Under the pieces are notes generated by a model, which saw only the letters and a program-made list of their open reading frames with translations, was not told the origin of the DNA and made no database searches. Both the position numbers and the translations under genes were made by a program. A stretch of 15,503 nt of DNA from a virus (taxonomy: Duplodnaviria > Heunggongvirae > Uroviricota > Caudoviricetes), in IMG/VR virus record IMGVR_UViG_2579778894_000014, positions 1 to 15,503 of that record; one strand, given 5' to 3'. This document shows, one piece after another, positions 1 to 15,503 of the stretch. How positions within the stretch are numbered: the stretch's first letter is position 1; the number at the start of each line of letters is the position of its first letter.

Positions 1-189
1 ATCAATATTACGCGGGTCCGTTGTCATGCCCCAGTCGATGATGAACTGAGCCGGATTGGTTCGGTAAAACTGCTTCAATACGGGCAATATTTCAGGATTC
101 TGGCGAATGCGCTGTAGGCGTTCCATCCGCCATTCAAAAACCATCTGGTAATCAGGATGTTTAAAATCGAAGGGGAATGGTAACGGCAT
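1..189 (-). CDS. Phage terminase large subunit, N-terminal fragment (gene continues beyond the left edge)
   Basis: Minus-strand ORF running off the window edge. ATG at 189-187 lies 3 nt after the small-terminase stop. Translation starts [63 protein letters not shown]. Call rests mainly on position directly downstream of terS; only 63 aa are visible. Confidence 0.5.
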
Positions 190-191
190 AC

Positions 192-764
192 TTAGCCCAT
201 CATTTTTCTATACGCCTCTGCAGCCTGCTCCGGCGTTAAGTTGGTAATTTCTGTTCTGACGGGTCCTCCATCAGCGCCAGTCACTTCATTTTTGACGTTG
301 TCTTTAAACGCCTGAACAGAAACATGACGCCCAAGCAACTCAAGGTTTTTAACCTTATCAGGCCACTTAATCTTTTTAAGGATCCCGACCATTTCTCTGT
401 CATCTCCTCGCCCCTCAAACATTTCAGCGAGGTTAAATCCACTCAGGTACCGACGCCACGATTCCGGCCACGCAGACAGAGGCTTAATACTTAAATCGTC
501 CTCCAGGATGTCAGCCACATCGAGCCTGTCGATCTCAACCAGTCGCATCAGCACATAATTCGCATCAATGCCCAGTTGATCAATACGCTCCTGCTTTAGC
601 TCGTTAATACGGGCGCGTATCTCAGGTTTACCGTATAGTTCAGCCCCCGTAACATGTGCTCGACTGGAGACGTAGCCTGCGCGAATAGCTGCTTGTGTAG
701 CATTCAGATCGACAAGAAACTCGCGACAAAACACCTCGTGTTTTGCTTTCAGCTTCTTAGTCAT
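192..764 (-). CDS. Phage terminase small subunit (Terminase_2 / P27-like family)
   Basis: 190-aa ORF. The N-terminus [31 protein letters not shown] matches the conserved DNA-binding N-terminal region of small terminase subunits as I recall them. Located between the lysis cassette and the putative large terminase. Confidence 0.8.
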
Positions 765-825
765 TTTATTTTCCAGTTATCAGGTCATTATCGAAGCCCC
801 TCCTGGAAGAGCTTCTGTAATGCTA

Positions 826-1350
826 TTACCGGGACTGTTCTATTTGTCGGACACCAGCCAACTGGTTATTCGCCTTCTCGATGGCAGCCAACAATGGGTT
901 AATCCACAGAACAGCCTGGCAATATGTCAACGTTCTGGTGGTAGTGGCACGATCACCGGCTGAGTCAATGTCCCCGGAATCGGCGTGCAATGCGCTGGCG
1001 CGTAAACGGTTCGCGTAGTTGAGCAACCCGACAGCAATATCAACAGGAACAGGGAAATCACAGTTCTTTTCACGGAGCAGAACCTCACGGTATTTGATGA
1101 CTGTCTTCTCGTGACCGATGTCGACCAGAGAATTTAATCGGCTTGCGTTTTCTGCTATCTGGTTAAAACGATTGAAGTTTAATGCCTGATTAGCTATCAC
1201 TTTCCCTTGATATTCAGCTTCACCTTCCGCTTTATCAGCCCGCAACTTTTCTGCCTGATACTTGCTGTGGTAATGGTTTGCAGACCAGACGAGCGCCCCA
1301 AAGGCAGAGAAGAAAAATGCCGCGATGACAATCTTATAAGTCAGCTTCAT
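826..1350 (-). CDS. Rz: Rz-like i-spanin (lysis protein)
   Basis: 174 aa with an N-terminal transmembrane segment (KIVIAAFFFSAFGALVW) followed by WSANHY, resembling the start of lambda Rz, then a charged/helical periplasmic region. Start codon overlaps the 3' end of the endolysin gene by 17 nt, and a lipoprotein ORF is embedded in the +1 frame, as in lambda. Confidence 0.75.
   Translation of the reverse strand: MKLTYKIVIAAFFFSAFGALVWSANHYHSKYQAEKLRADKAEGEAEYQGKVIANQALNFNRFNQIAENASRLNSLVDIGHEKTVIKYREVLLREKNCDFPVPVDIAVGLLNYANRLRASALHADSGDIDSAGDRATTTRTLTYCQAVLWINPLLAAIEKANNQLAGVRQIEQSR
927..1073 (-). CDS. Rz1: Rz1-like o-spanin (outer-membrane lipoprotein) embedded in +1 frame of Rz
   Basis: Not in the ORF track (under 60 aa). 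Manual translation of the minus strand from GTG at 1073 gives MKRTVISLFLLILLSGCSTTRTVYAPAHCTPIPGTLTQPVIVPLPPER (48 aa), ending at TGA 929-927. It has a basic n-region, hydrophobic core, lipobox LSGC and a Pro-rich mature part with a second Cys. GAGG lies 9 nt upstream. Start codon choice (GTG) is uncertain. Confidence 0.55.
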   Translation of the reverse strand: MKRTVISLFLLILLSGCSTTRTVYAPAHCTPIPGTLTQPVIVPLPPER

Positions 1351-1810
1351 TTACCACCCCACCAGCATCTTTAAACCTGGAAATCAGGTCACCGATTTTA
1401 TGTTCATACTGACCGTAACCTGCACCAGGTAACGACGCCCAGATATTGCTGCAACGGTCGATTGCCTGACGAATATCGCCACGGTCAATCATCGGTAAAG
1501 CGCCACGCTCTTTAATCTGCTGCAGCGCCACAGCGTCCTGACTTTCTGGCGAAAAATCTTTCAGGCCAAGCTGCTTACAGTAGGCATCCCACCAGCGTGA
1601 AAGAAGCTGATACCGGCCTGCGGCTGTTGATTTAAGCTTCGGGTTTAGCGTGACAAGTTTGCGAGGGTGATCGGAGTAATCAGTGAACAACTCACCTCCG
1701 ACGATAACGTCATAACCGTGATTACGTGTCGGTTGTCGCCCGTTATCCGTTCCTTCTGACCATGCCACCATATCCAGGAAAGCTTTACGTTGGGAATTTA
1801 GTGTCTGCAT
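1334..1810 (-). CDS. R: Endolysin, lambda R-type lytic transglycosylase
   Basis: 158 aa, the same length as lambda R and nearly identical to it as I recall the lambda sequence (QRKAFLDM.AWSEGTDNGRQ.TRNHGYDVIVGGELFTDYSDHPRKLVTLNPKLKST.AGRYQLLSRWWDAY.KQLGLKDFSP.SQDAVALQQIKERGALPMIDRGDIRQAIDRCSNIWASLPGAGYGQ). GGAG Shine-Dalgarno 7 nt upstream. Follows the holin gene with a 3-nt gap. Confidence 0.95.
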   Translation of the reverse strand: MQTLNSQRKAFLDMVAWSEGTDNGRQPTRNHGYDVIVGGELFTDYSDHPRKLVTLNPKLKSTAAGRYQLLSRWWDAYCKQLGLKDFSPESQDAVALQQIKERGALPMIDRGDIRQAIDRCSNIWASLPGAGYGQYEHKIGDLISRFKDAGGVVNEADL

Positions 1811-1813
1811 GAA

Positions 1814-2155
1814 TTACTCCTTAGAGCCACCAAACTTGTTACCGATTACTCGCATTGCAGCCCCACGAATAGCATCGACACCGATCAGCCCAACACCACC
1901 ACCAATGGCAACAGAAAGCGATTTAGGCCATCCGACATACTCAAGAGCGGATGCAAAAGTCAGCGTCAGAGCACCACAGAGCAAAATCTCAAGCGTTTTT
2001 CGTTTCCAGCCGCCGCCACCGCCAAAATAGGCAATGCGCAAGCCAGCCATAACAATTGACATAACCACTGCGCCCAACGGCGTATCTCCACGCCACCAAC
2101 TTTGTAAGAGTTCCAGTAAGTCAGGCCAGGAATGAGGAGCATTGTGCATTTTCAT
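1814..2155 (-). CDS. Holin with MKM dual-start motif
   Basis: The track ORF starts at 2173, but GGAGGT (complement of 2162-2167) lies 6 nt upstream of the ATG at 2155, and the protein then begins MKM with a second in-frame ATG at 2149, the same dual-start arrangement as lambda S. The product has hydrophobic TM segments, Gly-rich stretches and a charged C-terminus, and directly precedes the endolysin. The sequence is not lambda S itself. Confidence 0.75.
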   Translation of the reverse strand: MKMHNAPHSWPDLLELLQSWWRGDTPLGAVVMSIVMAGLRIAYFGGGGGWKRKTLEILLCGALTLTFASALEYVGWPKSLSVAIGGGVGLIGVDAIRGAAMRVIGNKFGGSKE

Positions 2156-2255
2156 ACTTCCCACCTCCGCCATTACGGGGTGTTGTTGAAAGGCGGGCCC
2201 TGCGTATACGCCCGTAGGATTGGGTTATGAGCCGTCCTTCGGTGGGCCCTGAATA

Positions 2256-2279
2256 CAAAAAAAGTTCGCCATAGCGAAC
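2256..2279 (-). terminator. Intrinsic terminator (candidate tR'-like) about 100 nt upstream of holin
   Basis: Read on the minus strand: GTTCGC-TATG-GCGAAC (6-bp perfect stem, 4-nt loop) followed by TTTTTTT. On the plus strand this is A7 at 2257-2263 then the hairpin at 2264-2279. Confidence 0.5.
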
Positions 2280-2506
2280 CTTGTTAAATTTGTTAAAAAA
2301 GGAGGTTATTTAACATAATGTACGTTATAGGAACCACACGATCCCCGCTCGCAATAGATTTGCGATGAAAGGCCTATTTAATCAACTTAAGTGGTCCAGA
2401 ATGACGAAATTCGAGTGAATAAAAGGTGCATAAAAAAGGGCAAAAACTGCATAGCGTTTTTTCGCAGCGAAAGCCCTGTTTTATTAACTTTTCCCCAGAA
2501 TGGGGC

Positions 2507-2533
2507 AATAAAAAAGGCCCCCTTGCGGAAGCC
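2507..2533 (-). terminator. Intrinsic terminator downstream of the 113-aa ORF
   Basis: Read on the minus strand: GGCTTCC-GCAA-GGGGGCC (7-bp stem including two G-U pairs, GNRA-type loop) followed by TTTTTTATT. Confidence 0.45.
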
Positions 2534-2600
2534 TCTTCGTGATGAACTGTTTTCAACAGATATCAGGCTAATCGGCTTTTTGGAATTCCACAACTATTTT

Positions 2601-2942
2601 TTATCTTACCTTGATGCCTGATGCCGTCAGATGTTTACGACAGTCCTGAATACCTTCGTTATAACCCGCATCGTAGAAGCTATCCGGCTTTGCCTTCAGC
2701 GCAGGAAGCGTAACGCTGGTAGCTCTTCGTTCGGCCAGAACACCTGCCTGAAAGAGTGTCCACATCAACTGAACTGCTGAATCACAGTAAGTAACATCTT
2801 CACTGTACAATTCTCGTTCAATCCTGATGCCAAGTTGAGCCTTCATTGATGCGCCAATATTACCTTTGACCTGCAACGACAGGTCTGGGTACCTCTGTTC
2901 CATGAAGCTTTCAAATCTGTTGCGAACGCTGATCAGAGCCAT
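2601..2942 (-). CDS. Hypothetical protein in the Q-to-lysis gap
   Basis: 113-aa ORF starting 31 nt after the Q stop, with a GGGAA-type SD a few nt upstream. No signal peptide and no family recognised by me. Plausible protein composition. Confidence 0.6.
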   Translation of the reverse strand: MALISVRNRFESFMEQRYPDLSLQVKGNIGASMKAQLGIRIERELYSEDVTYCDSAVQLMWTLFQAGVLAERRATSVTLPALKAKPDSFYDAGYNEGIQDCRKHLTASGIKVR

Positions 2943-2973
2943 CTGGTTCCCTTACGTGATTGATTGCTGGATA

Positions 2974-3396
2974 TTATGCCGCCGAGCAGCTCCTACGCAA
3001 AGTCCTGATAGCCTGAGGCTTTGACTGAACCGACTGATCCATTTCGAGCACCACATCCAGCATGGCTAAGCAACCGTCAATAAATCCCTCTGCCGCCTGA
3101 AGCCTCTTCAGAACGTGGGTGTGAGATACGCCGAGCTTCTCACCCATCGCCCGCACGGGCATGGCCTGGACGTAATGCCACTCAAGGAGCGTGCACAGAT
3201 ACGGATCTTTTTTCTTCAGGCAGCTCATAGCGGAGTTGATGATAAGACCGTCATTGTCACTGCATTTCAGCCTTCCAGACTGCGTCGCGGGTAGCAGATT
3301 CTTAAACCCGGCTGCAACAGGAGGAAAGTAGACGCTACCACCTTCACTCGCTGCCCAGCCACCCCAGCGCTCTAAAACCTGTTGAATATTACGCAT
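2974..3396 (-). CDS. Q: Late-gene antitermination protein Q (Phage_antitermQ family)
   Basis: 140 aa. N-terminus MRNIQQVLERWGGWAA...AAGFK and later KRLQAAEGFIDGCLAMLD resemble E. coli prophage Q proteins (QuuD-like) as I recall them. GAGGT SD upstream. Lies upstream of and co-directional with the lysis and packaging genes. Confidence 0.8.
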   Translation of the reverse strand: MRNIQQVLERWGGWAASEGGSVYFPPVAAGFKNLLPATQSGRLKCSDNDGLIINSAMSCLKKKDPYLCTLLEWHYVQAMPVRAMGEKLGVSHTHVLKRLQAAEGFIDGCLAMLDVVLEMDQSVQSKPQAIRTLRRSCSAA

Positions 3397-3441
3397 AGCT
3401 CTGACCTCTACGTTTTGCTACGTTTGGAAATTTTCTACTAC

Positions 3442-3672
3442 TCAATACTCGTTGAATGTCAGGTGGCCGCTAACACTGACGTTTGGCCCGTCAGATAACA
3501 CAAGCTGGAAATTGTCGTCGCAAACAGAGCAGCCGAGGTCAATAACTACCGTTTTGTCGTGTTTATGCGCTCGCATGGCGACATCGCGAATAAACACGCT
3601 GTTACTAGCGCAGCGTGGGCAGGTAATTTCGTTATTTCCGTCGATATGATTTTTTAATCCTGAAACTTTCAT
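3442..3672 (-). CDS. Small zinc-ribbon protein (CxxC...CxxC), function unknown
   Basis: 76-aa ORF with GGAG SD 8 nt upstream of the ATG at 3672. Paired cysteine motifs CPRC and CSVC. Sits between the iteron array and Q. Confidence 0.6.
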   Translation of the reverse strand: MKVSGLKNHIDGNNEITCPRCASNSVFIRDVAMRAHKHDKTVVIDLGCSVCDDNFQLVLSDGPNVSVSGHLTFNEY

Positions 3673-3721
3673 GTTGTTTACTCCAGCTAGTTATTTGCAA
3701 ATATTTGCAAGTTAATTTCCG

Positions 3722-3987
3722 GGTGACGGCTAGGTGACGCGTAATTACATATCCGTCACCTGCTGCAAAGCGCGCCATATAAAGCCTGAAGATGTTTTAG
3801 GTGACAGGTGACGGTTGATTTTAGTTCTATATATATATAAGCGATCGTATAATACCTAAAATACACACTCTCGCGTATATAGTTTTAAATTCTGCCGTCA
3901 CCTGTCACCTTTAGCACATTCCCCATTGTTTTATATATACTTTTTAAGGTGACGCTTAAGCGTTTTGCCGTCACCTAGCCGTCACCT
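3722..3987. repeat. Mirror-symmetric iteron array (10 GGTGAC/GTCACC hexamers) flanking an AT-rich core; candidate replication origin
   Basis: GGTGAC at 3722, 3733, 3800, 3807, 3948; GTCACC at 3755, 3897, 3904, 3970, 3981. Outer pairs are spaced 11 bp, inner pairs 7 bp, and all positions are mirror-symmetric about ~3854. The outer arms are near-perfect inverted repeats (GGTGACGGCTAGGTGACG). The centre 3814-3896 is AT-rich with a TATATATATA run. TTGCAA boxes at 3695-3710 and 4002-4017 flank the array. It lies immediately 3' of the replication-protein gene. Confidence 0.6.
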
Positions 3988-3989
3988 TT

Positions 3990-6251
3990 TTACAATCCAG
4001 ATTGCAAAATTTCGCAAGATTTATATATTTCGCGCAATTCTTCGTTGCTGAAATCGTTATTTTTTACAAGAATCCAAATCCTATATACAAACCCGTCAAT
4101 TTTTACGCGTACGGGTTCCCGCTTTGTTCTTTCTTTCAAAATGCGAGTAATATGCTTCTGGTTAATTTCTACATCCATTCCTGCTTCTGCCAGTATTGCG
4201 TTAACAATTTGTTGATAAGTCATTGCTGGCACAGGCGGATTATCCAGGATTTCAATAAGAGCAGCCTCCACATCGCTCTTATTGCTTTCAATCATCAGAA
4301 GGCGTTCTTTCGTCTCGGGGGCGCGCTGCCAGTTAAAGCGAGACAGGTCAACGCCCATTAGATACCAGTACACCTGGGCGATAAAGTCGCTGTCGCTTAG
4401 CGCACCGTACAGGCTGGCGTAATGCTCTTCAGTTGCGGCGAAGTCAGGGCCCCCCAGCACAGCTATACGTCGGTCTTCCTCTGGCAGCGCCAGCGCATCA
4501 AAGTGGTTGGTGTAGAACAGAAAGCCGGTGTATATATCCATCGTTTTTTTGCTGCCATATTTGCGGTTCACTTCAAACCGTGGTTCTGTCAGCACGTCAC
4601 GGATCTTATCGTTCACCTCATACCGCTTATCGTTTTCGCGCACCTCGTCAATGGTGCATAGAAGTGTATTGTACAGATAGTCATGGAACTGGTTATCGCA
4701 CAGGATCTTCATGCGAGTACGAGCACAGTTCCACGGGCCAAGCACGCGCTCCATTAACTGACTGACCCATCCTCTGCCCGTACCATGTGCGGTAGCCACA
4801 TGCAGAATAGAAATCGGGCATCGACGCTCCGGACGCTGAACCATCCACCCCAGACGGGCGATGAAAAACTCGCGCTGCCAGGCATCAGGTACCAGATACG
4901 CCATATGATTAAGGAACGTGGACACCTTACTTGTATCCGCTGTACGTGGATGCTCAGGCATATAAAATTCGTTTATCTCAAACCGCCCGTCGAAACGCTC
5001 GATAATACGTCCCGCACCGGGCTTATAGCCTGTCGTCTCAGCAATCTTCTTATGCCGATGCTCTATCCACCGTTTGGTTGCGGGAGTTGGTTGTCCTTTC
5101 CCTTCTGGCGGGAACTGGTAAGGCGCCATCAGGTTTTTGAACGACTTCATATCCATCATGCACTGATATGGCGGTCGGCTAAGATCACATACCTGGTCAC
5201 CCTCGATGACGTAGATAAAGCGTTCCAGAAAATGAGCTGTCATATCTGTATTAATATCGGTAAATTCAGGCTTATCGCCATCTTCAGCCACCGTGAGATC
5301 TTCGAACAGGGATTGCGTATAGCCGTAGCCTTCCAGCCAGTCGGCATCAGTAAGCCCCGCATCGGTGTTGTGCATGCTTTTAAAATGTCCCTGTTCAAAT
5401 CCCCCCGTCCCTTTTGGGAAATACTTAATGGATGTTTCGCTGCAACCGTTGCTGTATTCTGACTCATCCCGAAACGGTTTCAGATTGCGGGAACCATCAG
5501 AGCTGACTGACAGAGTCCACCCGTTCGCGTCAAGCCAGTCGGCGACATCATCTGTCGCGGAAGGATCAACACAGGAAAGGTCACGCTGACGTCCTGCACC
5601 TGCGGTATAGCTGTCTTTCACGGGTAAGTTATCCGCCAGACGCTGCCACAGGCTTTCGAGCTGTTCAGATGTAATTTTCAGAGGTTCGCCGGGCAAACCG
5701 CTGTCCCACTGAATACGTTCGCCTGCCGGATGGGTACCACAAGCCACAAACTGCTGGCCCTTAGCGAGCAGCTCTATTTGTTTGTTTTCGCCTTCCAGGC
5801 GGTGACCACGTTTACGGTAGTCGCCATCAACAGCAATCAGGTACAGGCATTTATGACTGTCAGCCCGCCAGCGACGTGGCGGAAGTTCCCCCAGGCATGA
5901 TAGGATAATATTGCGTACGATCTCCTGCATCCCGGCGTCATTGATATCGCAGTCCAGAGCCACCACCCCGTCGCCAGTACGAACGCAAATACCGTAATCG
6001 GGTTCGTTCGACCACCGGGCAAAATCGTTTTCCGTAACAACATAGTTAGCCCAGTCGGGGATACCAACAACCTTACGTTGGCCATTGTAGCGACTGGGGG
6101 TTTTGCCGAAATTATGAGACAGCTTGCTATTAGGCGACAGTTCTGCACAGGGATTGGACACCACAGGTAAAAGCCTGTCTGTCATCCCCAACACCAGATC
6201 GAAGTAGAACCACTCATCGGGCGTAGCTCCCCATGGTTTGTTATCAGACAT
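3990..6251 (-). CDS. Replication protein, primase-like (primase-polymerase-type N-terminal region; P4 alpha-like size and context)
   Basis: 753-aa ORF whose start overlaps the stop of the Cro-like gene, suggesting translational coupling. The N-terminal region contains VVALDCDI (a DxD-type catalytic-like motif) and GTHPAG. hhhhDE-like TIDEV is present in the C-terminal half. I could not find a canonical Walker A GxxxxGK[ST], so helicase activity is not supported from sequence. Iteron array lies immediately downstream. Confidence 0.65.
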   Translation of the reverse strand: MSDNKPWGATPDEWFYFDLVLGMTDRLLPVVSNPCAELSPNSKLSHNFGKTPSRYNGQRKVVGIPDWANYVVTENDFARWSNEPDYGICVRTGDGVVALDCDINDAGMQEIVRNIILSCLGELPPRRWRADSHKCLYLIAVDGDYRKRGHRLEGENKQIELLAKGQQFVACGTHPAGERIQWDSGLPGEPLKITSEQLESLWQRLADNLPVKDSYTAGAGRQRDLSCVDPSATDDVADWLDANGWTLSVSSDGSRNLKPFRDESEYSNGCSETSIKYFPKGTGGFEQGHFKSMHNTDAGLTDADWLEGYGYTQSLFEDLTVAEDGDKPEFTDINTDMTAHFLERFIYVIEGDQVCDLSRPPYQCMMDMKSFKNLMAPYQFPPEGKGQPTPATKRWIEHRHKKIAETTGYKPGAGRIIERFDGRFEINEFYMPEHPRTADTSKVSTFLNHMAYLVPDAWQREFFIARLGWMVQRPERRCPISILHVATAHGTGRGWVSQLMERVLGPWNCARTRMKILCDNQFHDYLYNTLLCTIDEVRENDKRYEVNDKIRDVLTEPRFEVNRKYGSKKTMDIYTGFLFYTNHFDALALPEEDRRIAVLGGPDFAATEEHYASLYGALSDSDFIAQVYWYLMGVDLSRFNWQRAPETKERLLMIESNKSDVEAALIEILDNPPVPAMTYQQIVNAILAEAGMDVEINQKHITRILKERTKREPVRVKIDGFVYRIWILVKNNDFSNEELREIYKSCEILQSGL

Positions 6252-6254
6252 GGG

Positions 6255-6455
6255 TTACGCCTTTTGTCTAGCTGTCACTTCCTGAAAAAGCTTTTCTATC
6301 GCACGTACTGTAGAAAAGCGAGGGTCAGAATGAACCCCGGTGAGAAGCCGACTAATAGAAGACTGCTTCACGCCTGCAATTTCGGCAATTTGGTTTTGGG
6401 TATACCCTGAATCAATCAAGCTTTTGACCATCTCTTGTGGTGTTAGTCCGGACAT
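6255..6455 (-). CDS. Cro-like HTH (XRE-family) DNA-binding protein
   Basis: 66 aa with helix-turn-helix signature QNQIAEIAGVKQSSISRLL. GGAGA SD 7 nt upstream. Divergent from the CI-type repressor across a 141-bp region and first gene of the rightward replication operon. Confidence 0.75.
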   Translation of the reverse strand: MSGLTPQEMVKSLIDSGYTQNQIAEIAGVKQSSISRLLTGVHSDPRFSTVRAIEKLFQEVTARQKA

Positions 6456-6596
6456 ATTTAAGTCTCCACTTTCGTCTATAGCGCAAATTTATACGAAAAC
6501 GGATTATTCAGCAATACAGCAATTCTATATCATCCTGTATTAAAATATCCGATAACGCATAATCACCGTCCCTGTATACAACATGGATGAATCCAA
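6456..6596. promoter_or_regulatory. Divergent operator/promoter region of the immunity switch (OR-like)
   Basis: 141-bp AT-rich region between the divergent cro-like and cI genes. Contains ATAACGCATAAT at 6552-6563, a motif repeated twice at the promoter downstream of cI. Candidate -10 TATAAA (complement of 6488-6493) and -35 TTGCTG (complement of 6509-6514) for the cro-side promoter, but spacing is only 15 bp, so the exact promoter is uncertain. Confidence 0.55.
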
Positions 6597-7271
6597 ATGA
6601 TTGATACTACCGATATCCTTTCTCAAAACATCAAGTACCTGATGGACAAAACCAAGATAAGCTCGATAACTGAGCTGGCACGTCGGTTACAGCTGAACCA
6701 ACCAACGCTACACAGGCTGGTATCAGGAGAGGTGAAAGATCCGAAATACGCAACGTTAAAGCAGATCGCCGACTACTTCCACGTGTCACCAATAGACCTG
6801 GCAGAAAGGAGCCTTCAAGAAATGGAGAAAGAGGACGCGACAGGTATAAAAACGTATATTTCTCTTAGGTTTAATAAAGTACCTGTTTTGGGAAACACTC
6901 AGCTAGGCGTTGGAGGACTTTGGAGCGACACCCAATATTCAGTAGGTAGCAGTGATGGTTTCATATACTGGCCGACAAAGGATGAAGATGCATACGCCCT
7001 GAAATGTGTTGGTGATTCAATGATGCCTAGAATCAAAGAGGGTGAGTTCGTAATCGTCGAACCCAACCACGACTACACTCCTGGTGATGAAGTACTTGTG
7101 GTTACCCGGGACGGTGAGGTCATGGTTAAAACCTTCTTGTTCGAACGCGATGGCCTGTTCCATCTAATATCTGTAAATGAAGATCATCCACCAGTCAGAG
7201 TACCACGCGAAAACATTGAAAAAATCCATTACGTGGCGGGGATCGCCAAATCCGCGCTACGCATGTACTAA
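6597..7271 (+). CDS. cI: CI-type prophage repressor (N-terminal HTH plus C-terminal LexA-like S24 peptidase domain)
   Basis: 224 aa. N-terminal HTH (ISSITELARRLQLNQPTLHRL). C-terminal CVGDSMMPRIKEGEFVIV with the GDSM serine nucleophile and a downstream VMVKTF lysine, typical of LexA/CI autocleaving repressors. Confidence 0.85.
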   Translation: MIDTTDILSQNIKYLMDKTKISSITELARRLQLNQPTLHRLVSGEVKDPKYATLKQIADYFHVSPIDLAERSLQEMEKEDATGIKTYISLRFNKVPVLGNTQLGVGGLWSDTQYSVGSSDGFIYWPTKDEDAYALKCVGDSMMPRIKEGEFVIVEPNHDYTPGDEVLVVTRDGEVMVKTFLFERDGLFHLISVNEDHPPVRVPRENIEKIHYVAGIAKSALRMY

Positions 7272-7301
7272 CCTTTACAGTCTGATAACTTACCTCTGAT
7301 C

Positions 7302-7335
7302 AAACCGCTCTCCACAAGGGCGGTTTTCTTATTTG
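7302..7335 (+). terminator. Intrinsic terminator after cI
   Basis: AAACCGC (7302-7308), 11-nt loop, GCGGTTT (7320-7326), followed by TCTTATTT. Confidence 0.5.
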
Positions 7336-7355
7336 CAAAATAATTCATTTTCGTA

Positions 7356-7384
7356 TTGACACAAAATCCCATAACGCATATAAA
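7356..7384 (+). promoter_or_regulatory. Strong sigma70-type promoter, pL-like early-left promoter, overlapped by operator-like repeats
   Basis: TTGACA (7356-7361), 17-bp spacer, TATAAA (7379-7384). ATAACGCATA (7371-7380) overlaps the spacer and -10, and ATACCGCATAAT (7389-7400) sits just downstream. Confidence 0.5.
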
Positions 7385-7420
7385 TACGATACCGCATAAT
7401 TAATGCATTTTCTAATACCA

Positions 7421-7432
7421 GCTCTTTAACAA
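7421..7432 (+). promoter_or_regulatory. boxA-like antitermination element in the early-left leader
   Basis: GCTCTTTAACAA matches the rrn/lambdoid boxA core (UGCUCUUUAACAA) as I recall it, about 30 nt downstream of the predicted transcription start. Confidence 0.45.
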
Positions 7433-7577
7433 ACAGAACCGCGTGACAGGTAAGCCGCAGTGCTCCTGGCAAAACGAAATAGCACCCGATGGGATCGAGG
7501 TAAGCGCCGAGTCCGTATGCGTACGGTAAGCGTAGAGGACAACACCGCGACGAACTGATAAGTCACGCAAGTTGAAA

Positions 7578-7606
7578 CGCCCCGATGATGGGGCGCTTAG
7601 TTCCTT
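7578..7606 (+). terminator. Hairpin with weak U-tract (possible leader terminator or pause site)
   Basis: CGCCCC-GATGAT-GGGGCG (6-bp stem) followed by CTTAGTTCCTTT. Confidence 0.3.
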
Positions 7607-7698
7607 TAACTCTGGGTGACCGGAAGGGTACCCATGCTTAAAGAAATTACTGGTTGTAAGGATCGTAATCCGTGATTGCCTTCCCCGGATTTTCATCT

Positions 7699-8217
7699 TC
7701 AGAAGGCAGTCGGGCCTCTAAAGCATTTCGGGTTGAACAGATAGGAAGCCCTACAGTACGAACAAACCATATTAACGACTCGCCCAAGGCCTGGCTTAGT
7801 AACCAGACCTTCCGCTTGCAATATAGATTTTCTCTTTTGCTCGTAGCAATTGGGACAAATATAAACCGGAGATTGGTCAGCATCTGCAGAAAGCTTGCTG
7901 CGATAGACCAGAGTACCCCGCATAGGCTGGTAAAGTTCATAGCTCGCCGCTTCAGCGGCCCAGTTCTCTTGCTTTACTTTCTCATTTTCCAGTTCAACAA
8001 TTTTCTCCTTAGCCGCAATCAGCAGCTCCTGAAGCGACATTTGCTGCATCTGAACATCCATTAGCTTATCGAGTAAGATGTGCGTCTTCTCTTTAACTGC
8101 ATAGTCGACAGTCAGATTCTGAATCTCTCTTGCTGCTCCAACCGCGCTTTTAATTGCTCCTCCCACACCGGATAACGATTCAGTTATCCGGGAAAGAATT
8201 CCTTTTTCTTCAGACAT
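7699..8217 (-). CDS. Hypothetical coiled-coil protein with C-terminal zinc-ribbon (CPNC...CSYC); cI-adjacent accessory gene
   Basis: 172-aa ORF on the strand opposite to the early-left transcript. Central heptad-like region (LQELLIAAKEKIVELENEKVKQENW) and C-terminal CxxC...CxxC. GAGAGA SD-like sequence upstream. Its promoter region carries two direct repeats ACTGTAGGGGT at 8234-8244 and 8268-8278. Confidence 0.65.
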   Translation of the reverse strand: MSEEKGILSRITESLSGVGGAIKSAVGAAREIQNLTVDYAVKEKTHILLDKLMDVQMQQMSLQELLIAAKEKIVELENEKVKQENWAAEAASYELYQPMRGTLVYRSKLSADADQSPVYICPNCYEQKRKSILQAEGLVTKPGLGRVVNMVCSYCRASYLFNPKCFRGPTAF

Positions 8218-8356
8218 ATCTAATCTCTCTCAAACTGTAGGGGTGAAGAGATATTAGACGATTTCTCACTGTAGGGGTACAAGGAGAACCACCTCGCCTG
8301 ATGTGGTTAAAAGCAGGCACTCGATGATATCCATGTAATTGCTGTGTGTAGTCTTT

Positions 8357-8382
8357 GCCCGCCGCAAGTGACGGGCTTTTTT
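8357..8382 (+). terminator. Intrinsic terminator on the plus strand upstream of the early-left genes
   Basis: GCCCG (8357-8361), 10-nt loop, CGGGC (8372-8376), followed by TTTTTT (8377-8382). Confidence 0.45.
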
Positions 8383-8420
8383 ATGTCTGAAAGCGCACTC
8401 GCAACAGCGTGCTCCCCGAT

Positions 8421-8591
8421 ATGAAAAAAGGAATACAACCGATGAAACCTGAACACATCCATCGACTGACGGGGCGCGATGTTCTCCGTTATCGCCGTAA
8501 AAACTTCGATTTGATGACCGGTCTGGCCGTTGCCACTGCGCTCGGTCTGATCATCACTTTCATTCTCCTTGTAGCGAGGACCACAGTATGA
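8421..8591 (+). CDS. Small membrane protein (single C-terminal TM helix)
   Basis: ATG at 8421 (the track used GTG at 8409); an alternative in-frame ATG at 8442 is preceded by AAGGA. C-terminal hydrophobic segment LAVATALGLIITFILLVA. Stop overlaps the next ATG (ATGA), suggesting coupling. Confidence 0.5.
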   Translation: MKKGIQPMKPEHIHRLTGRDVLRYRRKNFDLMTGLAVATALGLIITFILLVARTTV

Positions 8592-9490
8592 GTTTAGAAA
8601 CCAGTCTAGAACTTAATAATCAACTTCTGGCACAACATAATGCGCTGCTTGAACGTCTTATCCGCACAATGGCATCAGGTATTGTTATGCATCCTGACAC
8701 GATTTCACGAGTGCAGGAATGTCGGGATACAGCAACTGAAACTGAAAATATGTCAGCGGCAATGACACTGGATGATCTGGAGTTCAGCGACGTTATCGCA
8801 CTGGCTGGTTTCTACCCGGTAGCCACCCCTATCACAGAAGATATGCTGCAACGTGCTGTTGCCTACCGTGATGCTGAAGGCGATAAACGAGTAGTTCAGA
8901 TTGATGCTCTCGACAGCGCATTGCAGGGCGTCAAACGAGCCAGGGCGCTGCTTAAACCTGCTCTCCTGGACCTGTCCCGTAACATCCTTAAGTTCTGGGA
9001 CGACCTGCCAACCATCGGCGAGCGACGTGCTTTTGCCGAGCAGCTACTTGATGCACCTGCAGATGGGCGTGATGAAGTTAAGCCGAAAAAGGCCAGTAAC
9101 AAAGATGGAGAACGCACGGGGCCGTTTTACGTCAAAAATGTATCCGGCACAGCAGCCAGTGAACTCCACACCTTACGCAAGTTGAACGAGATGCTTAAAA
9201 AAGGCCATATCGAGATCAACCGTGTTGAGTACCTTCAGCTGCAGGAAGAATTTGCACGCAGAGACGCAGCAAATTCCAGCCAGAATAATGACGCCAAAGA
9301 TGACCATACAATTGATTTCGCGGCACTACGCAAACAAGCTGAAGGGTTGATCCTCCAGTTAGCAAAAGGGGGCTACCGGGCAGAAGCTATTGCAATTCTG
9401 GAAAAACAGGGAGCCAGGAAACTTGGTGAAGTAACGGATGAAAATCTCGCTGAAGTAATCACCCTGGCTGAAAAAGCACTGGAGGGTTAA
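8588..9490 (+). CDS. Hypothetical protein
   Basis: 300-aa ORF, translationally coupled to the flanking genes. Acidic, helical-looking composition. No family recognised. Confidence 0.7.
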
Positions 9491-9492
9491 TC

Positions 9493-10794
9493 ATGCCAGA
9501 CGTTCACGCACAACTTTCTCCATCATCAGCGCATCGATGGATGCGCTGCCCAGGAAGTCTGGCGCTGGAGGCCACACAACCGGATAAAGAAACAACTTTT
9601 GCAATCGAGGGCACTACAGCGCACGCGCTTGCTGAAAAAGTTCTACGAAACAGGCAAAGCCACCCGGAACACTACGCCGGATGCAATGTTTCTATGTTTC
9701 TCGGCTCATACCCCCTTCGCGAAAATCCTGATGATACATCTGGCCCACAGGTGGATGATGAAATGGTCGAAGCCGTCGGCCGGTATGTTGATACGGTCTG
9801 GACTCTTGCACAGAATAATGAACTATTGGTTGAACAACGTGTTGATTTCTCACATATAACGGGTGTGGAAGAATCTTTCGGAACTGCCGACGGCATAATC
9901 ATCGCTGGTAACGAATTACAAATCCACGACCTGAAATATGGCAAAGGCGTCCGCATTGATGCAGAACAAAATGAGCAACTACAACTGTATGCTCTGGGTG
10001 CTCTCGAACAATTCAGCATGCTGTATGACTTTGAGACTGTAAGATTATTTATTCACCAGCCAAGGCTCAACCACGTTTCAGAATGGTCGTTAACCGTACA
10101 GGAACTTCAGTCTTTCGGTGAACGGGCACTGGAGGCCGCAACCAGTGCGATCCTTGTTCTCAATATTGCTGAATGCGAAGGCATTGAGACACTACCGCTG
10201 GAAAACTTCATACCTGGAGAAAAACAGTGCCGCTTCTGTAAAGCAAAAGCTATTTGCACTGCCCAGAAAATGCAGCATTTACAAACAGCGGCCAGCGATT
10301 TTGAAGATCTGACAAAGCCTGTCAGCGAAATAATCACCAATGCCAGCGCACGTGTACCTCTGTTAACCATTGAGCAGCTTGCAGAGATCTATAGCCAGGC
10401 CGACTTTATTGAATCCTGGCTAAAGGCAGTACGGGACCGGGTTCACGATGAACTCAATGCCGGACATCCGGTACCGGGGTTTAAACTGGTAACAGGAAAA
10501 CAAGGTAACCGGGCCTGGAGTGATGAAGAGGCAGCTCGCGCACTTCTGAAGGACCAGTTCAGGTACAAAACTGAAGAAGTATTCGACTTTAAACTTATTA
10601 GTCCCACAAAAGCCGAAAAACTTATCAAAAAGGCCAGTCCGCGCCGTTGGTCAAAAGTCGAGGCACTGATAACACGAGCTGATGGAAAACCCACCGTCGT
10701 TCCCGAGTCAGACCCACGCCCCGCACTCAATATCAACCCTGTAAATGATTTCGACGACGTATCCGACGATACGCTAACCGCAGACCTCATCTGA
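9493..10794 (+). CDS. PD-(D/E)XK nuclease, DUF2800-like (Cas4-like phage exonuclease)
   Basis: 433 aa. N-terminal [14 protein letters not shown] is characteristic of DUF2800 proteins as I recall them. [23 protein letters not shown] fits a D...D-x-K nuclease core, and the [10 protein letters not shown] cysteine cluster is Cas4-like. GGAGGG SD upstream. Confidence 0.75.
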
Positions 10795-10809
10795 TTTAAG
10801 GAAATACCC

Positions 10810-11358
10810 ATGAAACTGAAGCTGAACAATGTTCGTCTGGCCTTCCCGTCTCTGTTTGAAGCTAAAACTGTAAACGGCGAAGGCGATCCGCGTTTCTCCG
10901 CAGTATTTTTAATGTCTCCCAAACACCCACAACTGGAAGAAATCCGTAAAGCTATGAAGCAGGTAGCGAAGGAAAAATGGGGAGAGAAGTGGGAGCCCAT
11001 TTATAACCAGCTGGAGAAAAAACTCAATCTGTGCCTGCATGATGGTGATGAAAAAGCAGAGTATGAAGGCTTCCCCGGTAATTTCTTCCTGAATGCTGCT
11101 AACAAAGCGCGCCCAGCTGTTCTTGATCGCGATCGTTCGCCACTTATTCAGGCTGACGGACGTCCCTATGCAGGGTGCTATGTAAACGCCGTTATCGATA
11201 TCTGGGCACAGGACAATAATTTCGGTAAACGCATTAATGCCTCACTCGGCGGAGTCCAGTTCCTGCGAGACGGCGATGCATTCGCTGGCGGCGGAGTGGC
11301 AAGCGCTGACGATTTCGACGATATCAGCGAAGGTGCTGATGCTGAAGCACTAATTTAA
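10810..11358 (+). CDS. DUF2815-like phage protein (proposed ssDNA-binding protein)
   Basis: 182 aa. N-terminus MKLKLNNVRLAFPSLFEAK resembles DUF2815 family members, which typically pair with DUF2800 and a family A polymerase. Acidic C-terminal tail DDFDDISEGADAEALI. AAGGAA SD upstream. Confidence 0.7.
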   Translation: MKLKLNNVRLAFPSLFEAKTVNGEGDPRFSAVFLMSPKHPQLEEIRKAMKQVAKEKWGEKWEPIYNQLEKKLNLCLHDGDEKAEYEGFPGNFFLNAANKARPAVLDRDRSPLIQADGRPYAGCYVNAVIDIWAQDNNFGKRINASLGGVQFLRDGDAFAGGGVASADDFDDISEGADAEALI

Positions 11359-11373
11359 CCCTACTTCATAGAC

Positions 11374-11392
11374 GCCCGGTTAAACACCGGGC
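11374..11392. other. Perfect 7-bp stem-loop between convergent genes (possible factor-independent terminator lacking a U-tract)
   Basis: GCCCGGT-TAAAC-ACCGGGC, located between the DUF2815 stop (11358) and the stop of the reverse-oriented membrane gene (11411). Confidence 0.3.
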
Positions 11393-11410
11393 TACTGATT
11401 AGGCGTATAA

Positions 11411-12040
11411 TCACTCAGGAATCTTAATCTTTCTCAATTCTTTATTTAGTTCACAGATCTTTTTCTTAGACGGGAAAGTATCATACATCCAAAAACCAAC
11501 AGTCTCTAAAACTATTATCATAACCATATACACAAGATAATTTAAAAGGCCTTCATTTTGCCCTATGGAAATAATGCAGATAATAGAAAAAAGGGTAAAC
11601 AGCACAAAACACAGAAAGGAAAACAGACGACTAATAATAAATAAAAAACCTGAAAAATCAACATTAATAAAAAACACTCCGTTATCTTTCTCTATATAAT
11701 TCTGAAGCTTAATCAACTGATTTATATACTGTCTTTTTTCTAATCTATTGCAAATGTAAATAACATCTCTTCGGTTATAAGATGATTGCAATTTCAGCGC
11801 ATCACGAATAATTTTATCATTTATTCTTTTTTCTATGGCACTCTTATCCTCCTCATCCAGATAACGTTCATACTTAACTAAATATAAAATTAACTTCTTA
11901 ACATATTTAGGCTCTTTATACTTATAATTAAAAATGATCTTTCTTATCCAGACTCCCATAACAATCAAACATGAAAAAATATATCCAGCTATTTTCTCCA
12001 GATGCTCTGTATGGTCAATCAAGTATTGGATCATATGCAT
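11411..12040 (-). CDS. Membrane protein of unknown function in an AT-rich inserted segment (moron)
   Basis: 209-aa ORF on the opposite strand to the flanking replication genes. The segment ~11400-12080 is conspicuously AT-rich (roughly 30% GC by eye) against ~50-55% in the neighbours. Predicted N-terminal TM (IAGYIFSCLIVMGVWI), a Lys/Glu-rich middle region and 2 C-terminal TM helices (FLFIISRLFSFLCFVLFTLFSIICIISI; LVYMVMIIVLETVGFWM). Confidence 0.65.
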   Translation of the reverse strand: MHMIQYLIDHTEHLEKIAGYIFSCLIVMGVWIRKIIFNYKYKEPKYVKKLILYLVKYERYLDEEDKSAIEKRINDKIIRDALKLQSSYNRRDVIYICNRLEKRQYINQLIKLQNYIEKDNGVFFINVDFSGFLFIISRLFSFLCFVLFTLFSIICIISIGQNEGLLNYLVYMVMIIVLETVGFWMYDTFPSKKKICELNKELRKIKIPE

Positions 12041-12086
12041 AATTAATCTTTTAATCAGTTAATAGAATAAAAACCAAGGTAAACAC

Positions 12087-14150
12087 ATGTCCAATATACT
12101 ATGGGGCGACCTGGAAACCTATTGCGAAATCCCTATTACGAACGGTACCCATGCGTATGCCGAAGGCGTTGAAGTGATGCTTTTCGCATGGGCTATCAAC
12201 GACGGGCCAGTAAACGTGTGGGATATCACTGCCGGTGGTGGTATTCCACACGGCTTATACGAAGCAATCGCAGACCCTGAAACCCTGCTTTATTTCCATA
12301 ACTCTCACTTCGACCGCACCGTTCTGCGTTATGCAATGCCGCGCCTGGCACCGCCAGTCGAACGTTGGCGCGACACAATGGTGCAGGCGCTGGCGCACGG
12401 CCTCCCGGGGTCTCTGGGGGAACTCTGCGAAATACTCGGCGTCCCGCAAGACAAAGCGAAGGACAAAGAAGGTAAAGCGCTGATCCAGCTGTTCTGTAAG
12501 CCACGCCCGAAAAACAGCAAACTGCGTCGGGCCACCAGTAAAACCCACCCGGAAGAATGGCGGCGCTTTGTTGCTTACGCCGGACTGGATATCGAGGCAA
12601 TGCGCGAAGTCTATAAACGTCTGCCGAAGTGGAATTATCAGGGGACAGAACTGGCGCTCTGGCATCGTGATCAGCAGATCAACGACCGGGGCGTCTGCAT
12701 GGACATTCAACTCGCGCGCGCTGCGATCGAAGCGGTAGACCAGGAGCAAAAGCGCCTGGCAAAGCGTACACAGGAAATGACTGATGGCGAAGTGCAGGCA
12801 GCCACACAACGAGACGCGTTGATTAAGCACATTGTTGAATCCTACGGTGTGGAGCTACCAGACATGCAACGCAGTACTCTGGAACGTCGTATTGCCGACC
12901 CCGATTTACCATCTGCCGTGAAAGAACTGCTGGCTATCCGCCTGCAGGCCAGTACTACCAGCACCAGTAAATACAAGGCACTGATGAAAGGCGTAAGCCA
13001 CGACGGGCGCTTACGCGGTACGCTACAGTTCTGCGGGGCGTCACGTACCGGTCGTTGGGCCGGACGGCTATTCCAGCCCCAGAACCTTCCCCGCCCTTCA
13101 CTAAAACAGGAACAAATAGACGAAGGCATCGAAGCACTGAAAGCCGGATGTGCAGACCTGCTGTTTGACAATATCATGGAACTAACCAGTTCAGCGTTAC
13201 GTGGCTGCATTATCGCGCCAACAGGCAAAAAGCTGGTGGTAAGTGACTTGTCGAACATTGAAGGCCGTATGCTGGCATGGCTGGCGGGAGAAGAATGGAA
13301 ACTGAATGCATTCAGAGAGTACGACGCCGGAACGGGTCCGGACTTATATAAACTGGCGTATGCAAAAGCTTTCGATATTGCACCAGATGATGTTGATAAA
13401 CACATGCGTCAGATCGGTAAAGTCATGGAACTCGGTCTGGGTTATGGTGGTGGTGTGTCGGCCTTCATCACTTTTGCACTGGTTTACGGTCTCGATCTCG
13501 ACGAGCTGGCGAACGCCGCACTACCAAACATTCCCCGCGATGTTATCCGCGAGGCGAAAAGCTGGTACGACGAATCGGTTAAACGCAAGTCAACCTACGG
13601 GCTTTCTGAACGGGTATTTATCGCCTGCGACTCACTTAAACGTCTCTGGCGCCGGGCGCATCCCGCGACCTGTGATTTCTGGTACGAACTGGAGCGCACC
13701 GTCCGCACTGCAATCGCCACACCGCAAAAAACATTGTATTGCGGTTATCTTAAAATCCGCCGCGATGGCGCGTGGCTGCGCATACAGCTACCATCCGGAC
13801 GCGCTGTATGCTACCCGTCTCCGGTTATCGAAAAAGGGAATATCACCTACATGGGGGTTAACTCTTATTCGCGTAAATGGCAACGACTCAAAACCTACGG
13901 CGGAAAGCTGGTGGAGAACATCACCCAGGCGGCCGCCCGCGACATTCTGGCCGGAAACATGCCGCTTATCGAAGATGCCGGTTACAGCATTGTGCTGACG
14001 GTACACGACGAGGTGATCACCGAAGCACCTGACACAGAAGATTTCAACGATAAAGCGCTTTCCGCGCTTCTCTCCACTGACCCCGAATGGGCGCCCGATA
14101 TCCCACTGAACGCTGGCGGTTTTGAGGCGTACCACTACAAAAAAGATTGA
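12087..14150 (+). CDS. Family A DNA polymerase (PolA-like) with N-terminal 3'-5' exonuclease domain
   Basis: 687 aa. Exo motif WGDLETY near the N-terminus. Polymerase motif A ([20 protein letters not shown]), motif B ([16 protein letters not shown]) and motif C (VHDEV). Confidence 0.9.
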
Positions 14151-14214
14151 TATAACTCACCTTATCGAGCTATGGCGACATGCTGAATTCGAGTAAATTA
14201 AAGGAACAATACTT

Positions 14215-14976
14215 ATGCAGGAACTAACTGAAATGCCGATCACCTATCCATACCCGAGAGAAACTTTTCCTGACTTTTTGAGGGAGTGTGGGTTCACCAA
14301 TTTTTCCCACGAACAGCGTGAGACTTGTGACTGCTATCGTTTAACGAATGGCGTAATTGTTAACCTTTACACCACCCGGACCATTCAGTTTCAAGGTAAC
14401 CCTCAAGAACGTCCCAATGTTGAAACTGCAATAATGACCCATTTAGGAACGCCGCCCACGGCAACACCACTAGCCGTAGAACAGCCATCTGAGCTCCCCA
14501 AAAAGATATTCATTGTTCACGGCCATGACCATACTGCAAAGGAGCAACTTGAGCTAATCCTTCATAAACTTGGATTACCAGACCATTTCATTTTGCAGAA
14601 TACGGGAGGGACTGGACTCACCATTATTGAAGAGCTTGAACGTGAAATTGGGCAAGGACAAACTGCTACCCGTTTCGGGATTGTTCTTTTGACACCTGAT
14701 GATATGGGATACTCAAAGCGCGCCGGTGAAGCAGAAATCCAACCCCGCGCAAGACAGAACGTTGTACTCGAGATGGGTATGCTTCTTTCGTCCTTAGGGC
14801 GCAGCAATGTAGCAATCCTTCAGAAACAGCACCTAGAACAGCCTTCTGATGCTAACGGGATTTTGTATCTGAATTTCAACGACCATGTACGTGAAACAGT
14901 TCCTCGTCTAGTGCAACGGTTACAAAATTCTGGTTTCGAATTTACACAAGCTCAAATAGCTAACGCTTCCTCGTAA
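14215..14976 (+). CDS. Two-domain protein: unknown N-terminal domain plus C-terminal TIR-like Rossmannoid domain (CAP12/PycTIR-type family)
   Basis: 253-aa ORF with AAGGAA SD upstream; last gene of the operon before a strong terminator. The C-terminal ~150 aa contains KKIFIVHGHDH, GGTGLTIIEELE, FGIVLLTPDD and NVVLEMGMLLSSLG, which I recognise as the pattern of prokaryotic TIR-like nucleotide-binding domains (conserved Glu followed by Gly). The N-terminal ~95 aa has no recognised family. Domain assignment is from memory, not a search. Confidence 0.6.
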   Translation: MQELTEMPITYPYPRETFPDFLRECGFTNFSHEQRETCDCYRLTNGVIVNLYTTRTIQFQGNPQERPNVETAIMTHLGTPPTATPLAVEQPSELPKKIFIVHGHDHTAKEQLELILHKLGLPDHFILQNTGGTGLTIIEELEREIGQGQTATRFGIVLLTPDDMGYSKRAGEAEIQPRARQNVVLEMGMLLSSLGRSNVAILQKQHLEQPSDANGILYLNFNDHVRETVPRLVQRLQNSGFEFTQAQIANASS

Positions 14977-14999
14977 TTACCCCTTATTGTTGATTACAA

Positions 15000-15023
15000 C
15001 CCTGCATCGCGGGGTTTTTTATT
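15000..15023 (+). terminator. Intrinsic terminator ending the early-left operon
   Basis: CCCTGC-ATC-GCGGGG hairpin (15000-15014) followed by TTTTTT (15015-15020) and ATTT. Confidence 0.6.
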
Positions 15024-15210
15024 TGGGAATAAAAACCCTATGTCATTTAAATACCGGGACAGTCCGCTTTATTACCGGACTGTGCGGGAGGCTTTGCACC
15101 TTGAACAGTCCGGCGGGTACGACCGGGCGATGCAGGTCTGGGCCAAAGCGAACGTCGGTTTGATTTTTGTCTGATGCAGAACATGCGCGAAAAGCGTAAG
15201 GAGGTGGACG

Positions 15211-15405
15211 ATGTCTAATATCGATAATAAGGGTTGGGGGTTCCCCGCTCTGTCAAAAAAAGCACATTTCTTTAATTCGGGGGAAGCCATATCACTATGC
15301 GGAAAATGGATGTTCATAGGTATCAGGATTGATGAATGGCATGACCATCCTGAGAACTGCGCTATCTGCATGAAGAAACGCAAAAAGCAGGAAGGCGAAA
15401 GCTAA
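15211..15405 (+). CDS. Small Cys/His-rich protein (putative zinc-binding), function unknown
   Basis: 64-aa ORF with a near-consensus SD TAAGGAGGT 6 nt upstream of the ATG. Contains C...H-x-H...C-x2-C (CGKW...WHDHPENCAICMKK) and a basic C-terminus. Preferred over the overlapping minus-strand 103-aa ORF. Confidence 0.55.
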   Translation: MSNIDNKGWGFPALSKKAHFFNSGEAISLCGKWMFIGIRIDEWHDHPENCAICMKKRKKQEGES

Positions 15406-15503
15406 GTAAGCGACTCGTCAGAACCGTATTGATATTTACTGAGAGCTCAGATCAACTTTCCAGGGCAACAGATCGCGTACCCGGTTTGCCGGCCAGTCCT
15501 GGA

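What the first reader, a model, noticed from the sequence alone, without database searches (positions are those of the whole stretch)
927..1073. Unannotated embedded o-spanin (Rz1-like lipoprotein) in the +1 frame of Rz
Hand translation reveals a 48-aa lipoprotein precursor (MKRTVISLFLLILLSGC...PLPPER) wholly inside the Rz reading frame, reproducing the lambda Rz/Rz1 gene-within-a-gene arrangement. The ORF track misses it because of its length and the likely GTG start. This completes the lysis cassette: holin, endolysin, i-spanin and o-spanin.
Basis: seen in the sequence. Interest (0 to 1): 0.4.

Follow-up and report, generated by a model that had tools for sequence, protein, structure and literature searches.

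The report
Embedded Rz1-type o-spanin gene inside Rz
A 48-codon gene for a small outer-membrane lipoprotein (the second half of the phage's outer-membrane-breaking 'spanin') really is hidden inside the Rz lysis gene of this E. coli prophage. It belongs to a spanin family that is already catalogued, so the finding is an annotation gap and not a new kind of gene.

Summary
On the minus strand, 1073..927 (GTG start, TGA stop) lies in the +1 frame of Rz (1350..826). It encodes MKRTVISLFLLILLSGC|STTRTVYAPAHCTPIPGTLTQPVIVPLPPER, a lipoprotein precursor with lipobox LSGC, Ser at +2, and a 32-aa mature part with 7 prolines.

ORF length alone is not significant. The comparative evidence is decisive:
- The frame is open and carries the lipobox in about 164 of 166 Rz-homologue loci.
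- Rz third-codon-position diversity falls to 0.20 inside the overlap, against 0.57-0.60 outside it, and ends sharply at the stop.
- The stop is kept in 142 of 142 distinct sequences.
- The start position is GTG, ATG or TTG in 116 of 142.

It is already known:
- The identical 53-aa ORF is named 'putative lipoprotein Rz1 precursor' in E. coli O103:H2 12009.
- Phage LLS annotates the same 48-aa gene.
- Kongari et al. 2018 list HK225/mEp237/ZF40 as an embedded spanin family with a 48-aa o-spanin.
- RefSeq (PGAP) misses it and calls Rz 'hypothetical'.

One extra result emerged. This embedded pair is homologous end to end to overlapped LysB/LysC-type pairs (SfIV, Providencia prophages). The last ~36 residues, however, sit on the i-spanin here and on the o-spanin there. 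That is a frame reassignment linking two architectures previously considered unrelated.

The parts
927..1073 (-). Embedded o-spanin gene (Rz1-type): GTG start 1073-1071, 48 codons, TGA stop 929-927, in the +1 frame of Rz.
   Evidence: Searches give the sequence. Searches show conservation in about 164/166 loci and suppression of Rz synonymous variation exactly over this span. Searches show homologous or identical genes annotated or catalogued as o-spanin/Rz1.
1083..1086 (-). Shine-Dalgarno-like GAGG, 9 nt upstream of the GTG at 1073.
   Evidence: duplex with the 16S 3' end is -6.4 kcal/mol for this start only (-2.7 and -0.9 for the GTGs at 1088 and 1061); local dip in Rz third-position diversity at 1084-1093. 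Function is inferred.
1086..1088 (-). Alternative upstream GTG, giving the 53-aa version annotated in E. coli O103:H2 12009. Judged less likely as the start.
   Evidence: There is no SD-like sequence upstream. This codon is GGG in 91 of 142 homologues and GTG in only 15.
1026..1073 (-). Signal peptide (residues 1-16: MKRTVISLFLLILLSG). The lipobox LSGC is at 1023-1034.
   Evidence: The PS51257 rule is met: Cys at position 17, K/R within the first 7 residues. The lipobox is L[VATSMI][GAS]C in 141/142 homologues. Pfam LPAM_1 scores 18.5 bits, just under its cut-off of 20.
930..1025 (-). Mature o-spanin, 32 aa, starting at the lipid-modified Cys17 (1023-1025). It has Ser at +2, a second Cys (C29, 987-989) and a proline-rich C-terminus PLPPER.
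   Evidence: The +2 residue is S or T in 142/142 and never Asp. Mature length is 32 in 134/142. The conserved core is GCS.TRTVYVPAQC.PIP..LTQP...PLPP.
826..1350 (-). Rz i-spanin gene (174 aa): N-terminal transmembrane helix (about residues 3-23, window 1282-1344) and periplasmic Cys97 and Cys144.
   Evidence: phrog_214 'Rz-like spanin', E 1.6e-58. Best 19-aa Kyte-Doolittle window scores 1.91 at residues 3-21. PGAP calls it 'hypothetical protein'.
829..939 (-). C-terminal segment of Rz (residues 138-174, TRTLTYCQAVLWINPLLAAIEKANNQLAGVRQIEQSR). It is homologous to the C-terminus of LysC-type o-spanins of overlapped spanin pairs.
   Evidence: BLASTP against Providencia o-spanin P0172 residues 37-72: 53% identity, E 2e-10. 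hhalign against the LysC family: probability 93.7%, E 1.8e-7. Pfam LysC model positions 31-68.
1334..1810 (-). Endolysin (lambda R-like transglycosylase). Its end overlaps the start of Rz by 17 nt.
   Evidence: phrog_90, E 1.6e-62. PGAP names it 'glycoside hydrolase family 104' or 'family 24'.
1814..2173 (-). Lambda-family class I holin. PGAP starts it at 2155 (113 aa) with an MKM dual-start motif.
   Evidence: PF05106, E 1.2e-27. TIGR01594, E 7e-40.

Best explanation
The ORF at 927-1073 (minus strand) is a functional o-spanin gene embedded in the +1 frame of the i-spanin gene Rz of an E. coli prophage.

Inferred mechanism, by analogy with lambda Rz/Rz1 (established knowledge):
1. Late transcripts are read through from the Q-dependent promoter. 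Ribosomes initiate internally at GTG 1073, 9 nt downstream of a GAGG.
2. The 48-aa precursor is exported by Sec.
3. It is diacylglycerol-modified on Cys17 and cleaved by signal peptidase II after Gly16.
4. Because the residue at +2 is Ser and not Asp, the Lol system sorts it to the inner leaflet of the outer membrane.
5. The 32-aa proline-rich mature peptide binds the periplasmic end of the inner-membrane-anchored Rz. The complex spans the periplasm, probably as disulfide-linked dimers through Rz1 C29 and Rz C97/C144.
6. Once the holin and endolysin have removed the peptidoglycan, the complexes fuse the inner and outer membranes and complete lysis.

Shown here: the gene exists, it carries a lipoprotein signal, and it is under strong purifying selection in its own frame.

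Inferred only: translation start, lipidation, sorting, complex formation and membrane fusion.
For: **Sequence features**
- n-region K2/R3, hydrophobic core, lipobox LSGC, Cys at position 17. The PS51257 rule is met.
- phrog_456 'Rz-like spanin', E 7.5e-7.

**Conservation**
- In 166 loci encoding Rz homologues, about 164 keep the +1 frame open with the lipobox and the core GCS.TRTVYVPAQC.PIP..LTQP...PLPP. This is 117 distinct peptide variants from many enterobacterial genera and IMG/VR contigs.

**Dual-coding signature on 114 sequences below 95% nucleotide identity**
- Rz third-position diversity is 0.20 in the overlap, against 0.60 upstream and 0.57 downstream.
- The synonymous-difference fraction is 0.17 in the overlap, against 0.49 upstream and 0.56 downstream of it.
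- Inside the overlap the periodicity follows the Rz1 frame: 0.16, 0.20 and 0.36 for Rz1 codon positions 1, 2 and 3.
- The signature ends at the stop codon at 927.

**Stop codon**
- It is preserved in 142/142 sequences. Ile at Rz codon 141 is always the rare ATA (16/16), and Leu is never CTC or CTT.

**Start codon**
- The codon 16 positions before the Cys is GTG in 106, ATG in 7 and TTG in 3 of 142.
- Only this start has an SD-like GAGG upstream.

**Sorting signal**
- The +2 residue is S or T in 142/142.

**Context**
- Holin, endolysin and Rz lie immediately upstream, with terminase downstream.

**Prior annotation**
- Identical 53-aa ORF named Rz1 precursor in GenBank.
- LLS gp56 annotated as o-spanin.
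- HK225/mEp237/ZF40 embedded o-spanins of 48 aa with a 32-aa mature part (PMC6139136).
Against: - No member of this particular family has been tested experimentally, as far as I could find. All prior assignments are bioinformatic.
- The start codon is non-ATG and not universal. 26 of 142 homologues lack a canonical start at that position and must use another, for example a TTG 24 codons before the Cys. The start in the window is therefore inferred.
- Curated profile hits for the 48-aa protein alone are all sub-threshold: LPAM_1 18.5 bits against 20, LysC 16.9 against 27, and no NCBIfam model.
- ORF length is not significant on its own.
- A few homologues lack the second Cys (L059, L060, L111), so the disulfide idea is not universal.
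Confidence: 0.93

Rival explanations
1. The gene is real, but translation starts elsewhere. One option is the upstream GTG at 1088, giving the 53-aa precursor annotated in E. coli O103:H2 12009. The other is the GTG at 1061, giving 44 aa.
For: - The 53-aa version also satisfies the lipoprotein rule, with Cys at 22 and R2/K7. It is the version deposited in GenBank.
- GTG at the position 12 codons before the Cys is present in 109/142 homologues.
Against: - **1088:** there is no SD-like sequence upstream, and the GTG is itself part of the GAGG motif. The codon is GGG in 91/142 homologues and GTG in only 15.
- **1061:** this start gives a 12-residue signal peptide with no charge and fails the rule. 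Its GTG is a by-product of the conserved Cys-Asp (TGT GAT) of Rz.
- Whichever start is used, the mature protein is identical.
Confidence: 0.12
2. The +1 ORF is a non-coding by-product of the Rz amino-acid sequence and codon usage and makes no protein.
For: An open +1 stretch of this length is common under synonymous recoding of Rz: P=0.17 for at least 68 codons and 0.54 for at least 53. PGAP does not call it.
Against: - Rz synonymous sites are three-fold less variable exactly over the ORF.
- Variation inside the overlap follows the Rz1 frame.
- The stop codon and lipobox Cys are kept in 142/142 sequences, at the cost of rare codons (ATA for Ile).
- The peptide is more conserved than the overlapping Rz segment: 71% against about 60% identity to mEp237 and HK225.
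Confidence: 0.02
3. The physiological o-spanin is a longer LysC-like protein made by programmed -1 ribosomal frameshifting from the Rz1 frame into the Rz frame. This would join the lipoprotein part to the C-terminal helix encoded at 829-939.
For: - The fusion Rz1(1-46)+Rz(136-174) matches the whole Pfam LysC domain above threshold: 39.1 bits against 27.
- Such fused ORFs exist in databases, for example P0002, P0123 and P0125.
Against: - There is no X_XXY_YYZ slippery heptamer in the Rz1 frame.
- The Rz1 stop codon is under selection at a fixed position in 142/142 sequences.
- The database fusions switch frame at different places and look like frameshift mutations or sequencing errors.
- Genuinely fused relatives in Providencia carry an extra DSDGKT linker and a truncated i-spanin. 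That is a genomic change, not a translational one.
Confidence: 0.02

Closest known systems
Embedded two-component spanins of phages HK225, mEp237 and ZF40 (i-spanin and o-spanin families in Kongari et al. 2018, PMC6139136)
   Same: - Same gene-within-a-gene arrangement in the +1 frame.
- Same 48-aa precursor and 32-aa mature o-spanin, with the same start position.
- 71% o-spanin identity to mEp237 and HK225, and 61% to ZF40.
- About 60-64% i-spanin identity to mEp237 and HK225 (37% to ZF40).

   Different: - This is a different allele. For example, the lipobox is LSGC where those phages have LVGC, and AHC replaces AQC.
- The phage background differs. Here the N-terminal ~35 codons of Rz, the endolysin and the holin are SfV/SfIV-like at ~89% nucleotide identity. 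The cassette is therefore mosaic.
Lambda Rz/Rz1
   Same: - Embedded +1-frame architecture, and position after the S and R genes.
- Lipoprotein with an OM-sorting +2 residue.
- Short proline-rich mature peptide.
- One periplasmic Cys in the o-spanin, at precursor position 29 in both. Two periplasmic Cys in the i-spanin (97/144 here; 99/152 in lambda, from my own knowledge).
   Different: - No detectable sequence homology. Neither the o-spanin nor Rz hits a lambda Rz or Rz1 family in Pfam or NCBIfam.
- The o-spanin precursor is 48 aa here and 60 aa in lambda (PMC6139136 supplement).
- The start codon is GTG here and ATG in lambda (my own knowledge).
- It works like lambda Rz1 but is not a member of its sequence family.
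LysB/LysC-type overlapped spanins (Pfam PF23793 LysC; SfIV, SfII, SfV; Providencia prophages such as locus L258)
   Same: The two kinds of locus are homologous and collinear.
- i-spanin residues 1-129 match i-spanin 1-129 (hhalign probability 98.3%, E 2e-14). BLASTP against the L258 i-spanin gives E 2e-20.
- o-spanin residues 4-39 match LysC 4-39 (probability 98.9%, E 3.5e-17).
- The o-spanin is in the +1 frame in both.
   Different: - In LysC-type pairs the o-spanin continues ~160 nt past the i-spanin stop and carries a C-terminal segment (LTY...IR.IE..R).
- Here that segment is read in the Rz frame and forms the C-terminus of the i-spanin, and the o-spanin stops just before it.
- The 48-aa protein alone therefore fails the LysC gathering threshold (16.9 bits against 27).

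Membership tests
o-spanin (outer-membrane lipoprotein subunit of a two-component spanin), functional class | N-terminal lipoprotein signal peptide with a lipobox and an invariant Cys | tested here: met
   MKRTVISLFLLILLSG|C. PS51257 rule met. Lipobox conserved in 141/142 homologues. LPAM_1 scores 18.5 bits, under its cut-off of 20. LipoP and SignalP were not available.
o-spanin (functional class) | Outer-membrane sorting signal (no Asp at +2) | tested here: met
   Ser18 here. S or T in 142/142 homologues.
o-spanin (functional class) | Gene embedded in, overlapping or adjacent to an i-spanin gene within a lysis cassette | tested here: met
   Lies wholly inside Rz (826-1350) in the +1 frame, downstream of the holin and endolysin genes.
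o-spanin (functional class) | The reading frame is under purifying selection | tested here: met
   synonymous-site suppression, frame-specific periodicity, conserved stop codon.
o-spanin (functional class) | Lipidation, complex formation with the i-spanin, requirement for outer-membrane disruption | not testable with these tools
   Needs genetics and biochemistry.
HK225/mEp237/ZF40 embedded o-spanin family (Kongari 2018) | Significant sequence similarity over the full length, and the embedded architecture | tested here: met
   tblastn gives 70.8% identity over residues 1-48 to mEp237 and HK225 (E about 1e-13) and 61% to ZF40 (E 1e-10). Same precursor and mature lengths.
Lambda Rz1 sequence family | Profile or sequence match to lambda Rz1 | tested here: not met
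   Pfam, NCBIfam and PHROGs give no lambda-Rz1 family hit. The resemblance is architectural only.
Pfam PF23793 LysC (Rz1-like lysis system protein LysC) | Whole-domain match above the gathering score (27 bits) | tested here: not met
   The 48-aa protein scores 16.9 bits on model positions 1-33 only. The Rz C-terminus scores 13.5-16.8 bits on positions 31-68. An artificial fusion scores 39.1 bits on positions 1-68. The window protein is the N-terminal half of a LysC domain.
i-spanin (for the host gene Rz) | N-terminal transmembrane helix plus a largely helical periplasmic domain, and family match | tested here: met
   Kyte-Doolittle 1.91 for residues 3-21. phrog_214, E 1.6e-58. The AF2 single-sequence model is helical but of low confidence, pLDDT 54.6.

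The most novel reading that the evidence does not exclude
The embedded spanin pair in this window (HK225 family) and the overlapped LysB/LysC-type pairs are one homologous locus. In it, a ~36-residue C-terminal segment has been moved between subunits by a change of reading frame. It is the C-terminus of the o-spanin in SfIV and Providencia prophages, and the C-terminus of the i-spanin here.

This would be a concrete evolutionary bridge between embedded and overlapped spanin architectures. The 2018 spanin survey found no such bridge and concluded that the two architectures arose by 'parallel, unrelated pathways' (PMC6139136, section 11). It would also imply that the spanin complex tolerates the same helix being supplied by either partner, which constrains where the i-/o-spanin interface lies.
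Probability: 0.8. Interest if true: 0.5.

Novelty: already known. Interest (0 to 1): 0.25.

Why it matters
**The finding itself.** It closes an annotation gap. Without the o-spanin, the prophage's lysis cassette looks incomplete. RefSeq/PGAP systematically misses this family: there is no NCBIfam model, Rz is called 'hypothetical', and at least 125 complete E. coli genomes carry this cassette over most of its length. A profile built from the 117 variants collected here would fix that.

**The side result.** The frame reassignment of the C-terminal segment between the i- and o-spanin is of interest to people who study overlapping-gene evolution and spanin mechanism. It shows how an embedded gene can arise from an overlapped one, or the reverse. 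It also offers a natural domain-swap experiment for mapping the subunit interface.

Tried and rejected
- **Direct profile searches with the 48-aa protein.** Only sub-threshold hits in Pfam and NCBIfam and no lambda Rz1 family hit. 'Homologue of lambda Rz1' is therefore rejected.
- **Chance test on ORF length by synonymous recoding.** Not significant (P 0.17-0.54). Length was dropped as evidence.
- **Structure prediction.** The single-sequence AF2 model has pLDDT 54.6 and pTM 0.30, too poor to use, so no fold search was run.
- **Programmed frameshifting.** No slippery heptamer was found, so this was rejected.
- **Rfam scan of the window.** Nothing found.
- **Genomic context of P0128,** a possible intermediate. 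Not on record.
- **Database 'fusion' proteins.** P0002, P0123, P0125, P0132 and P0174 switch frames at different points and look like frameshift mutations or errors. They were not used as evidence for natural intermediates.
- **BLASTP of the window Rz periplasmic part against SfIV Rz.** Only weakly significant (E 0.012). The homology claim rests on profile comparison and on the closer Providencia locus.
- **Direction of the frame change.** Whether overlapped gave rise to embedded or the reverse could not be decided. In L258 and SfIV the i-spanin stop lies upstream of the PLPP codons, so at least two mutational steps are needed either way.

Full report
**What is there.** The window is part of an E. 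coli prophage. It is 99.2% identical over 15.4 kb to E. coli BCE049, and the lysis region is 100% identical to O55:H7 DEC5E. On the minus strand lies a lambdoid-style lysis cassette:
- holin, 1814-2173 (PF05106 E 1.2e-27; TIGR01594 E 7e-40);
- endolysin, 1334-1810 (phrog_90 E 1.6e-62; close to lambda R by my own recollection of that sequence);
- Rz, 826-1350 (174 aa; phrog_214 'Rz-like spanin' E 1.6e-58);
- then the small terminase subunit, 192-764.

**Checking the observation.** The feature is on the minus strand. GTG at 1073-1071 opens a 48-codon frame ending with TGA at 929-927. It lies one base out of phase (+1) with Rz and entirely inside it. The mechanical ORF list gives a 53-aa version starting at another GTG at 1088.

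With the 1073 start the protein meets the PROSITE PS51257 lipoprotein rule. It has K/R in the first seven residues, six uncharged residues, then L-L-S-G-C, with the Cys at position 17. The 1088 start also passes. A third GTG at 1061 fails.

**Is it more than chance?** Length is not. I recoded Rz 5000 times with synonymous codons. The +1 frame was open for at least 68 codons in 17% of recodings and for at least 53 codons in 54%. A lipoprotein-rule ORF appeared in 1.5%. The real evidence is comparative.

I collected Rz homologues from 12 phage records, 80 bacterial genome contigs and 80 IMG/VR contigs. Of the 166 loci in which the Rz motif could be located, the +1 frame is open and encodes a lipobox followed by GCS.TRTVYVPAQC.PIP..LTQP...PLPP in all but two. 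There are 117 distinct variants. The exceptions are L089, which is frameshifted, and L038, which has a stop 3 codons before the Cys.

On 114 sequences below 95% nucleotide identity:

| Measure | Inside the overlap | Outside the overlap |
|---|---|---|
| Rz third-codon-position diversity | 0.20 | 0.60 upstream, 0.57 downstream |
| Synonymous-difference fraction | 0.17 | 0.52 overall (0.49 upstream, 0.56 downstream) |

Inside the overlap the three-base periodicity follows the Rz1 frame: 0.16, 0.20 and 0.36 for Rz1 codon positions 1, 2 and 3. The suppression stops at window position 927, the stop codon.

The stop itself is selected. In 142 of 142 distinct sequences, Rz codon 141 ends in TG or TA and is followed by A. 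Ile is always the rare ATA (16/16). Leu is never CTC or CTT.

**Start codon.** The codon 16 positions before the lipobox Cys is GTG in 106, ATG in 7 and TTG in 3 of 142 homologues. Only this start has an SD-like GAGG (1083-1086) at 9-nt spacing, with a -6.4 kcal/mol duplex to the anti-SD. The other two GTGs give -2.7 and -0.9.

The same start is used for the HK225 and mEp237 o-spanins in the supplements of Kongari et al. 2018 (48-aa precursor, 32-aa mature part) and for gp56 of phage LLS. The more distant homologues lack it and probably use a TTG 24 codons before the Cys. The start in the window is therefore well supported but still inferred.

**What it is and how it should work.** This is the o-spanin of a two-component spanin. 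The steps below are inferred from the lambda paradigm, which is established knowledge:
1. internal initiation on the late transcript;
2. Sec export;
3. lipidation of Cys17 and cleavage by signal peptidase II;
4. Lol-dependent sorting to the outer membrane, because +2 is Ser (S or T in 142/142);
5. binding of the 32-residue mature peptide (7 prolines) to the periplasmic end of the inner-membrane-anchored Rz (transmembrane helix at residues ~3-23);
6. fusion of the two membranes after the endolysin has removed the murein.

The mature peptide has one further Cys (C29), and Rz has two periplasmic Cys (97 and 144). Lambda has the same count (Rz1 C29; Rz C99 and C152, from my own knowledge), which suggests disulfide-linked dimers. 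A few homologues lack the Rz1 Cys.

**Comparison with what is known.** It is not a sequence homologue of lambda Rz1, since there is no profile hit. It is a member of the embedded spanin family that Kongari et al. defined as (HK225, ZF40, mEp237), for both the i-spanin and the o-spanin (PMC6139136, Tables 3 and 4). Its o-spanin is 71% identical to those of mEp237 and HK225 and 61% identical to that of ZF40.

The identical 53-aa ORF is in GenBank as 'putative lipoprotein Rz1 precursor' of E. coli O103:H2 12009 (P0001). Two Serratia phages annotate over-extended versions. RefSeq/PGAP records do not call it and label Rz 'hypothetical protein'. NCBIfam has no model for either protein. The thing is already known, and the value of the finding is annotational.

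**An unexpected relationship.** Pfam's LysC model (PF23793, 69 positions) gave two sub-threshold hits in the window. The o-spanin matches model positions 1-33. The C-terminus of Rz, a different protein in a different frame, matches positions 31-68. An artificial join of Rz1(1-46) to Rz(136-174) scores 39.1 bits over positions 1-68, above the 27-bit threshold.

The overlapped spanins of SfIV and SfII have exactly that composite as their o-spanin...GCESSRTVYVPVPAIPLPASLTAETPQPAISEPLTYAGSLDLNVSLLSALGQCNLDKAGIRRIEASR... Their i-spanin stops about 130 residues in.

Profile-profile comparison confirms three collinear homologies:

| Window-family segment | LysB/LysC-type segment | hhalign result |
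|---|---|---|
| Rz1 residues 4-39 | LysC residues 4-39 | probability 98.9%, E 3.5e-17 |
| Rz residues 138-174 | LysC residues 46-82 | probability 93.7%, E 1.8e-7 |
| Rz residues 1-129 | SfIV-type Rz residues 1-129 | probability 98.3%, E 2e-14 |
| Rz residues 60-129 (comparison run without the first 46 residues, which are recombinationally shared) | SfIV-type Rz residues 60-129 | probability 94.9%, E 4e-8 |

A closer overlapped relative settles it. In Providencia prophage locus L258:
- the 118-aa i-spanin matches window Rz residues 21-128 (E 2e-20) and then stops;
- the o-spanin (P0172, +1 frame) matches window Rz1 residues 16-47 at 50% identity (E 3e-10);
- after a DSDGKT linker, the same o-spanin matches window **Rz** residues 138-173 at 53% identity (E 2e-10).

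That o-spanin type forms a clade of 19 protein clusters (grouped at 90% identity) across several Providencia species, several of them named LysC by PGAP.

The ~36-residue segment LTY...IEKAN.QL..IR.IE..R therefore belongs to the i-spanin in the embedded family and to the o-spanin in the overlapped family. The difference is a 3n+1 indel between the PLPP codons and the LTY codons, plus the position of the i-spanin stop.

Consistent with this, Rz residues ~123-140 are poorly conserved as Rz protein, while their third positions are almost invariant. In this stretch the Rz1 frame dictates the sequence.

Kongari et al. state that no family combines embedded with overlapped or separated members. They also state that the two architectures probably evolved in 'parallel, unrelated pathways' (section 11). 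I found no paper describing this link, but my literature access is incomplete. I cannot decide the direction of the change. At least two steps are needed either way, because in the overlapped relatives the i-spanin stop lies upstream of PLPP.

**Rivals.**
- A chance, non-coding ORF is excluded by the frame-specific constraint.
- A different start codon remains possible but changes only the signal peptide.
- Programmed frameshifting to make a LysC-like fusion is unlikely. There is no slippery site and the stop is selected. The fused ORFs in databases switch frame at different places and look like mutations or errors.

**Verdict.** The gene belongs to a known embedded-spanin family, and the identical ORF is already named in GenBank. 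Interest in the finding itself is low. The frame-reassignment relationship to LysB/LysC spanins is a moderately interesting by-product that deserves a structural or genetic test.

Noticed in passing
window 829-939 (-) with 927-1073 (-); loci L002, L003, L258: The C-terminal ~36 residues of the window's i-spanin (Rz) are homologous to the C-terminus of the o-spanin in overlapped LysB/LysC-type pairs (SfIV, SfII, Providencia prophages). The embedded and overlapped arrangements are one homologous locus with a reading-frame reassignment of this segment.
   Followed up: yes
protein P0002 (78 aa, E. coli; no locus fetched): In one E. coli genome a frameshift fuses the Rz1 N-terminus to the Rz C-terminus (MISLFLLILLSGC...TLTQ|TGDRATTTRTLTYCQAVLW...). 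PGAP then names the product 'Rz1-like lysis system protein LysC'. The intact embedded gene is never called by PGAP, but a broken one is.
   Followed up: partly
window 14215-14976 (+): A 253-aa TIR-domain protein sits between the prophage DNA polymerase gene and an ANR-family regulator gene. It matches the PADLOC candidate defence system PDC-S35 (E 6.8e-109) and TIR effector models. It is absent at this position in the O55:H7 DEC5E prophage, so it looks like a defence moron.
   Followed up: partly
window 1246-2116 versus 826-1245: The lysis cassette is mosaic. The holin, the endolysin and the first ~35 codons of Rz are ~89% identical at the DNA level to SfV, SfIV and SfII. The rest of Rz/Rz1 belongs to the HK225/mEp237 type, so a recombination junction lies inside Rz just after its transmembrane helix.
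   Followed up: partly
window 2155-2173 (-) and 2261-2282 (-): PGAP starts the holin at 2155 with MKM, a lambda S107/S105-like dual-start motif, although the ORF extends to an ATG at 2173. A 9-bp stem followed by a T-run (terminator-like) lies ~90 nt upstream of the holin. It is in the ~445-nt gap downstream of the Q antiterminator region, as expected for a tR'-type terminator read through by Q.
   Followed up: no
window 1334-1810 (-): PGAP names near-identical copies of this endolysin 'glycoside hydrolase family 104' in some genomes and 'family 24' in others. Pfam and NCBIfam gave no hit at all for it in my scans.
   Followed up: no
window 15042-15220 (+), by homology to L257: The ANR-family transcriptional regulator gene is flagged as frameshifted (pseudogene) in the closest RefSeq genome, BCE049. 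I did not check whether it is also broken in the window.
   Followed up: no

Follow-up and report, generated by a model that had tools for sequence, protein, structure and literature searches.

A probable modular switch for late genes in a lambdoid prophage

Layout of the locus and its two terminators

The window, i.e., the whole stretch of viral DNA that was analysed (15,503 nt), carries on its minus strand, in this order, a gene for a P4-alpha-like primase (DUF5906), a small ORF, the antiterminator gene Q, a 113-aa ORF, a gap of 427 bp, and the genes for holin, endolysin, Rz and terS. All elements described below lie on this strand unless the plus strand is named. A prophage of E. coli O55:H7 DEC5E matches the stretch 2156-2620 at 100% identity, and the stretch is found in 139 of 5,426 complete E. 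coli genomes, as one copy in each and always on the chromosome. ETEC H10407, O103:H2 12009 and IAI1 contain the region with at least 99% identity. RefSeq has 0 genes between the 113-aa ORF (2601-2942) and the holin gene, in agreement with the first-pass annotation, which had seen no credible ORF in the gap. The modules, their boundaries, their conservation and the fold of the leader RNA all rest on comparison: the modules were delimited against more than 400 related loci, and Q homologues were gathered from viral contigs.

The gap contains two intrinsic terminators, each composed of a hairpin and a T-run; both had been recognised in the first pass. The first, T1 (2510-2533), is assigned as the Q-cassette terminator (tR') from its fold and covariation. 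Its stem GGCTTCC/GGGGGCC (2516-2533) closes a GCAA loop and is followed by six Ts (2510-2515), with a folding energy of -17.4 kcal/mol (z-score -2.1 vs shuffles). In the relative L143 the stem reads GGCTCTC/GAGGGCC, with all pairs kept, and in all relatives the hairpin and T-run lie at an equal distance from the promoter. A comparison of T1 with Rfam 15 returns a single terminator-like match, ctRNA_p42d, below threshold. The second terminator, T2 (2257-2282), obtained by scan and fold, has a 9-bp stem (2261-2282), seven Ts (2257-2263) and a folding energy of -14.4 kcal/mol (z-score -2.8 vs shuffles); its stem sequence varies among relatives, and the hairpin and T-run are kept. A consensus scan gives 2 terminator-like sites against 1.6 expected in shuffles, so that the count by itself is no better than chance; as judged from the relatives, it is conservation with compensatory changes that lifts the elements of the gap above that level.

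The two terminators have different distributions. A T2-like terminator follows the conserved block X, described below, in holin-linked loci and in the phage YP3, and none is present where terL, the structural operon or a 187-aa ORF comes next (including classes C and D). The homology between the window and L143 ends at 2287, at the start of another gene, and that with L137 ends inside T2. Tandem terminators after pR' are also found in the Stx phage Sp5. Judged by these comparisons, T1 belongs to the Q cassette and T2 travels with the holin module, after a separate conserved block. The earlier reading of the gap as a lambda-like pR'/6S/tR' arrangement is thus retained in outline, given the PF06530 Q protein and the promoter-like element, hairpin and T-run that follow Q in relatives, but the two terminators are not one unit.

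The X block between the terminators

Between T1 and T2 lies X, a non-coding block of 225 bp (2283-2509) known here in 73 distinct variants, which align nearly without indels. The hexamer TATGTT, similar to a -10 element, is invariant in all 73 and lies at 2312-2317 in the window. The hexamer 17 bases upstream ranges from TTGACG, TTGATA and TTGCCA through to CGTGTG; it is near consensus (TTGACG/TTGCCA at 17-bp spacing) in about ten variants, and the window copy has 0/6 consensus matches at this position. X occurs between tR' and the holin gene, before the 187-aa ORF, in Q-less phages, where it separates an 89-aa HTH protein from the structural operon, and between terS and terL; it is also found after other Q types. 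Furthermore, phages with another type of Q (33-47% identity) that lack the 113-aa ORF have almost the same sequence from T1 to the holin gene. For the 89-aa regulator of class C, a PHROG match to 'transcriptional repressor' is the only one obtained, with no Pfam match. It is most likely, on the evidence of these alignments, that X carries its own late-sense sigma-70-type promoter (candidate P_X) with TATGTT at 2312-2317 as its -10 element. In the reading proposed here, T2 would shield the lysis genes from this promoter and from leakage through T1.

A serious rival, if a somewhat unlikely one, is that X is a DNA site for packaging (pac, or the binding region of the terminase small subunit) rather than a promoter. 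It has to be taken seriously because X adjoins terS in some phages, lying directly after it in class D loci and in the Yersinia phage YP3. The distance from TTTTATGCAyGATTTAT to CATTATGTTAAA is 115 bp in almost all variants, and this fixed internal spacing, together with phased A/T tracts and repeated TATGCA boxes, would suit a site of this kind. The lack of conservation at the -35 position and in RNA structure points in the same direction: no consensus RNA structure of X is found on either strand, and the RNAalifold fold of about -8 kcal/mol carries a penalty for covariation. In the window, however, terS lies about 1.5 kb downstream, past the lysis genes. Moreover, the invariant TATGTT, the 17-bp spacer and the near-consensus upstream hexamers resemble a sigma-70 promoter, and terminators follow X where the holin gene is next, as promoter activity would require.

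The same block can also be read on the plus strand, as a promoter TTGTTA-18-CATAAT (2290-2319) whose RNA would be antisense to the late leader and Q. This is the sole sigma-70-like site called in 1700-3500; its hexamers are invariant and its spacer centre variable in window-type variants, and a hairpin with flanking T-runs lies about 150 nt away on the plus strand. Nevertheless, it is judged very unlikely, since YP3 has CATAAG for CATAAT and class D lacks TTGTTA, whereas TATGTT is invariant throughout.

Three further candidates within X were discarded. The frame of a small protein, MQFLPFFMHLLFTRISSFWTT, is open in several variants and is rejected because a stop interrupts it after 3 codons in class D and after 15 codons in L208, and because conservation is at the nucleotide level. 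The sequence GCCGATAA, considered as a sigma-28 element, has no -35 match, and the window copy reads TTCCTATAA. A promoter picked by eye, TTGCGA-19-TATAAC (about 2325-2355), has no TTG in L143, and its TATAAC is without the -7 T. A scan of genome contigs with a 21-mer of X gave one unrelated Pseudomonas match.

The Q cassette, its late promoter and the candidate Q-binding palindrome

The Q gene (2974-3396) encodes a 140-aa antiterminator of the Q21/933W family, as supported by a full-length match to Pfam PF06530 (E 5e-42), by PHROG 79 (anti-termination protein Q-like) and by its RefSeq label, antiterminator Q family protein. PF06530 represents the Q21/933W family (bioRxiv 10.1101/651190). A phmmer search of the window Q against the PDB reaches Q21 structures only at E 0.13 and gives no link. 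The 113-aa ORF (2601-2942), for which no Pfam match is obtained, has homologues after Q in L143-L147; it is deleted in frame in the phage vB_EcoM-689R2 (these phages are in-silico prophages) and missing in L148-L150. Collectively, these comparisons identify it as a putative losable companion of this Q subfamily.

Immediately past the 113-aa ORF, a promoter TTGTGG-17-TAGCCT is predicted at 2565-2593, with the -35 hexamer at 2588-2593 and the -10 hexamer TAGCCT at 2565-2570. The first pass had named the interval 2280-2600 for promoter activity and had found no late promoter with confidence; the predicted one falls inside that interval. In the window both hexamers agree with consensus at 3/6 positions each, and the consensus scan did not call the promoter; its position and spacing are kept in all relatives. 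In L143-L147, whose Q proteins are 67-91% identical to that of the window, the homologue of the 113-aa ORF is followed directly by TTGTGGAATTCCAAAAA. TAnnCT comes after six variable bases, and an initial transcribed region, 35-45 nt long, then leads to a GC hairpin and its T-run. In L148-L150 (Q 55-64% identical), which are without the 113-aa ORF, the motif overlaps the Q stop codon, at the classical pR' position. The counterparts of the -10 hexamer in relatives, at equal spacing, are TAATCT, TAACCT, TACTCT and TATTGT. Promoter-like element, hairpin and T-run are conserved after Q, or after Q and the homologue of the 113-aa ORF, in loci with Q 50-71% identical, and among the loci compared the promoter motif is found after every Q gene of this PF06530 subfamily.

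The start site in the window is predicted at about 2557-2561, and the terminated RNA at about 48 nt. The initial transcribed region (2541-2564), delimited by comparison with relatives, contains a small hairpin, CTGTTgaaAACAG, at 2547-2559. Relatives have GnTAAGAGTGGTnAC..CAC in this region, which is shorter and diverged in the window and L143. At about -4 to +4 they show TAAGAGT/AAGAGT; the window reads GATATCTG there, with no good TAnnnT and no clear -10-like pause element.

A different late promoter, TTGCGT-16-CATAAT (about 2960-2990), could be placed within the 3' end of Q, which would make the 113-aa ORF the first late gene and T1 and T2 downstream terminators. CATAAT is a good -10 hexamer, it occupies the pR' location of many lambdoid phages, and the sequence is kept in vB_EcoM-689R2. 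The sequence is coding, however, so that its conservation says little, and no terminator is found within the next 350 nt. Furthermore, the conserved motif comes after the homologue of the 113-aa ORF in L143-L147 and overlaps the Q stop codon only where this ORF is missing. We consider this placement highly improbable and retain the promoter at 2565-2593.

The 17-mer TTGTGGAATTCCAAAAA (2577-2593) comprises the -35 hexamer TTGTGG, a palindrome and an A-tract, and is identical in loci whose Q proteins are 64-71% identical. The palindrome itself, TGGAATTCCA (2581-2590), is a perfect one of 10 bp and, by its conservation, a candidate Q-binding element. It reads TGTAATTACA in L150, a symmetric change, and CGTAATTACA in L167; the predicted recognition helix of Q has SHN in both of these relatives and SHT in all phages with TGGAATTCCA. 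The remaining palindrome types pair with quite different recognition helices, so that palindrome type and helix co-vary across five groups, as a correlation. Distant Q types keep the layout with other inverted repeats, namely TGCG-N3-CGCA in 933W-like loci and L212/L226, and TACGATCGTA in Sakai Sp5.

To our knowledge, a binding site at base resolution is known in this Q family only for phage 21. In that phage two Q protomers bind a direct repeat of TGAGCA between the -35 and -10 hexamers (PMC6606751). In the window no direct repeat is present between the hexamers, and the invariant palindrome TGGAATTCCA occupies this position. Searching for the Q site of phage 21 as an exact 14-mer gave chance matches only. 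The palindrome between the hexamers is compatible, at the level of sequence, with a variant mode of Q binding.

The distance from pR' to tR' in Sakai Sp5 is 258 nt (PMC7547250). The -10 hexamer TATCAT of this phage lies 6 nt before the predicted start site, the A of GATAAGAG, and from this A to where the strong terminator GCCAGCC..GGCTGGC ends is likewise 258 nt; the agreement is one that we infer, because the published and RefSeq coordinates differ by a constant offset. At about +25 to +50 Sakai also has a hairpin like T1, followed by seven Us, and the 258-nt RNA is made nonetheless, which suggests that hairpins of the T1 type may leak or serve another role.

The cassette of the window shares with other Q21/933W cassettes a Q of PF06530 and late lysis genes downstream, together with a candidate promoter at or just after Q, a predicted short terminated RNA and a candidate Q-specific element between -35 and -10; like Sakai Sp5, it has another terminator beyond the first. 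It differs in having a 10-bp palindrome in place of the TGAGCA direct repeat of phage 21, in the 113-aa ORF that separates Q from the promoter, and in the 225-bp block and tRNA-like RNA added between tR' and the holin gene.

The leader RNA, the holin start and the proposed switch

Downstream of T2, the covariance model and covariation described below define a tRNA-like three-way-junction RNA of 55 nt (2195-2249). Its helix P1 pairs GGGCCC (2244-2249) with GGGCCC (2195-2200), P2 spans 2212-2242 with the loop CUCAUAA at 2225-2231, and P3 is GCGTATACGC (2202-2211), a small tetraloop hairpin. Both GGGCCC copies and GCGTATACGC had been noted in the first pass and do exist; these positions, read directly from the sequence, differ by 10 nt from those given there for all three. 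Class B relatives show paired changes (GGGCCC/GGGCCC to GGGCTC/GAGCCC, CCG/CGG to CTG/CAG, AGGA/TCCT to CGGA/TCCG); GCGTATACGC becomes GCGCTTGCGY, and GGACGGCTCATAACCCAATCC is unchanged. These compensatory changes indicate that the GGGCCC pair is a stem and that the apparent palindrome GCGTATACGC is a tetraloop hairpin.

A weak blastn match leads to a related element in SfV, mEp460, SfIV and Stx2c phages, where it heads the early-left operon and adjoins the repressor gene. This early-operon form is carried by SfV-type Shigella phages. A sequence scan finds at least 120 viral contigs with GGCTCATAACCCAATCC; at least 87 distinct variants are present among the matches listed, and most of these fold unaided into an equivalent three-way junction. 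Within the family P1 ranges from 6 to 27 bp (20-27 bp in early-operon copies), the tip of P2 is GGG-CUCAUAA-CCC, and P3 extends from a 3-bp hairpin to a 40-nt branch. The covariance model R1, built from 21 early-operon copies only, scores the window element at 32.9 bits (E about 4e-8 on a rough calibration), the next match in the window being at 13 bits. Among the matches listed, R1 gives 104 in 100 sources. In their alignment, which leans to the model structure, 94.3% of cells are paired, against 36-45% when the partners are slid; 17 of the 22 pairs are changed on both sides, and no shuffle reaches the values observed for these 104 listed matches. P2 reproduces the anticodon arm of E. coli tRNA-fMet, with 12 nt identical in the window copy and 14 nt in early-operon copies (CGGGCUCAUAACCC). 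The late-type copy is found in 138 of 5,426 complete E. coli genomes. ARAGORN reports no tRNA in the window, the anticodon arm and an acceptor-like stem being the only tRNA parts present. Up to E = 10, no Rfam 15 family matches 2195-2249 or the SfV copy, and the conserved 15-mer of the junction has no match in the searchable literature. Overall, the leader RNA appears to be a member of a widespread, undescribed family of tRNA-like phage RNAs.

The position of the element is also consistent. In 74 of 83 variants among the matches listed, a hairpin with a T-run ends just upstream: T2 in the window, the tR' of a third, 229-aa Q type in L371, and the terminator of an STnc100/RprA-like RNA in early-operon copies. 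The contig L407 carries both an early and a late copy. The junction is missing in L204, L216 and L225 despite the same holin type (in L216 and L225 T2 is followed directly by the hairpin that buries the Shine-Dalgarno (SD) sequence), which implies that it is not essential for holin expression. As far as can be judged from these loci, the location of the element suggests that it acts on read-through transcripts, and the invariant initiator-tRNA arm suggests a host partner that would recognise it. Our best guess for the function is a cis signal on read-through RNA, either for processing or stabilising of the RNase P/III type or as a ribosome- or IF3-directed element.

The junction might instead be the functionless remnant of a tRNA gene in decay, of the ileZ/Met type that follows tR' in Stx phages. 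In the Stx-type loci L198 and L200 a true tRNA with an identical CUCAUAA loop does lie directly after tR', and the late-type GGGCC stem and 3' GCCU/GCCA tail resemble an acceptor end. We strongly doubt this origin: more than 80 variants keep the three helices by compensatory changes with an invariant anticodon arm, the element occurs in three different operon contexts, ARAGORN calls no tRNA, and the 20-27-bp P1 of early-operon copies is unlike any tRNA. Scarcely credible is the reading of the GGGCCC copies as direct repeats around a 49-bp segment that was inserted or can be deleted and does not function as RNA. E. coli FDAARGOS_943 does lack exactly 49 nt, between CAGGGCCCA and CC, and retains one repeat copy; its prophage, however, is degraded by an IS600 insertion, and the loss, lying between two CAGGGCCCrCC repeats, is best read as a repeat-mediated deletion, while the changes in relatives preserve pairing rather than repeat identity, in agreement with the family-wide covariation. 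A folded, conserved RNA thus remains the preferred reading of the leader.

The holin gene (1814-2155) encodes a protein of the lambda S family (Pfam PF05106, Phage_holin_3_1, E 1e-27) with a Met-Lys-Met dual start: its start codons are the ATGs at 2153-2155 and 2147-2149, and RefSeq also starts it at MKM. The MKM start noted in the first pass, ATGAAAATG at 2155-2147, and the GGAGGT upstream of it, at 2163-2168, are thus both present. Every leader fold contains a 21-nt hairpin, CACCCCGU-AAUG-GCGGAGGUG (2162-2182), whose 3' arm holds the SD sequence GGAGGT, 6 nt before AUGAAAAUG; the lambda counterpart is CCCCUUAUUGGGGG + 6 nt + AUGAAGAUG. The holins of L216 and L222, a small sample, keep this SD hairpin with changed stem bases. 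By sequence and modelled fold, the hairpin at 2162-2182 would be the analogue of lambda sdi. The first-pass annotation had attributed an sdi-like choice between start codons to the GGGCCC/GCGTATACGC structure. Folding does reveal an SD-burying structure in the leader, at a different place from these motifs, which form the three-way junction; as the junction also heads early-left operons with unrelated first genes and is missing in relatives with the same holin type, the attribution itself is abandoned.

From this arrangement we infer promoter activity, Q binding, read-through and roles for X and the three-way junction, in the following sequence. Host RNA polymerase would start at the -35 TTGTGG/-10 TAGCCT promoter directly after the 113-aa ORF. 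Without Q, it would stop at T1 some 45-50 nt on, leaving a short RNA akin to lambda 6S or StxS RNA. Q would bind the palindrome TGGAATTCCA between the hexamers and load onto polymerase during a pause near the start site; once modified, the polymerase would pass T1, cross X, pass T2 and transcribe the leader and the lysis genes. X would act from its own sigma-70-type promoter, and T2 would keep its transcripts, and those leaking through T1, from the holin gene. The first RNA past T2 would be the tRNA-mimicking junction, with its acceptor-like GGGCCC stem, initiator anticodon arm and GCGTATACGC hairpin, and the choice of holin start codon would be tuned separately by the hairpin at 2162-2182, as by sdi in lambda.

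The overall logic, the gene order and a Met-Lys-Met holin of one Pfam family are shared with lambda pR'/6S/tR' and gene S, as is a stem-loop with the SD in its 3' arm, separated by 6 nt from the first AUG. In lambda, too, tR' is directly followed by a long hairpin, with a stem resembling P1; this hairpin is without the initiator-tRNA arm and scores 10 bits with R1. The window further differs from lambda in its Q family and in the predicted length of its terminated RNA (about 48 nt vs 194 nt). With HK022 put the leader shares a structured RNA at the head of phage operons controlled by termination, with copies in more than one operon (L407). Homology to put was rejected, since there is no similarity to the putL sequence, the leader folds into a three-way junction where put forms two stem-loops, and the junction lies just after a terminator, whereas put precedes terminators. 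tRNA mimics are known in mRNAs, such as the thrS operator, and in viral tRNA-like structures. Common to these and the present leader are an anticodon stem-loop in a leader and an acceptor-like closing stem, with GCCA after some late-type copies; in contrast, the present RNA copies the initiator tRNA, has no D arm or T loop, and belongs to phage operon leaders after terminators.

Taken together, the region is probably the late-gene switch of a lambdoid prophage, built from separable modules: a genuine Q-type late control region of the known kind, in which the candidate Q site is a variant one, a companion ORF is inserted and the tandem terminators are modular. Q antitermination is a textbook switch and governs the release of Shiga toxin. 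A palindrome that changes in step with the recognition helix offers a testable specificity code across hundreds of prophage Q alleles. X, found in four different late-operon positions, is a mosaic element. As a tentative and unlikely proposal, the leader may represent a new, widespread class of lambdoid RNA that presents an exact initiator anticodon stem-loop as the first structure past a read-through terminator and might act through host machinery that recognises this arm. It could be a decoy for toxins that cut tRNA-fMet in the anticodon loop, as VapC/MvpT of Shigella and Salmonella does, a ligand of the P site or IF3 that sets translation of the first cistron, or an entry site for RNase P, by which the small RNA upstream could be severed from read-through transcripts. 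Should it have a defined partner, the three-way junction would constitute a new class of regulatory or anti-defence RNA in phages.

The ORF accompanying Q

Between the PF06530 antiterminator gene Q and the late promoter lies a 113-aa ORF (window 2601-2942, minus strand), which is also present in the related loci L143-L147 and is a conserved companion of the window's Q subfamily; the comparison also covered L002 (3970-4060). An in-frame deletion has removed the ORF in vB_EcoM-689R2, and it is absent from L148-L150. Its matches are confined to PHROG, namely two families with no known function together with a partial match labelled 'head closure'.

Hairpins beyond the predicted late promoter

One prophage (L137 / L250), otherwise identical, departs into unrelated sequence within the stem of T2, the second predicted intrinsic terminator ahead of the holin, at the equivalent of window position 2275; T2 and the lysis module are replaced or disrupted there. 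In Sakai Sp5 (L254), a GC hairpin followed by seven Ts (868-895) is found only ~25-50 nt past the predicted start of the late promoter pR'. Because the published length of the Sp5 terminated RNA is 258 nt, this first hairpin may leak or serve another purpose.

The three-way junction and an RprA-like RNA

Immediately past tR', lambda (L441, 44,780-44,870) carries a long hairpin, GCACAACAGGTAAGAGCA..TGCTCTTTCCGTTGTGC, whose interior differs from that of the tRNA-like three-way junction of L371, a lambda-like contig, but whose stem is homologous to P1, the closing stem of that junction. The only changes observed in the tRNA-like arm loop, elsewhere invariant, are those of three late-type copies (L219, L220 and L243), which read UUCAUAC instead of CUCAUAA (GGTTCATACCCC).

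The early-left region of the window contains an RprA-like small RNA (8273-8386, plus strand), whose Rfam match of 47.5 bits falls under the 70-bit threshold for RprA; its 3' half, from AAUUGCUGUGUGUAGUCUUUGCCCG to the terminator, is nearly the same as that of RprA. A related element, GCUGUGUGUAGUC plus terminator, occurs in SfV, where it immediately precedes the three-way junction and the STnc100 match is weak.

Contents and other contexts of the X block

Within the X block, the conserved non-coding element of the late control region, a 21-codon ORF (MQFLPFFMHLLFTRISSFWTT; window 2386-2451, minus strand) is present, for which a Shine-Dalgarno sequence is absent. L143 retains its frame and stop; the ORF is interrupted in other X variants.

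In the class D loci (L264, L268, L272, L278, L282, L284, L291, L295, L298, L305, L306 and L314), the 225-bp X block is situated between terS, which ends ..AYKKLMG*, and terL; the window's own terS and terL adjoin with no X block in between. The TATGTT core of X is also found in Yersinia phage vB_YpM_39 (L255, 2500-2620), immediately upstream of a higB2-type toxin-antitoxin pair, a position consistent with the core serving there to promote transcription of an accessory gene.

Follow-up and report, generated by a model that had tools for sequence, protein, structure and literature searches.

ORF113, a gene of 113 codons in the window (the whole stretch of prophage DNA analysed here, 15,503 nt), is probably a dispensable accessory gene that lies between the antiterminator gene Q and the late promoter pR' and is made together with Q, and not cargo that depends on Q for its expression. 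This reading was obtained by comparing the sequence of the window with those of related prophages and phages. An earlier note on this DNA had placed ORF113 at positions 2601-2942, 31 nt after Q and between Q and the lysis genes, and this description was confirmed. Behind ORF113, the same minus strand carries a holin gene, a lysozyme ORF (named by RefSeq as glycoside hydrolase family 24), then an Rz-like ORF and finally TerS. The note had also proposed that ORF113 is accessory late cargo. The accessory part of this proposal stands, as shown by natural loss variants, and in other lineages homologues do occupy a position like that of the Shiga toxin genes; in this phage, however, the putative pR' is located 3' of ORF113. 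The following features of the window were used.

1814-2173, minus strand: holin gene, lambda S-type (PF05106, E 1e-27; phrog_126)
2252-2282, minus strand: third intrinsic terminator, 5' of the holin gene (9-bp stem, then T7; z-score -3.5)
2431-2477, minus strand: second terminator-like hairpin with U-run, in the late leader (from folding)
2508-2538, minus strand: intrinsic terminator, read as tR' (12-pair stem at 2511-2538, GCAA loop, U-run to about 2508)
2565-2593, minus strand: putative pR' (-35 TTGTGG at 2588-2593, 17-nt spacer, -10 TAGCCT at 2565-2570)
2601-2942, minus strand: ORF113, PF26207/phiTE_015 family (113 aa, ATG start)
2948-2953, minus strand: Shine-Dalgarno sequence AAGGGA of ORF113, 5 nt 5' of the ATG (read directly from the sequence)
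2974-3396, minus strand: antiterminator gene Q, Q21 family (PF06530, E 5e-42)
3442-3672, minus strand: ORF76, small CxxC...CxxC zinc-ribbon-like protein, directly 5' of Q
3990-6251, minus strand: Prim-Pol/DUF5906 primase-helicase gene
6255-6455, minus strand: cro-like gene
9493-10794, plus strand: DUF2800 PD-(D/E)XK nuclease gene
10810-11358, plus strand: gene for an Enc34-type ssDNA-binding protein
12087-14150, plus strand: family A DNA polymerase gene

Gene order and proposed expression

The antiterminator of the window belongs to PF06530, the Q21 family (PMC9388147). Its stop codon and the ATG of ORF113 are separated by 31 nt (2943-2973), and a consensus scan of this gap gave neither a promoter nor a terminator. 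On the other side, a non-coding stretch of 427 nt separates ORF113 from the holin gene, which opens the lysis cassette and is the first late gene to follow the putative pR' and the terminators. ORF113 would thereby be packed between the Q stop codon (31 nt 5') and the -35 hexamer of pR' (7 nt 3'), as the last cistron of an early-right operon formed by the cro-like gene, the primase-helicase gene, ORF76, Q and ORF113. Since ORF113 lies upstream of pR', we infer that it is most simply co-transcribed with Q, so that antitermination by Q would not be needed. After induction, ORF113 would be transcribed together with Q and translated from its own Shine-Dalgarno sequence AAGGGA, which is kept in the E. 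coli alleles; RNA polymerase modified by Q would then read through tR' (2508-2538) to the holin gene.

Further observations concern the surroundings of these genes. For ORF76, all family matches stayed below threshold. Most E. coli relatives and the 611R5-type prophages cease to be homologous to the window at about position 3421, which marks a mosaic joint just 5' of Q. An Rfam scan of positions 1700-3500 gave no match at the gathering score; below it, a weak, terminator-like match to ctRNA_p42d covered the 2508-2538 hairpin. No tRNAs are present. On the plus strand, a promoter-like sequence TTGTTA-18-CATAAT (2290-2319) lies antisense to the late leader and points towards ORF113 and Q; it comes from a promoter scan in which the total number of sites was no higher than expected by chance. 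The replication module of the prophage is split by the CI/Cro switch, with one part at 8588-14150 (plus strand) and the other at 3990-6251 (minus strand). Within the former, the ORFs at 8588-9490 and 11411-12040 had no family match. The prophage also contains an ORF for a TIR-domain protein of 253 aa (14215-14976, plus strand) of the CAP12/Pycsar-effector type (PF10137, E 3e-31), a candidate anti-phage defence or abortive-infection gene.

The ORF113 protein and its family

ORF113 is a genuine, selectively maintained phage gene. That it is more than a chance ORF follows from its homologues, which have identities of 35-99%, and from an NG86 dN/dS of 0.06 against the 86%-identical allele of locus L084 (46 synonymous and 20 non-synonymous differences), close to the value for Q (0.07). 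The homologues are encoded in prophages of Escherichia, Rahnella, Yersinia, Erwinia, Serratia, Photorhabdus, Xenorhabdus, Proteus and Limnobaculum, and a further one in a phage deposited as Vibrio phage vB_PvuS_Pm34. With a GC content of 47.4%, ORF113 is not set apart in base composition from the window (47.9%) or from the neighbouring genes (46-54%), as might be looked for in a moron.

The earlier note had recognised no family for ORF113. Scans against a local copy of Pfam-A and against NCBIfam likewise gave no matches, and the local Pfam copy evidently did not contain the PF26207 model. The precomputed annotation of the near-identical proteins P0001 and P0002 nevertheless includes PF26207.1 (Phage_phiTE_015), an identical protein is named "phiTE_015 family protein" in RefSeq (WP_001174014.1), and ORF113 matches PHROGs 37465, 15831 and 343. 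The label "head closure" of phrog_15831, which matches the C-terminal half of ORF113, was set aside as implausible for a gene beside Q. A profile was also built around phiTE_015 itself from its relatives and compared with the profile of the window clade by hhalign, which gave a full-length alignment over 91 columns with a probability of 98.2% (E 6e-14). According to these comparisons, ORF113 belongs to PF26207/phiTE_015, a catalogued and uncharacterised family. The literature search on phiTE_015 and PF26207 returned no paper, and neither a characterised relative nor a solved structure was found for the family.

In the alignments, ORF113 has the layout of the family, a single small domain of about 85-115 aa. 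It shares with PF26207 and PHROG 343 the phage or prophage origin, the size, the full-length homology and the succession of an N-terminal R..FE helix, a central Trp helix, an LP strand and, at the C-terminus, a (D/N)E(A/G)I.DC..L..G helix. Residues F10 and P80 are invariant across the window and phiTE_015 clades, and W61, L79, E96, D100 and G109 reach a conservation of at least 90% across both. Compared with canonical PF26207 proteins, however, the window clade is a divergent branch, in some members of which the precomputed Pfam matches are weak or absent and which is distinguished by the motif YDAGYNEG. The genomic settings differ as well: members of the window clade stand beside antiterminator genes, whereas canonical phiTE_015-type genes are located in the nin region of lambdoid phages beside the genes for NinX, DUF551, NinB and NinG. 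Genes of the phiTE_015 clade are placed between replication genes and lysis or packaging genes, and phiTE_015 itself comes from a large virulent phage, where it is encoded in an early region. The clade of the window is narrow, as an exhaustive HMMER search of 1.84 billion representative sequences gave 16 matches, two of which (P0051 and P0055) were discarded as repeat-protein artefacts. One protein of 143 aa, P0048, combines the C-terminal helix-turn-helix (HTH) part of a Q21-type Q with a family member; most likely, a Q gene that was truncated or frameshifted is read through there into the neighbouring family gene.

The ORF113 product (12.7 kDa, pI 8.6) is predicted to be soluble, and no hydrophobic, transmembrane or signal segment was detected (highest 19-residue Kyte-Doolittle mean 0.94). 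The two cysteines, C53 and C101, and the absence of a signal peptide had been remarked on earlier and are correct for this protein, but the pair varies among relatives, in which C53 is replaced by F, S, N or K and, in many of them, C101 by S; the idea of conserved cysteines was dropped. Homology search and structure prediction, both suggested by the earlier note, led to the family described above and to two AlphaFold2 models with mean pLDDT values of 74 and 78. The predicted fold has helices at residues 3-17, 55-74 and 89-107 and short strands at 76-77 and 111-112. Foldseek searches of both models against the PDB gave nothing below E 0.3 (best E 0.35), with TM-scores of at most 0.38 among the matches listed, and the BFVD matches were exclusively uncharacterised phage proteins. 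A sequence search of the PDB with the family profile returned PRDM4 as the sole match (E 1.3), which is spurious. No similarity to Q, HTH proteins or transcription factors was detected in Pfam, NCBIfam or the PDB sequences, and the PADLOC defence models had no match to ORF113 at E <= 0.1.

A putative late promoter downstream of ORF113

The TTGTGG hexamer of the putative pR' begins 7 nt 3' of the ORF113 stop codon, and the spacer following it carries a conserved AATTCCAAAAA at the position expected for a Q-binding element (QBE). Just after the stop codon, the window shares the 17-mer TTGTGGAATTCCAAAAA with a Rahnella prophage. Because the ORF113 proteins of the two are 45% identical, coding similarity does not explain the conservation of this 17-mer, which occurs once in the window against 0.01 occurrences expected. 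A scan of IMG/VR found TTGTGGAATTCCAAAAA in 56 contigs, in about 40 of which it adjoins Q or Q plus ORF113. It lies 2-7 nt 3' of an ORF113 homologue (41-100% identity) in 22 contigs, including Rahnella-type alleles with diverged coding DNA, and the intact copies in this set are spaced 18-31 nt from Q. Another 18 contigs have the same promoter block and a Q of 60-71% identity without ORF113; here TTGTGGAATTCCAAAAA either starts 11-18 nt past the stop codon of Q or is entered by the Q frame. The other matches are mostly in unrelated sequence and look like chance occurrences. The comparison of Q-to-S intervals across related prophages, which the earlier note had recommended, therefore placed the promoter block either 3' of ORF113 or abutting Q. 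The hexamer 17 nt 3' of TTGTGG has the form TAnnnT, in which the T, A and T never change among 17 distinct sequences but the three central positions do.

The note had credited ORF113 with its own terminator. A hairpin with a U-run is indeed present at 2508-2538, about 65-95 nt 3' of the stop codon, but it is better read as the tR' of the late promoter, where it would close a pR' leader of about 50 nt. In most related loci a hairpin with a T-run is likewise found about 50 nt further on, as is also the case in Min27, a phage of the 933W type. In most members, the segment past the -10 hexamer reads GTTAAGAGTGGTnAC (initial transcribed motif TAAGAGTGGTnAC) and also occurs after Q of Min27 and mEp390; the initial transcribed region of the window, GATATCTGTTGAAAACAG, departs from the clade consensus GTTAAGAGTGGTCAC.

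[quoted passage not shown] The promoter block of the window contained neither direct repeats of the phage 21 type (TGAGCA twice, 8 bp apart) nor a clear -10-like, sigma-dependent pause element. Positions 2565-2593 nevertheless appear to be a functional pR' with a Q-binding element in the spacer, and 2508-2538 its tR', because the block tracks Q with or without ORF113, the TAnnnT hexamer and the hairpin are present, and the arrangement corresponds to the architecture of phage 21. As a candidate late-promoter and Q-binding signature for this Q clade we propose TTGTGGAATTCCAAAAA, 6 nt and TAnnnT. To our knowledge, a Q clade with this signature has not been characterised experimentally. In ten of the IMG/VR contigs without ORF113 (L013, L016, L032, L036, L039, L045, L049, L054, L059 and L063), the Q frame crosses the -35 hexamer and the spacer of the putative pR' and reaches its stop codon at the TAG with which the -10 hexamer (TAGCCT or TAGTCT) begins. 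The Q gene and its presumed target promoter overlap there, since the frame ends inside the -10 hexamer.

The promoter block bears directly on the view that ORF113, like stx, depends for its transcription on Q-modified polymerase coming from pR' and acts late. Its location between Q and the holin gene would agree with this, as would the homologues found behind a promoter and a terminator in L003, L005, L091, L093, L112, L095 and L097-L103. In the lineage of the window, however, the sole conserved promoter/terminator block follows ORF113, the same block is contiguous with Q in relatives without ORF113, and the 31-nt gap between Q and ORF113 is too small for a promoter together with a pause site and a terminator. 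We consider late expression of this kind improbable for ORF113. The comparison with 933W and Min27 illustrates the difference. There, the order is Q, pR', tR', tRNAs and stx, and ORF113 falls into the same broad stretch from Q to holin; unlike stx, it is on the Q side of the putative pR' and tR', and its product is neither secreted nor toxin-like. The Stx-type position after tR' is held by the ORF113 homologues of other lineages.

A closer parallel to ORF113 as a gene on the Q side of pR' is gp47 of phage mEp390. In this phage (L008, 1865-2900), a Q21-family Q is followed by a bidirectional terminator, the reverse-strand gene gp47, a pR'-like TTTACTCTGTTAAGAGTGG with a terminator, and the holin gene. 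As with ORF113, the insertion is located between the Q stop codon and a TAnnCT-GTTAAGAGTGG block just before holin, which makes gp47 another case of cargo that separates Q from its promoter. In contrast to ORF113, gp47 is an unrelated gene of 272 aa on the opposite strand, bracketed by the bidirectional terminator; ORF113 is oriented like Q, with no terminator in between.

Natural loss, other lineages and possible role

Prophages of the 611R5 type lack 286 nt of ORF113, whereas Q, the ribosome-binding site and ATG of ORF113, its last 18 codons and all of the downstream region are retained. All five substitutions in the alignment of this remnant are synonymous in the original frame, which suggests that it derives from a formerly functional, diverged allele. 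We searched 5,426 complete E. coli genomes with the segment from Q to the leader (window 2200-3450); 144 of them matched at least part of it, among which 62 had a full ORF113 and 31 had the exact deletion junction in common. In E. coli O103:H2 12009 and ETEC H10407, the locus is identical to that of the window. Copies with a one-nucleotide frameshift and a product of 58 aa also occur (e.g. P0045). In one E. coli O121 genome (NZ_CP119441.1, 3589845-3591870), the segment with Q, ORF113 and the leader is interrupted by IS1A. The records of the vB_EcoM-611R5 type were rejected as proof of viable virions without ORF113, as they are prophages predicted by PHASTER and not isolates. From the natural loss variants, ORF113 appears to be dispensable for prophage persistence, and phages of this type would be viable without it. 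Presence in all phages with the same Q type and promoter block, as for a core regulator, was not found. The possibility raised by the earlier note that ORF113 is a conserved core late regulator is contradicted by the deletions, the frameshifts and the relatives that have the same Q and block without the ORF.

In its inferred position in the early-right operon 5' of pR', its small size, its dispensability and its variability among relatives, ORF113 resembles the accessory genes of the lambda nin region, which are delayed-early and non-essential (e.g. nin5 deletion). It differs from them in lying after Q and abutting the -35 hexamer of pR', and its sequence is not related to the named Nin proteins.

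The ORF113 subfamily was found downstream of an antiterminator gene in every informative locus examined, in differing layouts and beside antiterminators of four Pfam families (PF06530, PF03589, PF06323 and DUF1133). The Qlambda-type loci L003, L005, L090, L091, L093, L110 and L112 have a lambda-like promoter between Q and the family gene, and the promoter spacer of L005, TTGAATAAGATTG, resembles the matching stretch of lambda pR'. In these loci a terminator usually follows the promoter and precedes the family gene. No hairpin with a T-run was detected between promoter and family gene in L110 (3856-4001) and L090 (2841-2986), and there the gene could be expressed from the lambda-like promoter without Q. 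In L095, a Q of the Q21 family is combined with a 933W-like promoter block, and promoter and terminator precede the family gene. L097-L103 have a DUF1133 gene in the Q position, followed by TTGACT-16-TATAGT with a terminator and then by the family gene. The order in L096 and L111 is a Q82-type Q, promoter and terminator, an ORF6N gene, HicAB and the family gene. As judged from these layouts, the picture of a slot for late cargo fits the other lineages and not the window, and early expression is not a family-wide property, because the homologues elsewhere are located 3' of a promoter-like site after Q. A scan of genome contigs gave one degenerate remnant alone (L067).

Several of these loci contain additional genes of interest. 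In the Limnobaculum-type loci L096 (2365-4968) and L111 (1814-5983), the cluster after the Q82-type Q holds, besides the family gene, an ORF6N protein, HicA/HicB, an uncharacterised ORF of 170 aa and a Phd/Fic-Doc module. In the Proteus-type locus L005, a stand-alone Peptidase_C39 protein encoded on the reverse strand (5322-5732) abuts the family gene before holin. In L097, also Proteus-type, a multi-pass membrane protein of 122 aa is encoded on the reverse strand (3438-3806) about 115 nt past the family gene and before holin.

ORF113 might also be an autonomous moron, expressed constitutively, in the lysogen too, from a promoter in the 3' end of Q and acting as a lysogenic-conversion or exclusion factor. 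The interval between Q and the lysis genes is a hot-spot for morons, as exemplified by NmpC in phage 434 and gp47 in mEp390, a terminator follows ORF113, and a weak TTGCGT-16-CATAAT is present at about 2965-2992 of the window and in the 611R5-type allele (TTGCAC in L084). This element, which overlaps the end of Q, could give ORF113 independent expression in the E. coli alleles. However, its -35 hexamer matches the consensus at three of six positions, the site was not flagged by the consensus scan, CATAAT is dictated by the Ala and stop codons of Q, and a comparable element is absent from the Rahnella-type, L087 and L092 lineages. As the product moreover matches no defence model and is neither a membrane nor a secreted protein, the moron reading is unlikely.

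A third view assigns ORF113 a role in the switch itself: by acting on RNA polymerase, sigma70, NusA or the loading of Q, it would tune late transcription or the timing of lysis. The clade is placed first or close 3' of antiterminators of four Pfam families while both flanking modules vary, which speaks for such a role. Against it, the gene has been lost by deletion or frameshift in many prophages, relatives with the same Q type and promoter block do without it, the broader family is located in the nin region away from Q, and similarity to known transcription factors is lacking. There is little chance that this modulator reading is correct. Q21 and Qlambda are not structural homologues (PMC9388147), which makes direct binding of Q by ORF113 unlikely.

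The single unusual feature of ORF113 is its adjacency to antiterminators of four families. This adjacency could reflect selection for the timing of expression, a link to late transcription or a permissive insertion site; in mEp390, the unrelated reverse-strand gp47 occupies the equivalent junction of Q and promoter block. It is speculative, and at best a tentative possibility, that the product is a non-enzymatic, cytoplasmic protein-binding factor at the early-to-late switch; host takeover or anti-defence would be examples of such a role. That it is a hitherto unrecognised accessory factor of this switch, acting via RNA polymerase, sigma70 or NusA, is doubtful; alternatively, ORF113 would simply be cargo at a permissive site.

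ORF113 is an ordinary, already catalogued accessory gene with a position-locked association with antiterminators, and it belongs to PF26207, a family with a wide distribution among prophages of Enterobacterales. What the analysis usefully corrects is its place in this phage, where ORF113 appears to lie upstream of the late promoter. A gene between Q and holin is not always Q-dependent late cargo, and in this Q21-family clade, cargo can be lodged between Q and this block, as for ORF113 and gp47 of mEp390, where relatives have the promoter block contiguous with the end of Q or overlapping it. Expression timing deduced from gene order alone can therefore mislead, which matters for induction-linked prophage cargo in pathogenic E. 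coli. If the adjacency to Q reflects function, ORF113 would be a tractable small target for studies of the late switch.

What the first reader, a model, noticed from the sequence alone, without database searches (positions are those of the whole stretch)
3691..4020. A 330-bp mirror-symmetric array of ten GGTGAC iterons around an AT-rich core, next to the replication gene
Ten copies of GGTGAC/GTCACC are placed with exact mirror symmetry about ~3854: outer doublets with 11-bp spacing (3722/3733 and 3970/3981), single reversed copies (3755 and 3948), and inner doublets with 7-bp spacing (3800/3807 and 3897/3904). The outer doublets are near-perfect inverted repeats of GGTGACGGCTAGGTGACG, and TTGCAA boxes flank both ends. 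The core between the inner doublets is AT-rich. The intervening sequences are not palindromic, so this looks like a protein-binding architecture rather than a simple hairpin. The hexamer resembles the P4 alpha-binding iteron (GGTGAACA) as I recall it. Most parsimonious reading is an origin bound by the adjacent 753-aa replication protein; a complex operator controlling the downstream Zn-ribbon/Q transcription unit is the alternative.
Basis: seen in the sequence. Interest (0 to 1): 0.75.

Follow-up and report, generated by a model that had tools for sequence, protein, structure and literature searches.

The report
Prophage replication origin with swappable specificity
The ten mirror-arranged GGTGAC repeats are very probably the replication origin of an E. 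coli prophage, read by a DNA-binding domain at the end of the neighbouring replication protein; this is a familiar type of origin, but here relatives show protein and repeats changing together.

Summary
Ten perfect GGTGAC hexamers lie in 3722-3986 with dyad symmetry about position 3854, around an AT-rich core. [quoted passage not shown]

The origin reading is strongly supported by comparison, although nothing has been shown biochemically.
- Rep orthologues in Escherichia, Serratia, Izhakiella and Xenorhabdus (58-100% identity; the Erwinia gene is disrupted) carry the same array at nearly the same positions.
- The two central bases of all ten repeats switch together between lineages: GA, GG, AA, GT or TG.
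- The switch tracks a short stretch of Rep's C-terminal domain, predicted to be a winged helix. It does not track the rest of Rep, the 76-aa protein, Q, Cro or CI.
- In otherwise identical E. coli prophages, a 450-bp cassette (wing-coding sequence plus array) has been exchanged.
- Only the repeats are complementary between the two arms, so a hairpin is not what is conserved.

The layout matches published staphylococcal pathogenicity island (SaPI) origins, but the replication protein is of a different family: primase-polymerase, then an NrS-1-like helicase, then a winged helix. I rate it a new member of a known kind, of moderate interest.

The parts
3895..3987 (.). Rep-proximal arm of the origin. 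Five 9-bp repeats AGGTGAC(G/A)G at 3895-3903(-), 3902-3910(-), 3947-3955(+), 3968-3976(-) and 3979-3987(-). The last one ends 2 nt before the Rep stop codon (in Rep-sense coordinates the first hexamer starts 4 nt after the stop).
   Evidence: positions, no degenerate copies. (same positions relative to the stop codon in orthologous loci).
3815..3894 (.). AT-rich core, the presumed DNA-unwinding element. It contains (TA)6 at 3828-3839, CGCGTATATA at 3872-3881, and a conserved TATATA block about 13 bp inside each inner doublet.
   Evidence: 30% GC, alternating purine-pyrimidine runs. (least stable 40-80 bp duplex outside ORF 11411-12040). (TATATACGCGAGAG and TATATAGAnCTA conserved across genera; the centre varies in length and sequence).
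3721..3814 (.). Rep-distal arm. Five repeats at 3721-3729(+), 3732-3740(+), 3753-3761(-), 3799-3807(+) and 3806-3814(+), the mirror image of the proximal arm.
3990..6251 (-). Replication protein (Rep), 753 aa. Domains: primase-polymerase (AEP type) at about residues 75-185, DUF5906/NrS-1-like SF3 helicase-type NTPase at about 456-659, C-terminal winged helix at about 660-753.
3993..4331 (-). Coding sequence for Rep residues 641-753, the predicted winged-helix origin-binding domain. The recognition helix QKHITRILKERT (698-709) is encoded at 4125-4160. The wing strands VRVKI-DG-FVYRIWI (714-727) are encoded at 4071-4112 and carry the residues that track the repeat class.
3700..4150 (.). Exchangeable specificity cassette: winged-helix wing coding plus the whole array. 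It is 62-82% identical between window and E. coli O121 prophage, apart from a conserved island at 4000-4050 (94%), while both flanks are 100% identical at the junctions.
   Evidence: identity in 50-bp bins..
3695..3710 (.). Perfect 16-bp palindrome TTGCAAATATTTGCAA just outside the distal arm, about 23 nt upstream of the 76-aa gene's start codon. Function unknown. A similar box at 4002-4017 lies inside the last Rep codons (CEILQ).
   Evidence: the palindrome is kept by paired changes in other lineages: TTGCAG..CTGCAA, TTGAAA..TTTCAA.

Best explanation
The array is the replication origin of a lambdoid-organised temperate phage, integrated as an E. coli prophage.

**Proposed mechanism.**
- Rep is made from the early rightward operon (cro, rep, array, 76-aa gene, Q).
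- Rep binds the ten 9-bp repeats AGGTGAC(G/A)G through its C-terminal winged-helix domain.
- The two central bases of the repeat are read mainly by residues on the beta-hairpin wing.
- Five repeats sit on each side of an 80-bp AT-rich, alternating purine-pyrimidine core. The two sets are in mirror orientation.
- Two Rep oligomers (probably hexamers, as for other SF3-type helicases) would therefore assemble facing each other across the core and melt it.
- Rep's own primase-polymerase domain would lay down primers, which the phage's own DNA polymerase (12087-14150) extends in both directions.

**Shown here.**
- The array, its symmetry and its enrichment.
- Its conservation at fixed positions after the Rep stop codon across genera.
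- The concerted switching of all ten repeats.
- The association of that switch with the winged-helix wing only.
- The cassette exchange.

**Inferred.** Binding, oligomeric state, melting, priming and bidirectionality.
For: **1. Enrichment and symmetry** are far beyond chance.

**2. Conserved geometry.** The array begins 4 nt after the Rep stop codon. Hexamer starts relative to the stop are 4+ 15+ 37- 81+ 88+ | 178- 185- 230+ 252- 263-. The same pattern, within a few bp, occurs in Escherichia, Izhakiella, Erwinia, Serratia and Xenorhabdus loci whose Reps are only 58-82% identical.

**3. Concerted switching.** Within each genome nearly all sites carry the same word. Between lineages the two central bases switch together: GGTGAC, GGTGGC, GGTAAC, GGTGTC, GGTTGC.

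**4. Repeat class follows the wing, not the rest of Rep.**
- 14 pairs of Reps are at least 95% identical over residues 1-700 but have different repeat classes, and their wing segments are only 54-71% identical.
- L083 and L087 are 81% identical in the body, 100% identical in the wing, and share the class AA.
- Wing motifs are class-specific:

| Repeat class | Wing motif |
|---|---|
| GA | REPVRVKIDGFVY |
| GG | REAVKLKVDGMTV |
| AA | RQPTDLVKIDGMGY |
| GT | REPVRVKIDGCTN |
| TG | GQAGAIKFEGKTE |

**6. Cassette exchange.** Window and O121 prophage are 100% identical on both sides of a divergent 3700-4150 block. In phage 606R2 the homology with the window ends at 3688, so the array travels with rep and not with the downstream gene.

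**7. Other candidate readers are excluded.**
- The 76-aa protein is identical in GA and GG prophages.
- Q is identical in a GA and a GG prophage.
- Cro and CI differ between two GG prophages.

**8. Core properties.** The core is the least stable duplex nearby. There are no DnaA boxes.

**9. Published precedent.** SaPI origins have 6-12 repeats immediately downstream of rep, an AT-rich centre, opposite orientation on the two sides, and a Rep C-terminal winged helix (PMC9371898).

**10. Generality.** Remote Reps (31-36% identity) and PrimPol-VapE replication proteins also have dyad repeat arrays right after their stop codons, with other words.
Against: - There are no experimental data: binding, melting and origin function are all inferred.
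- Rep's Walker A motif is HGTGRGW, with Arg where the NrS-1 helicase has Lys (GTGKG). This is invariant in the clade. Whether Rep is itself an active helicase or only an initiator and primase is therefore open. The related phage also encodes a separate 'DNA helicase'.
- Each arm has five sites, not six, so the site-to-hexamer relation is unclear.
- A single strand of the region would fold into a long hairpin (z = -9.3), so a role for extruded structure cannot be excluded.
Confidence: 0.85

Rival explanations
1. The origin is recognised as a structure, not as repeated words. On this view the dyad region extrudes as a stem-loop or cruciform and Rep assembles on that structure. This was proposed for pRN1 ORF904 and Bordetella phage BIP-1, whose replication proteins have the same domain order.
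For: - The single strand folds into a 296-nt hairpin of -114.5 kcal/mol, z = -9.3.
- Berkner et al. 2014 (PMC4234260) showed that a 100-bp stem-loop 3' of orf904 is necessary and sufficient in cis. They proposed stem-loops for AEP + SF3 + winged-helix proteins in general.
- The concerted changes in the repeats also preserve complementarity (16 pairs changed on both sides).
Against: - Conserved complementarity is confined to the repeats and 4 adjacent bases: 45 of the 47 consensus pairs.
- Spacers are 0.43-0.55 complementary under a gapped alignment, and the core is unpaired.
- Pairing alone would not require all five pairs to carry the same word. It would not explain direct repeats within an arm, nor the tie to the winged-helix wing.
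Confidence: 0.07
2. The array is mainly a regulatory roadblock or operator. On this view Rep bound between rep and Q controls read-through into the late-gene activator Q (or autoregulates), with replication initiating elsewhere.
For: - The array lies in the transcription path cro-rep-array-(76 aa)-Q.
- No predicted terminator lies between the Rep stop codon and the 76-aa gene. The only terminator-like site in 3300-4300 lies inside the 76-aa coding sequence.
- A Q homologue follows the array in most loci.
Against: - An AT-rich, easily melted core flanked by mirror sets of sites is origin architecture, not operator architecture.
- The same array follows Reps in loci with no detectable Q (L109, L110, L114-L116).
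- No other candidate origin cluster exists in the 42.7-kb phage record.
- This role is compatible with, not exclusive of, origin function.
Confidence: 0.05
3. The array is an operator for the downstream 76-aa Zn-ribbon protein, or for CI or Cro.
For: Adjacency to the 76-aa gene. Palindromic TTGCAA boxes at the edges.
Against: - The 76-aa protein is 100% identical in GA-type and GG-type prophages and is missing from most loci with the array.
- Cro and CI differ between two prophages with identical GG repeats.
- The cI-cro intergenic region has no GGTGAC or TTGCAA-type sites.
Confidence: 0.01

Closest known systems
SaPI (Staphylococcus aureus pathogenicity island) replication origins and their Rep / Pri-Rep self-loading helicases (Ubeda 2007 and 2012, as summarised in Qiao et al. 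2022, PMC9371898)
   Same: - 6-12 short (5-6 nt) repeats immediately downstream of the rep ORF.
- An AT-rich centre with half the repeats on each side, in opposite orientation across the centre.
- Repeats read by a winged-helix domain at the Rep C-terminus.
- Island-specific repeat words.
- No separate loader.
- Primase fused to Rep in SaPI5.
   Different: - There is no detectable sequence homology: the PDB sequence search returns only the NrS-1 helicase.
- The helicase here is DUF5906/NrS-1-like, whereas SaPI Rep is described as an AAA+ protein of the pre-sensor II insert clade.
- The primase here is an AEP-type primase-polymerase.
- The host is Gram-negative, and the element is a full temperate phage with its own DNA polymerase rather than a satellite.
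- The geometry here is a strict 5+5 dyad, fixed to the base pair across genera.
Bacteriophage P4 alpha protein with ori and crr (Ziegelin & Lanka 1995; Yeo et al. 2002, as cited in PMC4234260)
   Same: - One polypeptide with primase, SF3-type helicase and a C-terminal winged helix that binds repeats at the origin.
- The repeat word, as I recall it (TGTTCACC, reverse complement GGTGAACA), shares GGTGA with GGTGAC.
   Different: - The P4 primase is Toprim/DnaG-type; here it is AEP PrimPol.
- P4 needs a second cis site (crr) kilobases away; here there is a single cluster in 42.7 kb.
- The P4 repeats are, from memory, not a 5+5 dyad abutting the stop codon of the gene.
pRN1 ORF904 replicon and the BIP-1/BPP-1 phage replication proteins (Berkner et al. 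2014, PMC4234260)
   Same: - Same domain order: AEP prim-pol, then SF3 helicase, then winged helix.
- The cis-acting origin lies directly 3' of the replication gene, and dyad symmetry is present.
   Different: - The pRN1 origin is described as a stem-loop with conserved structure but unconserved sequence and no repeats.
- Here the conserved elements are ten identical words, while spacers and core are not complementary.
- I found no comparable array in BIP-1 26,700-27,200.
SV40 large T antigen and papillomavirus E1 origins
   Same: An SF3 helicase with its own origin-binding domain. Short recognition words sit in dyad-symmetric pairs next to easily melted DNA, and the helicase assembles as two head-to-head hexamers (established knowledge).
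   Different: - The binding domain is N-terminal to the helicase and is not a winged helix.
- The sites are central with the AT tract to one side.
- There is no fused primase, and the viruses are eukaryotic.
Phage lambda ori with O protein
   Same: A lambdoid gene order in which the origin lies in the early rightward transcript, so transcription passes through it. Repeats sit next to AT-rich DNA.
   Different: - The lambda origin lies inside the O gene, with four direct 19-bp repeats and the AT-rich region on one side.
- O recruits host DnaB through P.
- There is no homology to this Rep.

Membership tests
SaPI-type repeat origin (architecture) | Repeats located immediately downstream of the rep ORF | tested here: met
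   The first hexamer starts 4 nt after the Rep stop codon in the window and in most of the orthologous loci examined, and within 1-5 nt in the rest except Arsenophonus.
SaPI-type repeat origin (architecture) | Six to twelve short repeats, split in two sets by a central AT-rich region, with at least two per side pointing in opposite directions | tested here: met
   Ten repeats, five per side. The inner doublets face each other across an 80-bp core of 30% GC.
SaPI-type repeat origin (architecture) | Rep C-terminal winged-helix domain that specifies the repeat word | tested here: met
   Predicted winged helix. The repeat class co-varies with wing residues only. Direct binding was not tested.
SaPI Rep protein family (homology) | Sequence homology of Rep to SaPI Rep / PriRep helicases | tested here: not met
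   A phmmer search of full-length Rep against all PDB chains gives only the NrS-1 primase helicase domain at E <= 0.01. I am assuming the library includes the SaPI Rep structures reported in PMC9371898. Pfam gives DUF5906 and Prim-Pol.
SaPI-type repeat origin (architecture) | ATP-independent origin binding and melting, and plasmid replication driven by rep plus ori | not testable with these tools
   Requires EMSA, KMnO4 footprinting and replication assays.
P4 alpha / ori-crr system | Toprim (DnaG-type) primase domain | tested here: not met
   The N-terminal domain matches PF09250 Prim-Pol (AEP) at E 2e-7. There is no Toprim hit.
P4 alpha / ori-crr system | A second cis-acting repeat cluster (crr) distant from ori | tested here: not met
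   Only one GGTGAC cluster exists in the 42.7-kb record of phage vB_EcoM-606R2 and in the 15.5-kb window.
P4 alpha / ori-crr system | C-terminal winged helix binding octamer repeats TGTTCACC | tested here: inconclusive
pRN1 ORF904-type replicon | AEP prim-pol + SF3 helicase + C-terminal winged helix in one protein | tested here: met
pRN1 ORF904-type replicon | Origin is a stem-loop 3' of the gene whose structure, not sequence, is conserved, with no repeats | tested here: not met
   Only the repeat columns pair in the consensus of ten loci, and spacers are near background complementarity. Repeats are the conserved feature.
Lambda-type ori (O/P) | Repeats inside the initiator gene, O and P homologues | tested here: not met
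   The array is intergenic. Rep has no lambda O or P domains.

The most novel reading that the evidence does not exclude
**A mobile specificity cassette.** The winged-helix wing coding and the origin form a contiguous 450-bp block that recombination swaps between otherwise identical prophages. This gives at least five mutually insulated replicon types that differ only at the two central bases of a 9-bp word and at a handful of wing residues. On this reading the diversity is adaptive: it would avoid cross-talk, competition or origin hijacking between co-resident phages and satellites. It would also provide a natural, directly testable recognition code for a winged-helix wing.

**A wider rule.** The same '5+5 dyad right after the stop codon' layout may apply generally to PrimPol-DUF5906 and PrimPol-VapE replication modules in Proteobacteria. 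That would allow origins to be annotated automatically in thousands of prophages.
Probability: 0.45. Interest if true: 0.6.

Novelty: new member of a known kind. Interest (0 to 1): 0.48.

Why it matters
**Annotation.** This gives a concrete origin and initiator assignment for a family of enterobacterial prophages. Their replication protein is currently annotated only as 'DUF5906 domain-containing' or 'hypothetical', and their origin is unannotated in RefSeq.

**A testable recognition code.** The natural series of five repeat classes, paired with small changes in the winged-helix wing, is a ready-made experiment on how a wing reads two base pairs. Reps that are 99-100% identical outside the cassette would serve as controls.

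**Origin architecture across protein families.** The result shows that the SaPI-like origin layout recurs with an unrelated helicase family. It also suggests that for AEP + SF3 + winged-helix replication proteins, repeated words rather than a stem-loop as such can be the conserved origin feature.

Tried and rejected
- **Long hairpin or RNA element.** The strand folds well. However, the consensus of ten loci keeps only the repeat pairs, and spacers are near background complementarity. Rfam gives only sub-threshold eukaryotic miRNA-hairpin matches.
- **Operator of the 76-aa protein, Q, Cro or CI.** Excluded because these proteins are identical, or different, in ways that do not match the repeat classes.
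- **CI-type operators at the TTGCAA boxes.** The cI-cro intergenic region has no similar sequence.
- **Promoter or terminator in the array.** The consensus scan finds none on the sense strand.
- **DnaA boxes.** None in the array.
- **A sixth, degenerate repeat per arm.** None within 1 mismatch of the hexamer or 2 mismatches of the 9-mer.
- **A second crr-like cluster.** None.
- **Re-reading the published BIP-1 'stem-loop' as a repeat array.** No clear array in BIP-1 26,700-27,200, so this was dropped.
- **Original SaPI origin papers.** PMC1964853 and PMC3804134 are not held, so I relied on the summary in PMC9371898.
- **Literature on this phage family's origin.** Searches found nothing.
Full report
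**1. The observation**

- Mirror partners sum to 7708 or 7709, so the arrangement is a dyad about position 3854.
- The window holds 15 copies against 5.4 +/- 2.3 in shuffles, and ten of them sit within 265 bp.
- None of 200,000 random placements reached 10 of 10 symmetric sites.
- There are no near-miss copies in the region.
- The 42.7-kb record of a closely related phage has only this one cluster.
- The true unit is a 9-mer, AGGTGAC(G/A)G.
- The core 3813-3896 is 30% GC, contains (TA)6 and CGCGTATATA, and is the least stable duplex in the window apart from one AT-rich ORF.

Even so, spacer complementarity is only 0.43-0.55 against 0.77-0.94 in the repeat columns.

**2. Context**

The window is a lambdoid-organised prophage, 99.7% identical here to one in E. 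coli O55:H7 DEC5E. The gene layout is:

| Coordinates | Strand | Feature |
|---|---|---|
| 6597-7271 | + | CI-like repressor |
| 6255-6455 | - | Cro-like protein |
| 3990-6251 | - | 753-aa replication protein (Rep) |
| 3673-3989 | . | intergenic region holding the array |
| 3442-3672 | - | 76-aa CxxC protein |
| 2974-3396 | - | Q antiterminator |
| below 2974 | - | lysis genes and small terminase |
| 9493-10794 | + | DUF2800 protein |
| 10810-11358 | + | DUF2815 protein |
| 12087-14150 | + | DNA polymerase |

- Rep has an AEP-type Prim-Pol domain and a DUF5906 NTPase domain.
- Its only sequence relative in the PDB is the helicase domain of the NrS-1 primase-polymerase.
- The array is unannotated in RefSeq. 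Rep is 'hypothetical' in the four phage records that carry it.

**3. Comparative evidence**

*The array is conserved with Rep.* Rep orthologues were collected from genomes and viral contigs. In the enterobacterial full-length orthologues examined, the array follows the stop codon at essentially the same positions. Hexamer starts relative to the stop are 4+ 15+ 37- 81+ 88+ | 178- 185- 230+ 252- 263-. This holds in Escherichia, Izhakiella, Erwinia, Serratia and Xenorhabdus, at Rep identities down to 58%.

*The word changes, and it changes everywhere at once.* GGT and C are invariant at every site. The two central bases are lineage-specific: GA, GG, AA, GT or TG. They are the same at essentially all ten sites of a genome.

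*The class follows a short C-terminal segment of Rep.*
- 14 Rep pairs are at least 95% identical over residues 1-700 but differ in class, with 54-71% identity in residues 701-735.
- L083 and L087 are 81% identical in the body, identical in that segment, and share the class.

*A cassette has been exchanged.* Between the window and the E. coli O121 prophage, identity is 100% in the DNA flanking a divergent block at about 3700-4150. That block covers the wing-coding part of rep plus the whole array (protein differences). In phage 606R2 the similarity to the window stops at 3688, so the array goes with rep and not with the next gene.

**4. The reader domain**

- The putative recognition helix (QKHITRILKERT, 698-709) is conserved across the clade that shares GGT..C.AG.
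- The class-specific residues lie on the two wing strands (714-727): EPVRV/FVY for GA, EAVKL/MTV for GG, PTDLV/MGY for AA, EPVRV/CTN for GT.
- In Xenorhabdus a Gly/Asn change in the helix and a Thr/Lys change in the wing separate TG from GG.

**5. Rivals**

*Operator for the 76-aa protein.* This is excluded. That protein is identical in GA and GG prophages and absent from most loci with arrays. Q, Cro and CI also fail to match the classes.

*A structure-only origin.* This is the serious rival, because the strand folds well and a stem-loop origin is published for the same protein architecture in pRN1. Three observations argue that a common trans-acting reader is what is conserved:
- The consensus over ten loci retains only repeat pairs.
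- All five pairs of a genome carry the same word.
- The word tracks the wing.

*A regulatory roadblock before Q.* This cannot be excluded but would be additional to origin function. Arrays also follow Reps that have no Q nearby.

**6. Mechanism proposed**

Rep binds five sites on each side through its winged helix. Two oligomers assemble in mirror orientation across the AT-rich, alternating purine-pyrimidine core and open it. The fused primase-polymerase primes, and the phage polymerase extends.
- The site spacings of 11, 22 and 44 bp put repeats 1-4 of an arm on roughly one face of the helix. This is read directly from the coordinates.
- Transcription from the early promoter necessarily crosses the origin.
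- Steps beyond binding-site identity are inference.
- A caveat: the Walker A motif is HGTGRGW, with Arg where NrS-1 has Lys. This is invariant through the clade, so Rep's helicase activity needs testing.

**7. Comparison with known systems**

The layout is the one described for SaPI origins: 6-12 repeats directly after rep, an AT-rich centre, opposed orientation, and a C-terminal winged helix. The protein is unrelated in sequence, and the element is a complete Gram-negative temperate phage. P4 alpha is analogous in logic but fails two membership features, primase type and crr. pRN1 shares the protein architecture but not the repeat nature of the origin. Remote DUF5906 Reps and PrimPol-VapE proteins also carry dyad arrays after their stop codons, so the design is widespread.

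**8. Verdict**

It is a new member of a known kind of origin. Its distinctive value is the unusually clean natural co-variation between a winged-helix wing and its DNA word, packaged as a swappable cassette.

Noticed in passing
window 4767-4787 (-), Rep residues 489-495: The Walker A motif of the helicase-type domain reads HGTGRGW, with Arg where the homologous NrS-1 helicase has Lys (GTGKG). This is invariant in all orthologues down to 31% identity, while Walker B (CTIDEV) is canonical. It raises the question of whether Rep hydrolyses ATP like a normal SF3 helicase.
   Followed up: partly
window 3695-3710 and 4002-4017: A 16-bp perfect palindrome, TTGCAAATATTTGCAA, lies between the array and the 76-aa gene. 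Other lineages keep the palindrome through paired changes (TTGCAG..CTGCAA in L083, TTGAAA..TTTCAA in L089). A similar box lies in the last Rep codons (CEILQ), where coding may explain it. It is unlike the cI-cro operators. Its function is unknown.
   Followed up: partly
window 11411-12040 (-): A very AT-rich 209-aa ORF lies on the opposite strand, inserted between the DUF2815 gene and the DNA polymerase gene. It contains the least stable DNA in the window. It is annotated as hypothetical and looks like acquired cargo.
   Followed up: no
window 14215-14976 (+): The 253-aa ORF just downstream of the DNA polymerase is annotated as a 'TIR-like domain-containing protein' in phage vB_EcoM-606R2. It could be a defence or counter-defence gene inside the replication module.
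   Followed up: no
proteins P0046, P0049, P0056-P0120; loci L015-L019, L024: The N-terminal PrimPol part of Rep (up to 97% identity over about 330 residues) is also found fused to a VapE-type helicase (PF05272) instead of DUF5906. This indicates domain shuffling. These proteins also have dyad repeat arrays after their stop codons, with different words.
   Followed up: partly
L014 (Erwinia tracheiphila) and L002 (E. coli O121): The Erwinia rep reading frame is interrupted (translation stops after 139 aa), yet 8 of 10 repeats persist. The O121 prophage has an IS1 inserted next to a truncated Q gene. Both look like decaying prophages.
   Followed up: no
L013 (Limnobaculum allomyrinae), 300 bp after the rep stop codon: A 46%-identical Rep is followed by nine copies of a different word (TGACACAG) in a different, less symmetric layout: 4+ 12+ 24+ 89+ 97+ 203- 255+ 266+ 287-. 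This shows the geometry is not universal.
   Followed up: no

What the first reader, a model, noticed from the sequence alone, without database searches (positions are those of the whole stretch)
6456..7400. Repeated ATAACGCATAAT motif at the promoters on both sides of cI: candidate repressor operators
The 12-mer ATAACGCATAAT occurs 34 bp upstream of the cI start (6552-6563) and twice overlapping the pL-like promoter (ATAACGCATA at 7371-7380; ATACCGCATAAT at 7389-7400, 18 bp apart). Sharing a motif between the two early promoter regions that flank the repressor gene is what OL/OR operators look like, but these copies are direct repeats rather than 2-fold symmetric sites. That would be unusual for a CI-type dimer and may indicate a different binding mode or a second regulator. 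Each copy also contains CATAAT, so some may simply be -10 elements.
Basis: seen in the sequence. Interest (0 to 1): 0.4.

Follow-up and report, generated by a model that had tools for sequence, protein, structure and literature searches.

The report
Phage repressor operators flanking cI
The repeated motif is real, but it is the right-hand part of ordinary 14-bp two-fold-symmetric repressor binding sites that cover the three promoters of a temperate E. coli phage's immunity switch, so this is a lambda/434-style switch and not an unusual direct-repeat binding mode.

Summary
The three motif copies are at the stated coordinates. Moving it 5 bp to the left gives a 14-bp hyphenated palindrome, ATnCG-N4-CGnAT.

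There are five copies:
- two between cro and cI: 6491-6504 over the cro promoter and 6547-6560 over the cI promoter;
- three around the early promoter after cI (TTGACA-17-TATAAA): 7343-7356, 7366-7379 and 7384-7397.

A matrix built only from relatives ranks these five as the top five sites in the 15.5-kb window. Sites, spacings and promoter hexamers are invariant in relatives whose CI is 73-92% identical, and in a Yersinia relative one site is a perfect palindrome.

Relatives with a different CI/Cro recognition helix carry a different palindrome (ATTCA-N4-TGAAT) at the same promoter positions. The neighbouring primase does not follow this pattern.

The protein has an HTH domain plus an S24 domain, and its model folds like lambda repressor.

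Verdict: these are candidate CI/Cro operators of a lambda/434-like switch. The operator reading is supported. The "direct repeat, unusual binding mode" reading is not. This is a new member of a known kind, of low to moderate interest. Binding was not tested experimentally.

Side finds: a boxA followed by a conserved structured leader RNA that is absent from Rfam, and an RprA-like element.

The parts
6255..6455 (-). cro-like gene (66 aa, HTH_3), divergent from cI
   Evidence: ORF list. Pfam HTH_3, E 1.2e-9. Translation. Its helix QSSISRLLTG..DPRF parallels the CI helix QPTLHRLVSG..DPKY and covaries with operator class.
6486..6514 (-). Predicted cro promoter (P_R-like): -35 TTGCTG at 6514-6509, 17-bp spacer, -10 TAAATT at 6491-6486
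   Evidence: Read from sequence. TTG of the -35 and TA.ATT of the -10 are invariant in 6 relatives. Inferred only; no transcription start data.
6491..6504 (.). Operator S4, ATACGAAAACGGAT, in the spacer and first base of the -10 of the cro promoter (O_R1-like)
   Evidence: Zero mismatches to ATnCG-N4-CGnAT. Matrix score 17.6, rank 2 in the window. Invariant block TATACGAAAACG.ATT in relatives. Always 56 bp from S1.
6535..6563 (+). Predicted cI promoter (P_RM-like): -35 CTGTAT at 6535-6540 (TTGGAT in relatives), 17-bp spacer, -10 CATAAT at 6558-6563
   Evidence: Sequence and alignment A2. Inferred. The -35 is weak in this window, and the promoter scan did not list it.
6547..6560 (.). Operator S1, ATCCGATAACGCAT, over the spacer and first 3 bases of the -10 of the cI promoter (O_R3-like).
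   Evidence: Top matrix score in the window, 18.9. Invariant in all 6 aligned relatives.
6597..7271 (+). cI repressor gene (224 aa): N-terminal HTH_26 domain and C-terminal S24 peptidase domain
   Evidence: Pfam HTH_26 E 8e-12 and Peptidase_S24 E 1.8e-18. PHROG 4, transcriptional repressor. AlphaFold model with pLDDT 78; best PDB fold match is lambda repressor 3BDN, E 4e-10. Ser141 (GDSM) and Lys178 (VKTF) are invariant in 21 homologues and align with the corresponding GDSM and VKTF motifs of a LexA C-terminal domain.
7302..7326 (+). Intrinsic terminator ending the cI transcript
   Evidence: Terminator scan: 10-pair stem followed by a T-run. The stem is conserved in relatives.
7343..7356 (.). 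Operator S5, ATTCATTTTCGTAT, abutting the -35 of the early promoter (O_L3-like). One consensus half-site and one deviant half-site.
   Evidence: Matrix score 14.1, rank 5. 23 bp from S2 in all relatives. In class II relatives the same position holds ATTCAnnnnTGAAT.
7356..7384 (+). Early promoter after cI (P_L-like): TTGACA at 7356-7361, 17-bp spacer, TATAAA at 7379-7384
   Evidence: Sequence. Both hexamers are invariant in 6 relatives. The scan tool skipped it because it requires T at -10 position 6. boxA lies downstream on the same strand.
7366..7379 (.). Operator S2, ATCCCATAACGCAT, in the spacer of the early promoter (O_L2-like).
   Evidence: Matrix score 15.5, rank 3. The right half ACGCAT is invariant and the left half varies.
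7384..7397 (.). Operator S3, ATACGATACCGCAT, over the end of the -10 and the expected transcription start (O_L1-like).
   Evidence: Zero mismatches. Matrix score 14.6. The homologous site is ATACGATATCGCAT in L014 and the perfect palindrome ATACGATATCGTAT in the Yersinia relative L059.
7403..7416 (.). Possible weak fourth site S6, ATGCATTTTCTAAT, 19 bp after S3
   Evidence: Matrix score only 8.2, but the position is conserved and the match is better in relatives (ATGCGATTTTGAAT, ATGCAATTTTGAAT). Uncertain.
7421..7432 (+). boxA-like element GCTCTTTAACAA, about 30 nt into the early transcript
   Evidence: Exact match, unique in the window. Conserved in relatives and in 26 aligned leaders. Its identity with the rrn/nut boxA consensus is from my own knowledge.

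Best explanation
The motif copies are parts of five 14-bp two-fold-symmetric operators. The consensus is ATnCG-N4-CGnAT and the idealised form is ATACGATATCGTAT. The sites are recognised by dimers of the phage's CI repressor (HTH plus S24), and very probably also by the paralogous Cro.

In a lysogen, CI would act at three places:
- S4 (6491-6504) blocks the cro/primase/Q-side promoter.
- S5, S2 and S3 (7343-7397) together cover the upstream edge of the -35, the spacer and the start site of the strong early promoter after cI. This shuts off the boxA-led replication operon.
- S1 (6547-6560) lies over the -10 of the cI promoter. It gives negative autoregulation by CI, or shut-off of cI by Cro during lytic growth.

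Induction would follow RecA-stimulated self-cleavage by the S24 domain.

Shown here: the sites, their symmetry, conservation, fixed spacing, overlap with conserved promoter hexamers, and covariation with the repressor class. Inferred: actual binding, which protein binds which site first, transcription starts, cooperativity and SOS cleavage.
For: 1. Symmetry. Both halves of the sites read AT.C(G) towards the centre. Site S3 scores 5/7, 6/7 and 7/7 symmetric pairs in the window, L014 and L059.

2. Specificity. A matrix built from relatives only picks exactly these five sites as the top five of 15.5 kb, with a gap from 14.1 to 8.3. Simulations give 0.12 hits per window. The whole phage record has only a few other comparable hits, all inside genes.

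3. Footprints. In relatives with 73-92% identical CI, the invariant blocks of both intergenic regions are the sites plus the -35 and -10 hexamers, while the flanks drift. Spacings of 56, 23 and 18 bp are identical in all of them.

4. Covariation. Loci whose CI helix is (I/V)(P/S)QPTMHRL carry ATTCA-N4-TGAAT at the same positions, abutting the -35 and after the -10. They have 3-4 plus 2-3 copies and none elsewhere in those loci, and they lack ATnCG sites. NQPTLHRL loci show the reverse. The Cro helix also switches, from QSS to QAS. The adjacent primase does not covary: class II loci L032 and L042 are 68-69% identical to the window's primase, class I locus L057 is 45%, and L058 gives no hit.

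5. Protein. HTH_26 plus Peptidase_S24; lambda-repressor-like fold; conserved Ser/Lys dyad; cro is divergent from cI.
Against: - There is no binding or transcription experiment. The promoters and start sites are read from sequence only.
- S2 and S5 each have one deviant half-site (ATCCC, ATTCA).
- The centres of S1 and S2 are asymmetric (ATAA).
- Only two sites lie between cro and cI, against three in lambda and 434 and 3-4 in class II relatives.
- The -35 of the cI promoter is poor in this window (CTGTAT).
- The covariation cannot separate CI from Cro, because cI, cro and the sites move together as one module.
- The loose dyad pattern is not enriched over the window as a whole.
Confidence: 0.85

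Rival explanations
1. The copies are true direct repeats. They would be read asymmetrically, by CI in a non-dyad mode or by a second regulator or replication protein in the manner of iterons.
For: Sites 6547, 7366 and 7384 lie in the same orientation, and their similarity extends to 18 nt. The central ATAA of S1 and S2 is asymmetric. A primase/helicase gene is adjacent.
Against: - The left halves mirror the right halves.
- The positions conserved across relatives are the dyad positions 1, 2, 4, 5, 10, 11, 13 and 14, whereas positions 3, 12 and the centre drift.
- Homologous sites are perfect palindromes in L059 and L031.
- Two further sites (6491, 7343) fit the dyad but not the 12-mer orientation. 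RC(7343-7356), ATACGAAAATGAAT, matches S4 (ATACGAAAACGGAT) at 12 of 14 positions, as part of the 24-nt inverted match I1.
- The primase type does not covary with the motif.
- The extended direct similarity is explained by S1 and S2 sitting in the same register of two same-strand promoters.
Confidence: 0.05
2. The shared words are only promoter elements (CATAAT/TATAAA -10 boxes in AT-rich DNA) or chance. No repressor site is involved.
For: CATAAT at 6558-6563 is very likely the -10 of the cI promoter. The site ends overlap -10 hexamers. The 12-mer enrichment alone is modest, with 3 of 200 shuffles as high.
Against: - The conserved CG-containing halves (ATACG, CGCAT) are not promoter consensus.
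- CATAAT at 7395-7400 is not conserved in relatives (CATTAT, GTATAG) although the dyad is.
- The motif changes to ATTCA/TGAAT together with the repressor helix, while TTGACA and TATAAA stay the same.
- Matrix hits are far above simulation.
Confidence: 0.04
3. The sites are operators, but mainly for Cro. This applies especially to S1 over the cI promoter. CI would then use only a subset or a longer site.
For: Cro has a homologous recognition helix, and it covaries with operator class just as CI does. S1 is the best-scoring site and would shut off cI, which is a Cro-like task.
Against: Nothing here separates the two proteins. In lambda and 434 both proteins share the same operators (my own knowledge), so this refines the main explanation more than it competes with it.
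Confidence: 0.3

Closest known systems
Phage lambda immunity region (CI, Cro, O_L1-3, O_R1-3)
   Same: - Divergent cI and cro genes.
- CI has an HTH domain and a LexA-like S24 domain, and the model's best fold match is lambda repressor 3BDN.
- Dyad operators overlap the early promoters on both sides of cI.
- Three sites lie at the post-cI promoter.
- One site lies over the cI promoter, like O_R3.
- A boxA follows the early promoter.
   Different: - The sites are 14 bp, not 17 bp, and the sequence is unrelated.
- Only two sites lie between cro and cI, 56 bp apart. No site is positioned like O_R2 next to the -35 of the cI promoter, so lambda-style activation of P_RM is not evident.
- The two promoters are back to back and do not overlap.
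- Sequence identity to lambda CI is too low for phmmer; only LexA C-terminal domains are found.
- No N gene follows the early promoter.

The lambda facts are from my own knowledge.
Phage 434 repressor/Cro and their 14-bp operators (ACAA-N6-TTGT)
   Same: - 14-bp operators with conserved outer bases and a variable centre.
- Repressor and Cro have similar recognition helices and share the sites. Here CI has Q-P-T-L-H-R-L and Cro has Q-S-S-I-S-R-L.
   Different: - The half-site is different: ATnCG, with 5 outer bases and a 4-bp centre.
- No detectable sequence relation to 434 repressor in the PDB search.
- The number and spacing of sites differ.

The 434 facts are from my own knowledge.
cI (P1) of Hamiltonella phages APSE-1/2 and the repressor of Yersinia phages YeP4-6
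   Same: These are true homologues: 50% and 61% identical over the full length. YeP5 has the same layout of primase, cro, cI, TTGAC promoter and boxA, with ATGC(A/G)-N4-(C/T)GCAT sites at the same positions.
   Different: The recognition helix is different (MQQSTMHRLLTG) and the half-site is shifted. I found no paper that describes operators for any of these phages.
CI of Shiga-toxin phage H-19B and related lambdoid phages
   Same: This is the nearest CI from a studied lambdoid phage: 34% identity over the full length.
   Different: Its cro-cI region carries TTTATCA/TGATAAA-type words, not ATnCG dyads.

Membership tests
Lambdoid-type CI/Cro immunity switch (LexA-like phage repressor with dyad operators) | The repressor has an N-terminal HTH DNA-binding domain and a C-terminal S24 (LexA/UmuD-like) domain | tested here: met
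   Pfam HTH_26 E 8e-12 and Peptidase_S24 E 1.8e-18. The fold search puts lambda repressor 3BDN first, E 4e-10.
Lambdoid-type CI/Cro immunity switch (LexA-like phage repressor with dyad operators) | Catalytic Ser/Lys dyad for RecA-stimulated self-cleavage | tested here: met
   Ser141 in GDSM and Lys178 in VKTF are invariant in 21 homologues. They align with the corresponding GDSM and VKTF motifs of a LexA C-terminal domain. The cleavage-site region reads Q-L-G where lambda has Q-A-G (the lambda fact is from my own knowledge). Cleavage itself was not tested.
Lambdoid-type CI/Cro immunity switch (LexA-like phage repressor with dyad operators) | A small divergently transcribed Cro-type HTH gene next to cI | tested here: met
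   66-aa HTH_3 protein at 6255-6455 on the minus strand, 141 bp from cI. The arrangement is conserved in relatives.
Lambdoid-type CI/Cro immunity switch (LexA-like phage repressor with dyad operators) | Several two-fold-symmetric operators that overlap the early promoters on both sides of cI | tested here: met
   Five ATnCG-N4-CGnAT sites lie over three predicted promoters. Perfect palindromes occur at homologous sites in relatives. This rests on sequence evidence only.
Lambdoid-type CI/Cro immunity switch (LexA-like phage repressor with dyad operators) | Operator sequence specific to the immunity type (heteroimmune relatives have different operators) | tested here: met
   The operator class follows the CI and Cro recognition helices and not the primase.
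Lambdoid-type CI/Cro immunity switch (LexA-like phage repressor with dyad operators) | Physical binding of CI and Cro to the operators, with repression of the promoters | not testable with these tools
   This needs EMSA or footprinting and reporter assays.
Lambdoid-type CI/Cro immunity switch (LexA-like phage repressor with dyad operators) | Tripartite O_R with cooperative binding and positive autoregulation of the cI promoter (lambda-specific features) | tested here: not met
   Only two sites lie between cro and cI, 56 bp apart. The matrix finds no third site there, and no site abuts the -35 of the cI promoter. The switch therefore works like the general kind but is not a lambda-type O_R in detail.

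The most novel reading that the evidence does not exclude
The two-operator region between cro and cI works differently from lambda's three-site O_R. It has strong sites 56 bp apart, one over each of two back-to-back promoters, with no O_R2-like site. One possibility is CI at 6491-6504, centred about 72 bp upstream of the expected cI start, activating the weak cI promoter from a distance. Another is loop formation with the three post-cI sites 0.9 kb away. In either case the conserved same-orientation asymmetry of the sites (strong CGCAT half towards the -10) would set the order of occupancy.
Probability: 0.12. Interest if true: 0.4.

Novelty: new member of a known kind. Interest (0 to 1): 0.22.

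Why it matters
The work gives a concrete, testable operator map and consensus for the immunity switch of a temperate phage group. The group comprises E. coli vB_EcoM-606R2-like prophages and relatives of Yersinia YeP and Hamiltonella APSE phages. I found no published description of their operators.

The natural series of operator classes could serve as a small system for studying HTH-DNA specificity and heteroimmunity. The classes are ATnCG, ATGCA and ATTCA half-sites, at fixed promoter positions, paired with slightly different recognition helices.

The result does not reveal a new mode of DNA recognition.

Tried and rejected
- **Loose pattern.** ATNCGNNNNCGNAT with one mismatch is not enriched over the whole window (10 matches against 7.0 expected). 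I relied instead on the matrix and the clustering.
- **Rfam.** At gathering thresholds there is nothing in the window.
- **Single-sequence fold.** Folding 7388-7625 gave no signal (z = 0.45). RNAalifold on the mixed 26-sequence alignment gave an uninformative consensus. The structure emerged only after trimming the region and leaving out the fourth (YeP5-like) leader type.
- **PDB by sequence.** The CI search found only LexA C-terminal domains.
- **Genome scan.** The genome-contig scan missed the closest relatives, so I fetched them by exact protein look-up.
- **Literature.** Searches on phage names, APSE operators and the literal motif strings found no description of these sites. The Nus-dependent mEpimmI phages (PMC11893012) were considered. 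I judged them a different group, because megablast of this region against the phage collection returned no mEp record and their gene order differs. I did not compare the repressor sequences.
- **H-19B.** Its record carries no operator annotation, and its sites look unrelated.
- **Primase as binder.** The idea that the repeats are iterons for the primase was rejected because the primase type does not covary with them.
- **A third O_R site.** I looked for a third site between 6504 and 6547 and found none.

Full report
**Context**

The window is the early region of a temperate E. coli phage. It is 99.8% identical to a prophage of O55:H7 strain DEC5E and 98.9% identical to phage vB_EcoM-606R2. The region is present in 96 of 5,426 complete E. 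coli genomes.

Gene order:
- primase/helicase (Prim-Pol plus DUF5906), 3990-6251, minus strand;
- a 66-aa Cro-like HTH protein, 6255-6455, minus strand;
- a 224-aa CI (HTH_26 plus Peptidase_S24), 6597-7271, plus strand;
- a terminator, 7302-7326;
- an AT-rich promoter region;
- a non-coding leader of about 200 nt;
- a 172-aa gene on the minus strand, 7699-8217;
- the replication operon, starting at 8442 (DUF2800, DUF2815, DNA polymerase).

**Observation**

The 12-mer alone is modestly enriched: 5 matches with up to 2 mismatches against 1.44 expected, and 3 of 200 shuffles reach 5.

The repeat finder shows more. The repeated unit is 18 nt (6544-6561, 7363-7380, 7381-7398). In addition, 6491-6514 matches 7333-7356 in inverted orientation over 24 nt.

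**Re-registration**

Starting each copy 5 bp earlier gives 14-mers that are hyphenated palindromes, AT-n-CG-nnnn-CG-n-AT:

| Site | Coordinates | Sequence |
|---|---|---|
| S4 | 6491-6504 | ATACGAAAACGGAT |
| S1 | 6547-6560 | ATCCGATAACGCAT |
| S5 | 7343-7356 | ATTCATTTTCGTAT |
| S2 | 7366-7379 | ATCCCATAACGCAT |
| S3 | 7384-7397 | ATACGATACCGCAT |

The inverted 24-nt match contributes S4 and S5. A weak sixth candidate lies at 7403-7416.

I built a matrix from 15 homologous sites of three relatives only, symmetrised it, and scanned the window. Its top five scores are exactly these five sites (14.1-18.9, next 8.3). In 500 first-order Markov simulations the mean was 0.12 hits at that level. In the whole 42.7-kb phage record the five rank 1, 2, 4, 5 and 6, and the other comparable hits lie inside genes.

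**Relation to promoters (inferred from sequence)**

Three promoter-like pairs with 17-bp spacers are conserved:
- Early promoter after cI: TTGACA 7356-7361 and TATAAA 7379-7384, plus strand. S5 abuts its -35, S2 fills its spacer and S3 covers the expected start.
- cro promoter: TTGCTG 6514-6509 and TAAATT 6491-6486, minus strand. S4 fills its spacer and touches its -10.
- cI promoter: CTGTAT 6535-6540 (TTGGAT in relatives) and CATAAT 6558-6563, plus strand. S1 covers its spacer and the first three bases of its -10.

S1 and S2 occupy the same register of two same-strand promoters.

**Comparative evidence**

CI homologues are numerous. Five loci with 73-92% identical CI and the same recognition helix (NQPTLHRL) were fetched. 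They come from Limnobaculum, Yersinia rochesterensis, two metagenomic assemblies and one IMG/VR contig. All have the same gene order.

In alignments of both intergenic regions, the invariant blocks are the sites plus the promoter hexamers, while the flanks drift. The spacings are identical everywhere: S4 to S1 56 bp, S5 to S2 23 bp, S2 to S3 18 bp.

The conserved positions are the dyad positions. S3 becomes ATACGATATCGCAT in L014 and the perfect palindrome ATACGATATCGTAT in Yersinia.

**Covariation**

More distant loci keep the architecture but change the word:
- Where the CI helix is (I/V)(P/S)QPTMHRL, the sites at the same positions are ATTCA-N4-TGAAT, and several are perfect palindromes. 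There are 3-4 copies between cro and cI, 2-3 after cI, and none elsewhere in those loci. They have no ATnCG sites in those positions.
- Erwinia-type helices go with ATGCA-N4-TGCAT.
- YeP5 goes with ATGC(A/G)-type sites.

The Cro helix switches in step, from QSS to QAS. The adjacent primase does not. Class II loci L032 and L042 have a primase 68-69% identical to the window's. The class I locus L057 is 45% identical and L058 has an unrelated protein. The motif therefore follows the CI/Cro pair and not the replication protein.

**The protein**

The CI model (pLDDT 78) matches lambda repressor best (3BDN, E 4e-10). Sequence search of the PDB finds only LexA C-terminal domains. Ser141 and Lys178 of the S24 domain are invariant in 21 homologues.

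The nearest named phages are Yersinia YeP4-6 (61%), APSE-1/2 P1 "cI" (50%) and H-19B CI (34%). I found no paper that describes operators for this group.

**Mechanism proposed**

CI dimers, and probably Cro dimers, bind the 14-bp dyads.
- In a lysogen, S4 represses the cro/primase/Q arm and S5, S2 and S3 repress the early replication arm.
- S1 gives negative autoregulation by CI, or shut-off of cI by Cro.
- S1, S3 and S4 have two consensus halves and are probably strong sites. S2 and S5 have one deviant half and may depend on cooperativity.
- Induction would be by RecA-stimulated self-cleavage.

All binding steps are inferred. My confidence that these are CI/Cro operators is about 0.85.

**Differences from lambda**

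The sites are 14 bp, as in 434, rather than 17 bp. Only two sites lie between cro and cI, and none is placed to activate the cI promoter as O_R2 does. The two promoters there are back to back. The lambda and 434 facts are from my own knowledge.

**Verdict**

The operator reading is supported. The reading of non-symmetric direct repeats with an unusual binding mode is not supported, because it came from reading the site 5 bp out of register. This is a new, uncharacterised member of a well-known kind of switch.

**Side observations**

1. A boxA identical to the rrn-type consensus lies at 7421-7432. It is followed by a multi-helix RNA of about 130 nt at 7439-7569.
   - The RNA's invariant 18-mer occurs in 42 IMG/VR contigs, downstream of at least six unrelated promoter/operator modules.
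   - The proposed structure has 98% of cells paired, against 23-44% when the partners are slid. Four pairs show compensatory changes, and one hairpin exists in three compensating versions.
   - There is no Rfam match.
2. An RprA-like element at 8273-8386 scores 47.5 bits, below Rfam's 70-bit threshold. Its 3' half is nearly identical to the RprA consensus and ends in the terminator just upstream of the early operon.
3. Window 7607-8338 is a variable insertion slot compared with relatives.

Noticed in passing
window 7421-7600 (boxA 7421-7432; structured part 7439-7569; hairpin 7577-7597): The early transcript starts with an rrn-type boxA (GCTCTTTAACAA), followed by a conserved multi-helix RNA of about 130 nt. 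That RNA has an invariant A-rich loop, GGC-AAAACGAAAUA-GC.

- The exact 18-mer CTGGCAAAACGAAATAGC is in 42 IMG/VR contigs, downstream of at least six unrelated promoter/operator modules.
- The region matches 92 of 5,426 E. coli genomes and is unannotated there.
- 98% of cells pair, against 23-44% when the partners are slid. Four pairs show compensatory changes, and the P6 hairpin exists as CGAU/AUCG, GGUA/UACC and GCGA/UCGC.
- There is no Rfam match and no literature hit.

It may be a nut-like or processive-antitermination leader. No N-like gene follows it.
   Followed up: partly
window 8273-8386 (+); also L014 3771-3874 and L002 11073-11186: An RprA-like element (Rfam RF00034) scores 47.5-56.4 bits, below the 70-bit threshold, with E 1e-4. 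It matches the full model length. The 3' half (AUUGCUGUGUGUAGUCUUUGCCCG...CGGGCUUUUUU) is nearly identical to the RprA consensus and forms the terminator just upstream of the early operon. The 5' half matches only weakly.
   Followed up: partly
window 7607-8338: This is a variable insertion slot. The 172-aa minus-strand gene (7699-8217, PHROG 1244, unknown function) and its upstream region are replaced by other DNA in L014 and are absent from relatives L057-L061. The flanks 7302-7607 and 8338-8679 are conserved.
   Followed up: partly
window 8234-8244 and 8268-8278: An exact 11-nt direct repeat, ACTGTAGGGGT, with 34-bp spacing lies in the region upstream of the 172-aa minus-strand gene. It may be a regulator site for that gene.
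   Followed up: no
window 7449, 7499 and 7525; L085 6427-6621: Three GGTAAGC words occur in the leader. Contig L085 lacks the 26 nt between the last two (GGTAAGCG...GGTAAGCG), so that variable hairpin appears dispensable.
   Followed up: partly
loci L030-L035, L038, L042 (class II); L016-L022, L026 (Erwinia/Pantoea): Class II relatives carry 3-4 ATTCA-N4-TGAAT sites between cro and cI, a lambda-like three-site O_R, against two sites here. In Erwinia and Pantoea the CI homologue has ATGCA-N4-TGCAT sites upstream, but it is followed by a ferredoxin-like host gene rather than a phage early operon. This suggests a prophage remnant or a domesticated repressor.
   Followed up: no
window 8442-8591 (+): The first gene of the early operon encodes a conserved 49-aa protein (PHROG 11981). 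It has an arginine-rich N-terminus (HRLTGRDVLRYRRKNF) and a hydrophobic C-terminus. A counterpart with the motif R-LTG-D is present in YeP5 and Yersinia relatives. Its function is unknown.
   Followed up: no
window 14215-14976 (+): A 253-aa protein is annotated as TIR-like in the phage record ON470579. It matches PHROG 16442, of unknown function. It could be a defence or counter-defence gene within the replication operon.
   Followed up: no
window 7333-7356 versus 6491-6514 (reverse complement): The DNA upstream of the post-cI promoter (TTGCAAAATAATTCATTTTCGTAT) is 83% identical to the cro promoter's -35, spacer and operator (TTGCTGAATAATCCGTTTTCGTAT). Here it is followed by TTGACA and not by a -10. 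It looks like an old duplication of a promoter-operator unit.
   Followed up: no

What the first reader, a model, noticed from the sequence alone, without database searches (positions are those of the whole stretch)
7356..7610. pL-like promoter followed by a boxA-like sequence and a ~200-nt structured non-coding leader, with no N gene
A near-consensus promoter (TTGACA-N17-TATAAA) is followed ~30 nt downstream by GCTCTTTAACAA, essentially the boxA core. The next ~180 nt are GC-rich with no credible ORF, three GGTAAGC repeats (7449, 7499, 7525), a CCGTA-TGCG-TACGG hairpin (7510-7522) and a terminator-like hairpin at 7578-7595. No N-like gene follows the promoter on this strand. Either antitermination uses an RNA-based or host-factor mechanism, the region encodes a small regulatory RNA, or a trans-acting N homologue lies elsewhere.
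Basis: partly seen in the sequence, partly recalled or inferred. Interest (0 to 1): 0.55.

Follow-up and report, generated by a model that had tools for sequence, protein, structure and literature searches.

The report
Phage early-leader RNA with ribosomal boxA
Just after the repressor-controlled early promoter of this E. coli prophage lies a conserved, undescribed folded RNA that starts with the ribosomal-RNA "boxA" signal, sits where related phages carry a known anti-terminator RNA, and probably lets RNA polymerase read through stop signals without the usual phage N protein.

Summary
The core observation holds. A TTGACA-N17-TATAAA promoter (7356-7384) is embedded in operator-like repeats shared with the cI-cro intergenic region. 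About 30 nt downstream of the likely start lies an exact copy of the E. coli rrnB boxA (7421-7432).

boxA opens a sharply bounded 175-nt cassette (7421-7595). The cassette occurs in 104 of 5426 complete E. coli genomes and in E. coli, Enterobacter and Yersinia phages. It has at least 35 different upstream and 42 different downstream contexts, always downstream of a cI-like repressor.

It folds into a long irregular stem closing a three-way junction, plus a terminal hairpin. Covariation is strong: 28 of 41 pairs show compensatory changes against 12.1±1.9 in shuffles.

It matches no Rfam family and is not homologous to HK022 or HK639 put RNA. In one lambdoid prophage it replaces exactly the put stems of HK639 between homologous flanks. 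No N-like gene is present.

The 7578-7595 hairpin is a conserved helix, not a terminator.

Best reading (confidence about 0.55): a self-contained, cis-acting, Nus-factor-dependent antitermination leader. Function is inferred, not shown.

The parts
6491..6561 (.). Operator-like sites in the cI-cro intergenic region (6491-6504 on the minus strand, 6547-6560 on the plus strand).
   Evidence: Repeat family D1 and inverted pair I1 link this region to the promoter at 7356. The motif ATNCNNTNNCGYAT gives 6 hits in the window, all here or at 7343-7397, against 0.30 expected. The motif was derived from these same sites.
6597..7271 (+). CI-like repressor gene (HTH plus S24 peptidase), on the same strand as the leader.
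   Evidence: phrog_4 transcriptional repressor, E = 3e-35. Annotated as repressor or LexA family in relatives.
7302..7326 (+). Intrinsic terminator ending the repressor transcript.
   Evidence: Terminator scan: 10-bp stem followed by TCTTATTT.
7340..7398 (+). Three operator-like sites overlapping the -35 and -10 hexamers (7343-7356, 7366-7379, 7384-7397).
7356..7384 (+). pL-like sigma-70 promoter: TTGACA, 17-nt spacer, TATAAA. The start site is inferred near 7391.
   Evidence: Sequence. A promoter-like -35/-10 pair lies just upstream of the cassette in many of the other immunity contexts.
7421..7432 (+). boxA (GCUCUUUAACAA). This is the first base of the conserved cassette.
   Evidence: Exact and unique in the window. 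Identical to rrnB boxA. Nearly invariant across 64 variants, while the sequence upstream is unrelated.
7441..7568 (+). Structured domain.
- Long stem: P1 7441-7447/7562-7568; P1b 7449-7451/7554-7556; P1c 7456-7462/7543-7549; P1d 7464-7467/7536-7539.
- Conserved A-rich junction strand GGCAAAACGAAAUAGC at 7468-7483.
- Hairpin P3 at 7484-7501.
- P4 7504-7507/7530-7533, enclosing P5 at 7513-7526.
- Conserved AGAGGA at 7534-7539.
   Evidence: Also found as the minimum-free-energy fold. Covariation on 34 close variants and on 49 model-aligned sequences. An independent RNAalifold run recovers the main helices. Distant homologues keep the helices with different sequence.
7578..7595 (+). Terminal hairpin P6 (CGCCCC-GAUGAU-GGGGCG). 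It is the last element of the E. coli-type cassette and is not a terminator.
   Evidence: Compensatory changes such as GCCUC/GAGGC in L085. No U tract. Absent or replaced in L410, L404 and L375.
7699..8217 (-). Variable insert: a convergent 172-aa gene (phrog_1244, ECs_2282-like zinc-binding protein) lying between the leader and the early genes.
   Evidence: Absent in L003 and replaced by another gene in L005.
8357..8386 (+). Strong RprA-type intrinsic terminator that a pL transcript must cross to reach the early genes starting at 8409.
   Evidence: Rfam alignment of the terminator helix plus U tract. The same terminator precedes the early genes in L003.

Best explanation
The 175-nt cassette at 7421-7595 is a self-contained, cis-acting processive antitermination leader of the phage's repressor-controlled early promoter. 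It is a functional counterpart of lambda nutL+N and of HK022/HK639 putL, but of a different and undescribed RNA family.

Proposed course of events:
1. When the CI-like repressor is inactivated, RNA polymerase starts near 7391.
2. The nascent boxA (7421-7432) recruits NusB-NusE (S10), and with them NusG, NusA and probably SuhB, as happens on rRNA leaders.
3. The 128-nt three-way-junction domain that follows folds co-transcriptionally. Held at the RNA exit channel by the boxA-Nus tether, it contacts the elongation complex, taking the part played by N-boxB in lambda or by the put stems in HK022.
4. The modified polymerase resists Rho over the roughly 1 kb of untranslated or antisense RNA. It reads through the RprA-type terminator at 8357-8386 into the replication and recombination genes (8409 onward).

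Shown: the promoter and operator architecture, the exact boxA, a conserved covarying structure, the cassette's portability, its allelic position with putL, the absence of an N-like gene, and a terminator in the path.

Inferred: transcription start, Nus binding, contact with the polymerase, and antitermination itself.
For: 1. The promoter sits in operator-like repeats shared with the cI-cro region, so it is a pL analogue.
2. boxA is identical to rrnB boxA and fits the functional consensus GYTCTTTAANA.
3. Conservation begins exactly at boxA and ends at P6. There are at least 35 unrelated upstream and 42 unrelated downstream contexts, always downstream of a cI-like repressor on the same strand.
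4. Structure: 97.7% of cells are paired against 27-45% when partners are slid. 28 of 41 pairs carry compensatory changes against 12.1±1.9 in shuffles, 0 of 500 shuffles reaching the observed value. The close-variant set gives the same signal, and an unfitted RNAalifold run recovers the main helices.
5. In L002 the left flank is 76% and the right flank 98% identical to HK639. The 442 nt holding the cassette replace the 92 nt of HK639 that include the annotated putL-like stems.
6. No N-like family is found in the window or in L002. The related phage genome annotates only Q.
7. A strong terminator lies between the leader and the early genes in the window and in L003, and another lies inside the L002 early operon.
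8. There is one copy per phage, on the pL side only.
Against: - There are no expression or functional data.
- Thermodynamic stability is not above shuffled controls (z = +0.37).
- boxA alone could account for Rho resistance, leaving the structured domain with some other role.
- The Enterobacter variant has a degenerate boxA, GCTCATTAAGAA.
- Two variants (L065, L117) lack P4-P5 and the Yersinia version has a single hairpin there, so part of the domain is dispensable.
- In many contexts a gene starts about 80-150 nt after the cassette, so a long untranslated stretch is not general.
- boxA-Nus complexes can also promote Rho termination, as at suhB.
Confidence: 0.55

Rival explanations
1. The two parts have separate jobs. 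boxA alone protects the leader from Rho, as in rRNA and CRISPR-array leaders. The structured domain is a distinct functional RNA: for example a stable small RNA cut out of the leader with P1 and P6 as protective ends, or a sensor (riboswitch-like or protein-binding) that tunes early expression.
For: - boxA suffices for anti-Rho activity in other systems.
- The domain is closed by a long stem and flanked by a stable hairpin, which would suit a processed RNA.
- The junction strands GGCAAAACGAAAUAGC and AGAGGA are conserved even where all helices have changed, as in ligand- or protein-binding cores.
Against: - boxA and the domain always travel together at a fixed spacing of about 8 nt.
- There is no intrinsic terminator to define a small RNA.
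- The cassette replaces a proven antiterminator at the same site.
- No Rfam family, riboswitch or otherwise, matches.
Confidence: 0.22
2. It is an unusual nut site. boxA plus the structured domain or the P6 hairpin is bound by an unrecognised phage-encoded antiterminator protein made elsewhere in the genome.
For: - Lambda-type systems pair boxA with an RNA hairpin bound by N.
- P6 is a 5-6 bp GC stem reminiscent of boxB. The L388 version reads GCCCUGAACAUCGGGG.
- Many small proteins of unknown function lie in these early regions.
Against: - The cassette is found on at least three unrelated early-operon backbones and with 35 upstream and 42 downstream contexts, with no consistently linked gene.
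- No arginine-rich N-like protein was detected.
- P6 is missing in some members and lies 145 nt from boxA rather than about 10 nt.
Confidence: 0.13
3. It is a decayed gene remnant, or a minus-strand coding region (the 94-aa ORF at 7412-7696), with no RNA function.
For: An ATG-initiated 94-aa ORF abuts the upstream gene on the minus strand. Some annotation pipelines call a hypothetical protein here.
Against: - The ORF has no family match and an odd composition.
- It runs into a flank that differs between loci.
- Indels of 1-2 nt occur among close variants.
- Substitutions are compensatory in helices.
Confidence: 0.03

Closest known systems
put RNAs of phages HK022 and HK639 (cis-acting antiterminator RNAs; PMC9378689; GenBank HM208537 annotation)
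   Same: - A promoter-proximal structured RNA in the pL leader of temperate phages that lack N.
- Self-contained, in one copy on the left-operon side, as annotated for HK639.
- In L002 the cassette occupies exactly the site of the HK639 put stems, between homologous flanks.
   Different: - No sequence or structure homology: model R1 finds nothing in HK022 or HK639 at E up to 1.
- put is about 70 nt with two stem-loops, has no boxA, and acts without dedicated trans-acting protein factors (PMC9378689).
- This element is 150-175 nt, has a three-way junction, and begins with an rrn-type boxA.
Lambda nutL/nutR with N protein
   Same: boxA near the start of the early leader. The pL position downstream of cI on the same strand. 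A GC-rich hairpin within the element. Presumed use of NusB/NusE.
   Different: - There is no boxB-type hairpin about 10 nt after boxA. P6 is 145 nt away and has a 6-nt GAUGAU loop.
- No N gene follows.
- The boxA is the rrn form, not the lambda form CGCUCUUA (the lambda sequence is from my own knowledge).
rRNA-operon leader antitermination (boxB-boxA-boxC; complex of NusA/B/E/G, SuhB and S4)
   Same: The 12-nt boxA is identical. A small hairpin lies just upstream of boxA, as boxB does in rrn. Only host factors are needed. L002-type leaders also share AUCAGAC just after boxA with rrnB (this is weak evidence).
   Different: No boxC. boxA is followed by a specific covarying junction domain with no similarity to the 16S leader. 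The setting is a phage early promoter.
boxA in CRISPR-array and suhB leaders (PMC7665894, PMC5725501)
   Same: A consensus boxA placed early in a transcript outside rRNA, where it governs Rho action.
   Different: Those elements are boxA alone. Here boxA is fused to a conserved 128-nt structured domain and moves with it as one cassette.

Membership tests
put antiterminator RNA (HK022/HK639 type) | Sequence and structure homology to the two put stem-loops | tested here: not met
   The covariance model of the cassette gives no match in HK639 or HK022 at E up to 1. The sequences read side by side are unrelated apart from short GTAAAC-like words.
put antiterminator RNA (HK022/HK639 type) | Located just downstream of the early promoter pL, upstream of the early-left genes | tested here: met
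   Allelic with HK639 putL in L002.
put antiterminator RNA (HK022/HK639 type) | Acts in cis on RNA polymerase through the beta-prime zinc-binding domain, without dedicated trans-acting protein factors | not testable with these tools
   Needs genetics or biochemistry. The presence of a boxA argues for Nus involvement, which would be a difference from put.
Lambda-type nut site | boxA matching the consensus | tested here: met
   GCTCTTTAACAA at 7421-7432 fits GYTCTTTAANA.
Lambda-type nut site | boxB hairpin a few nucleotides downstream of boxA | tested here: not met
   boxA is followed after about 8 nt by the 5' strand of the long-range helix P1. The only simple hairpin, P6, is 145 nt away and is absent in some members.
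Lambda-type nut site | Cognate N-like arginine-rich protein encoded in the phage | tested here: not met
   No N family hit among the window or L002 proteins. The related phage annotates only Q. A highly divergent N cannot be excluded.
Nus-factor boxA target (rrn type) | Exact match to the functional boxA consensus in a transcribed leader | tested here: met
   Identical to rrnB boxA. It lies about 30 nt after the inferred start. Transcription itself is inferred.
Nus-factor boxA target (rrn type) | Binding of NusB-NusE and recruitment of SuhB | not testable with these tools
   Requires ChIP or in vitro binding.
Intrinsic terminator (claimed for 7578-7595) | GC-rich hairpin followed directly by a U tract | tested here: not met
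   Followed by CUUAGUUCC in the window and by variable sequence in relatives. Not called by the scan.
Any Rfam 15 family | Score at or above the family's gathering threshold, or any match with E up to 10, over 7421-7595 | tested here: not met
   No match at gathering thresholds over the whole window. No match overlapping 7421-7595 among the E up to 10 hits over 7250-8450.
Conserved structured non-coding RNA | Base pairs maintained by compensatory substitutions across homologues; no conserved reading frame | tested here: met
   for covariation. Frame-breaking indels among close variants.
Independent small-RNA gene | Own promoter and own terminator defining a discrete transcript | tested here: inconclusive
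   The promoter is present. There is no intrinsic terminator at the 3' end. Processing cannot be tested here.

The most novel reading that the evidence does not exclude
The cassette is an RNA-only substitute for the N protein. A portable leader uses an rRNA-type boxA to load the host Nus/rRNA antitermination machinery. It then uses its own conserved three-way-junction domain to convert that machinery into a complex that also ignores intrinsic terminators. This would be a third, hybrid solution to early antitermination in temperate phages, between protein-based nut/N and factor-independent put. Because it needs only host factors, its activity might report host growth state and feed into the lysis-lysogeny decision.
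Probability: 0.35. Interest if true: 0.85.

Novelty: new variant of a known kind. Interest (0 to 1): 0.66.

Why it matters
Early antitermination in temperate phages is a textbook system with two known solutions: N protein with nut sites, and put RNA. A widespread third element would show that phages can hijack the host's ribosomal-RNA antitermination machine with RNA alone. This one has an rRNA-type boxA fused to a covarying RNA domain, has no N, and is interchangeable with put at the same locus.

It would give structural biologists a natural RNA that reprograms the Nus complex. It would also give a compact 175-nt part for building terminator-proof transcription units.

For annotation, it supplies a candidate early antitermination element for prophages, present in about 2% of complete E. 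coli genomes, in which no N gene was detected. It also argues against the 'hypothetical protein' calls made over this region.

Tried and rejected
- **Rfam.** Gathering thresholds over the whole window and E up to 10 over 7250-8450 gave nothing for the cassette.
- **Homology to put RNA.** Model R1 against HK639 and HK022 found no hit.
- **Thermodynamic test.** Not significant on the + strand (z = +0.37). The minus strand scored slightly better (z = -1.58). This test is uninformative here.
- **Minus-strand 94-aa ORF as a real gene.** Rejected: no family match, and frame-breaking indels among close variants.
- **Local hairpin CAGG..CCUG instead of the long stem.** Rejected, because L388, L372, L383 and YeP4 replace both strands of the long-range helices with new complementary sequences.
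- **GGTAAGC as a protein-binding repeat.** Rejected. The count is at chance level, the repeat is not conserved in distant members, and it is explained by helix ends plus the self-complementary GCGC. It does mediate a 26-nt deletion in L065 and L117.
- **mEpimmI Nus-dependent phages with the N-like Gp17 (PMC11893012).** They use a different system, an N-like protein with nut sites. No sequence comparison with this window was made.
- **Genome-contig scan.** The pattern was too loose and returned almost only chance hits, so the species range from that collection is unknown.
- **King 2011 paper on HK639 put.** It could not be read. What I say about it rests on the GenBank annotation and my own knowledge.
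- **Full-text search for the sequence.** No hits.

Full report
**Setting**

The window is part of an E. coli prophage. It is 100% identical over the tested stretch to E. coli O55:H7 DEC5E and 97.8% identical to phage vB_EcoM-606R2, ON470579.

Gene content:
- On the minus strand: a cro-like gene (6255-6455), a primase (3990-6251), a Q-like antiterminator (2974-3396), lysis genes and terminase.
- On the plus strand: a CI-like HTH/S24 repressor (6597-7271) ending in an intrinsic terminator (7302-7326), then the region in question.
- Next comes a convergent 172-aa gene (7699-8217, minus strand).
- Then an RprA-like element with a strong terminator (8273-8386).
- Then plus-strand early genes from 8409: a DUF2800-type exonuclease, a Gp2.5-like SSB, a DNA polymerase and a TIR-domain protein.

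The geometry is that of lambda. The promoter lies downstream of cI, on the same strand, and points into an early 'left' operon.

**Checking the observation**

- The boxA is unique in the window. It is identical to the rrnB boxA of E. coli K-12 and fits the functional consensus GYTCTTTAANA (PMC5725501).
- An 18-nt operator-like repeat occurs three times over the promoter and twice in the cI-cro intergenic region. The derived motif ATNCNNTNNCGYAT hits only these two places, with 6 hits against 0.30 expected. The motif is post hoc, but the restriction to the two regulatory regions is telling. The promoter is therefore plausibly repressor-controlled, a true pL analogue.
- The small hairpin is at 7513-7526, not 7510-7522.
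- The 7578-7595 hairpin has no U tract and is not terminator-like.
- The fold is not more stable than shuffles (z = +0.37).
- A 94-aa minus-strand ORF overlaps the region but has no family match.

**A portable cassette**

BLAST against 5426 complete E. coli genomes found the region in 104 of them. Many matches cover only query positions 92-266, that is 7421-7595.

Aligning five loci shows that conservation begins exactly at boxA and ends at the terminal hairpin, with unrelated sequence on both sides.

Pattern scans of viral contigs, followed by BLAST and nhmmer, gave about 110 loci and 64 distinct variants. More distant members are:
- L375, L410, L377, L389, L404 and L345.
- L388 and L372.
- Enterobacter phages BHUENT6 and ENT1.
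- L383.
- Yersinia phages YeP4-6.

The cassette has at least 35 different upstream promoter or immunity contexts and 42 different downstream contexts. In the fourteen diverse loci whose flanks I inspected, it lies downstream of a cI-like repressor on the same strand, with a divergent cro-like gene beyond. There is one copy per phage.

**Structure**

The minimum-free-energy fold and hand comparison of distant members suggested this model:
- boxA, then about 8 nt of linker.
- A long irregular stem made of P1, P1b, P1c and P1d.
- That stem closes a junction formed by a conserved A-rich strand (GGCAAAACGAAAUAGC), hairpin P3, the composite hairpin P4-P5, and the conserved AGAGGA.
- A linker, then hairpin P6.

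Tests of the model:
- On 34 close variants, 98.5% of cells pair. Eight pairs carry double changes against 2.7±1.2 in shuffles.
- After building covariance model R1 and aligning 49 sequences to it, 97.7% of cells pair, against 27-45% when partners are slid. 28 of 41 pairs carry compensatory changes against 12.1±1.9, with 0 of 500 shuffles reaching that. That alignment is fitted to the model.
- As an independent check, MAFFT plus RNAalifold on 14 diverse sequences recovered P1, P1c, P1d, outer P3 and P4, with 13 covarying pairs.

The most persuasive cases are visible by eye:
- P1 is GCGUGAC/GUCACGC in the window, GAGUGAC/GUCACUC in L002, GCAUGAC/GUCAUGC in L375 and AGCAAC/GUUGCU in L388.
- P3 is CGAU/AUCG, GCGA/UCGC, GGUA/UACC or CAAU/AUUG, always with the same bulged A.

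Other points:
- Indels of 1-2 nt among close variants rule out coding.
- P4-P5 is deleted in two variants and reduced to a single hairpin in the Yersinia and L383 versions. P6 is missing in some members. The invariant core is therefore boxA, the long stem and the junction strands.
- The GGTAAGC repeats are helix ends plus a UAA linker and are not kept in distant members.

**What it is not**

- No Rfam 15 family matches.
- R1 finds nothing in HK022 or HK639, so it is not a put homologue.
- R1 gave only two borderline hits in about 1.55 Mb of unrelated viral loci. One of them, L383, is a true divergent member.
- No N-like protein is detected in the window or in L002.
- The related complete phage annotates only a Q antiterminator.

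**The key comparative result**

Prophage L002 (E. coli ABWA45) is a lambdoid with cro, cI, gam and bet.
- Its pL leader is 76% identical to that of phage HK639, and its downstream DNA is 98% identical.
- The 442 nt containing the cassette (L002 2983-3424) replace HK639 34335-34244.
- That HK639 stretch includes the 5' stems of the feature annotated 'putL-like antiterminator RNA'.

Two different RNAs thus occupy the same slot in otherwise homologous leaders, and for one of them antitermination is annotated in GenBank and was reported experimentally (King 2011, from my own knowledge; the paper could not be read).

Serratia phage BZS1 carries the same leader and boxA, followed by yet another stem-closed domain. 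This suggests a broader class of 'boxA plus structured domain' leaders.

**Mechanism**

In the window, a pL transcript must cross about 1 kb with no plus-strand gene. That stretch includes the antisense of a convergent gene and an RprA-type terminator at 8357-8386. Only then does it reach the first early gene at 8409. The same terminator precedes the early genes in L003, and a terminator lies inside the L002 early operon.

The only established role of boxA is recruitment of NusB/NusE and the Nus complex, which blocks Rho on rRNA and CRISPR transcripts.

The best-supported reading is therefore a cis-acting, host-factor-dependent, N-independent processive antitermination leader. I infer that the structured domain supplies what N-boxB or the put stems supply elsewhere. 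None of this is shown experimentally.

Rivals:
- boxA acts alone and the domain has a separate role as a processed small RNA or a sensor.
- The cassette is a nut-like site for an unrecognised protein. This is disfavoured by the cassette's portability.
- It is a gene remnant. This is excluded by covariation and indels.

**Novelty**

A 2025 review of Rho regulation lists only nut/N, rrn, put, RARE and RNAP-binding aptamers. Full-text searches for related terms and for the sequence itself found nothing.

I class it as a new variant of a known kind: a phage early-leader antitermination element. It belongs to an undescribed RNA family that combines features of rrn/nut (boxA) and put (RNA-only, no N).

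Noticed in passing
window 8273-8386 (+): RprA-like element. The 3' half (AATTGCTGTGTGTAGTCTTTGCCC plus a terminator of the same architecture) is identical to E. coli K-12 RprA, while the 5' half is unrelated. The Rfam RprA score is 47.5 bits, below the gathering score of 70. The same 3' block and terminator precede the early genes in L003. It may be a phage-borne mimic of the RprA seed and terminator.
   Followed up: partly
window about 3700-4000 (between the primase gene and the 76-aa ORF): A dense set of GGTGACGG / CCGTCACC iterons flanking an AT-rich block. This is probably the replication origin served by the adjacent primase.
   Followed up: no
L002 3187-3213; L003 3187-3212; L383 6908-6932; also L404, L213, L375, L389 and L345: In lambdoid-type contexts the cassette is followed within about 20-60 nt by a strong Shine-Dalgarno sequence. 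It precedes either a three-codon mini-ORF (ATG AAG NNN TAA, or ATG CAC AAG TAA) or a bare start-stop (ATG TAA / ATG TAG). The feature recurs in about 10 different downstream contexts. Its meaning is unknown.
   Followed up: partly
L414 4019-4150 (Serratia phage vB_SspM_BZS1): This phage has the same pL leader and boxA as the L375 group. However, boxA is followed by a different domain closed by a 9-bp stem (GUCACCCAG...CUGGGUGAC), which model R1 does not recognise. It is possibly a sister class of boxA-linked leader RNA.
   Followed up: partly
window 14215-14976 (+): The early operon encodes a protein with a CAP12/Pycsar-effector-type TIR domain (Pfam PF10137, E = 3e-31). A TIR domain in a phage early operon might act in defence or counter-defence.
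   Followed up: no
window 7647-8217 (-): The convergent gene is 172 aa here (stop at 7699), but it is annotated as 189 aa (equivalent to 7647-8216) in phage vB_EcoM-606R2 and in strain RIVM_C029670. This indicates a frameshift or an altered stop in one lineage.
   Followed up: no
window 8234-8244 and 8268-8278: An exact 11-nt direct repeat, ACTGTAGGGGT, occurs twice, 34 nt apart. It lies in the divergent control region between the 172-aa gene and the RprA-like element and is possibly a regulator binding site.
   Followed up: no
L415 3031-3050 (Enterobacter phage BHUENT6): This family member has a degenerate boxA (GCTCATTAAGAA) while keeping the structured domain (67 bits with R1). boxA may be dispensable or differently recognised in that lineage.
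   Followed up: no

What the first reader, a model, noticed from the sequence alone, without database searches (positions are those of the whole stretch)
7699..8290. cI-adjacent, convergently oriented 172-aa coiled-coil/zinc-ribbon gene with direct repeats in its promoter
The slot next to the repressor gene is where lambdoid phages carry lysogen-expressed exclusion genes (rexAB, sieB). Here a 172-aa ORF sits on the strand opposite to the pL-like early transcript, so early transcription would run antisense through it. The protein has a heptad-like central region and a C-terminal CxxC...CxxC ribbon (CPNCYEQ...CSYC). Its upstream region contains two 11-bp direct repeats ACTGTAGGGGT, 34 bp apart. 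No family recognised; candidate prophage-encoded exclusion or defence factor, or a regulator.
Basis: partly seen in the sequence, partly recalled or inferred. Interest (0 to 1): 0.6.

Follow-up and report, generated by a model that had tools for sequence, protein, structure and literature searches.

The report
Rip1-type phage-defence gene in sieB slot
The 172-aa gene next to the prophage repressor is a homologue of Rip1, a recently described prophage protein that kills the infected cell by forming a membrane pore when it meets ring-shaped proteins of an invading phage. Its "promoter repeats" belong to the promoter and antisense-RNA cassette that phages lambda and P22 use for their exclusion gene sieB.

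Summary
ORF 7699-8217 (-) is a conserved gene, and the two ACTGTAGGGGT copies (8234-8244, 8268-8278) are conserved far beyond chance.

The protein matches Rip1 of phage HK446 over its full length (PDB 9oox: E 4.7e-47, about 52% identity; the fold also matches) and falls in phrog_1244. Rip1 is a single-protein, pore-forming abortive-infection defence triggered by small-terminase or portal rings (Patel et al., Nature 2026).

HK446 rip1 occupies the sieB slot, as this gene does.

The 8218-8325 stretch is 83-87% identical to the lambda/P22 sieB promoter and sas antisense-RNA region. By P22's annotation, the proximal repeat starts at the transcription start and the distal repeat overlies the -35.

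Across related cassettes the two copies change in concert. On the + strand the distal copy sits in a hairpin supported by covariation.

The window allele carries a 1-nt frameshift (172 versus 189 aa). It removes only a tail that HK446 Rip1 lacks.

A repressor-controlled pL-like promoter (7356-7384) does read antisense through the gene.

Side finding: an RprA-like 3' sRNA module at 8337-8386.

Verdict: a new member of a known kind, of moderate interest.

The parts
7699..8217 (-). rip1 homologue, 172-aa allele: N-terminal small-residue-rich amphipathic helix, long second helix, C-terminal beta/CxxC...CxxC domain
7647..7732 (-). Frameshift site (G/C run at 7730-7732) and the out-of-frame remnant of the ancestral C-terminal tail (...ENPGKAITDYDPYNQ) found in the 189-aa form
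7572..7595 (-). Hairpin CGCCCC-ATCATC-GGGGCG followed by TTTCAA on the - strand. Candidate, weak intrinsic terminator of rip1. Not listed by the scan tool, which requires at least 5 T in the tail.
   Evidence: direct reading
8234..8244 (-). Proximal repeat (ACCCCTACAGT in the gene's sense). By alignment with P22's annotated 'sieB RNA start site', the predicted transcription start is at 8244. The 5'UTR is 27 nt with SD GAGAGAG.
8251..8256 (-). Predicted -10 hexamer TAATAT of the sieB-type promoter. It aligns with TAAACT, the likeliest -10 read here within P22's annotated 31-nt sieB promoter.
8268..8278 (-). Distal repeat, overlying the -35 region of the sieB-type promoter. On the + strand it forms the 5' arm and GGGG loop of hairpin SL-I.
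8213..8325 (+). Region homologous to the P22 sas antisense RNA (covers the rip1 start codon, SD and 5'UTR, both repeats and two hairpins). The ends are inferred from P22 and not measured here.
8266..8285 (+). SL-I hairpin of the sas-like RNA (8266-8273 pairs with 8278-8285; loop GGGG 8274-8277). 6 of 7 pairs show compensatory changes.
8288..8307 (+). SL-II hairpin AACCAC...GTGGTT. Invariant in all cassettes, but it was used as the search pattern, so it carries no covariation information.
8337..8386 (+). RprA-like 3' module: 24 nt identical to E. coli K-12 rprA (AATTGCTGTGTGTAGTCTTTGCCC, 8337-8360), then a GC hairpin and a T run (terminator 8357-8382)
7333..7398 (+). pL-like early promoter (TTGACA 7356-7361, 17 nt, TATAAA 7379-7384) embedded in operator-like repeats shared with the cI-cro intergenic region. 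It points through rip1 in antisense.
   Evidence: Not listed because that scan requires T at position 6 of the -10.
6597..7326 (+). cI-type repressor gene (HTH + Peptidase_S24) and its terminator (7302-7326)

Best explanation
The ORF encodes a Rip1-family ("ring interacting pore 1") antiphage protein carried as a lysogen-expressed moron in the sieB slot of a temperate E. coli phage.

By homology with characterised Rip1, it would work as follows:
- It is harmless on its own.
- When a superinfecting phage makes oligomeric ring proteins (small terminase or portal), the C-terminal domain binds around the ring.
- Rip1 assembles into a ring of its own, and its N-terminal amphipathic helices form a membrane pore.
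- The pore kills the cell before the invading phage matures (abortive infection).

Transcription is from a sieB-type sigma-70 promoter: -10 TAATAT at 8256-8251, start at about 8244. The two "direct repeats" are parts of a conserved, portable cassette (hairpin, distal repeat, -10, proximal repeat at +1, SD) that lambda, P22, HK446, HK620 and many other phages place in front of SieB, Rip1 or other cargo.

On the opposite strand the cassette corresponds to the P22 sas antisense RNA. The inferred step is this: on induction or infection, transcription from the CI-controlled pL-like promoter (7356-7384) crosses rip1 in antisense and yields a sas-like RNA that masks the rip1 SD and AUG, so the phage stops making Rip1 during its own lytic growth.

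What is shown and what is inferred:
- Shown here: homology, fold, genomic slot, cassette homology, concerted repeat evolution, hairpin covariation.
- Inferred: the trigger, pore formation, expression in the lysogen, and antisense shut-off.
For: Family:
- phmmer against PDB gives 9oox_L, 'ring interacting pore 1 (Rip1)' of phage HK446: E 4.7e-47, query 3-166 against 3-162 of 164.
- Foldseek of the AF2 model against 9oox_M: E 2.6e-10, TM 0.88 normalised by target, 49% identity.
- tblastn: 52% identity to HK446, 28-33% to HK620 hkaP and to orf25 of Pseudomonas D3112/DMS3/MP38.
- phrog_1244, E 1.8e-38.

Mechanism of Rip1: PMC13434031 section 5, summarising Patel et al. 2026, Nature 651:1060.

Slot:
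- HK446 rip1 lies between N and the anti-restriction gene.
- HK620 hkaP is in the same place and is annotated 'putative superinfection exclusion protein'.
- The Yersinia homologue lies next to an N-peptide gene.

Cassette:
- 83-87% identity to the sieB upstream region in about 1100 E. coli genomes and 158 phage records.
- P22 RefSeq annotates the sieB promoter and RNA start inside the matched stretch (alignment).
- The published 127-nt P22A-sas RNA sequence contains both repeats and the hairpin.

Repeats:
- At least 6 repeat sequences change in both copies together.
- SL-I covariation: 94.5% of cells paired, score 0.376 against at most 0.092 for slid controls, 0 of 500 shuffles reach it, and the G-U pairs fit only the + strand.

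pL-like promoter and operators.
Against: - No expression, trigger or toxicity data exist for this gene. At 52% identity, trigger specificity cannot be transferred from HK446 Rip1.
- The primary Rip1 paper could not be read here. The mechanism is taken from a review and from the PDB entry title.
- The window allele is frameshifted at the C-terminus, which could affect function, although HK446 Rip1 (164 aa) lacks that tail.
- N-terminal amphipathicity is only marginally above shuffles (muH 0.44 against a 95th percentile of 0.41).
- PADLOC 2023 and NCBIfam have no model for it, so family assignment rests on one solved homologue and a PHROG.
- No sas-type promoter could be recognised on the + strand, and the fold of 8213-8386 is not more stable than shuffles (z = -0.57).
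- The covariation comes from about 5-6 sequence types, so the number of independent events is small.
- The closest relatives of the same phage type (L010, L011) lack the ACCCCTACAG repeats.
Confidence: 0.85

Rival explanations
1. The protein is a zinc-ribbon nucleic-acid-binding regulator that acts on the direct repeats upstream of its own gene (autoregulation), as the first reader suggested as an alternative.
For: There is a CxxC...CxxC motif. One source (JGI/IMG) names a cluster member 'predicted nucleic acid-binding Zn-ribbon protein'. The repeats sit at -35 and +1, where a repressor would act.
Against: There is full-length homology to a pore-forming defence protein whose C-terminal half contacts a terminase ring. 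The same repeats precede unrelated cargo genes (SieB of P22 and lambda types, a 106-aa membrane protein and others), so the cargo protein cannot be their general ligand. Pfam finds no DNA-binding domain.
Confidence: 0.03
2. The two repeats are DNA sites for a host or phage protein (an activator or repressor of the sieB-type promoter), not RNA elements. Their concerted change reflects different host factors in different hosts.
For: The spacing is fixed at about 34 bp, and the positions are -35 and +1. The -35 hexamer is poor, which would fit activator dependence. The repeat types may follow host groups; Photorhabdus has its own variant. The proximal copy has no hairpin partner that would explain its conservation.
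Against: No candidate binding protein is encoded in the cassette. The motif is the same in phages of different immunity (lambda, P22, HK446, this phage), which excludes CI and Cro. The distal copy lies in a hairpin with compensatory changes and strand-specific G-U pairs. An abundant RNA containing both copies is documented in P22.
Confidence: 0.25
3. The window copy is a decaying, non-functional allele: the frameshift has inactivated the gene and it is on its way to being a pseudogene.
For: A 1-nt insertion replaces the last 26 residues of the 189-aa form, including the DYDPY motif conserved in P0001, P0003 and P0011. The 189-aa form is much commoner, on 1000 or more contigs against 101.
Against: Everything that aligns with the structurally characterised 164-aa HK446 Rip1 (to residue 166) is retained. 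Many homologues of 166-175 aa lack the tail. The allele is otherwise intact, and its promoter, SD and cassette are 100% identical to those of an isolated, presumably viable phage.
Confidence: 0.1
4. The gene is a functional analogue of SieB proper, working by SieB's still undefined mechanism (arrest of macromolecular synthesis in mid-infection) with an Esc-type internal product, and not by Rip1-type pore formation.
For: It has the same slot, the same promoter and the same antisense cassette as sieB. There is a conserved internal Met cluster (M53/M57/M60).
Against: There is no sequence similarity to SieB: the Pfam scan is empty, and the two fall in separate BLAST clusters. The homology to Rip1 is strong. 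No SD-like sequence was seen before the internal Met codons (direct reading).
Confidence: 0.03

Closest known systems
Rip1 (ring interacting pore 1) of Escherichia phage HK446; PDB 9oox; Patel et al. 2026, Nature 651:1060
   Same: Full-length homology (E 4.7e-47, about 52% identity) and the same predicted fold. Both are single-gene systems in a prophage, in the same slot between the early-left regulator region and the early-left genes, on the opposite strand. Both have the same upstream cassette with both CTGTAGGGGT repeats and the AACCAC/GTGGTT hairpin.
   Different: About half the residues differ, so the trigger spectrum is unknown. The host phage is not lambdoid in its replication module (PrimPol-helicase, DUF2800, Gp2.5-like SSB, family A polymerase) and has no N gene upstream. 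The window allele has a frameshifted C-terminus. Downstream of the cassette there is an RprA-like terminator module in place of the HK446 sequence.
SieB/Esc with sas antisense RNA of phage P22 (Ranade & Poteete 1993) and lambda sieB
   Same: Same genomic slot and orientation. The promoter, transcription-start region and antisense-RNA region are 83-87% identical. Both are prophage-expressed abortive-infection functions.
   Different: The protein is unrelated. No Esc-type second start is evident. The sas-like RNA, its origin and its effect are inferred here, not shown.
HK620 hkaP and the HK629/HK630 homologues
   Same: Same family (28% identity over 90% of the query), same slot, same cassette. 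hkaP has been annotated as a putative superinfection exclusion protein since the HK620 genome paper.
   Different: A distant subfamily. No experimental data are known to me.
RprA sRNA (Rfam RF00034)
   Same: 24 consecutive identical nucleotides plus an equivalent terminator hairpin and U-tail at 8337-8386.
   Different: The Rfam score is 47.5, below the gathering score of 70. The 5' 60 nt are sas-like, not RprA-like, and the K-12 sequence 5' of the shared block has no counterpart here. From my own knowledge that upstream stretch includes the rpoS-pairing region; this was not tested.

Membership tests
Rip1 (ring interacting pore 1) antiphage defence | Full-length sequence homology to an experimentally characterised Rip1 | tested here: met
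   phmmer against PDB 9oox_L: E 4.7e-47, query 3-166 against 3-162 of 164. tblastn to HK446: 52.4% identity.
Rip1 (ring interacting pore 1) antiphage defence | Fold: helical N-terminal part plus a C-terminal domain that contacts the ring | tested here: met
   AF2 model with pLDDT 75.9. Foldseek against 9oox_M: E 2.6e-10, TM 0.88 normalised by target, rmsd 2.3 over 129 columns. The model was built without templates.
Rip1 (ring interacting pore 1) antiphage defence | N-terminal amphipathic helix (the pore-forming part) | tested here: inconclusive
   Helix 7-34 is predicted, but at low pLDDT (49-61). The maximum hydrophobic moment is 0.44, against a 95th percentile of 0.41 for shuffles. There is a run of small-xxx-small motifs at 16-29.
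Rip1 (ring interacting pore 1) antiphage defence | Single-gene system carried by a prophage | tested here: met
   The window is 98% identical to the isolated temperate phage vB_EcoM-606R2. The gene stands alone on its strand between its own promoter and a hairpin.
Rip1 (ring interacting pore 1) antiphage defence | Non-toxic alone; activated by oligomeric small terminase or portal; forms a 12-mer ring and a membrane pore; protects against phages | not testable with these tools
   Known only for Pseudomonas and HK446 Rip1.
SieB superinfection exclusion protein | Protein homology to SieB | tested here: not met
   No Pfam hit. SieB-type cargos and Rip1-type cargos form separate BLAST clusters.
SieB superinfection exclusion protein | sieB slot and sieB promoter | tested here: met
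sas antisense RNA (P22) | Sequence homology to the sas RNA | tested here: met
   86% identity over window 8235-8320 to P22 (H106). The published 127-nt P22A-sas sequence spans the aligned stretch.
sas antisense RNA (P22) | Conserved secondary structure on the antisense strand | tested here: met
   SL-I has 6 of 7 pairs with compensatory change and strand-specific G-U pairs. Caveat: the sequences fall into few independent lineages.
sas antisense RNA (P22) | RNA is made and switches translation of the overlapped gene | not testable with these tools
   No transcript data. No + strand promoter was recognised (direct reading).
RprA sRNA (RF00034) | Reaches the Rfam gathering score | tested here: not met
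   47.5 bits against a gathering score of 70, E 0.0019.
RprA sRNA (RF00034) | Homology across the whole RNA, including the 5' and central regions | tested here: not met
   Only the last 50 nt or so align with K-12 rprA. The 5' part is homologous to the sieB/sas cassette.

The most novel reading that the evidence does not exclude
The conserved element is a general, portable "self-immunity switch" for prophage defence morons. An antisense (sas-type) RNA carries a hairpin that presents a second copy of the complement of the mRNA's first 10 nucleotides (GGGG loop against CCCC at +2 to +5). That copy serves as a fast recognition site, which would explain why the two repeats evolve in concert across at least 6 sequence types and about 20 cargo families (SieB, Rip1, others). 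In this phage lineage the antisense RNA would end in a 3' module taken from, or shared with, the host sRNA RprA. That could give it RprA-like Hfq binding and possibly cross-talk with RprA targets during induction.
Probability: 0.2. Interest if true: 0.65.

Novelty: new member of a known kind. Interest (0 to 1): 0.38.

Why it matters
- It gives a function to a "hypothetical protein" present in more than a thousand E. coli, Klebsiella and Enterobacter assemblies: a Rip1-type pore-forming abortive-infection defence.
- It shows that Rip1 genes ride in the classical sieB slot, using sieB's promoter and antisense cassette. Decades-old P22 and lambda genetics (the sas/Esc self-protection logic) may therefore apply directly to a defence system described only in 2026.
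- The cassette with its co-varying repeats marks a hotspot where other, still unknown, prophage defence cargos can be found.

Tried and rejected
- Pfam, NCBIfam and PADLOC scans of the ORF gave nothing. The CRM1_repeat_2 hit (E 0.036) was dismissed as noise.
- The 94-aa ORF 7412-7696 (-) and the 130-aa ORF 7672-8064 (+) were rejected as coding. They have no family hits, they lie antisense or in a leader region, and the first has implausible composition.
- I looked for a put-like or other structured RNA in the leader 7391-7625. There is no Rfam hit, the fold z-score is +0.51, and there is little conservation outside this phage group.
- The fold of the whole 8213-8386 RNA is not more stable than shuffles.
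- My first collection scans used a hairpin pattern with the wrong loop length (NNN instead of NN). The single genome-contig scan was therefore spent mostly on chance hits, and only Yersinia nurmii was relevant. The corrected viral scan gave the data.
- The first literature search was badly specified.
- The primary Rip1 paper is not in the held library.
- No paper in the library mentions an RprA-like phage RNA.
- No sigma-70 promoter for the sas-like RNA could be recognised in P22 or in the window.

Full report
**1. The observation**

The window is 98% identical to temperate E. coli phages of the vB_EcoM-606R2 group. Its layout is:

| Coordinates | Strand | Feature |
|---|---|---|
| 192-764 | - | Small terminase |
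| 826-2173 | - | Lysis genes |
| 2974-3396 | - | Q antiterminator |
| 3990-6251 | - | PrimPol-helicase |
| 6255-6455 | - | cro-like HTH gene |
| 6597-7271 | + | cI-type HTH/S24 repressor |
| 7699-8217 | - | The ORF in question |
| from 8442 | + | Early operon: 49-aa ORF, 300-aa ORF, DUF2800 nuclease, Gp2.5-like SSB, family A polymerase, TIR protein |

The two ACTGTAGGGGT copies lie at 8234-8244 and 8268-8278 and are the only exact copies in the window.

**2. The protein**

Pfam, NCBIfam and PADLOC 2023 have no model for it. It matches phrog_1244 (unknown function) at E 1.8e-38.

The large protein database gives 16 homologues from E. coli, Rahnella, Yersinia and Photorhabdus. In their alignment C121, C124 and C155 are invariant, C152 is nearly so, and W86, Y93, Y105 and R106 are invariant.

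An AlphaFold2 model built from that alignment (pLDDT 75.9) shows helices 7-34 and 39-90, then a beta-rich domain holding the four cysteines.

Foldseek against the PDB gave one real match, 9oox chains M and L: [quoted passage not shown]. The scores were E 2.6e-10, TM 0.88 normalised by target, and 49% identity.

A plain sequence search confirms homology over the whole length: E 4.7e-47, residues 3-166 against 3-162 of the 164-aa "ring interacting pore 1 (Rip1)".

tblastn against phage genomes places the protein in a family that includes:
- HK446, ev099 and vB_EcoP-720R6 (52-53% identity);
- HK620 hkaP, HK629 and HK630 (28%);
- orf25 of the Pseudomonas D3112, DMS3 and MP38 group (about 32%).

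**3. What Rip1 is**

I could not read the primary paper (Patel, McCarthy, Taylor et al. 2026, Nature 651:1060). A 2026 review summarises it (PMC13434031, section 5):
- Rip1 is a prophage-encoded single protein that is not toxic alone.
- Escape mutants map to portal in Pseudomonas phages and to small terminase in E. coli phages.
- Twelve Rip1 monomers form a ring around an 11-mer small-terminase ring.
- The N-terminal part is an amphipathic helix, and the C-terminal half contacts the ring.
- The complex forms a pore that permeabilises liposomes and cells, so the infected cell lyses before the phage matures.
- Relatives are widespread in proteobacterial prophages.

Two further sources agree.

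The window protein is therefore best read as a new member of this family. The trigger and the pore activity are inferred by homology, not shown.

The N-terminal helix is only marginally amphipathic by hydrophobic moment: 0.44, against a 95th percentile of 0.41 for shuffles. It does carry a run of small-xxx-small motifs at residues 16-29.

**4. The allele**

Compared with phage 606R2, the window has one extra base in the run at 7730-7732. The reading frame changes after ...SYLFN and ends at 172 aa. The commoner form is 189 aa and ends ...ENPGKAITDYDPYNQ; its DYDPY motif recurs in P0003 and P0011.

The exact 172-aa sequence occurs on 101 contigs, including the 5.57-Mb chromosome of E. coli O55:H7 DEC5E. 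It is therefore an inherited allele, not an error.

HK446 Rip1 and many homologues of 166-175 aa lack this tail, and everything that aligns to HK446 Rip1 is retained. I consider loss of function unlikely (about 0.1).

**5. The slot**

In HK446, rip1 (gp37) lies between the N gene and an anti-restriction gene, on the opposite strand to both. In lambda and P22 that place is occupied by sieB.

HK620 hkaP sits in the same place and has long been annotated as a putative superinfection exclusion protein. A Yersinia homologue lies beside an N-peptide gene.

In Photorhabdus the gene sits antisense inside the late operon, just upstream of the small terminase gene. That recalls the Pseudomonas Rip1 position between the terminase genes.

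In the window there is no N gene. Downstream of the cI terminator (7302-7326) there is instead a near-consensus promoter: TTGACA 7356-7361, 17 nt, TATAAA 7379-7384. It is wrapped in 17-24-nt sequences that recur in the cI-cro intergenic region:
- direct-repeat family 6544-6561, 7363-7380 and 7381-7398;
- inverted pair 6491-6514 and 7333-7356.

This looks like a repressor-controlled pL equivalent.

**6. The repeats**

The stretch 8230-8320 is 83-87% identical to the sieB-ral intergenic region of lambda and lambdoid prophages. The match occurs in about 1100 of 5426 complete E. coli genomes and in 158 phage records.

Both repeats, and the hairpin AACCAC...GTGGTT beyond them, are invariant in lambda, P22, HK446, HK620 and the window.

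The P22 RefSeq record annotates the experimentally mapped "sieB RNA start site" and "promoter" inside this stretch. Transferred through the alignment:
- the rip1 transcript should start at 8244, the first base of the proximal repeat;
- the -10 is TAATAT (8256-8251), aligning with TAAACT, my reading of the -10 within P22's annotated promoter;
- the distal repeat overlies a poor -35.

On the other strand, the 127-nt P22A-sas RNA found by small-RNA sequencing (PMC13397905, Table 2) is this same sequence. It runs from just inside the sieB start codon, through both repeats and the hairpin.

In P22, sas is the antisense RNA that switches translation from SieB to its inhibitor Esc, which lets P22 escape its own exclusion system.

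**7. Why two copies**

I used the hairpin as an anchor and collected 85 distinct cassettes from viral contigs.
- Thirty-nine have an exact direct repeat of 8 nt or more at 28-39 nt spacing, against 7 of 1700 shuffles.
- The repeat is not one sequence. It is ACCCCTACAG, TCCCCAACAAC, TTCCACAGTCAA, CCCCAATGCAA, CCCCCACAA or CCCCAACAG, and ACCCCTACAA in Photorhabdus.
- In each case both copies carry the same variant, so the two copies are constrained to be alike.

On the sas-sense (+) strand, RNAalifold places the distal copy in a hairpin: window 8266-8273 pairs with 8278-8285, with a GGGG loop.
- Six of its seven pairs show compensatory changes, and the G-U pairs fit only this strand.
- 94.5% of cells are paired. 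The covariation score is 0.376, against at most 0.092 when the partners are slid, and none of 500 shuffles reach it.
- The caveat is that the sequences fall into about five or six lineages.

My reading is an inference. The antisense RNA would display, in a hairpin, a second copy of the complement of the mRNA's first ten nucleotides, and this copy would act as a recognition site. The rival reading, a DNA-binding host or phage factor acting at -35 and +1, is not excluded (about 0.25).

CI, Cro and the cargo protein are unlikely ligands. The motif is shared by phages of different immunity and precedes unrelated cargos.

**8. Cargo diversity**

Downstream of the cassette I found these cargos:

| Cargo | Cassettes |
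|---|---|
| P22-type SieB | 23 |
| Rip1 family | 20 |
| 106-aa membrane protein | 12 |
| Lambda-type SieB | 10 |
| Many small unknowns, including other coiled-coil or Zn-ribbon proteins | remainder |

The cassette is thus a portable expression and regulation unit for lysogen-expressed genes, and rip1 is one of its common cargos.

The two closest relatives of the window's own phage type (L010, L011) have a different upstream region without these repeats. The window and 606R2 version therefore looks like a recombinant that acquired the lambdoid cassette.

**9. Side finding: an RprA-like module**

An Rfam scan at relaxed threshold matched RprA at 8273-8386 (+): 47.5 bits against a gathering score of 70, E 0.0019.

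Alignment with K-12 rprA shows 24 consecutive identical bases (AATTGCTGTGTGTAGTCTTTGCCC, 8337-8360), followed by an equivalent terminator hairpin and U-run. The 5' half is not RprA-like; it is the sas-like region.

The module recurs in several places:
- in L011, with a compensated terminator stem;
- in a related prophage that lacks rip1;
- at about 85% identity in N4-like Erwinia phages.

No paper in the held library mentions it. It may be the terminator and Hfq-binding end of the antisense or leader RNA. It is not a member of RF00034 by the curated threshold.

**10. Verdict**

The defence interpretation is supported, the regulator alternative is not, and the family is known (Rip1, 2026).

This is a new member of a known kind. 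Two points may be new: rip1 shares the sieB promoter and sas cassette, and the cassette's repeats co-vary.

| Claim | Confidence |
|---|---|
| Rip1 family membership | about 0.93 |
| Rip1-type mechanism operating here | about 0.75 |
| Antisense shut-off | about 0.5 |

Noticed in passing
window 8337-8386 (+); also L011 upstream of 5001, L162 2501-2571, and Erwinia phages Ea9-2, Frozen and Rexella: RprA-like 3' module: 24 nt identical to E. coli K-12 rprA, plus a terminator. It lies just upstream of the early-left operon. It is present even in a related prophage that lacks rip1, and it shows about 85% matches in N4-like Erwinia phages. It scores below the Rfam gathering score, and no literature was found.
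   Followed up: partly
window 14215-14976 (+): A 253-aa TIR-domain protein matches the PADLOC candidate defence system PDC-S35 (E 6.8e-109) and Pfam CAP12-PCTIR_TIR (E 2.9e-31). It is a second likely defence gene, at the end of the early operon.
   Followed up: no
window 7392-7698 (+): A leader of about 300 nt lies between the pL-like promoter and the 3' end of rip1. It has no plausible ORF, contains GGTAAGC three times, and contains a hairpin at 7578-7595 that could stop transcription in either direction. With the terminator at 8357-8382 this makes two barriers before the early genes, yet no N-like gene is present. No Rfam hit, and no significant fold.
   Followed up: partly
window 7730-7732 and 7647-7732 (-): A 1-nt insertion truncates the protein to 172 aa. 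The lost tail of the 189-aa form ends in a DYDPY motif conserved in distant homologues (P0003, P0011), whose role is unknown.
   Followed up: yes
L042-L161 (viral contigs), downstream of the AACCAC..GGTGGT hairpin: The sieB/sas-type cassette precedes about 20 unrelated cargo families. Examples are a 106-aa membrane protein (12 loci), 61-97-aa proteins, and a 136-aa coiled-coil/CxxC protein in L075. This looks like a hotspot of uncharacterised prophage morons.
   Followed up: partly
L009 4845-5501 (Photorhabdus): The rip1 homologue, with the same cassette (both repeats changed to ACCCCTACAA), sits antisense inside the late operon directly upstream of the small terminase gene. Small terminase is the kind of protein that triggers Rip1.
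   Followed up: partly
window 11411-12040 (-): A 209-aa ORF on the opposite strand inside the replication module (phrog_10579, unknown function; no Pfam or PADLOC hit). It is another moron-like insertion.
   Followed up: no
window 2505-2536 (-): A weak Rfam match to ctRNA_p42d (26 bits, E 0.051). It is essentially a GC hairpin plus a U-run, so probably an ordinary terminator in the region between the Q gene and the lysis genes.
   Followed up: no

Follow-up and report, generated by a model that had tools for sequence, protein, structure and literature searches.

A known replication cassette and its probable origin in the lambdoid early region of a temperate Escherichia coli phage

How does a phage replicate its DNA when it carries a lambda-type switch and lysis genes and lacks genes of the lambda O/P type? 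The question is raised by the window analysed here (the whole stretch of 15,503 nucleotides; Table 1), in which a sequence-only reading had recognised this combination and, finding no canonical Walker A motif in a 753-aa replication protein, had suggested that the helicase may be host-derived or encoded outside the window. The likely explanation, taken as a whole, is that the window covers the immunity, early and lysis genes of a temperate E. coli phage that has a lambdoid skeleton, a known replication cassette and the mechanism proposed below.

A lambdoid skeleton in an E. coli prophage

The window is 99.2% identical to a prophage of E. coli BCE049, and 26 of 5426 complete E. coli genomes contain at least 80% of it. 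Three induced phages, vB_EcoM-606R2, -611R5 and -689R2, share 98.3% identity with it. The prophage adjoins yfhL, and the terminase small subunit gene marks the start of the late, structural genes. The range singled out by the sequence-only reading, 8421-14150, covers the cI-side arm only; Cro, the initiator and the probable origin lie at 3712-6455.

Table 1. Features of the window, with positions, strand and basis of assignment
Feature	Positions	Strand	Basis
Terminase small subunit	192-764	-	Pfam Terminase_2 E=1.1e-30
Rz-like spanin, 174 aa	826-1350	-	Directly after R; matching phage records
Lambda R-type endolysin, 158 aa	1334-1810	-	DNA identity to phage lysis genes; PGAP
Lambda S-family holin	1814-2173	-	Pfam Phage_holin_3_1 E=1.2e-27
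Q antiterminator	2974-3396	-	Pfam Phage_antitermQ E=5e-42, full length
Small ORF, 76 aa, CxxC...CxxC	3442-3672	-	Translation; between probable origin and Q
Probable origin of replication	3712-3990		Directly after initiator gene; ten GGTGAC iterons, dyad symmetry, AT-rich core
Replication initiator, 753 aa	3990-6251	-	Pfam Prim-Pol aa 75-185, DUF5906 aa 488-595
Cro-like repressor, 66 aa	6255-6455	-	Pfam HTH_3 1.2e-9
cI/cro intergenic control region	6456-6596		Repeats; operator-like sites ~6489-6506, ~6546-6561
CI repressor, HTH + S24 autopeptidase	6597-7271	+	Pfam Peptidase_S24 1.8e-18, HTH_26 8e-12
PL-like promoter	7339-7398	+	Read from sequence: -35 TTGACA 7356-7361, 17-bp spacer, -10 TATAAA 7379-7384
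Opposite-strand ORF, 172 aa	7699-8217	-	PHROG 1244 (category unknown); lambda sieB position
RprA-like element	8273-8386	+	Rfam RF00034, 47.5 bits, E=0.0019; below gathering score 70
Small hydrophobic ORF, 49 aa	8442-8591	+	Translation; annotated in near-identical prophage
Conserved protein, 300 aa	8588-9490	+	PHROG 6784, 1.5e-179
DUF2800 PD-(D/E)XK nuclease	9493-10794	+	Pfam DUF2800 E=2.4e-110, PDDEXK_1 9.8e-10; PHROG 69 'exonuclease'
T7 gp2.5/Enc34-type ssDNA-binding protein	10810-11358	+	Pfam PF10991 Enc34_ssDNA-bd (former DUF2815) E=7.6e-44
Hydrophobic ORF, 209 aa	11411-12040	-	PHROG 10579 (category unknown); GC ~0.37-0.39
Family A DNA polymerase with 3'-5' exonuclease	12087-14150	+	Pfam DNA_pol_A E=3e-14; PHROG 17 'DNA polymerase' 4.6e-126
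TIR-domain protein	14215-14976	+	Pfam CAP12-PCTIR_TIR 2.9e-31; PADLOC PDC-S35 6.8e-109

The lambda-type R endolysin, Q and CI named by the sequence-only reading are all present. Neither the endolysin nor the Rz-like spanin has a Pfam match. The stretch 1234-2128 shares 89% DNA identity with the R/S/Rz region of SfV, and 1346-1792 shares 83-86% with the lysozyme genes of HK633, HK106 and mEp213; the matched genes of these four phages are annotated as endolysin or lysozyme R, PGAP names the endolysin glycoside hydrolase family 24, and matching phage records label the matched lysis stretch 'endopeptidase Rz' or 'Rz-like spanin'. The 76-aa ORF has no family match in Pfam or PHROG; in relatives, APSE-1 P4 and L005 12541-12870, which occupy the same slot, are likewise small ORFs of unknown homology.

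The Cro-like protein is 62% identical to its YeP4 counterpart. A terminator-like hairpin (7302-7326) lies 3' of cI, and the operator-like sites of the cI/cro intergenic region recur downstream of cI, direct or inverted (repeat families D1 and I1). Three such sites (7339-7356, 7365-7380 and 7383-7398) overlap the PL-like promoter, whose region shares 78.6% identity with the YeP4 DNA immediately 3' of the repressor gene; this arrangement suggests a functional second promoter that would also be controlled by CI. Upstream of the 172-aa ORF, 8230-8320 is 83.7% identical to lambda 34395-34485, which presumably lies just upstream of sieB on the lambda map. Under this match, sieB appears in related records, and in a Serratia relative the slot of the ORF holds a Pfam SieB gene. 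The RprA-like element keeps the conserved single-stranded stretch and terminator hairpin, with its 3' half aligned at high posterior probability; it is outside the replication system and may serve as a terminator of PL transcripts.

The initiator and the cI-side operon

As the sequence-only reading held, one arm consists of a Cro-like protein followed by a large primase-like initiator (PHROG 1156 'DNA primase', 8e-87). The domain order of the initiator is AEP PrimPol, collar, SF3/DUF5906 ATPase and C-terminal winged helix (~aa 660-727). The PrimPol residues are D100/D102 (DxD) and H174, and the ATPase motifs comprise an Arg-type P-loop (489-HGTGRGW-495), Walker B E536, beta-hairpin K564, sensor N582 and Arg fingers R594/R595. 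In NrS-1 and poxvirus D5, DUF5906 (E=9.6e-14 here) forms the AAA+/SF3 helicase core (PMC9611036). The initiator also matches the NrS-1 helicase domain 6K9C in sequence (E=6e-8), with the Walker A aligned, and Foldseek with an AF2 model (pLDDT 83.3) gives the NrS-1 polymerase-helicase as the nearest solved structure (E=5.6e-19), further matches being MPXV E5, D5, ASFV PrimPol and SaPI5 PriRep5. Profile and structure comparisons thus assign a helicase domain to 3990-6251, against the suggestion that the helicase may lie elsewhere: it is present inside the 753-aa initiator, with an unusual Arg in the ATP-binding loop, and this leaves no positive grounds for invoking host DnaB. The observation behind that suggestion was correct: GxxxxGK[ST] is absent from the entire protein, whose sole P-loop-like string is 487-TAHGTGRG-494. 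What also stands is that a SNF2-related helicase of 463 aa is encoded outside the window. It is seen just beyond it, together with a VRR-NUC nuclease, in the 99.2% identical prophage; neither the window nor that prophage's annotation yielded an O/P-like gene.

On the other side of cI/cro, the DUF2800, DUF2815 and family A polymerase calls were right, and a lambdoid switch and lysis cassette is indeed combined with a polymerase-based replication set on both sides of the switch. The operon starts with the 49-aa ORF, which has a small counterpart at the same place in YeP4. The gene for the 300-aa protein is always directly upstream of DUF2800; the C-terminal 60 aa of this protein are 56-71% identical to matching regions of APSE-1 P53 and YeP4, no match was found in Pfam, PDB or PADLOC, and its AF2 model is poor. 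The DUF2800 nuclease carries D146-x-K148 and four cysteines (C19, C246, C249 and C255), which are presumably a Cas4-like set. The ssDNA-binding protein matches the Enc34 SSB structure 5ODJ (6.3e-16), ends in an acidic tail (DDFDDISEGADAEALI) and is probably also an annealing protein. The low-GC 209-aa ORF is an inserted accessory gene, and relatives also have an opposite-strand gene between SSB and PolA. The polymerase has Exo I (D8/E10), Exo II (71-76) and Exo III (164-168) as well as Pol motifs A (386-394), B (441-454) and C (639-643). The TIR-domain protein is a candidate operon-borne defence gene.

A probable origin and a proposed mechanism

A new result of this analysis is that 3712-3990 is probably the origin of replication. 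Five iterons, +3722, +3733 and -3753, then +3800 and +3807, lie before a core at 3815-3894 (~73% AT; TATATATATATA), and five, -3895 and -3902, then +3948, -3968 and -3979, lie after it. Related palindromes flank the array (TTGCAAATATTTGCAA at 3695-3710 and TTGCAAAATTTCGCAA at 4002-4017). All eight matches to GGTGACRG in the window fall within 3722-3986; 0.65 are expected window-wide, and none of 200 shuffles reaches eight. Measured from the initiator stop codon, the geometry in the relatives L005 and L009 differs by no more than 1-2 bp, and that in L011 by no more than 4 bp; in L006 the far side is contracted by ~11 bp, and in L007 and L008 the geometry is shifted yet recognisable. The closest match to the array is the origin layout of SaPI self-loading helicases, in which the origin lies directly 3' of rep and 6-12 oppositely oriented iterons surround an AT-rich centre and are read by a C-terminal winged helix (PMC9371898); position, copy number, dyad and geometry agree. 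In the mechanism proposed here the initiator, too, would be self-loading.

In the proposed mechanism, loss of CI would open two divergent operons. The Cro-side operon would supply Cro and the single initiator, its transcription running through the origin immediately 3' of the initiator gene. The winged helix would read the GGTGAC iterons, the SF3 ATPase ring would unwind the DNA, and the N-terminal PrimPol domain would lay primers. The cI-side operon would supply the elongation and processing proteins, namely the proofreading polymerase, the gp2.5-type SSB, whose acidic tail would probably recruit polymerase and initiator, the DUF2800 nuclease and, from outside the window, the VRR-NUC nuclease and the SNF2-type translocase. 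The DUF2800 and gp2.5-type proteins, in the place of lambda exo/bet, would probably be a recombination pair too. Against this mechanism, the PL-like promoter is separated from the cI-side operon by an antisense gene and by the strong terminator-like hairpin of the RprA-like element (8349-8385), and no N-like antiterminator was found.

Alternatives and known relatives

A Lys-to-Arg change in P-loop NTPases usually abolishes hydrolysis, so helicase activity of the initiator is not assured. The SF3-like domain might be dead and serve only as an oligomerisation or origin-binding scaffold, with host DnaB or the SNF2-type helicase unwinding the fork; the missing Walker A, an Arg where NrS-1 has its catalytic Lys453 (PMC7102993) and the second helicase-like gene all point that way. 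Such an arrangement is nevertheless quite unlikely: the Arg, which is not a product of decay, is shared by 142 of 145 cluster representatives at identities down to ~31%; E536, K564, N582, D593, R594 and R595 are kept in at least 95% of them, which is unexpected for a dead ATPase; and the Arg-type P-loop also occurs in isolated phages such as Microcystis phage Mel-JY33. SNF2-type proteins, moreover, are dsDNA translocases, not replicative helicases. An active Arg-type NTPase in the initiator, and independence from host DnaB, is thus the preferred reading. That the array is instead a regulatory or other cis site (for early-operon autoregulation, a roadblock before Q, or partition or packaging) is very unlikely. 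Its place between the initiator gene and Q is one that could hold signals for termination or antitermination as well, but the array follows the SaPI rule in its ten copies, its conserved geometry, its dyad symmetry about an AT-rich core and its position immediately behind the initiator gene, and the iteron core changes in concert, lineage by lineage, in step with the initiator gene, whose winged-helix wing also differs.

The cI-side genes, for their part, could mainly serve recombination and repair as a functional counterpart of lambda exo/bet/gam that includes a repair-type polymerase, with host Pol III doing bulk synthesis after priming by the phage initiator, so that the module would not truly be split. 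A PD-(D/E)XK nuclease (DUF2800) and a protein of the gp2.5 type, a type classed among the single-strand annealing proteins (PMC8093625), stand at the exo/bet position, and VRR-NUC and SNF2 point to the processing of branched DNA. Every exonuclease and polymerase motif is intact, however, and more than 1,700 phage records, the Chi-like and Jersey-like genera among them, combine the polymerase with this primase/SSB/nuclease set. Those genera are virulent, and such phages would need a replicase of their own. A mainly recombinational role is accordingly judged unlikely, and the two roles are not mutually exclusive.

The novelty implied for the split layout did not hold, as the same gene order is found in known phages. 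In APSE-1, one side reads cI / cro - P3 (752 aa, VapE-type) - P4 - Q - lysis and the other P53 - P51 - P50 - P45 (PolA) - P44 - P41 - xis - int; BPP-1 and YeP4 are arranged like APSE-1 and this prophage, as are prophages of Serratia, Xenorhabdus and Avibacterium. Proteins share 50-74% identity with their counterparts in YeP4 and APSE-1, and the polymerase is 73.5% identical to that of YeP4, 67% to that of BPP-1 and 61-65% to APSE polymerases. Synteny of the APSE early genes with BPP-1, Bcep, Xfas53 and YeP4 is published (PMC8579659), a 'duf2800-gp2.5-polA module' has been named (PMC8093625), and DUF2815 has been described as an SSB within a primase/PolA/VRR-NUC/helicase module (PMC5686142). 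The regulatory skeleton of this prophage is lambdoid, and for replication and recombination it carries the cassette known from APSE-1, BPP-1, YeP4, BcepC6B and Xfas53.

Helicase domain and P-loop of the initiator

Profile methods place a helicase domain within the 753-aa replication protein of the prophage, hereafter the initiator. Pfam DUF5906, which represents the AAA+/SF3 helicase core in D5 and NrS-1 (PMC9611036), is matched by residues 488-595 (E=9.6e-14), and a sequence match to the NrS-1 polymerase helicase domain (6K9C) spans residues 456-659 (E=6e-8). An AlphaFold model built from 25 homologues (pLDDT 83.3) matches the C-terminal region of NrS-1 in 6K9C (Foldseek, E=5.6e-19, TM 0.65 normalised to target), and further Foldseek matches were obtained with mpox E5, vaccinia D5, the ASFV PrimPol, and the SaPI5 and SaPI1 primase-helicases. 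A collar and an AAA+ core fold are thus found in the initiator by the AF2 model, Foldseek, and Pfam DUF5906. In its N-terminal part, the Pfam Prim-Pol profile is matched above the cut-off (2.3e-7), with D100 and D102 invariant and H174 present in all sequences aligned there (20 of 25, the remainder being gapped). The predicted architecture reads as PrimPol, collar, SF3 ATPase, and C-terminal winged helix.

The sequence-only reading had noted the absence of a canonical Walker A motif, which is literally correct, GxxxxGK[ST] being absent throughout the protein, and had proposed that the replicative helicase is either host-derived or encoded outside the window. A host-derived helicase is not borne out, since the domain assignment to the initiator is the very outcome that this reading had itself set against its proposal. 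Its second suggestion stands in part: an SNF2-related helicase of 463 aa (Pfam SNF2-rel_dom, 6.7e-12) is encoded by the prophage beyond the window, but the initiator itself has a helicase domain. As judged from profiles and the structural model, the helicase of this prophage is phage-encoded.

The catalytic-lysine form of Walker A, GxxGxGK[GST], is likewise absent: 489-HGTGRGW-495 aligns with NrS-1 GKQGTGKG, and Arg493 aligns with NrS-1 Lys453, the catalytic residue of 447-GKQGTGKG-454 (PMC7102993). HGTGRGW is invariant among all close homologues containing the domain. A helicase-domain scan of 1.84 billion representatives returned 7,066 relatives, of which the best 150 were taken up; the conservation alignment comprises the window protein and 144 of these 150 (n=145, identity down to about 31%). 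Among these 145 sequences, drawn from the best of the 7,066 relatives, the P-loop residue is arginine in 142 and lysine in 3. The other catalytic positions are also kept, with E536 (Walker B) found in 144, K564 (beta-hairpin) in 143, N582 (sensor-1/motif C) in 142, the arginine fingers R594 and R595 in 143 and 145, and Asp593 in at least 95%. E536, N582, R594/R595, and K564 align with NEV, SN, R555/R556, and K525 of NrS-1, respectively (NrS-1 residues from PMC7102993). The arginine-type P-loop also occurs in the isolated Microcystis phage Mel-JY33; lysine is found at this position in the Chi-like phage Siskin, APSE-1, YeP4, and BPP-1. Judged from the aligned sequences, the arginine P-loop is not decay, and conservation of the whole catalytic set would argue for an active initiator.

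On a tentative view, to which we attach somewhat less than even confidence, the initiator is part of an extensive, hitherto unrecognised clade of primase-helicases with arginine (GTGRG) instead of the otherwise universal Walker A lysine; these would be active NTP-driven, self-loading replicative helicases working on a conserved dyad-iteron origin beside their own gene. The clade comprises at least 142 clusters at 50% identity, ranging from enterobacterial prophages to cyanophages, with the other catalytic residues all retained. No paper describing the arginine variant was found in the literature searched, an absence that is not proof of novelty. If this view is true, the clade would offer a natural arginine-type P-loop motor together with ready variants of initiator/iteron specificity (GGTGAC, GGTAAC, GGTGGC, and GGTGTC). 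A conserved arginine in an ATP-binding loop also bears on the textbook view of the Walker A lysine as indispensable.

An arginine-type helicase-domain protein, 53% identical (P0055), was also observed in another gene context, on Logan contig SRR22808062_736271. There, cro and cI are absent upstream and an HTH gene is present on the downstream side; a search 3' of the P0055 gene revealed no iteron array. The rule that the candidate origin lies beside the initiator gene is therefore not universal in the clade; the origin of that element may be placed elsewhere within it.

Candidate origin 3' of the initiator gene

The 279-bp stretch from the initiator stop codon to the following ORF contains 8 of the 8 GGTGACRG matches of the window, all in 3722-3986 (0.65 expected), and two copies of GGTGACGC bring the iteron total to ten. 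The iterons are laid out as + + - and + +, an AT-rich core with TATATATATATA, then - - and + - -, at +4, +15, -37, +81, +88, -178, -185, +230, -252, and -263 from the stop codon. Ten iterons, the first of them 4 bp past the stop codon, are thus arranged symmetrically around a core of about 73% AT, an arrangement that agrees with the rule for the self-loading helicases of SaPIs: an origin directly 3' of rep, AT-rich at its centre and flanked there by 6-12 oppositely oriented iterons, with a C-terminal winged helix as their reader (PMC9371898).

Iteron positions recur within 1-2 bp after the orthologous genes of Serratia oryzae and Trabulsiella; in Xenorhabdus bovienii they agree within 4 bp. 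X. szentirmaii has its far side about 11 bp nearer, with only eight matching copies, and in Arsenophonus and Avibacterium the pattern is shifted yet recognisable. The two central bases of the iteron vary by lineage, all copies changing together, to give GGTGAC, GGTAAC, GGTGGC, or GGTGTC. Such concerted change would be the pattern expected of a binding array co-evolving with its protein. In the initiator model, residues 660-727 form a helix-strand-helix-helix-hairpin pattern that resembles a winged helix. Its wing residues differ between iteron classes in a comparison of seven lineages only, and the two GGTGGC lineages, overall distant relatives, both carry Lys-Lys in the wing; this correlation between wing and iteron is suggestive only. 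From the array and its conservation, we infer that this intergenic region is probably an origin of replication. Concerted iteron variants with kept spacing would make it a tractable system for studying origin recognition by primase-helicases, and useful toward small orthogonal replicons in enterobacteria.

The iteron array is flanked by a pair of related palindromes, TTGCAAATATTTGCAA and TTGCAAAATTTCGCAA. The latter lies within the last codons of the initiator gene, and the former shows partial conservation in the Serratia relative. Both may be binding sites for a second factor.

Exchange of modules is apparent within the initiator gene itself. The E. coli protein P0046 shares 97% identity with the initiator over the first 44% of its length, the PrimPol part, and then continues into a VapE-type ATPase rather than DUF5906, which marks a recombination junction inside the gene. 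The N-terminal PrimPol part is indeed joined to differing ATPase modules, VapE in P0046, APSE-1 P3, and the YeP4 primase, and one with a GSNGKST P-loop in BPP-1 bbp29. If the origin follows the C-terminal domain, swaps of the ATPase module should bring the origin along.

The prophage, its cI-side operon, and their control

Positions 1-15405 are 99.2% identical to a prophage of E. coli BCE049, and the window is 98.3% identical to three deposited induced phages, vB_EcoM-606R2, -611R5, and -689R2, for which no paper was found by name in the literature searched. At least 80% of the window is present in 26 of 5,426 complete E. coli genomes. The BCE049 prophage adjoins yfhL and has the order tail/baseplate, head, terminase, lysis, Q, initiator, cro, then cI, cI-side operon, and integrase. 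This is the lambda prophage order reversed, and the minus strand of the window corresponds to the 'rightward' direction of lambda. The final 98 bases of the window are unlike every close relative listed, near-identical genomes and phages matching only up to 15405, and the corresponding position in BCE049 is the start of the VRR-NUC gene. The table below collects the features discussed.

Features of the prophage (window coordinates, except the last three rows, which are positions in the BCE049 prophage)
Feature	Position	Strand	Remark
Palindrome	3695-3710		TTGCAAATATTTGCAA
Candidate origin	3712-3990
Initiator	3990-6251	-	primase-helicase, next after cro
Palindrome	4002-4017		TTGCAAAATTTCGCAA
Cro	6255-6455	-	divergent from cI
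Operator-like sites, cI/cro	6489-6561
CI	6597-7271	+	divergent from cro
PL-like promoter	7339-7398		TTGACA 7356-7361, TATAAA 7379-7384
172-aa ORF, sieB position	7699-8217	-	PHROG 1244
Direct repeat	8234 and 8268		ACTGTAGGGGT
RprA-like element	8273-8386	+	Rfam RF00034
300-aa protein	8588-9490	+
DUF2800 nuclease	9493-10794	+
SSB	10810-11358	+	PF10991
209-aa low-GC ORF	11411-12040	-	PHROG 10579, unknown
PolA	12087-14150	+
TIR-domain gene	14215-14976	+	PADLOC PDC-S35
Unmatched end	15406-15503
VRR-NUC	32407-32676		outside the window
SNF2-type helicase	33630-35021		outside the window
Integrase	35215-36612		outside the window

The gene calls of the sequence-only reading withstood profile searches. 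These concern CI, Cro, and Q, with a lambda S-type holin also present; the DUF2800 protein, which additionally matches PDDEXK_1 in Pfam; the DUF2815 protein, whose family is now PF10991, the old DUF2815 having been renamed after the Enc34 SSB; and the family A polymerase together with the Prim-Pol protein. The lambda-type endolysin is supported by 83-89% DNA identity of the endolysin/Rz stretch to the lysis genes of SfV and HK phages. By Pfam and DNA matches, the window has the lambdoid succession of a Q antiterminator gene and then S/R/Rz lysis genes. Likewise, no O/P-like family was found in the ORFs searched or in the annotated near-identical prophage. The observation behind that reading thus holds, and its interpretation holds in part: the layout was already known, and the proposal of a helicase from the host gives way to a phage-encoded one.

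Among the elongation and processing proteins, PolA retains Exo I-III and Pol motifs A, B, and C (motif strings; Pfam DNA_pol_A, 3e-14), and matches the Taq and Pol I structures weakly, over motifs A and B. The DUF2800 nuclease matches its Pfam profile over the full length (2.4e-110) and carries a D146-L-K148 core and four cysteines; no solved relative was found by sequence search. The SSB combines its profile match with an acidic C-terminal tail and a match to the Enc34 SSB structure (6e-16). In NCBIfam, the initiator, DUF2800 protein, and SSB gave no match, and PolA only far sub-threshold Pol I matches. The name VRR-NUC comes from PGAP annotation only, a Pfam search of that protein giving no match. 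The conserved 300-aa protein has no match in Pfam, PDB, or PADLOC; its homologues, among the matches listed, are all unnamed and at least 72% identical, and its AF2 model (pLDDT 50) is confident only over the last 60 residues.

Two genes of other kinds are found in this stretch. A TIR-domain gene, defence-type cargo within the replication operon, lies directly 3' of the polymerase gene (Pfam CAP12/Pycsar TIR, 2.9e-31; PADLOC candidate defence family, 6.8e-109), and is absent from this place in the closest relatives APSE-1, YeP4, and BPP-1. Between the SSB and PolA genes stands an opposite-strand ORF of low GC (about 0.37-0.39) with hydrophobic stretches. An opposite-strand gene is also found at this junction in APSE-1 and in the Serratia and Xenorhabdus relatives, and the junction looks like a recurrent insertion slot.

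Regarding control of the operon, a TTGACA and a TATAAA box separated by 17 bp lie 3' of the cI terminator, overlapped by three operator-like sites with two related counterparts between cI and cro; 16-18-mers common to both stretches are the predicted operators of the CI/Cro switch. The promoter stretch is conserved directly 3' of the YeP4 repressor gene, and is read as the putative PL/OL equivalent. The promoter call was read from the sequence, a simple promoter scan having failed to flag it because its -10 ends in A. An antisense gene occupying the sieB position and an RprA-like hairpin bearing a U-run separate this promoter from the operon. As to N-type antitermination, 7390-7670 contains no plus-strand ORF of at least 50 aa, and a put-like or other structured RNA 3' of the promoter was rejected, the fold of 7395-7610 being no stabler than shuffles (z=0.6) and Rfam giving no match.

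Positions 8230-8320 show 83.7% identity to lambda 34395-34485, a stretch just upstream of sieB. The 172-aa minus-strand ORF adjoining 8230-8320 fills the sieB position and does not match the SieB profile; in the Serratia relative, that slot holds a true SieB gene. The RprA-like element, for which no prophage-borne precedent was found in the literature searched, scores 47.5 bits (gathering score 70; E=0.0019). AAUUGCUGUGUGUAGUCUUUGCCCG and a terminator hairpin align almost perfectly with the 3' part of RprA, and the 5' part fails to align. Carried by the prophage, the element could mimic processed RprA, and termination in front of the cI-side operon may be a further role.

Comparison with known systems

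Several known systems share parts of this organisation. Enc34 and Chi-like phages are virulent siphophages without a cI/cro/Q frame. They resemble the prophage in joining primase, PolA, DUF2815 SSB, VRR-NUC, and helicase in one module, as described for Enc34 (PMC5686142). The primase of the Chi-like phage Siskin, unlike the initiator, has a canonical GSGKT P-loop, and is about 23% identical to initiator residues 325-727. NrS-1 (PDB 6K9C, 6K9E, 6LRB), poxvirus D5/E5, and ASFV C962R share the N-terminal AEP PrimPol, collar, and DUF5906/SF3 ATPase ring. However, sequence identity to NrS-1 is only about 17%, its P-loop carries Lys453 in place of HGTGRGW, and its replicative polymerase is the PrimPol; here, PolA is encoded separately.

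SaPI Rep and PriRep proteins offer the counterpart for the candidate origin, which in both cases lies immediately 3' of the initiator gene and comprises 6-12 short iterons of opposite orientation, two or more of them on either side of an AT-rich centre. The C-terminal winged helix that reads the iterons in SaPIs (PMC9371898) has a predicted counterpart in the initiator; PriRep5, moreover, is a primase fused to a helicase (PMC9371898). The initiator model matches the SaPI structures 7OLA and 7PDS at about 1e-8 to 1e-9 (Foldseek). Nevertheless, the likeness is at the fold level only, between a staphylococcal satellite and a temperate phage of Gram-negative bacteria.

Lambda shares the CI/Cro switch with repeated operator-like sites at two promoters, Q, S/R/Rz, a gene at the place of sieB, and a distal int. 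The split over two arms follows lambda's own logic: in both phages, the cro arm holds initiation functions and the origin, here a candidate one, and a nuclease with an annealing/ssDNA-binding protein occupies the exo/bet place on the cI arm. By contrast, the prophage lacks O/P and the logic of DnaB recruitment, no N-like gene was found, and it has its own primase-helicase, polymerase, and SSB.

The closest correspondence is with APSE-1, BPP-1, and YeP4, which share with the window a divergent cI/cro pair and a primase-helicase of 720-850 aa after cro, directly so in APSE-1 and YeP4 and with one methylase gene between in BPP-1. In APSE-1, Q and the lysis genes then follow, as in the window: repressor, then cro-like gene, P3 (752 aa), P4, Q-like gene, holin, endolysin, and spanins. 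The order of cI, cro, and primase-helicase gene in the window is the same in all three, apart from that methylase gene. Their common other arm consists of an unknown protein, DUF2800 nuclease, gp2.5-type SSB, a variable slot, PolA, VRR-NUC, SNF2 helicase, in some cases xis, and int; in APSE-1 these are P53, P51 exonuclease, P50 gp2.5-like SSB, an opposite-strand gene, P45 polymerase, P44 nuclease, P41 helicase, excisionase, and integrase. The window has the order from the unknown protein to PolA in 8588-14150 (tblastn 55-74% to the YeP4/APSE-1 counterparts), and the distal VRR-NUC, SNF2-type helicase, and integrase are found in the BCE049 prophage. PolA identity is 57-74% across these phages, the window PolA being 73.5% identical to that of YeP4, 67% to BPP-1, and 61-65% to the APSE phages; for CI, Cro, nuclease, and SSB, identity to the corresponding proteins of YeP4 and APSE-1 is 50-62%. 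The literature and PolA similarity further connect Burkholderia BcepC6B and Xylella Xfas53 with this group, and Serratia, Xenorhabdus, and Avibacterium prophages carry the same cassette with differing structural modules.

A number of differences can nevertheless be noted. The ATPase module is VapE-type with a canonical GxGKS in APSE-1 and YeP4, GSNGKST-type in BPP-1, and DUF5906 arginine-type here; the structural genes are of myovirus type, with a baseplate, rather than of podovirus type; and the TIR gene, low-GC ORF, sieB-slot gene, and RprA-like element are extra cargo. Early-gene synteny of the APSE/BPP-1/YeP4 type has been published (PMC8579659), a 'duf2800-gp2.5-polA module' already named (PMC8093625), and many lambda-like phages are said to have a primase/helicase or family A polymerase (PMC10975493). 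As a combination of a lambdoid switch with a two-arm, PolA-based replication cassette, the finding thus matters little as it was stated, since this is a known mosaic. From gene order and sequence similarity, the window is a further member of this already known arrangement, of E. coli and myovirus type.

What the first reader, a model, noticed from the sequence alone, without database searches (positions are those of the whole stretch)
11360..12086. AT-rich, reverse-oriented membrane-protein gene inserted between the DUF2815 and polA genes
A ~700-bp segment of markedly lower GC interrupts an otherwise co-directional, tightly packed replication operon. It encodes a 209-aa protein on the opposite strand with one N-terminal and two C-terminal predicted TM helices and a Lys/Glu-rich soluble middle. 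Compositional discontinuity plus inverted orientation is the classic signature of a moron, and small membrane proteins in this configuration are often superinfection-exclusion or abortive-infection factors. No family recognised.
Basis: seen in the sequence. Interest (0 to 1): 0.65.

Follow-up and report, generated by a model that had tools for sequence, protein, structure and literature searches.

The report
Swappable prophage membrane-protein gene cassette
An AT-rich, backwards-facing gene for a three-helix inner-membrane protein fills a swappable slot in the replication operon of an E. coli prophage; it belongs to a small uncharacterised family that looks like, but is not demonstrably related to, the phage P22 exclusion protein SieA, and it probably protects the lysogen from other phages, though that is untested.

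Summary
Window 11359-12086 is a 728-bp cassette of 30% GC (flanks 49±3.5%, z=-5.6). It carries one reverse-strand ORF (11411-12040, 209 aa) with one N-terminal and two C-terminal TM helices.

The moron reading is strongly supported. In related prophages, homology stops exactly at the DUF2815 stop codon and resumes at the polA ATG. The slot is empty (74-80 bp) in at least 11 relatives and holds at least 20 other cargo types, including a SIR2 protein (PADLOC candidate PDC-S25), DUF4145, SPFH, BRO-N and Nmad5.

The protein is real. It belongs to a small Enterobacterales family (25-43% identity, about 210 aa, dN/dS about 0.07) with no Pfam, PADLOC, PDB or fold match. It always occurs as a single gene in accessory slots of unrelated mobile elements. 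Three other alleles only 21-27% identical to ours fill this same slot.

Predicted topology is N-out/C-in, with the middle domain and the most conserved motif in the cytoplasm. P22 SieA has the same layout, composition and setting, but homology was tested and not found.

Function is inferred: a prophage-expressed inner-membrane anti-phage factor (entry block or abortive effector). It is a solid candidate but not a surprising kind of thing.

The parts
11359..12086 (.). Variable cassette: the whole spacer between the DUF2815 stop codon and the polA start codon (728 bp, GC 0.299)
   Evidence: Alignments with four other cargo variants lose identity right after the TAA at 11356-11358 and regain it at the ATG at 12087. 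Spacer lengths in about 80 related loci run from 74 to 2556 bp. The cassette alone is found in exactly 67 E. coli genomes, once each and always here.
11411..12040 (-). ORF of 209 aa: inner-membrane protein of an uncharacterised family, with TM1 at residues 17-33, a cytoplasmic helical domain at 34-128, TM2 at 129-157 and TM3 at 165-186, followed by a basic tail
   Evidence: Searches give the ORF. It matches PHROG 10579 at E 2.9e-108. The family alignment is A5. The AF2 model has pLDDT 80.8. Charge distribution gives the topology. Purifying selection is shown.
11942..11992 (-). Codons for TM1 (residues 17-33); it is preceded by an acidic 16-residue N-terminus, so it is predicted to insert N-out
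   Evidence: Hydropathy. Across 25 family members the N-terminal segment has net charge -1.1 and the domain that follows has +7.1. The AF2 model has a helix at residues 11-37.
11483..11656 (-). Codons for the TM2-loop-TM3 helical hairpin (residues 129-186); the periplasmic loop is about 5 residues, and Glu176 sits inside TM3 in the main subfamily
11429..11479 (-). Codons for the cytoplasmic tail after TM3 (residues 188-204, PSKKKICELNKELRK); this is the most conserved part of the family, with I195, N199, L202 and K204
   Evidence: N199 and L202 are invariant, and I195 and K204 are conserved in at least 96% of the 25 sequences. It resembles the end of the SieA motif FxRYPxEAxxFNK(E)F.
11374..11392 (+). 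Hairpin GCCCGGT-TAAAC-ACCGGGC, retained from the ancestral intergenic terminator; the T-run that follows it at empty sites is missing here
   Evidence: The fold has z = -3.9. The same hairpin followed by TGTTTTG is present at empty sites and in the BRO cassette, and the SIR2 and BRO cassettes share the same left 35 nt. The scan found no terminator-like site in 11000-12500.
12064..12093 (-). Promoter-like site for the reverse ORF (TGGACA, 18 nt, TATTCT); the -35 element overlaps the first codons of polA
   Evidence: This is a consensus scan only. It found 5 sites against 3.6 expected by chance, so the evidence is weak.
12076..12079 (+). Shine-Dalgarno-like AAGG for polA, supplied by the cassette itself
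   Evidence: Read directly from the sequence. Each cargo type carries its own different sequence just upstream of the polA ATG.
10810..11358 (+). Left conserved flank: DUF2815/Enc34-type ssDNA-binding protein gene
   Evidence: Pfam PF10991 at E 7.6e-44. It is 92-100% identical across the 80 loci that have different cargo.
12087..14150 (+). Right conserved flank: family A DNA polymerase gene
   Evidence: Pfam PF00476 and PHROG 17.

Best explanation
Shown: window 11359-12086 is one allele of a highly polymorphic accessory slot (a moron hotspot) between the ssDNA-binding protein gene and the DNA polymerase gene of an inducible E. coli prophage. Cassettes are exchanged by recombination in the conserved flanking genes. 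There are no flanking repeats and no recombinase. Each cassette brings its own ribosome-binding site for polA.

Predicted: the cargo is a genuine, selectively maintained gene. Its product is a 209-aa inner-membrane protein with N-out/C-in topology. One anchor helix is followed by a basic helical cytoplasmic domain of about 95 residues ending in a beta-hairpin. A TM2-TM3 hairpin follows, and then a conserved basic juxtamembrane tail.

Inferred: the gene is transcribed from its own promoter in the lysogen, while the surrounding lytic operon is repressed. The protein protects the lysogen against incoming phages at the cytoplasmic face of the inner membrane. I think the SieA-like mode is slightly more likely, in which the protein interferes with the DNA-delivery conduit or with a host membrane factor that conduit needs. 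The alternative is an abortive-infection mode: the cytoplasmic domain senses a phage product and the TM hairpins oligomerise to depolarise the membrane.

Inferred: on induction, rightward transcription of the replication operon runs antisense through the gene and would shut it off.
For: Accessory status:
- Cassette boundaries are sharp.
- Empty sites exist and there are at least 21 content types in about 80 loci.
- 67 of 159 genomes carry this cassette, always in this slot and never on a plasmid.
- No flanking repeats were found.

Real gene:
- A family of about 210-aa proteins with conserved layout extends down to 25% identity.
- dN/dS is about 0.07 between Xenorhabdus orthologues. E. coli variants show 10 nonsynonymous to 7 synonymous changes, against a neutral ratio of 4.2:1.
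- The cassette is full-length in 66 of 67 genomes.

Single-gene mobile module. Homologues sit alone in:
- a P2-like prophage, in the S/V slot
- a lambdoid prophage beside GAPS4, methylase-HNH and dGTPase-like genes
- a RecT phage
- a TraG-bearing element
- Xenorhabdus islets

Arms-race signature: besides the window's own allele, three further alleles of the same family (cargo types 5, 9 and 18) fill this slot in prophages whose DUF2815 protein is 93-100% identical to the window's. They are only 21-22% identical to ours and 25-68% to one another.

Defence neighbourhood:
- SIR2/PDC-S25 (E 4e-158) and DUF4145 are alternative cargoes.
- TIR/PDC-S35 (E 7e-109) sits in the next variable slot.

Prior: 6 of 8 randomly chosen unknown cargoes of P4 hotspots defended against phages (PMC13586616).

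Topology: charges follow the positive-inside rule, and the AF2 model has pLDDT 80.8.

SieA analogy: SieA has the same 1+2 TM layout. Its gene is AT-rich (0.337 against 0.471), reversed directly after a forward operon gene, has same-slot sequence types about 25% identical, and has its best-conserved motif on the cytoplasmic side after TM3.
Against: - No experiment or transcript data exist. The promoter call is a weak consensus match and no terminator was found for the reverse gene.
- There is no hit to any PADLOC model, no homology to SieA or SieB, and no informative fold match.
- The protein is not listed in the DefensePredictor supplements.
- The slot also holds cargo that is not obviously defensive (Nmad5, BRO-N), so location alone is not proof.
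- Periplasmic exposure is tiny, which limits any contact with incoming phage parts outside the membrane.
- Stable vertical inheritance next to thrS across Xenorhabdus species would also fit a host membrane function unrelated to phages.
- The family occurs in unrelated phage types, which argues against a SieA-style narrow specificity.
Confidence: 0.55

Rival explanations
1. It is an abortive-infection membrane effector rather than an entry blocker. The cytoplasmic domain detects a phage protein or a replication intermediate. TM2-TM3 hairpins from several subunits then form a pore that collapses membrane potential and kills the infected cell before phage release.
For: - The large, conserved cytoplasmic domain and tail could act as a sensor.
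- A conserved Glu lies inside TM3 in the main subfamily.
- The family occurs in unrelated prophages, a conjugative element and chromosomal islets, which suggests a generalist function not tied to one injection machine.
- Its reversed position inside an early lytic operon would silence it during the carrier's own lytic growth, which matters mainly for a toxic effector.
- In known systems, TM proteins are usually taken to be suicide effectors (PMC9122126).
Against: - No homology was found to RexB-like, CBASS, Pycsar or other TM effectors in PADLOC.
- The TM3 Glu is absent from the 199-aa subfamily.
- There is no evidence for oligomerisation.
Confidence: 0.25
2. It is an accessory membrane protein with a role unrelated to phage defence. 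Examples are modulating host envelope physiology, acting as an addiction or toxin-like element that stabilises the mobile element, or excluding conjugative DNA.
For: - It is conserved at one chromosomal site, upstream of thrS, in at least six Xenorhabdus species under strong purifying selection and without any prophage context.
- One homologue lies near a TraG_N gene.
- The slot also carries non-defence-looking cargo.
- Persistent AT-richness would make it a target of H-NS silencing, which is typical of many kinds of horizontally acquired genes (general knowledge).
Against: - No partner antitoxin or second gene is conserved with it.
- The homologue near TraG_N is not in the traS position and is on the opposite strand. 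The Pfam TraS match is a single member at E 0.1, which is chance level.
- Extreme allelic divergence within one slot of near-identical prophages is more typical of conflict genes.
Confidence: 0.17
3. It works in the phage's own lytic cycle, for example as a holin-like or antiholin lysis timer, or as a membrane anchor for the replication complex.
For: - It has three TM helices with N-out/C-in topology and a basic C-terminal tail, which are also features of class I holins (general knowledge).
- It lies inside the replication module.
Against: - Relatives with an empty slot or with unrelated cargo keep the same replication and lysis genes.
- The prophage already has a lambda-family holin, an endolysin and a lysis protein elsewhere (window 826-2173).
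- A 95-residue cytoplasmic domain between TM1 and TM2 is not holin-like.
- No holin Pfam family matches.
- Homologues exist outside phages.
- It is oriented against the lytic transcript.
Confidence: 0.03

Closest known systems
P22 SieA (superinfection exclusion protein A; Leavitt et al. 2024, PMC10883804)
   Same: - Both are single-gene morons encoding a small inner-membrane protein with one N-terminal TM, a charged cytoplasmic middle, two C-terminal TMs and a short basic cytoplasmic tail.
- Both genes are AT-rich relative to the phage: 0.337 against 0.471 for sieA, 0.289 against 0.487 here.
- Both lie on the reverse strand directly after a forward operon gene.
- Both have several same-slot sequence types only about 25% identical to each other.
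- In both, the best-conserved motif is on the cytoplasmic side after the last TM and ends in N-K-E-(F/L).
   Different: - No detectable homology: hhalign gives 0.3% probability against P22 SieA, 0.7% against type B, and 1.3% against a multi-type SieA profile.
- The middle domain is about twice as long here.
- The proline-to-asparagine spacing in the tail motif differs by two residues.
- SieA is confined to P22-like prophages between genes 16 and 9 and acts only on P22-like phages. This family is spread over unrelated elements.
- SieA's function is demonstrated by experiment. This protein's function is not.
[quoted passage not shown] 2022, PMC9122126; PMC13586616)
   Same: A fixed position between conserved genes of a temperate element holds many alternative cargoes. 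These include SIR2, TIR and TM proteins and many genes of unknown function, and they are swapped rather than decayed.
   Different: - The element is a different phage family, with an Enc34-type replication module and integration next to yfhL.
- The slot lies inside a co-directional replication operon, so each cargo must supply the downstream gene's translation signals.
- As far as my searches went, this hotspot has not been described.
Classical morons (Hendrix/Juhala concept; for example P2 orf30, lambda rexB, HK97 gp15)
   Same: It is an extra gene between two genes that are adjacent in relatives. It has deviant base composition and is non-essential for the phage. A family member sits in the same S/V slot that holds the non-essential, reversed orf30 in P2.
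   Different: - Its own promoter and terminator are not demonstrated.
- P2 orf30 is not a homologue (hhalign probability 1%).
- RexB has four TMs and needs RexA, and HK97 gp15 has one TM (from memory, not tested here).
PHROG 10579
   Same: The protein matches the profile over its full length at E 2.9e-108.
   Different: The PHROG has no known function. Its profile starts at residue 28 of our protein. Its members therefore appear to be annotated from an internal Met and to lack TM1, although the N-terminus is conserved across the wider family.

Membership tests
Moron / hotspot cargo | The gene is present between two genes that are adjacent in related phages | tested here: met
   Empty 74-80-bp sites occur in at least 11 related loci, and at least 20 alternative cargoes occur at the same position.
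Moron / hotspot cargo | Base composition differs from the surrounding genome | tested here: met
   GC is 0.289 against 0.486 ± 0.035, z = -5.6.
Moron / hotspot cargo | It has its own promoter and terminator and is expressed from the repressed prophage | tested here: inconclusive
   There is one weak promoter-like match at 12093-12064 on the - strand and no terminator-like site. No expression data are available.
SieA family | Sequence homology to SieA types A, B or C | tested here: not met
   hhalign gives probability 0.3%, 0.7% and 1.3%.
SieA family | Inner-membrane protein with three TM helices and a cytoplasmic C-terminal conserved motif FxRYPxEAxxFNK | tested here: inconclusive
   The predicted 1+2 TM layout and cytoplasmic tail are the same. 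Only the end of the motif is shared (P ... hydrophobic-N-K-E-F/L), and the spacing differs by 2 residues.
SieA family | Located between the gene 16 and gene 9 homologues of a P22-like prophage | tested here: not met
   This gene lies between the DUF2815 gene and polA of an unrelated prophage.
SieA family | Blocks DNA injection by superinfecting phage | not testable with these tools
   This needs plating-efficiency and DNA-entry assays.
SieB / Rex-type abortive systems | Sequence homology to SieB | tested here: not met
   hhalign gives probability 0.1%.
Known or candidate defence systems in PADLOC-DB 2.0 | Match to any of the 5027 PADLOC models | tested here: not met
   There are no hits for this protein or for the 199-aa and 223-aa alleles.
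Holins (class I) | Match to a holin family, position in the lysis cassette, and short loops between TM helices | tested here: not met
   No Pfam holin family matches. The lysis cassette lies elsewhere. The cytoplasmic domain between TM1 and TM2 is 95 residues.
CorA-type 2-TM-GxN channels | Conserved GxN motif at the end of the first helix of the TM hairpin, and a specific fold match | tested here: not met
PHROG 10579 | Profile match | tested here: met
   E 2.9e-108 over residues 28-209 against profile positions 1-182 of 182. The PHROG's function is unknown.

The most novel reading that the evidence does not exclude
The protein founds a new family of single-gene inner-membrane anti-phage factors. 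It is a structural analogue, or an undetectably distant relative, of SieA. It is carried by unrelated prophages, conjugative elements and chromosomal islets of Enterobacterales, and it diversifies rapidly within one slot. That slot would be a previously undescribed defence hotspot embedded inside a phage replication operon, where each cargo must also supply translation signals for the polymerase gene.
Probability: 0.4. Interest if true: 0.6.

Novelty: new variant of a known kind. Interest (0 to 1): 0.45.

Why it matters
If the protein does exclude or abort phages, it adds a compact single-gene membrane system. Its natural alleles (21-27% identical to ours, same slot, same phage backbone) form a ready-made panel for mapping specificity determinants.

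The slot itself is a new place to look for defence and counter-defence genes in E. coli prophages. It lies between the Enc34-type ssDNA-binding protein gene and the polymerase gene, and has empty, SIR2, DUF4145, SPFH, Nmad5, BRO and several small-TM-protein states. A second variable slot after polA holds a TIR gene.

The close architectural match to SieA without detectable homology raises a testable question: is '1+2 TM plus a basic juxtamembrane tail' a recurrent solution for guarding the inner membrane against incoming DNA?

The kind of thing, a prophage moron that is probably protective, is familiar, so this is useful rather than surprising.

Tried and rejected
- **Spurious ORF in AT-rich DNA.** Rejected. 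There is a conserved family down to 25% identity with the same length and layout, dN/dS is about 0.07, and the cassette is full-length in 66 of 67 genomes.
- **Homology to SieA.** The layout and tail motif looked promising. I built a SieA profile from P22 (type A), E. coli HS (type B) and IMG/VR variants. hhalign gave 0.3-1.3% probability, so homology is not supported.
- **Homology to SieB or P2 orf30.** hhalign gave 0.1% and 1%.
- **CorA-like GxN channel.** The motif is not conserved.
- **Transposon or integron-like insertion.** There are no flanking direct or inverted repeats beyond AT-rich chance matches, and no recombinase.
- **Known RNA element in the AT-rich segment.** No Rfam match at E ≤ 1.
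- **Published characterisation.** There are no papers for the phage names or the accession. The protein is not in the DefensePredictor supplements. Brenes & Laub 2025 is not held in the library.
- **Technical limits.** The single-sequence AF2 model was too poor to use (pLDDT 55). The genome-contig scan with the family alignment failed because no stretch was conserved enough.
Full report
**1. What is there**

The window is part of an inducible E. coli prophage. In strain IAI1 the same sequence lies next to yfhL and ends in a tyrosine integrase. It has also been deposited as phages vB_EcoM-689R2, -611R5 and -606R2.

Genes 8588-14976 form a tightly packed + strand replication module:
- an unknown 300-aa protein
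- a DUF2800/PD-(D/E)XK nuclease
- a DUF2815/Enc34-type ssDNA-binding protein
- a family A DNA polymerase
- a TIR-domain protein

Between the ssDNA-binding protein gene (stop codon at 11356-11358) and polA (ATG at 12087) lie 728 bp of 29.9% GC. This segment contains one ORF, 11411-12040 on the - strand, of 209 aa with 28.9% GC and GC3 of 31%. Every other ORF in the window is 45-54% GC. All other 630-bp windows average 48.6 ± 3.5% with a minimum of 37.8%, giving z = -5.6.

**2. It is an accessory cassette in a hotspot**

Of 5426 complete E. coli genomes, 159 carry this replication module. Only 67 of them carry this cassette. The cassette searched on its own finds the same 67 genomes, once each, never elsewhere and never on a plasmid. 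It is full-length in 66 of the 67.

Alignment with four other variants shows that identity ends at the DUF2815 stop codon and resumes at the polA start codon.

I fetched 80 IMG/VR contigs whose DUF2815 protein is 92-100% identical and measured the spacer in each. There are at least 21 content types.
- **Empty sites.** These are 74-80 bp at 58-63% GC, in at least 11 loci. They consist of a terminator-like hairpin followed by TGTTTTG, a second small inverted repeat, and the polA ribosome-binding site.
- **Filled sites.** These include:
  - Nmad5 alone
  - Nmad5 plus an 89-aa two-TM protein
  - Nmad5 plus a 229-aa soluble protein
  - BRO-N
  - a 500-aa SIR2 protein matching PADLOC candidate PDC-S25 at E 4e-158
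  - a DUF4145 protein
  - an SPFH/Band 7 lipoprotein
  - several reverse-strand, AT-rich proteins of 166-174 aa with one N-terminal TM

Our cassette, the SIR2 cassette and the BRO cassette share the first ~35 nt, including the hairpin, and diverge right after its stem. The T-run is lost in ours. No terminator-like site remains on either strand, so read-through from the ssDNA-binding protein gene into polA is plausible.

No flanking repeats or recombinase are present. The simplest reading is that cassettes are exchanged by homologous recombination within the conserved flanks.

Each cargo supplies its own sequence immediately upstream of the polA ATG. Here that is AAGG at 12076-12079.

**3. The protein is real and belongs to a small, unnamed family**

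The word-indexed search of 5.8 billion proteins found only near-identical copies. Exhaustive phmmer against 1.8 billion representatives found ten proteins, down to 25% identity, nearly all 209-218 aa long.

Profile searches added Xenorhabdus proteins and a 199-aa subfamily from E. coli, Enterobacter and Klebsiella. All are annotated as hypothetical.

The 199-aa protein that fills this same slot in strain 13E0725 is a member. hhalign gives 96.6% probability, E 6.6e-10, over 190 aligned columns at 18% identity. An HMM of the family also detects a 223-aa member in this slot in L076 (E 1.6e-25), and the 199-aa type combined with BRO in L051.

The four cargo types that carry a family member are our type 2 plus types 5, 9 and 18. 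Our allele is 21-22% identical to each of the other three. The 223-aa allele is 25-27% identical to the two 199-aa alleles, which are 68% identical to each other. All four lie on the reverse strand in these loci. The DUF2815 protein of the loci that carry them is 93-100% identical to the window's.

Selection is purifying. dN/dS is about 0.07 between Xenorhabdus orthologues, although dS is saturated. Variants of the E. coli allele show 10 nonsynonymous and 7 synonymous changes, against a neutral expectation of 4.2:1.

There is no match in Pfam, NCBIfam, PADLOC or PDB sequences. The only named match is PHROG 10579, of unknown function.

**4. Context elsewhere**

The family member is always a lone gene with no conserved partner. 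It is found in:
- a P2-like prophage of accession CP003244, between gpS and gpV. This is the slot that holds the non-essential, reversed orf30 in P2 itself. orf30 is not a homologue.
- a lambdoid prophage, just upstream of the antiterminator Q gene and beside GAPS4-type nuclease, methylase-HNH and HD/dGTPase-like genes
- a phage contig, reversed between a PAPS-reductase-like gene and recT
- an 87-kb contig with TraG_N
- a Xenorhabdus island with Tn3, HicA and a Tad2-like gene
- the same chromosomal site, upstream of thrS-infC, in several Xenorhabdus species

The gene is 28-32% GC in eight of nine contexts, whatever the GC of the host (41-55%). Low GC is therefore a maintained property of the family and not only a sign of recent import.

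**5. Structure and topology**

With the 25-sequence alignment, AlphaFold2 gives mean pLDDT 80.8 and pTM 0.60. The model has these elements:
- a short N-terminal helix
- TM1 (residues 11-37)
- four helices and a beta-hairpin (residues 43-125)
- TM2 (residues 132-160)
- TM3 (residues 165-188)
- a terminal helix (residues 192-202)

Net charges were averaged over the 25 family members:

| Segment | Net charge |
|---|---|
| N-terminus | -1.1 |
| Middle domain | +7.1 |
| TM2-TM3 loop (about 5 residues) | -0.6 |
| C-terminal tail | +2.8 |

By the positive-inside rule this gives an N-out/C-in topology, with the middle domain and the tail in the cytoplasm.

The most conserved positions are in the tail: I195, N199, L202 and K204. 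Next come R90 and I125 in the cytoplasmic domain. A Glu inside TM3 is conserved in the main subfamily only.

Fold searches returned only generic helical bundles.

**6. Comparison with SieA**

[quoted passage not shown] It exists as three types about 25% identical to each other in the same genomic position. Its best-conserved motif, FxRYPxEAxxFNK, is on the cytoplasmic side (PMC10883804).

I fetched it and found the same build:
- TM1 at about 8-30, a charged middle, TM2 at about 82-107, TM3 at about 117-145
- the tail GRYPGEANGFNKEFIKTIK
- gene GC of 0.337 against 0.471 for the genome
- reverse orientation, 22 bp after the forward gene 16

Our tail, FPSKKKICELNKELRKIK, shares the hydrophobic-N-K-E-(F/L)-x-K ending, which covers our family's invariant positions.

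Homology could not be shown. hhalign of the family profile gives 0.3% probability against P22 SieA, 0.7% against the type B protein of E. coli HS, and 1.3% against a multi-type SieA alignment I assembled from viral contigs. SieB is also unrelated.

So the protein resembles SieA in architecture and setting, but I do not file it as a SieA family member.

**7. Mechanism**

Shown or strongly supported:
- It is an accessory cassette in a recombinational hotspot.
- It is a genuine, conserved gene.

Predicted: it encodes a membrane protein with the topology above.

Inferred: it is expressed in the lysogen and protects against other phages at the inner membrane. The grounds are:
- the hotspot's other cargoes
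- the neighbouring TIR/PDC-S35 gene, which is itself absent in some relatives
- the extreme allelic divergence in one slot
- the lone-gene mobility across unrelated elements
- the SieA analogy
- the published finding that six of eight randomly chosen unknown cargoes of P4 hotspots defend against phages (PMC13586616)

Whether it blocks entry or aborts infection cannot be decided from sequence.
- For an entry block: the SieA-like build.
- For a more general sensor-effector: the spread across unrelated phage types, the large cytoplasmic domain, the TM3 Glu, and an orientation that would silence it during the carrier's own lytic growth.

I give about 0.55 to 'anti-phage membrane factor' overall and split that roughly evenly between the two modes. 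I give about 0.17 to a function unrelated to defence, and very little to a role in the phage's own lytic cycle.

**8. Novelty and score**

The kind of thing, a prophage moron in a hotspot that probably mediates exclusion, is well known. The following appear to be new within the limits of the searches I could run:
- the protein family, which is uncharacterised
- the SieA-like architecture without detectable homology
- this particular hotspot inside a replication operon

It is a good experimental candidate but not a surprise. Interest is 0.45.

Noticed in passing
window 14215-14976 (+): A TIR-domain protein directly after polA matches PADLOC candidate PDC-S35 (E 6.8e-109) and Pfam CAP12-PCTIR_TIR. 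It is absent in relatives L003 and L005, where the ANR-family regulator gene follows polA directly. This looks like a second variable slot in the same operon.
   Followed up: partly
L086, L087, L070 and L084 (right end of the slot, just before the polA ATG): In the cassettes that carry reverse-strand N-terminal-TM proteins, the two divergent start codons are only about 22 nt apart. They are separated by a near-palindrome (CTCCTAAGG / CCTTAGGAG). It reads as a Shine-Dalgarno sequence on both strands: AGGAG for the reverse ORF and AAGG for polA.
   Followed up: no
L080 (SPFH cargo), L060 (Nmad5 only), L067: Forward-oriented cargoes are bracketed by two copies of the CCCGGC...GCCGGG terminator-like hairpin. 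The complete 'empty-site' sequence is retained at their right end. The hairpin may mark the recombination or insertion point.
   Followed up: partly
window 11411-12040 compared with PHROG 10579: The PHROG profile begins at residue 28 of the protein. Its members therefore seem to be annotated from an internal Met, losing TM1. The N-terminal motif Y-x-x-(D/E)-H-x-E and TM1 are nevertheless conserved in distant family members.
   Followed up: partly
window 7412-8217 (-): Two reverse-strand ORFs (94 aa with no family match; 172 aa matching PHROG 1244, unknown function) sit between the LexA-like repressor gene (6597-7271) and the start of the + strand replication operon. IAI1 annotates a slightly different 174-aa protein there, so this may be another accessory region.
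   Followed up: no
window 3600-4350 and 2250-2550: There are further dips in GC to 0.38-0.40. They cover the 3' end of the primase/VapE-like gene (3990-6251, - strand) and the intergenic DNA downstream of it, and a region between the lysis genes and the antiterminator gene.
   Followed up: no
L014 1-7743: The lambdoid prophage that carries homologue P0007 has a run of defence-type genes just upstream of it: a GAPS4-type PD-(D/E)XK protein, a DNA methylase with an HNH protein, an HD/dGTPase-like protein, and an unknown 424-aa protein.
   Followed up: no
L006-L008 (Xenorhabdus chromosomes): A family member is fixed at one chromosomal site, between an SLT/cupin gene and thrS-infC-rpmI-rplT-pheST, in several Xenorhabdus species. 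It is still about 30% GC against about 41% in the flanks, and no prophage genes are nearby.
   Followed up: partly
L001 24241-24419 (IAI1), corresponding to window ~15040-15220: RefSeq marks the ANR-family regulator gene downstream of the TIR gene as frameshifted in IAI1.
   Followed up: no
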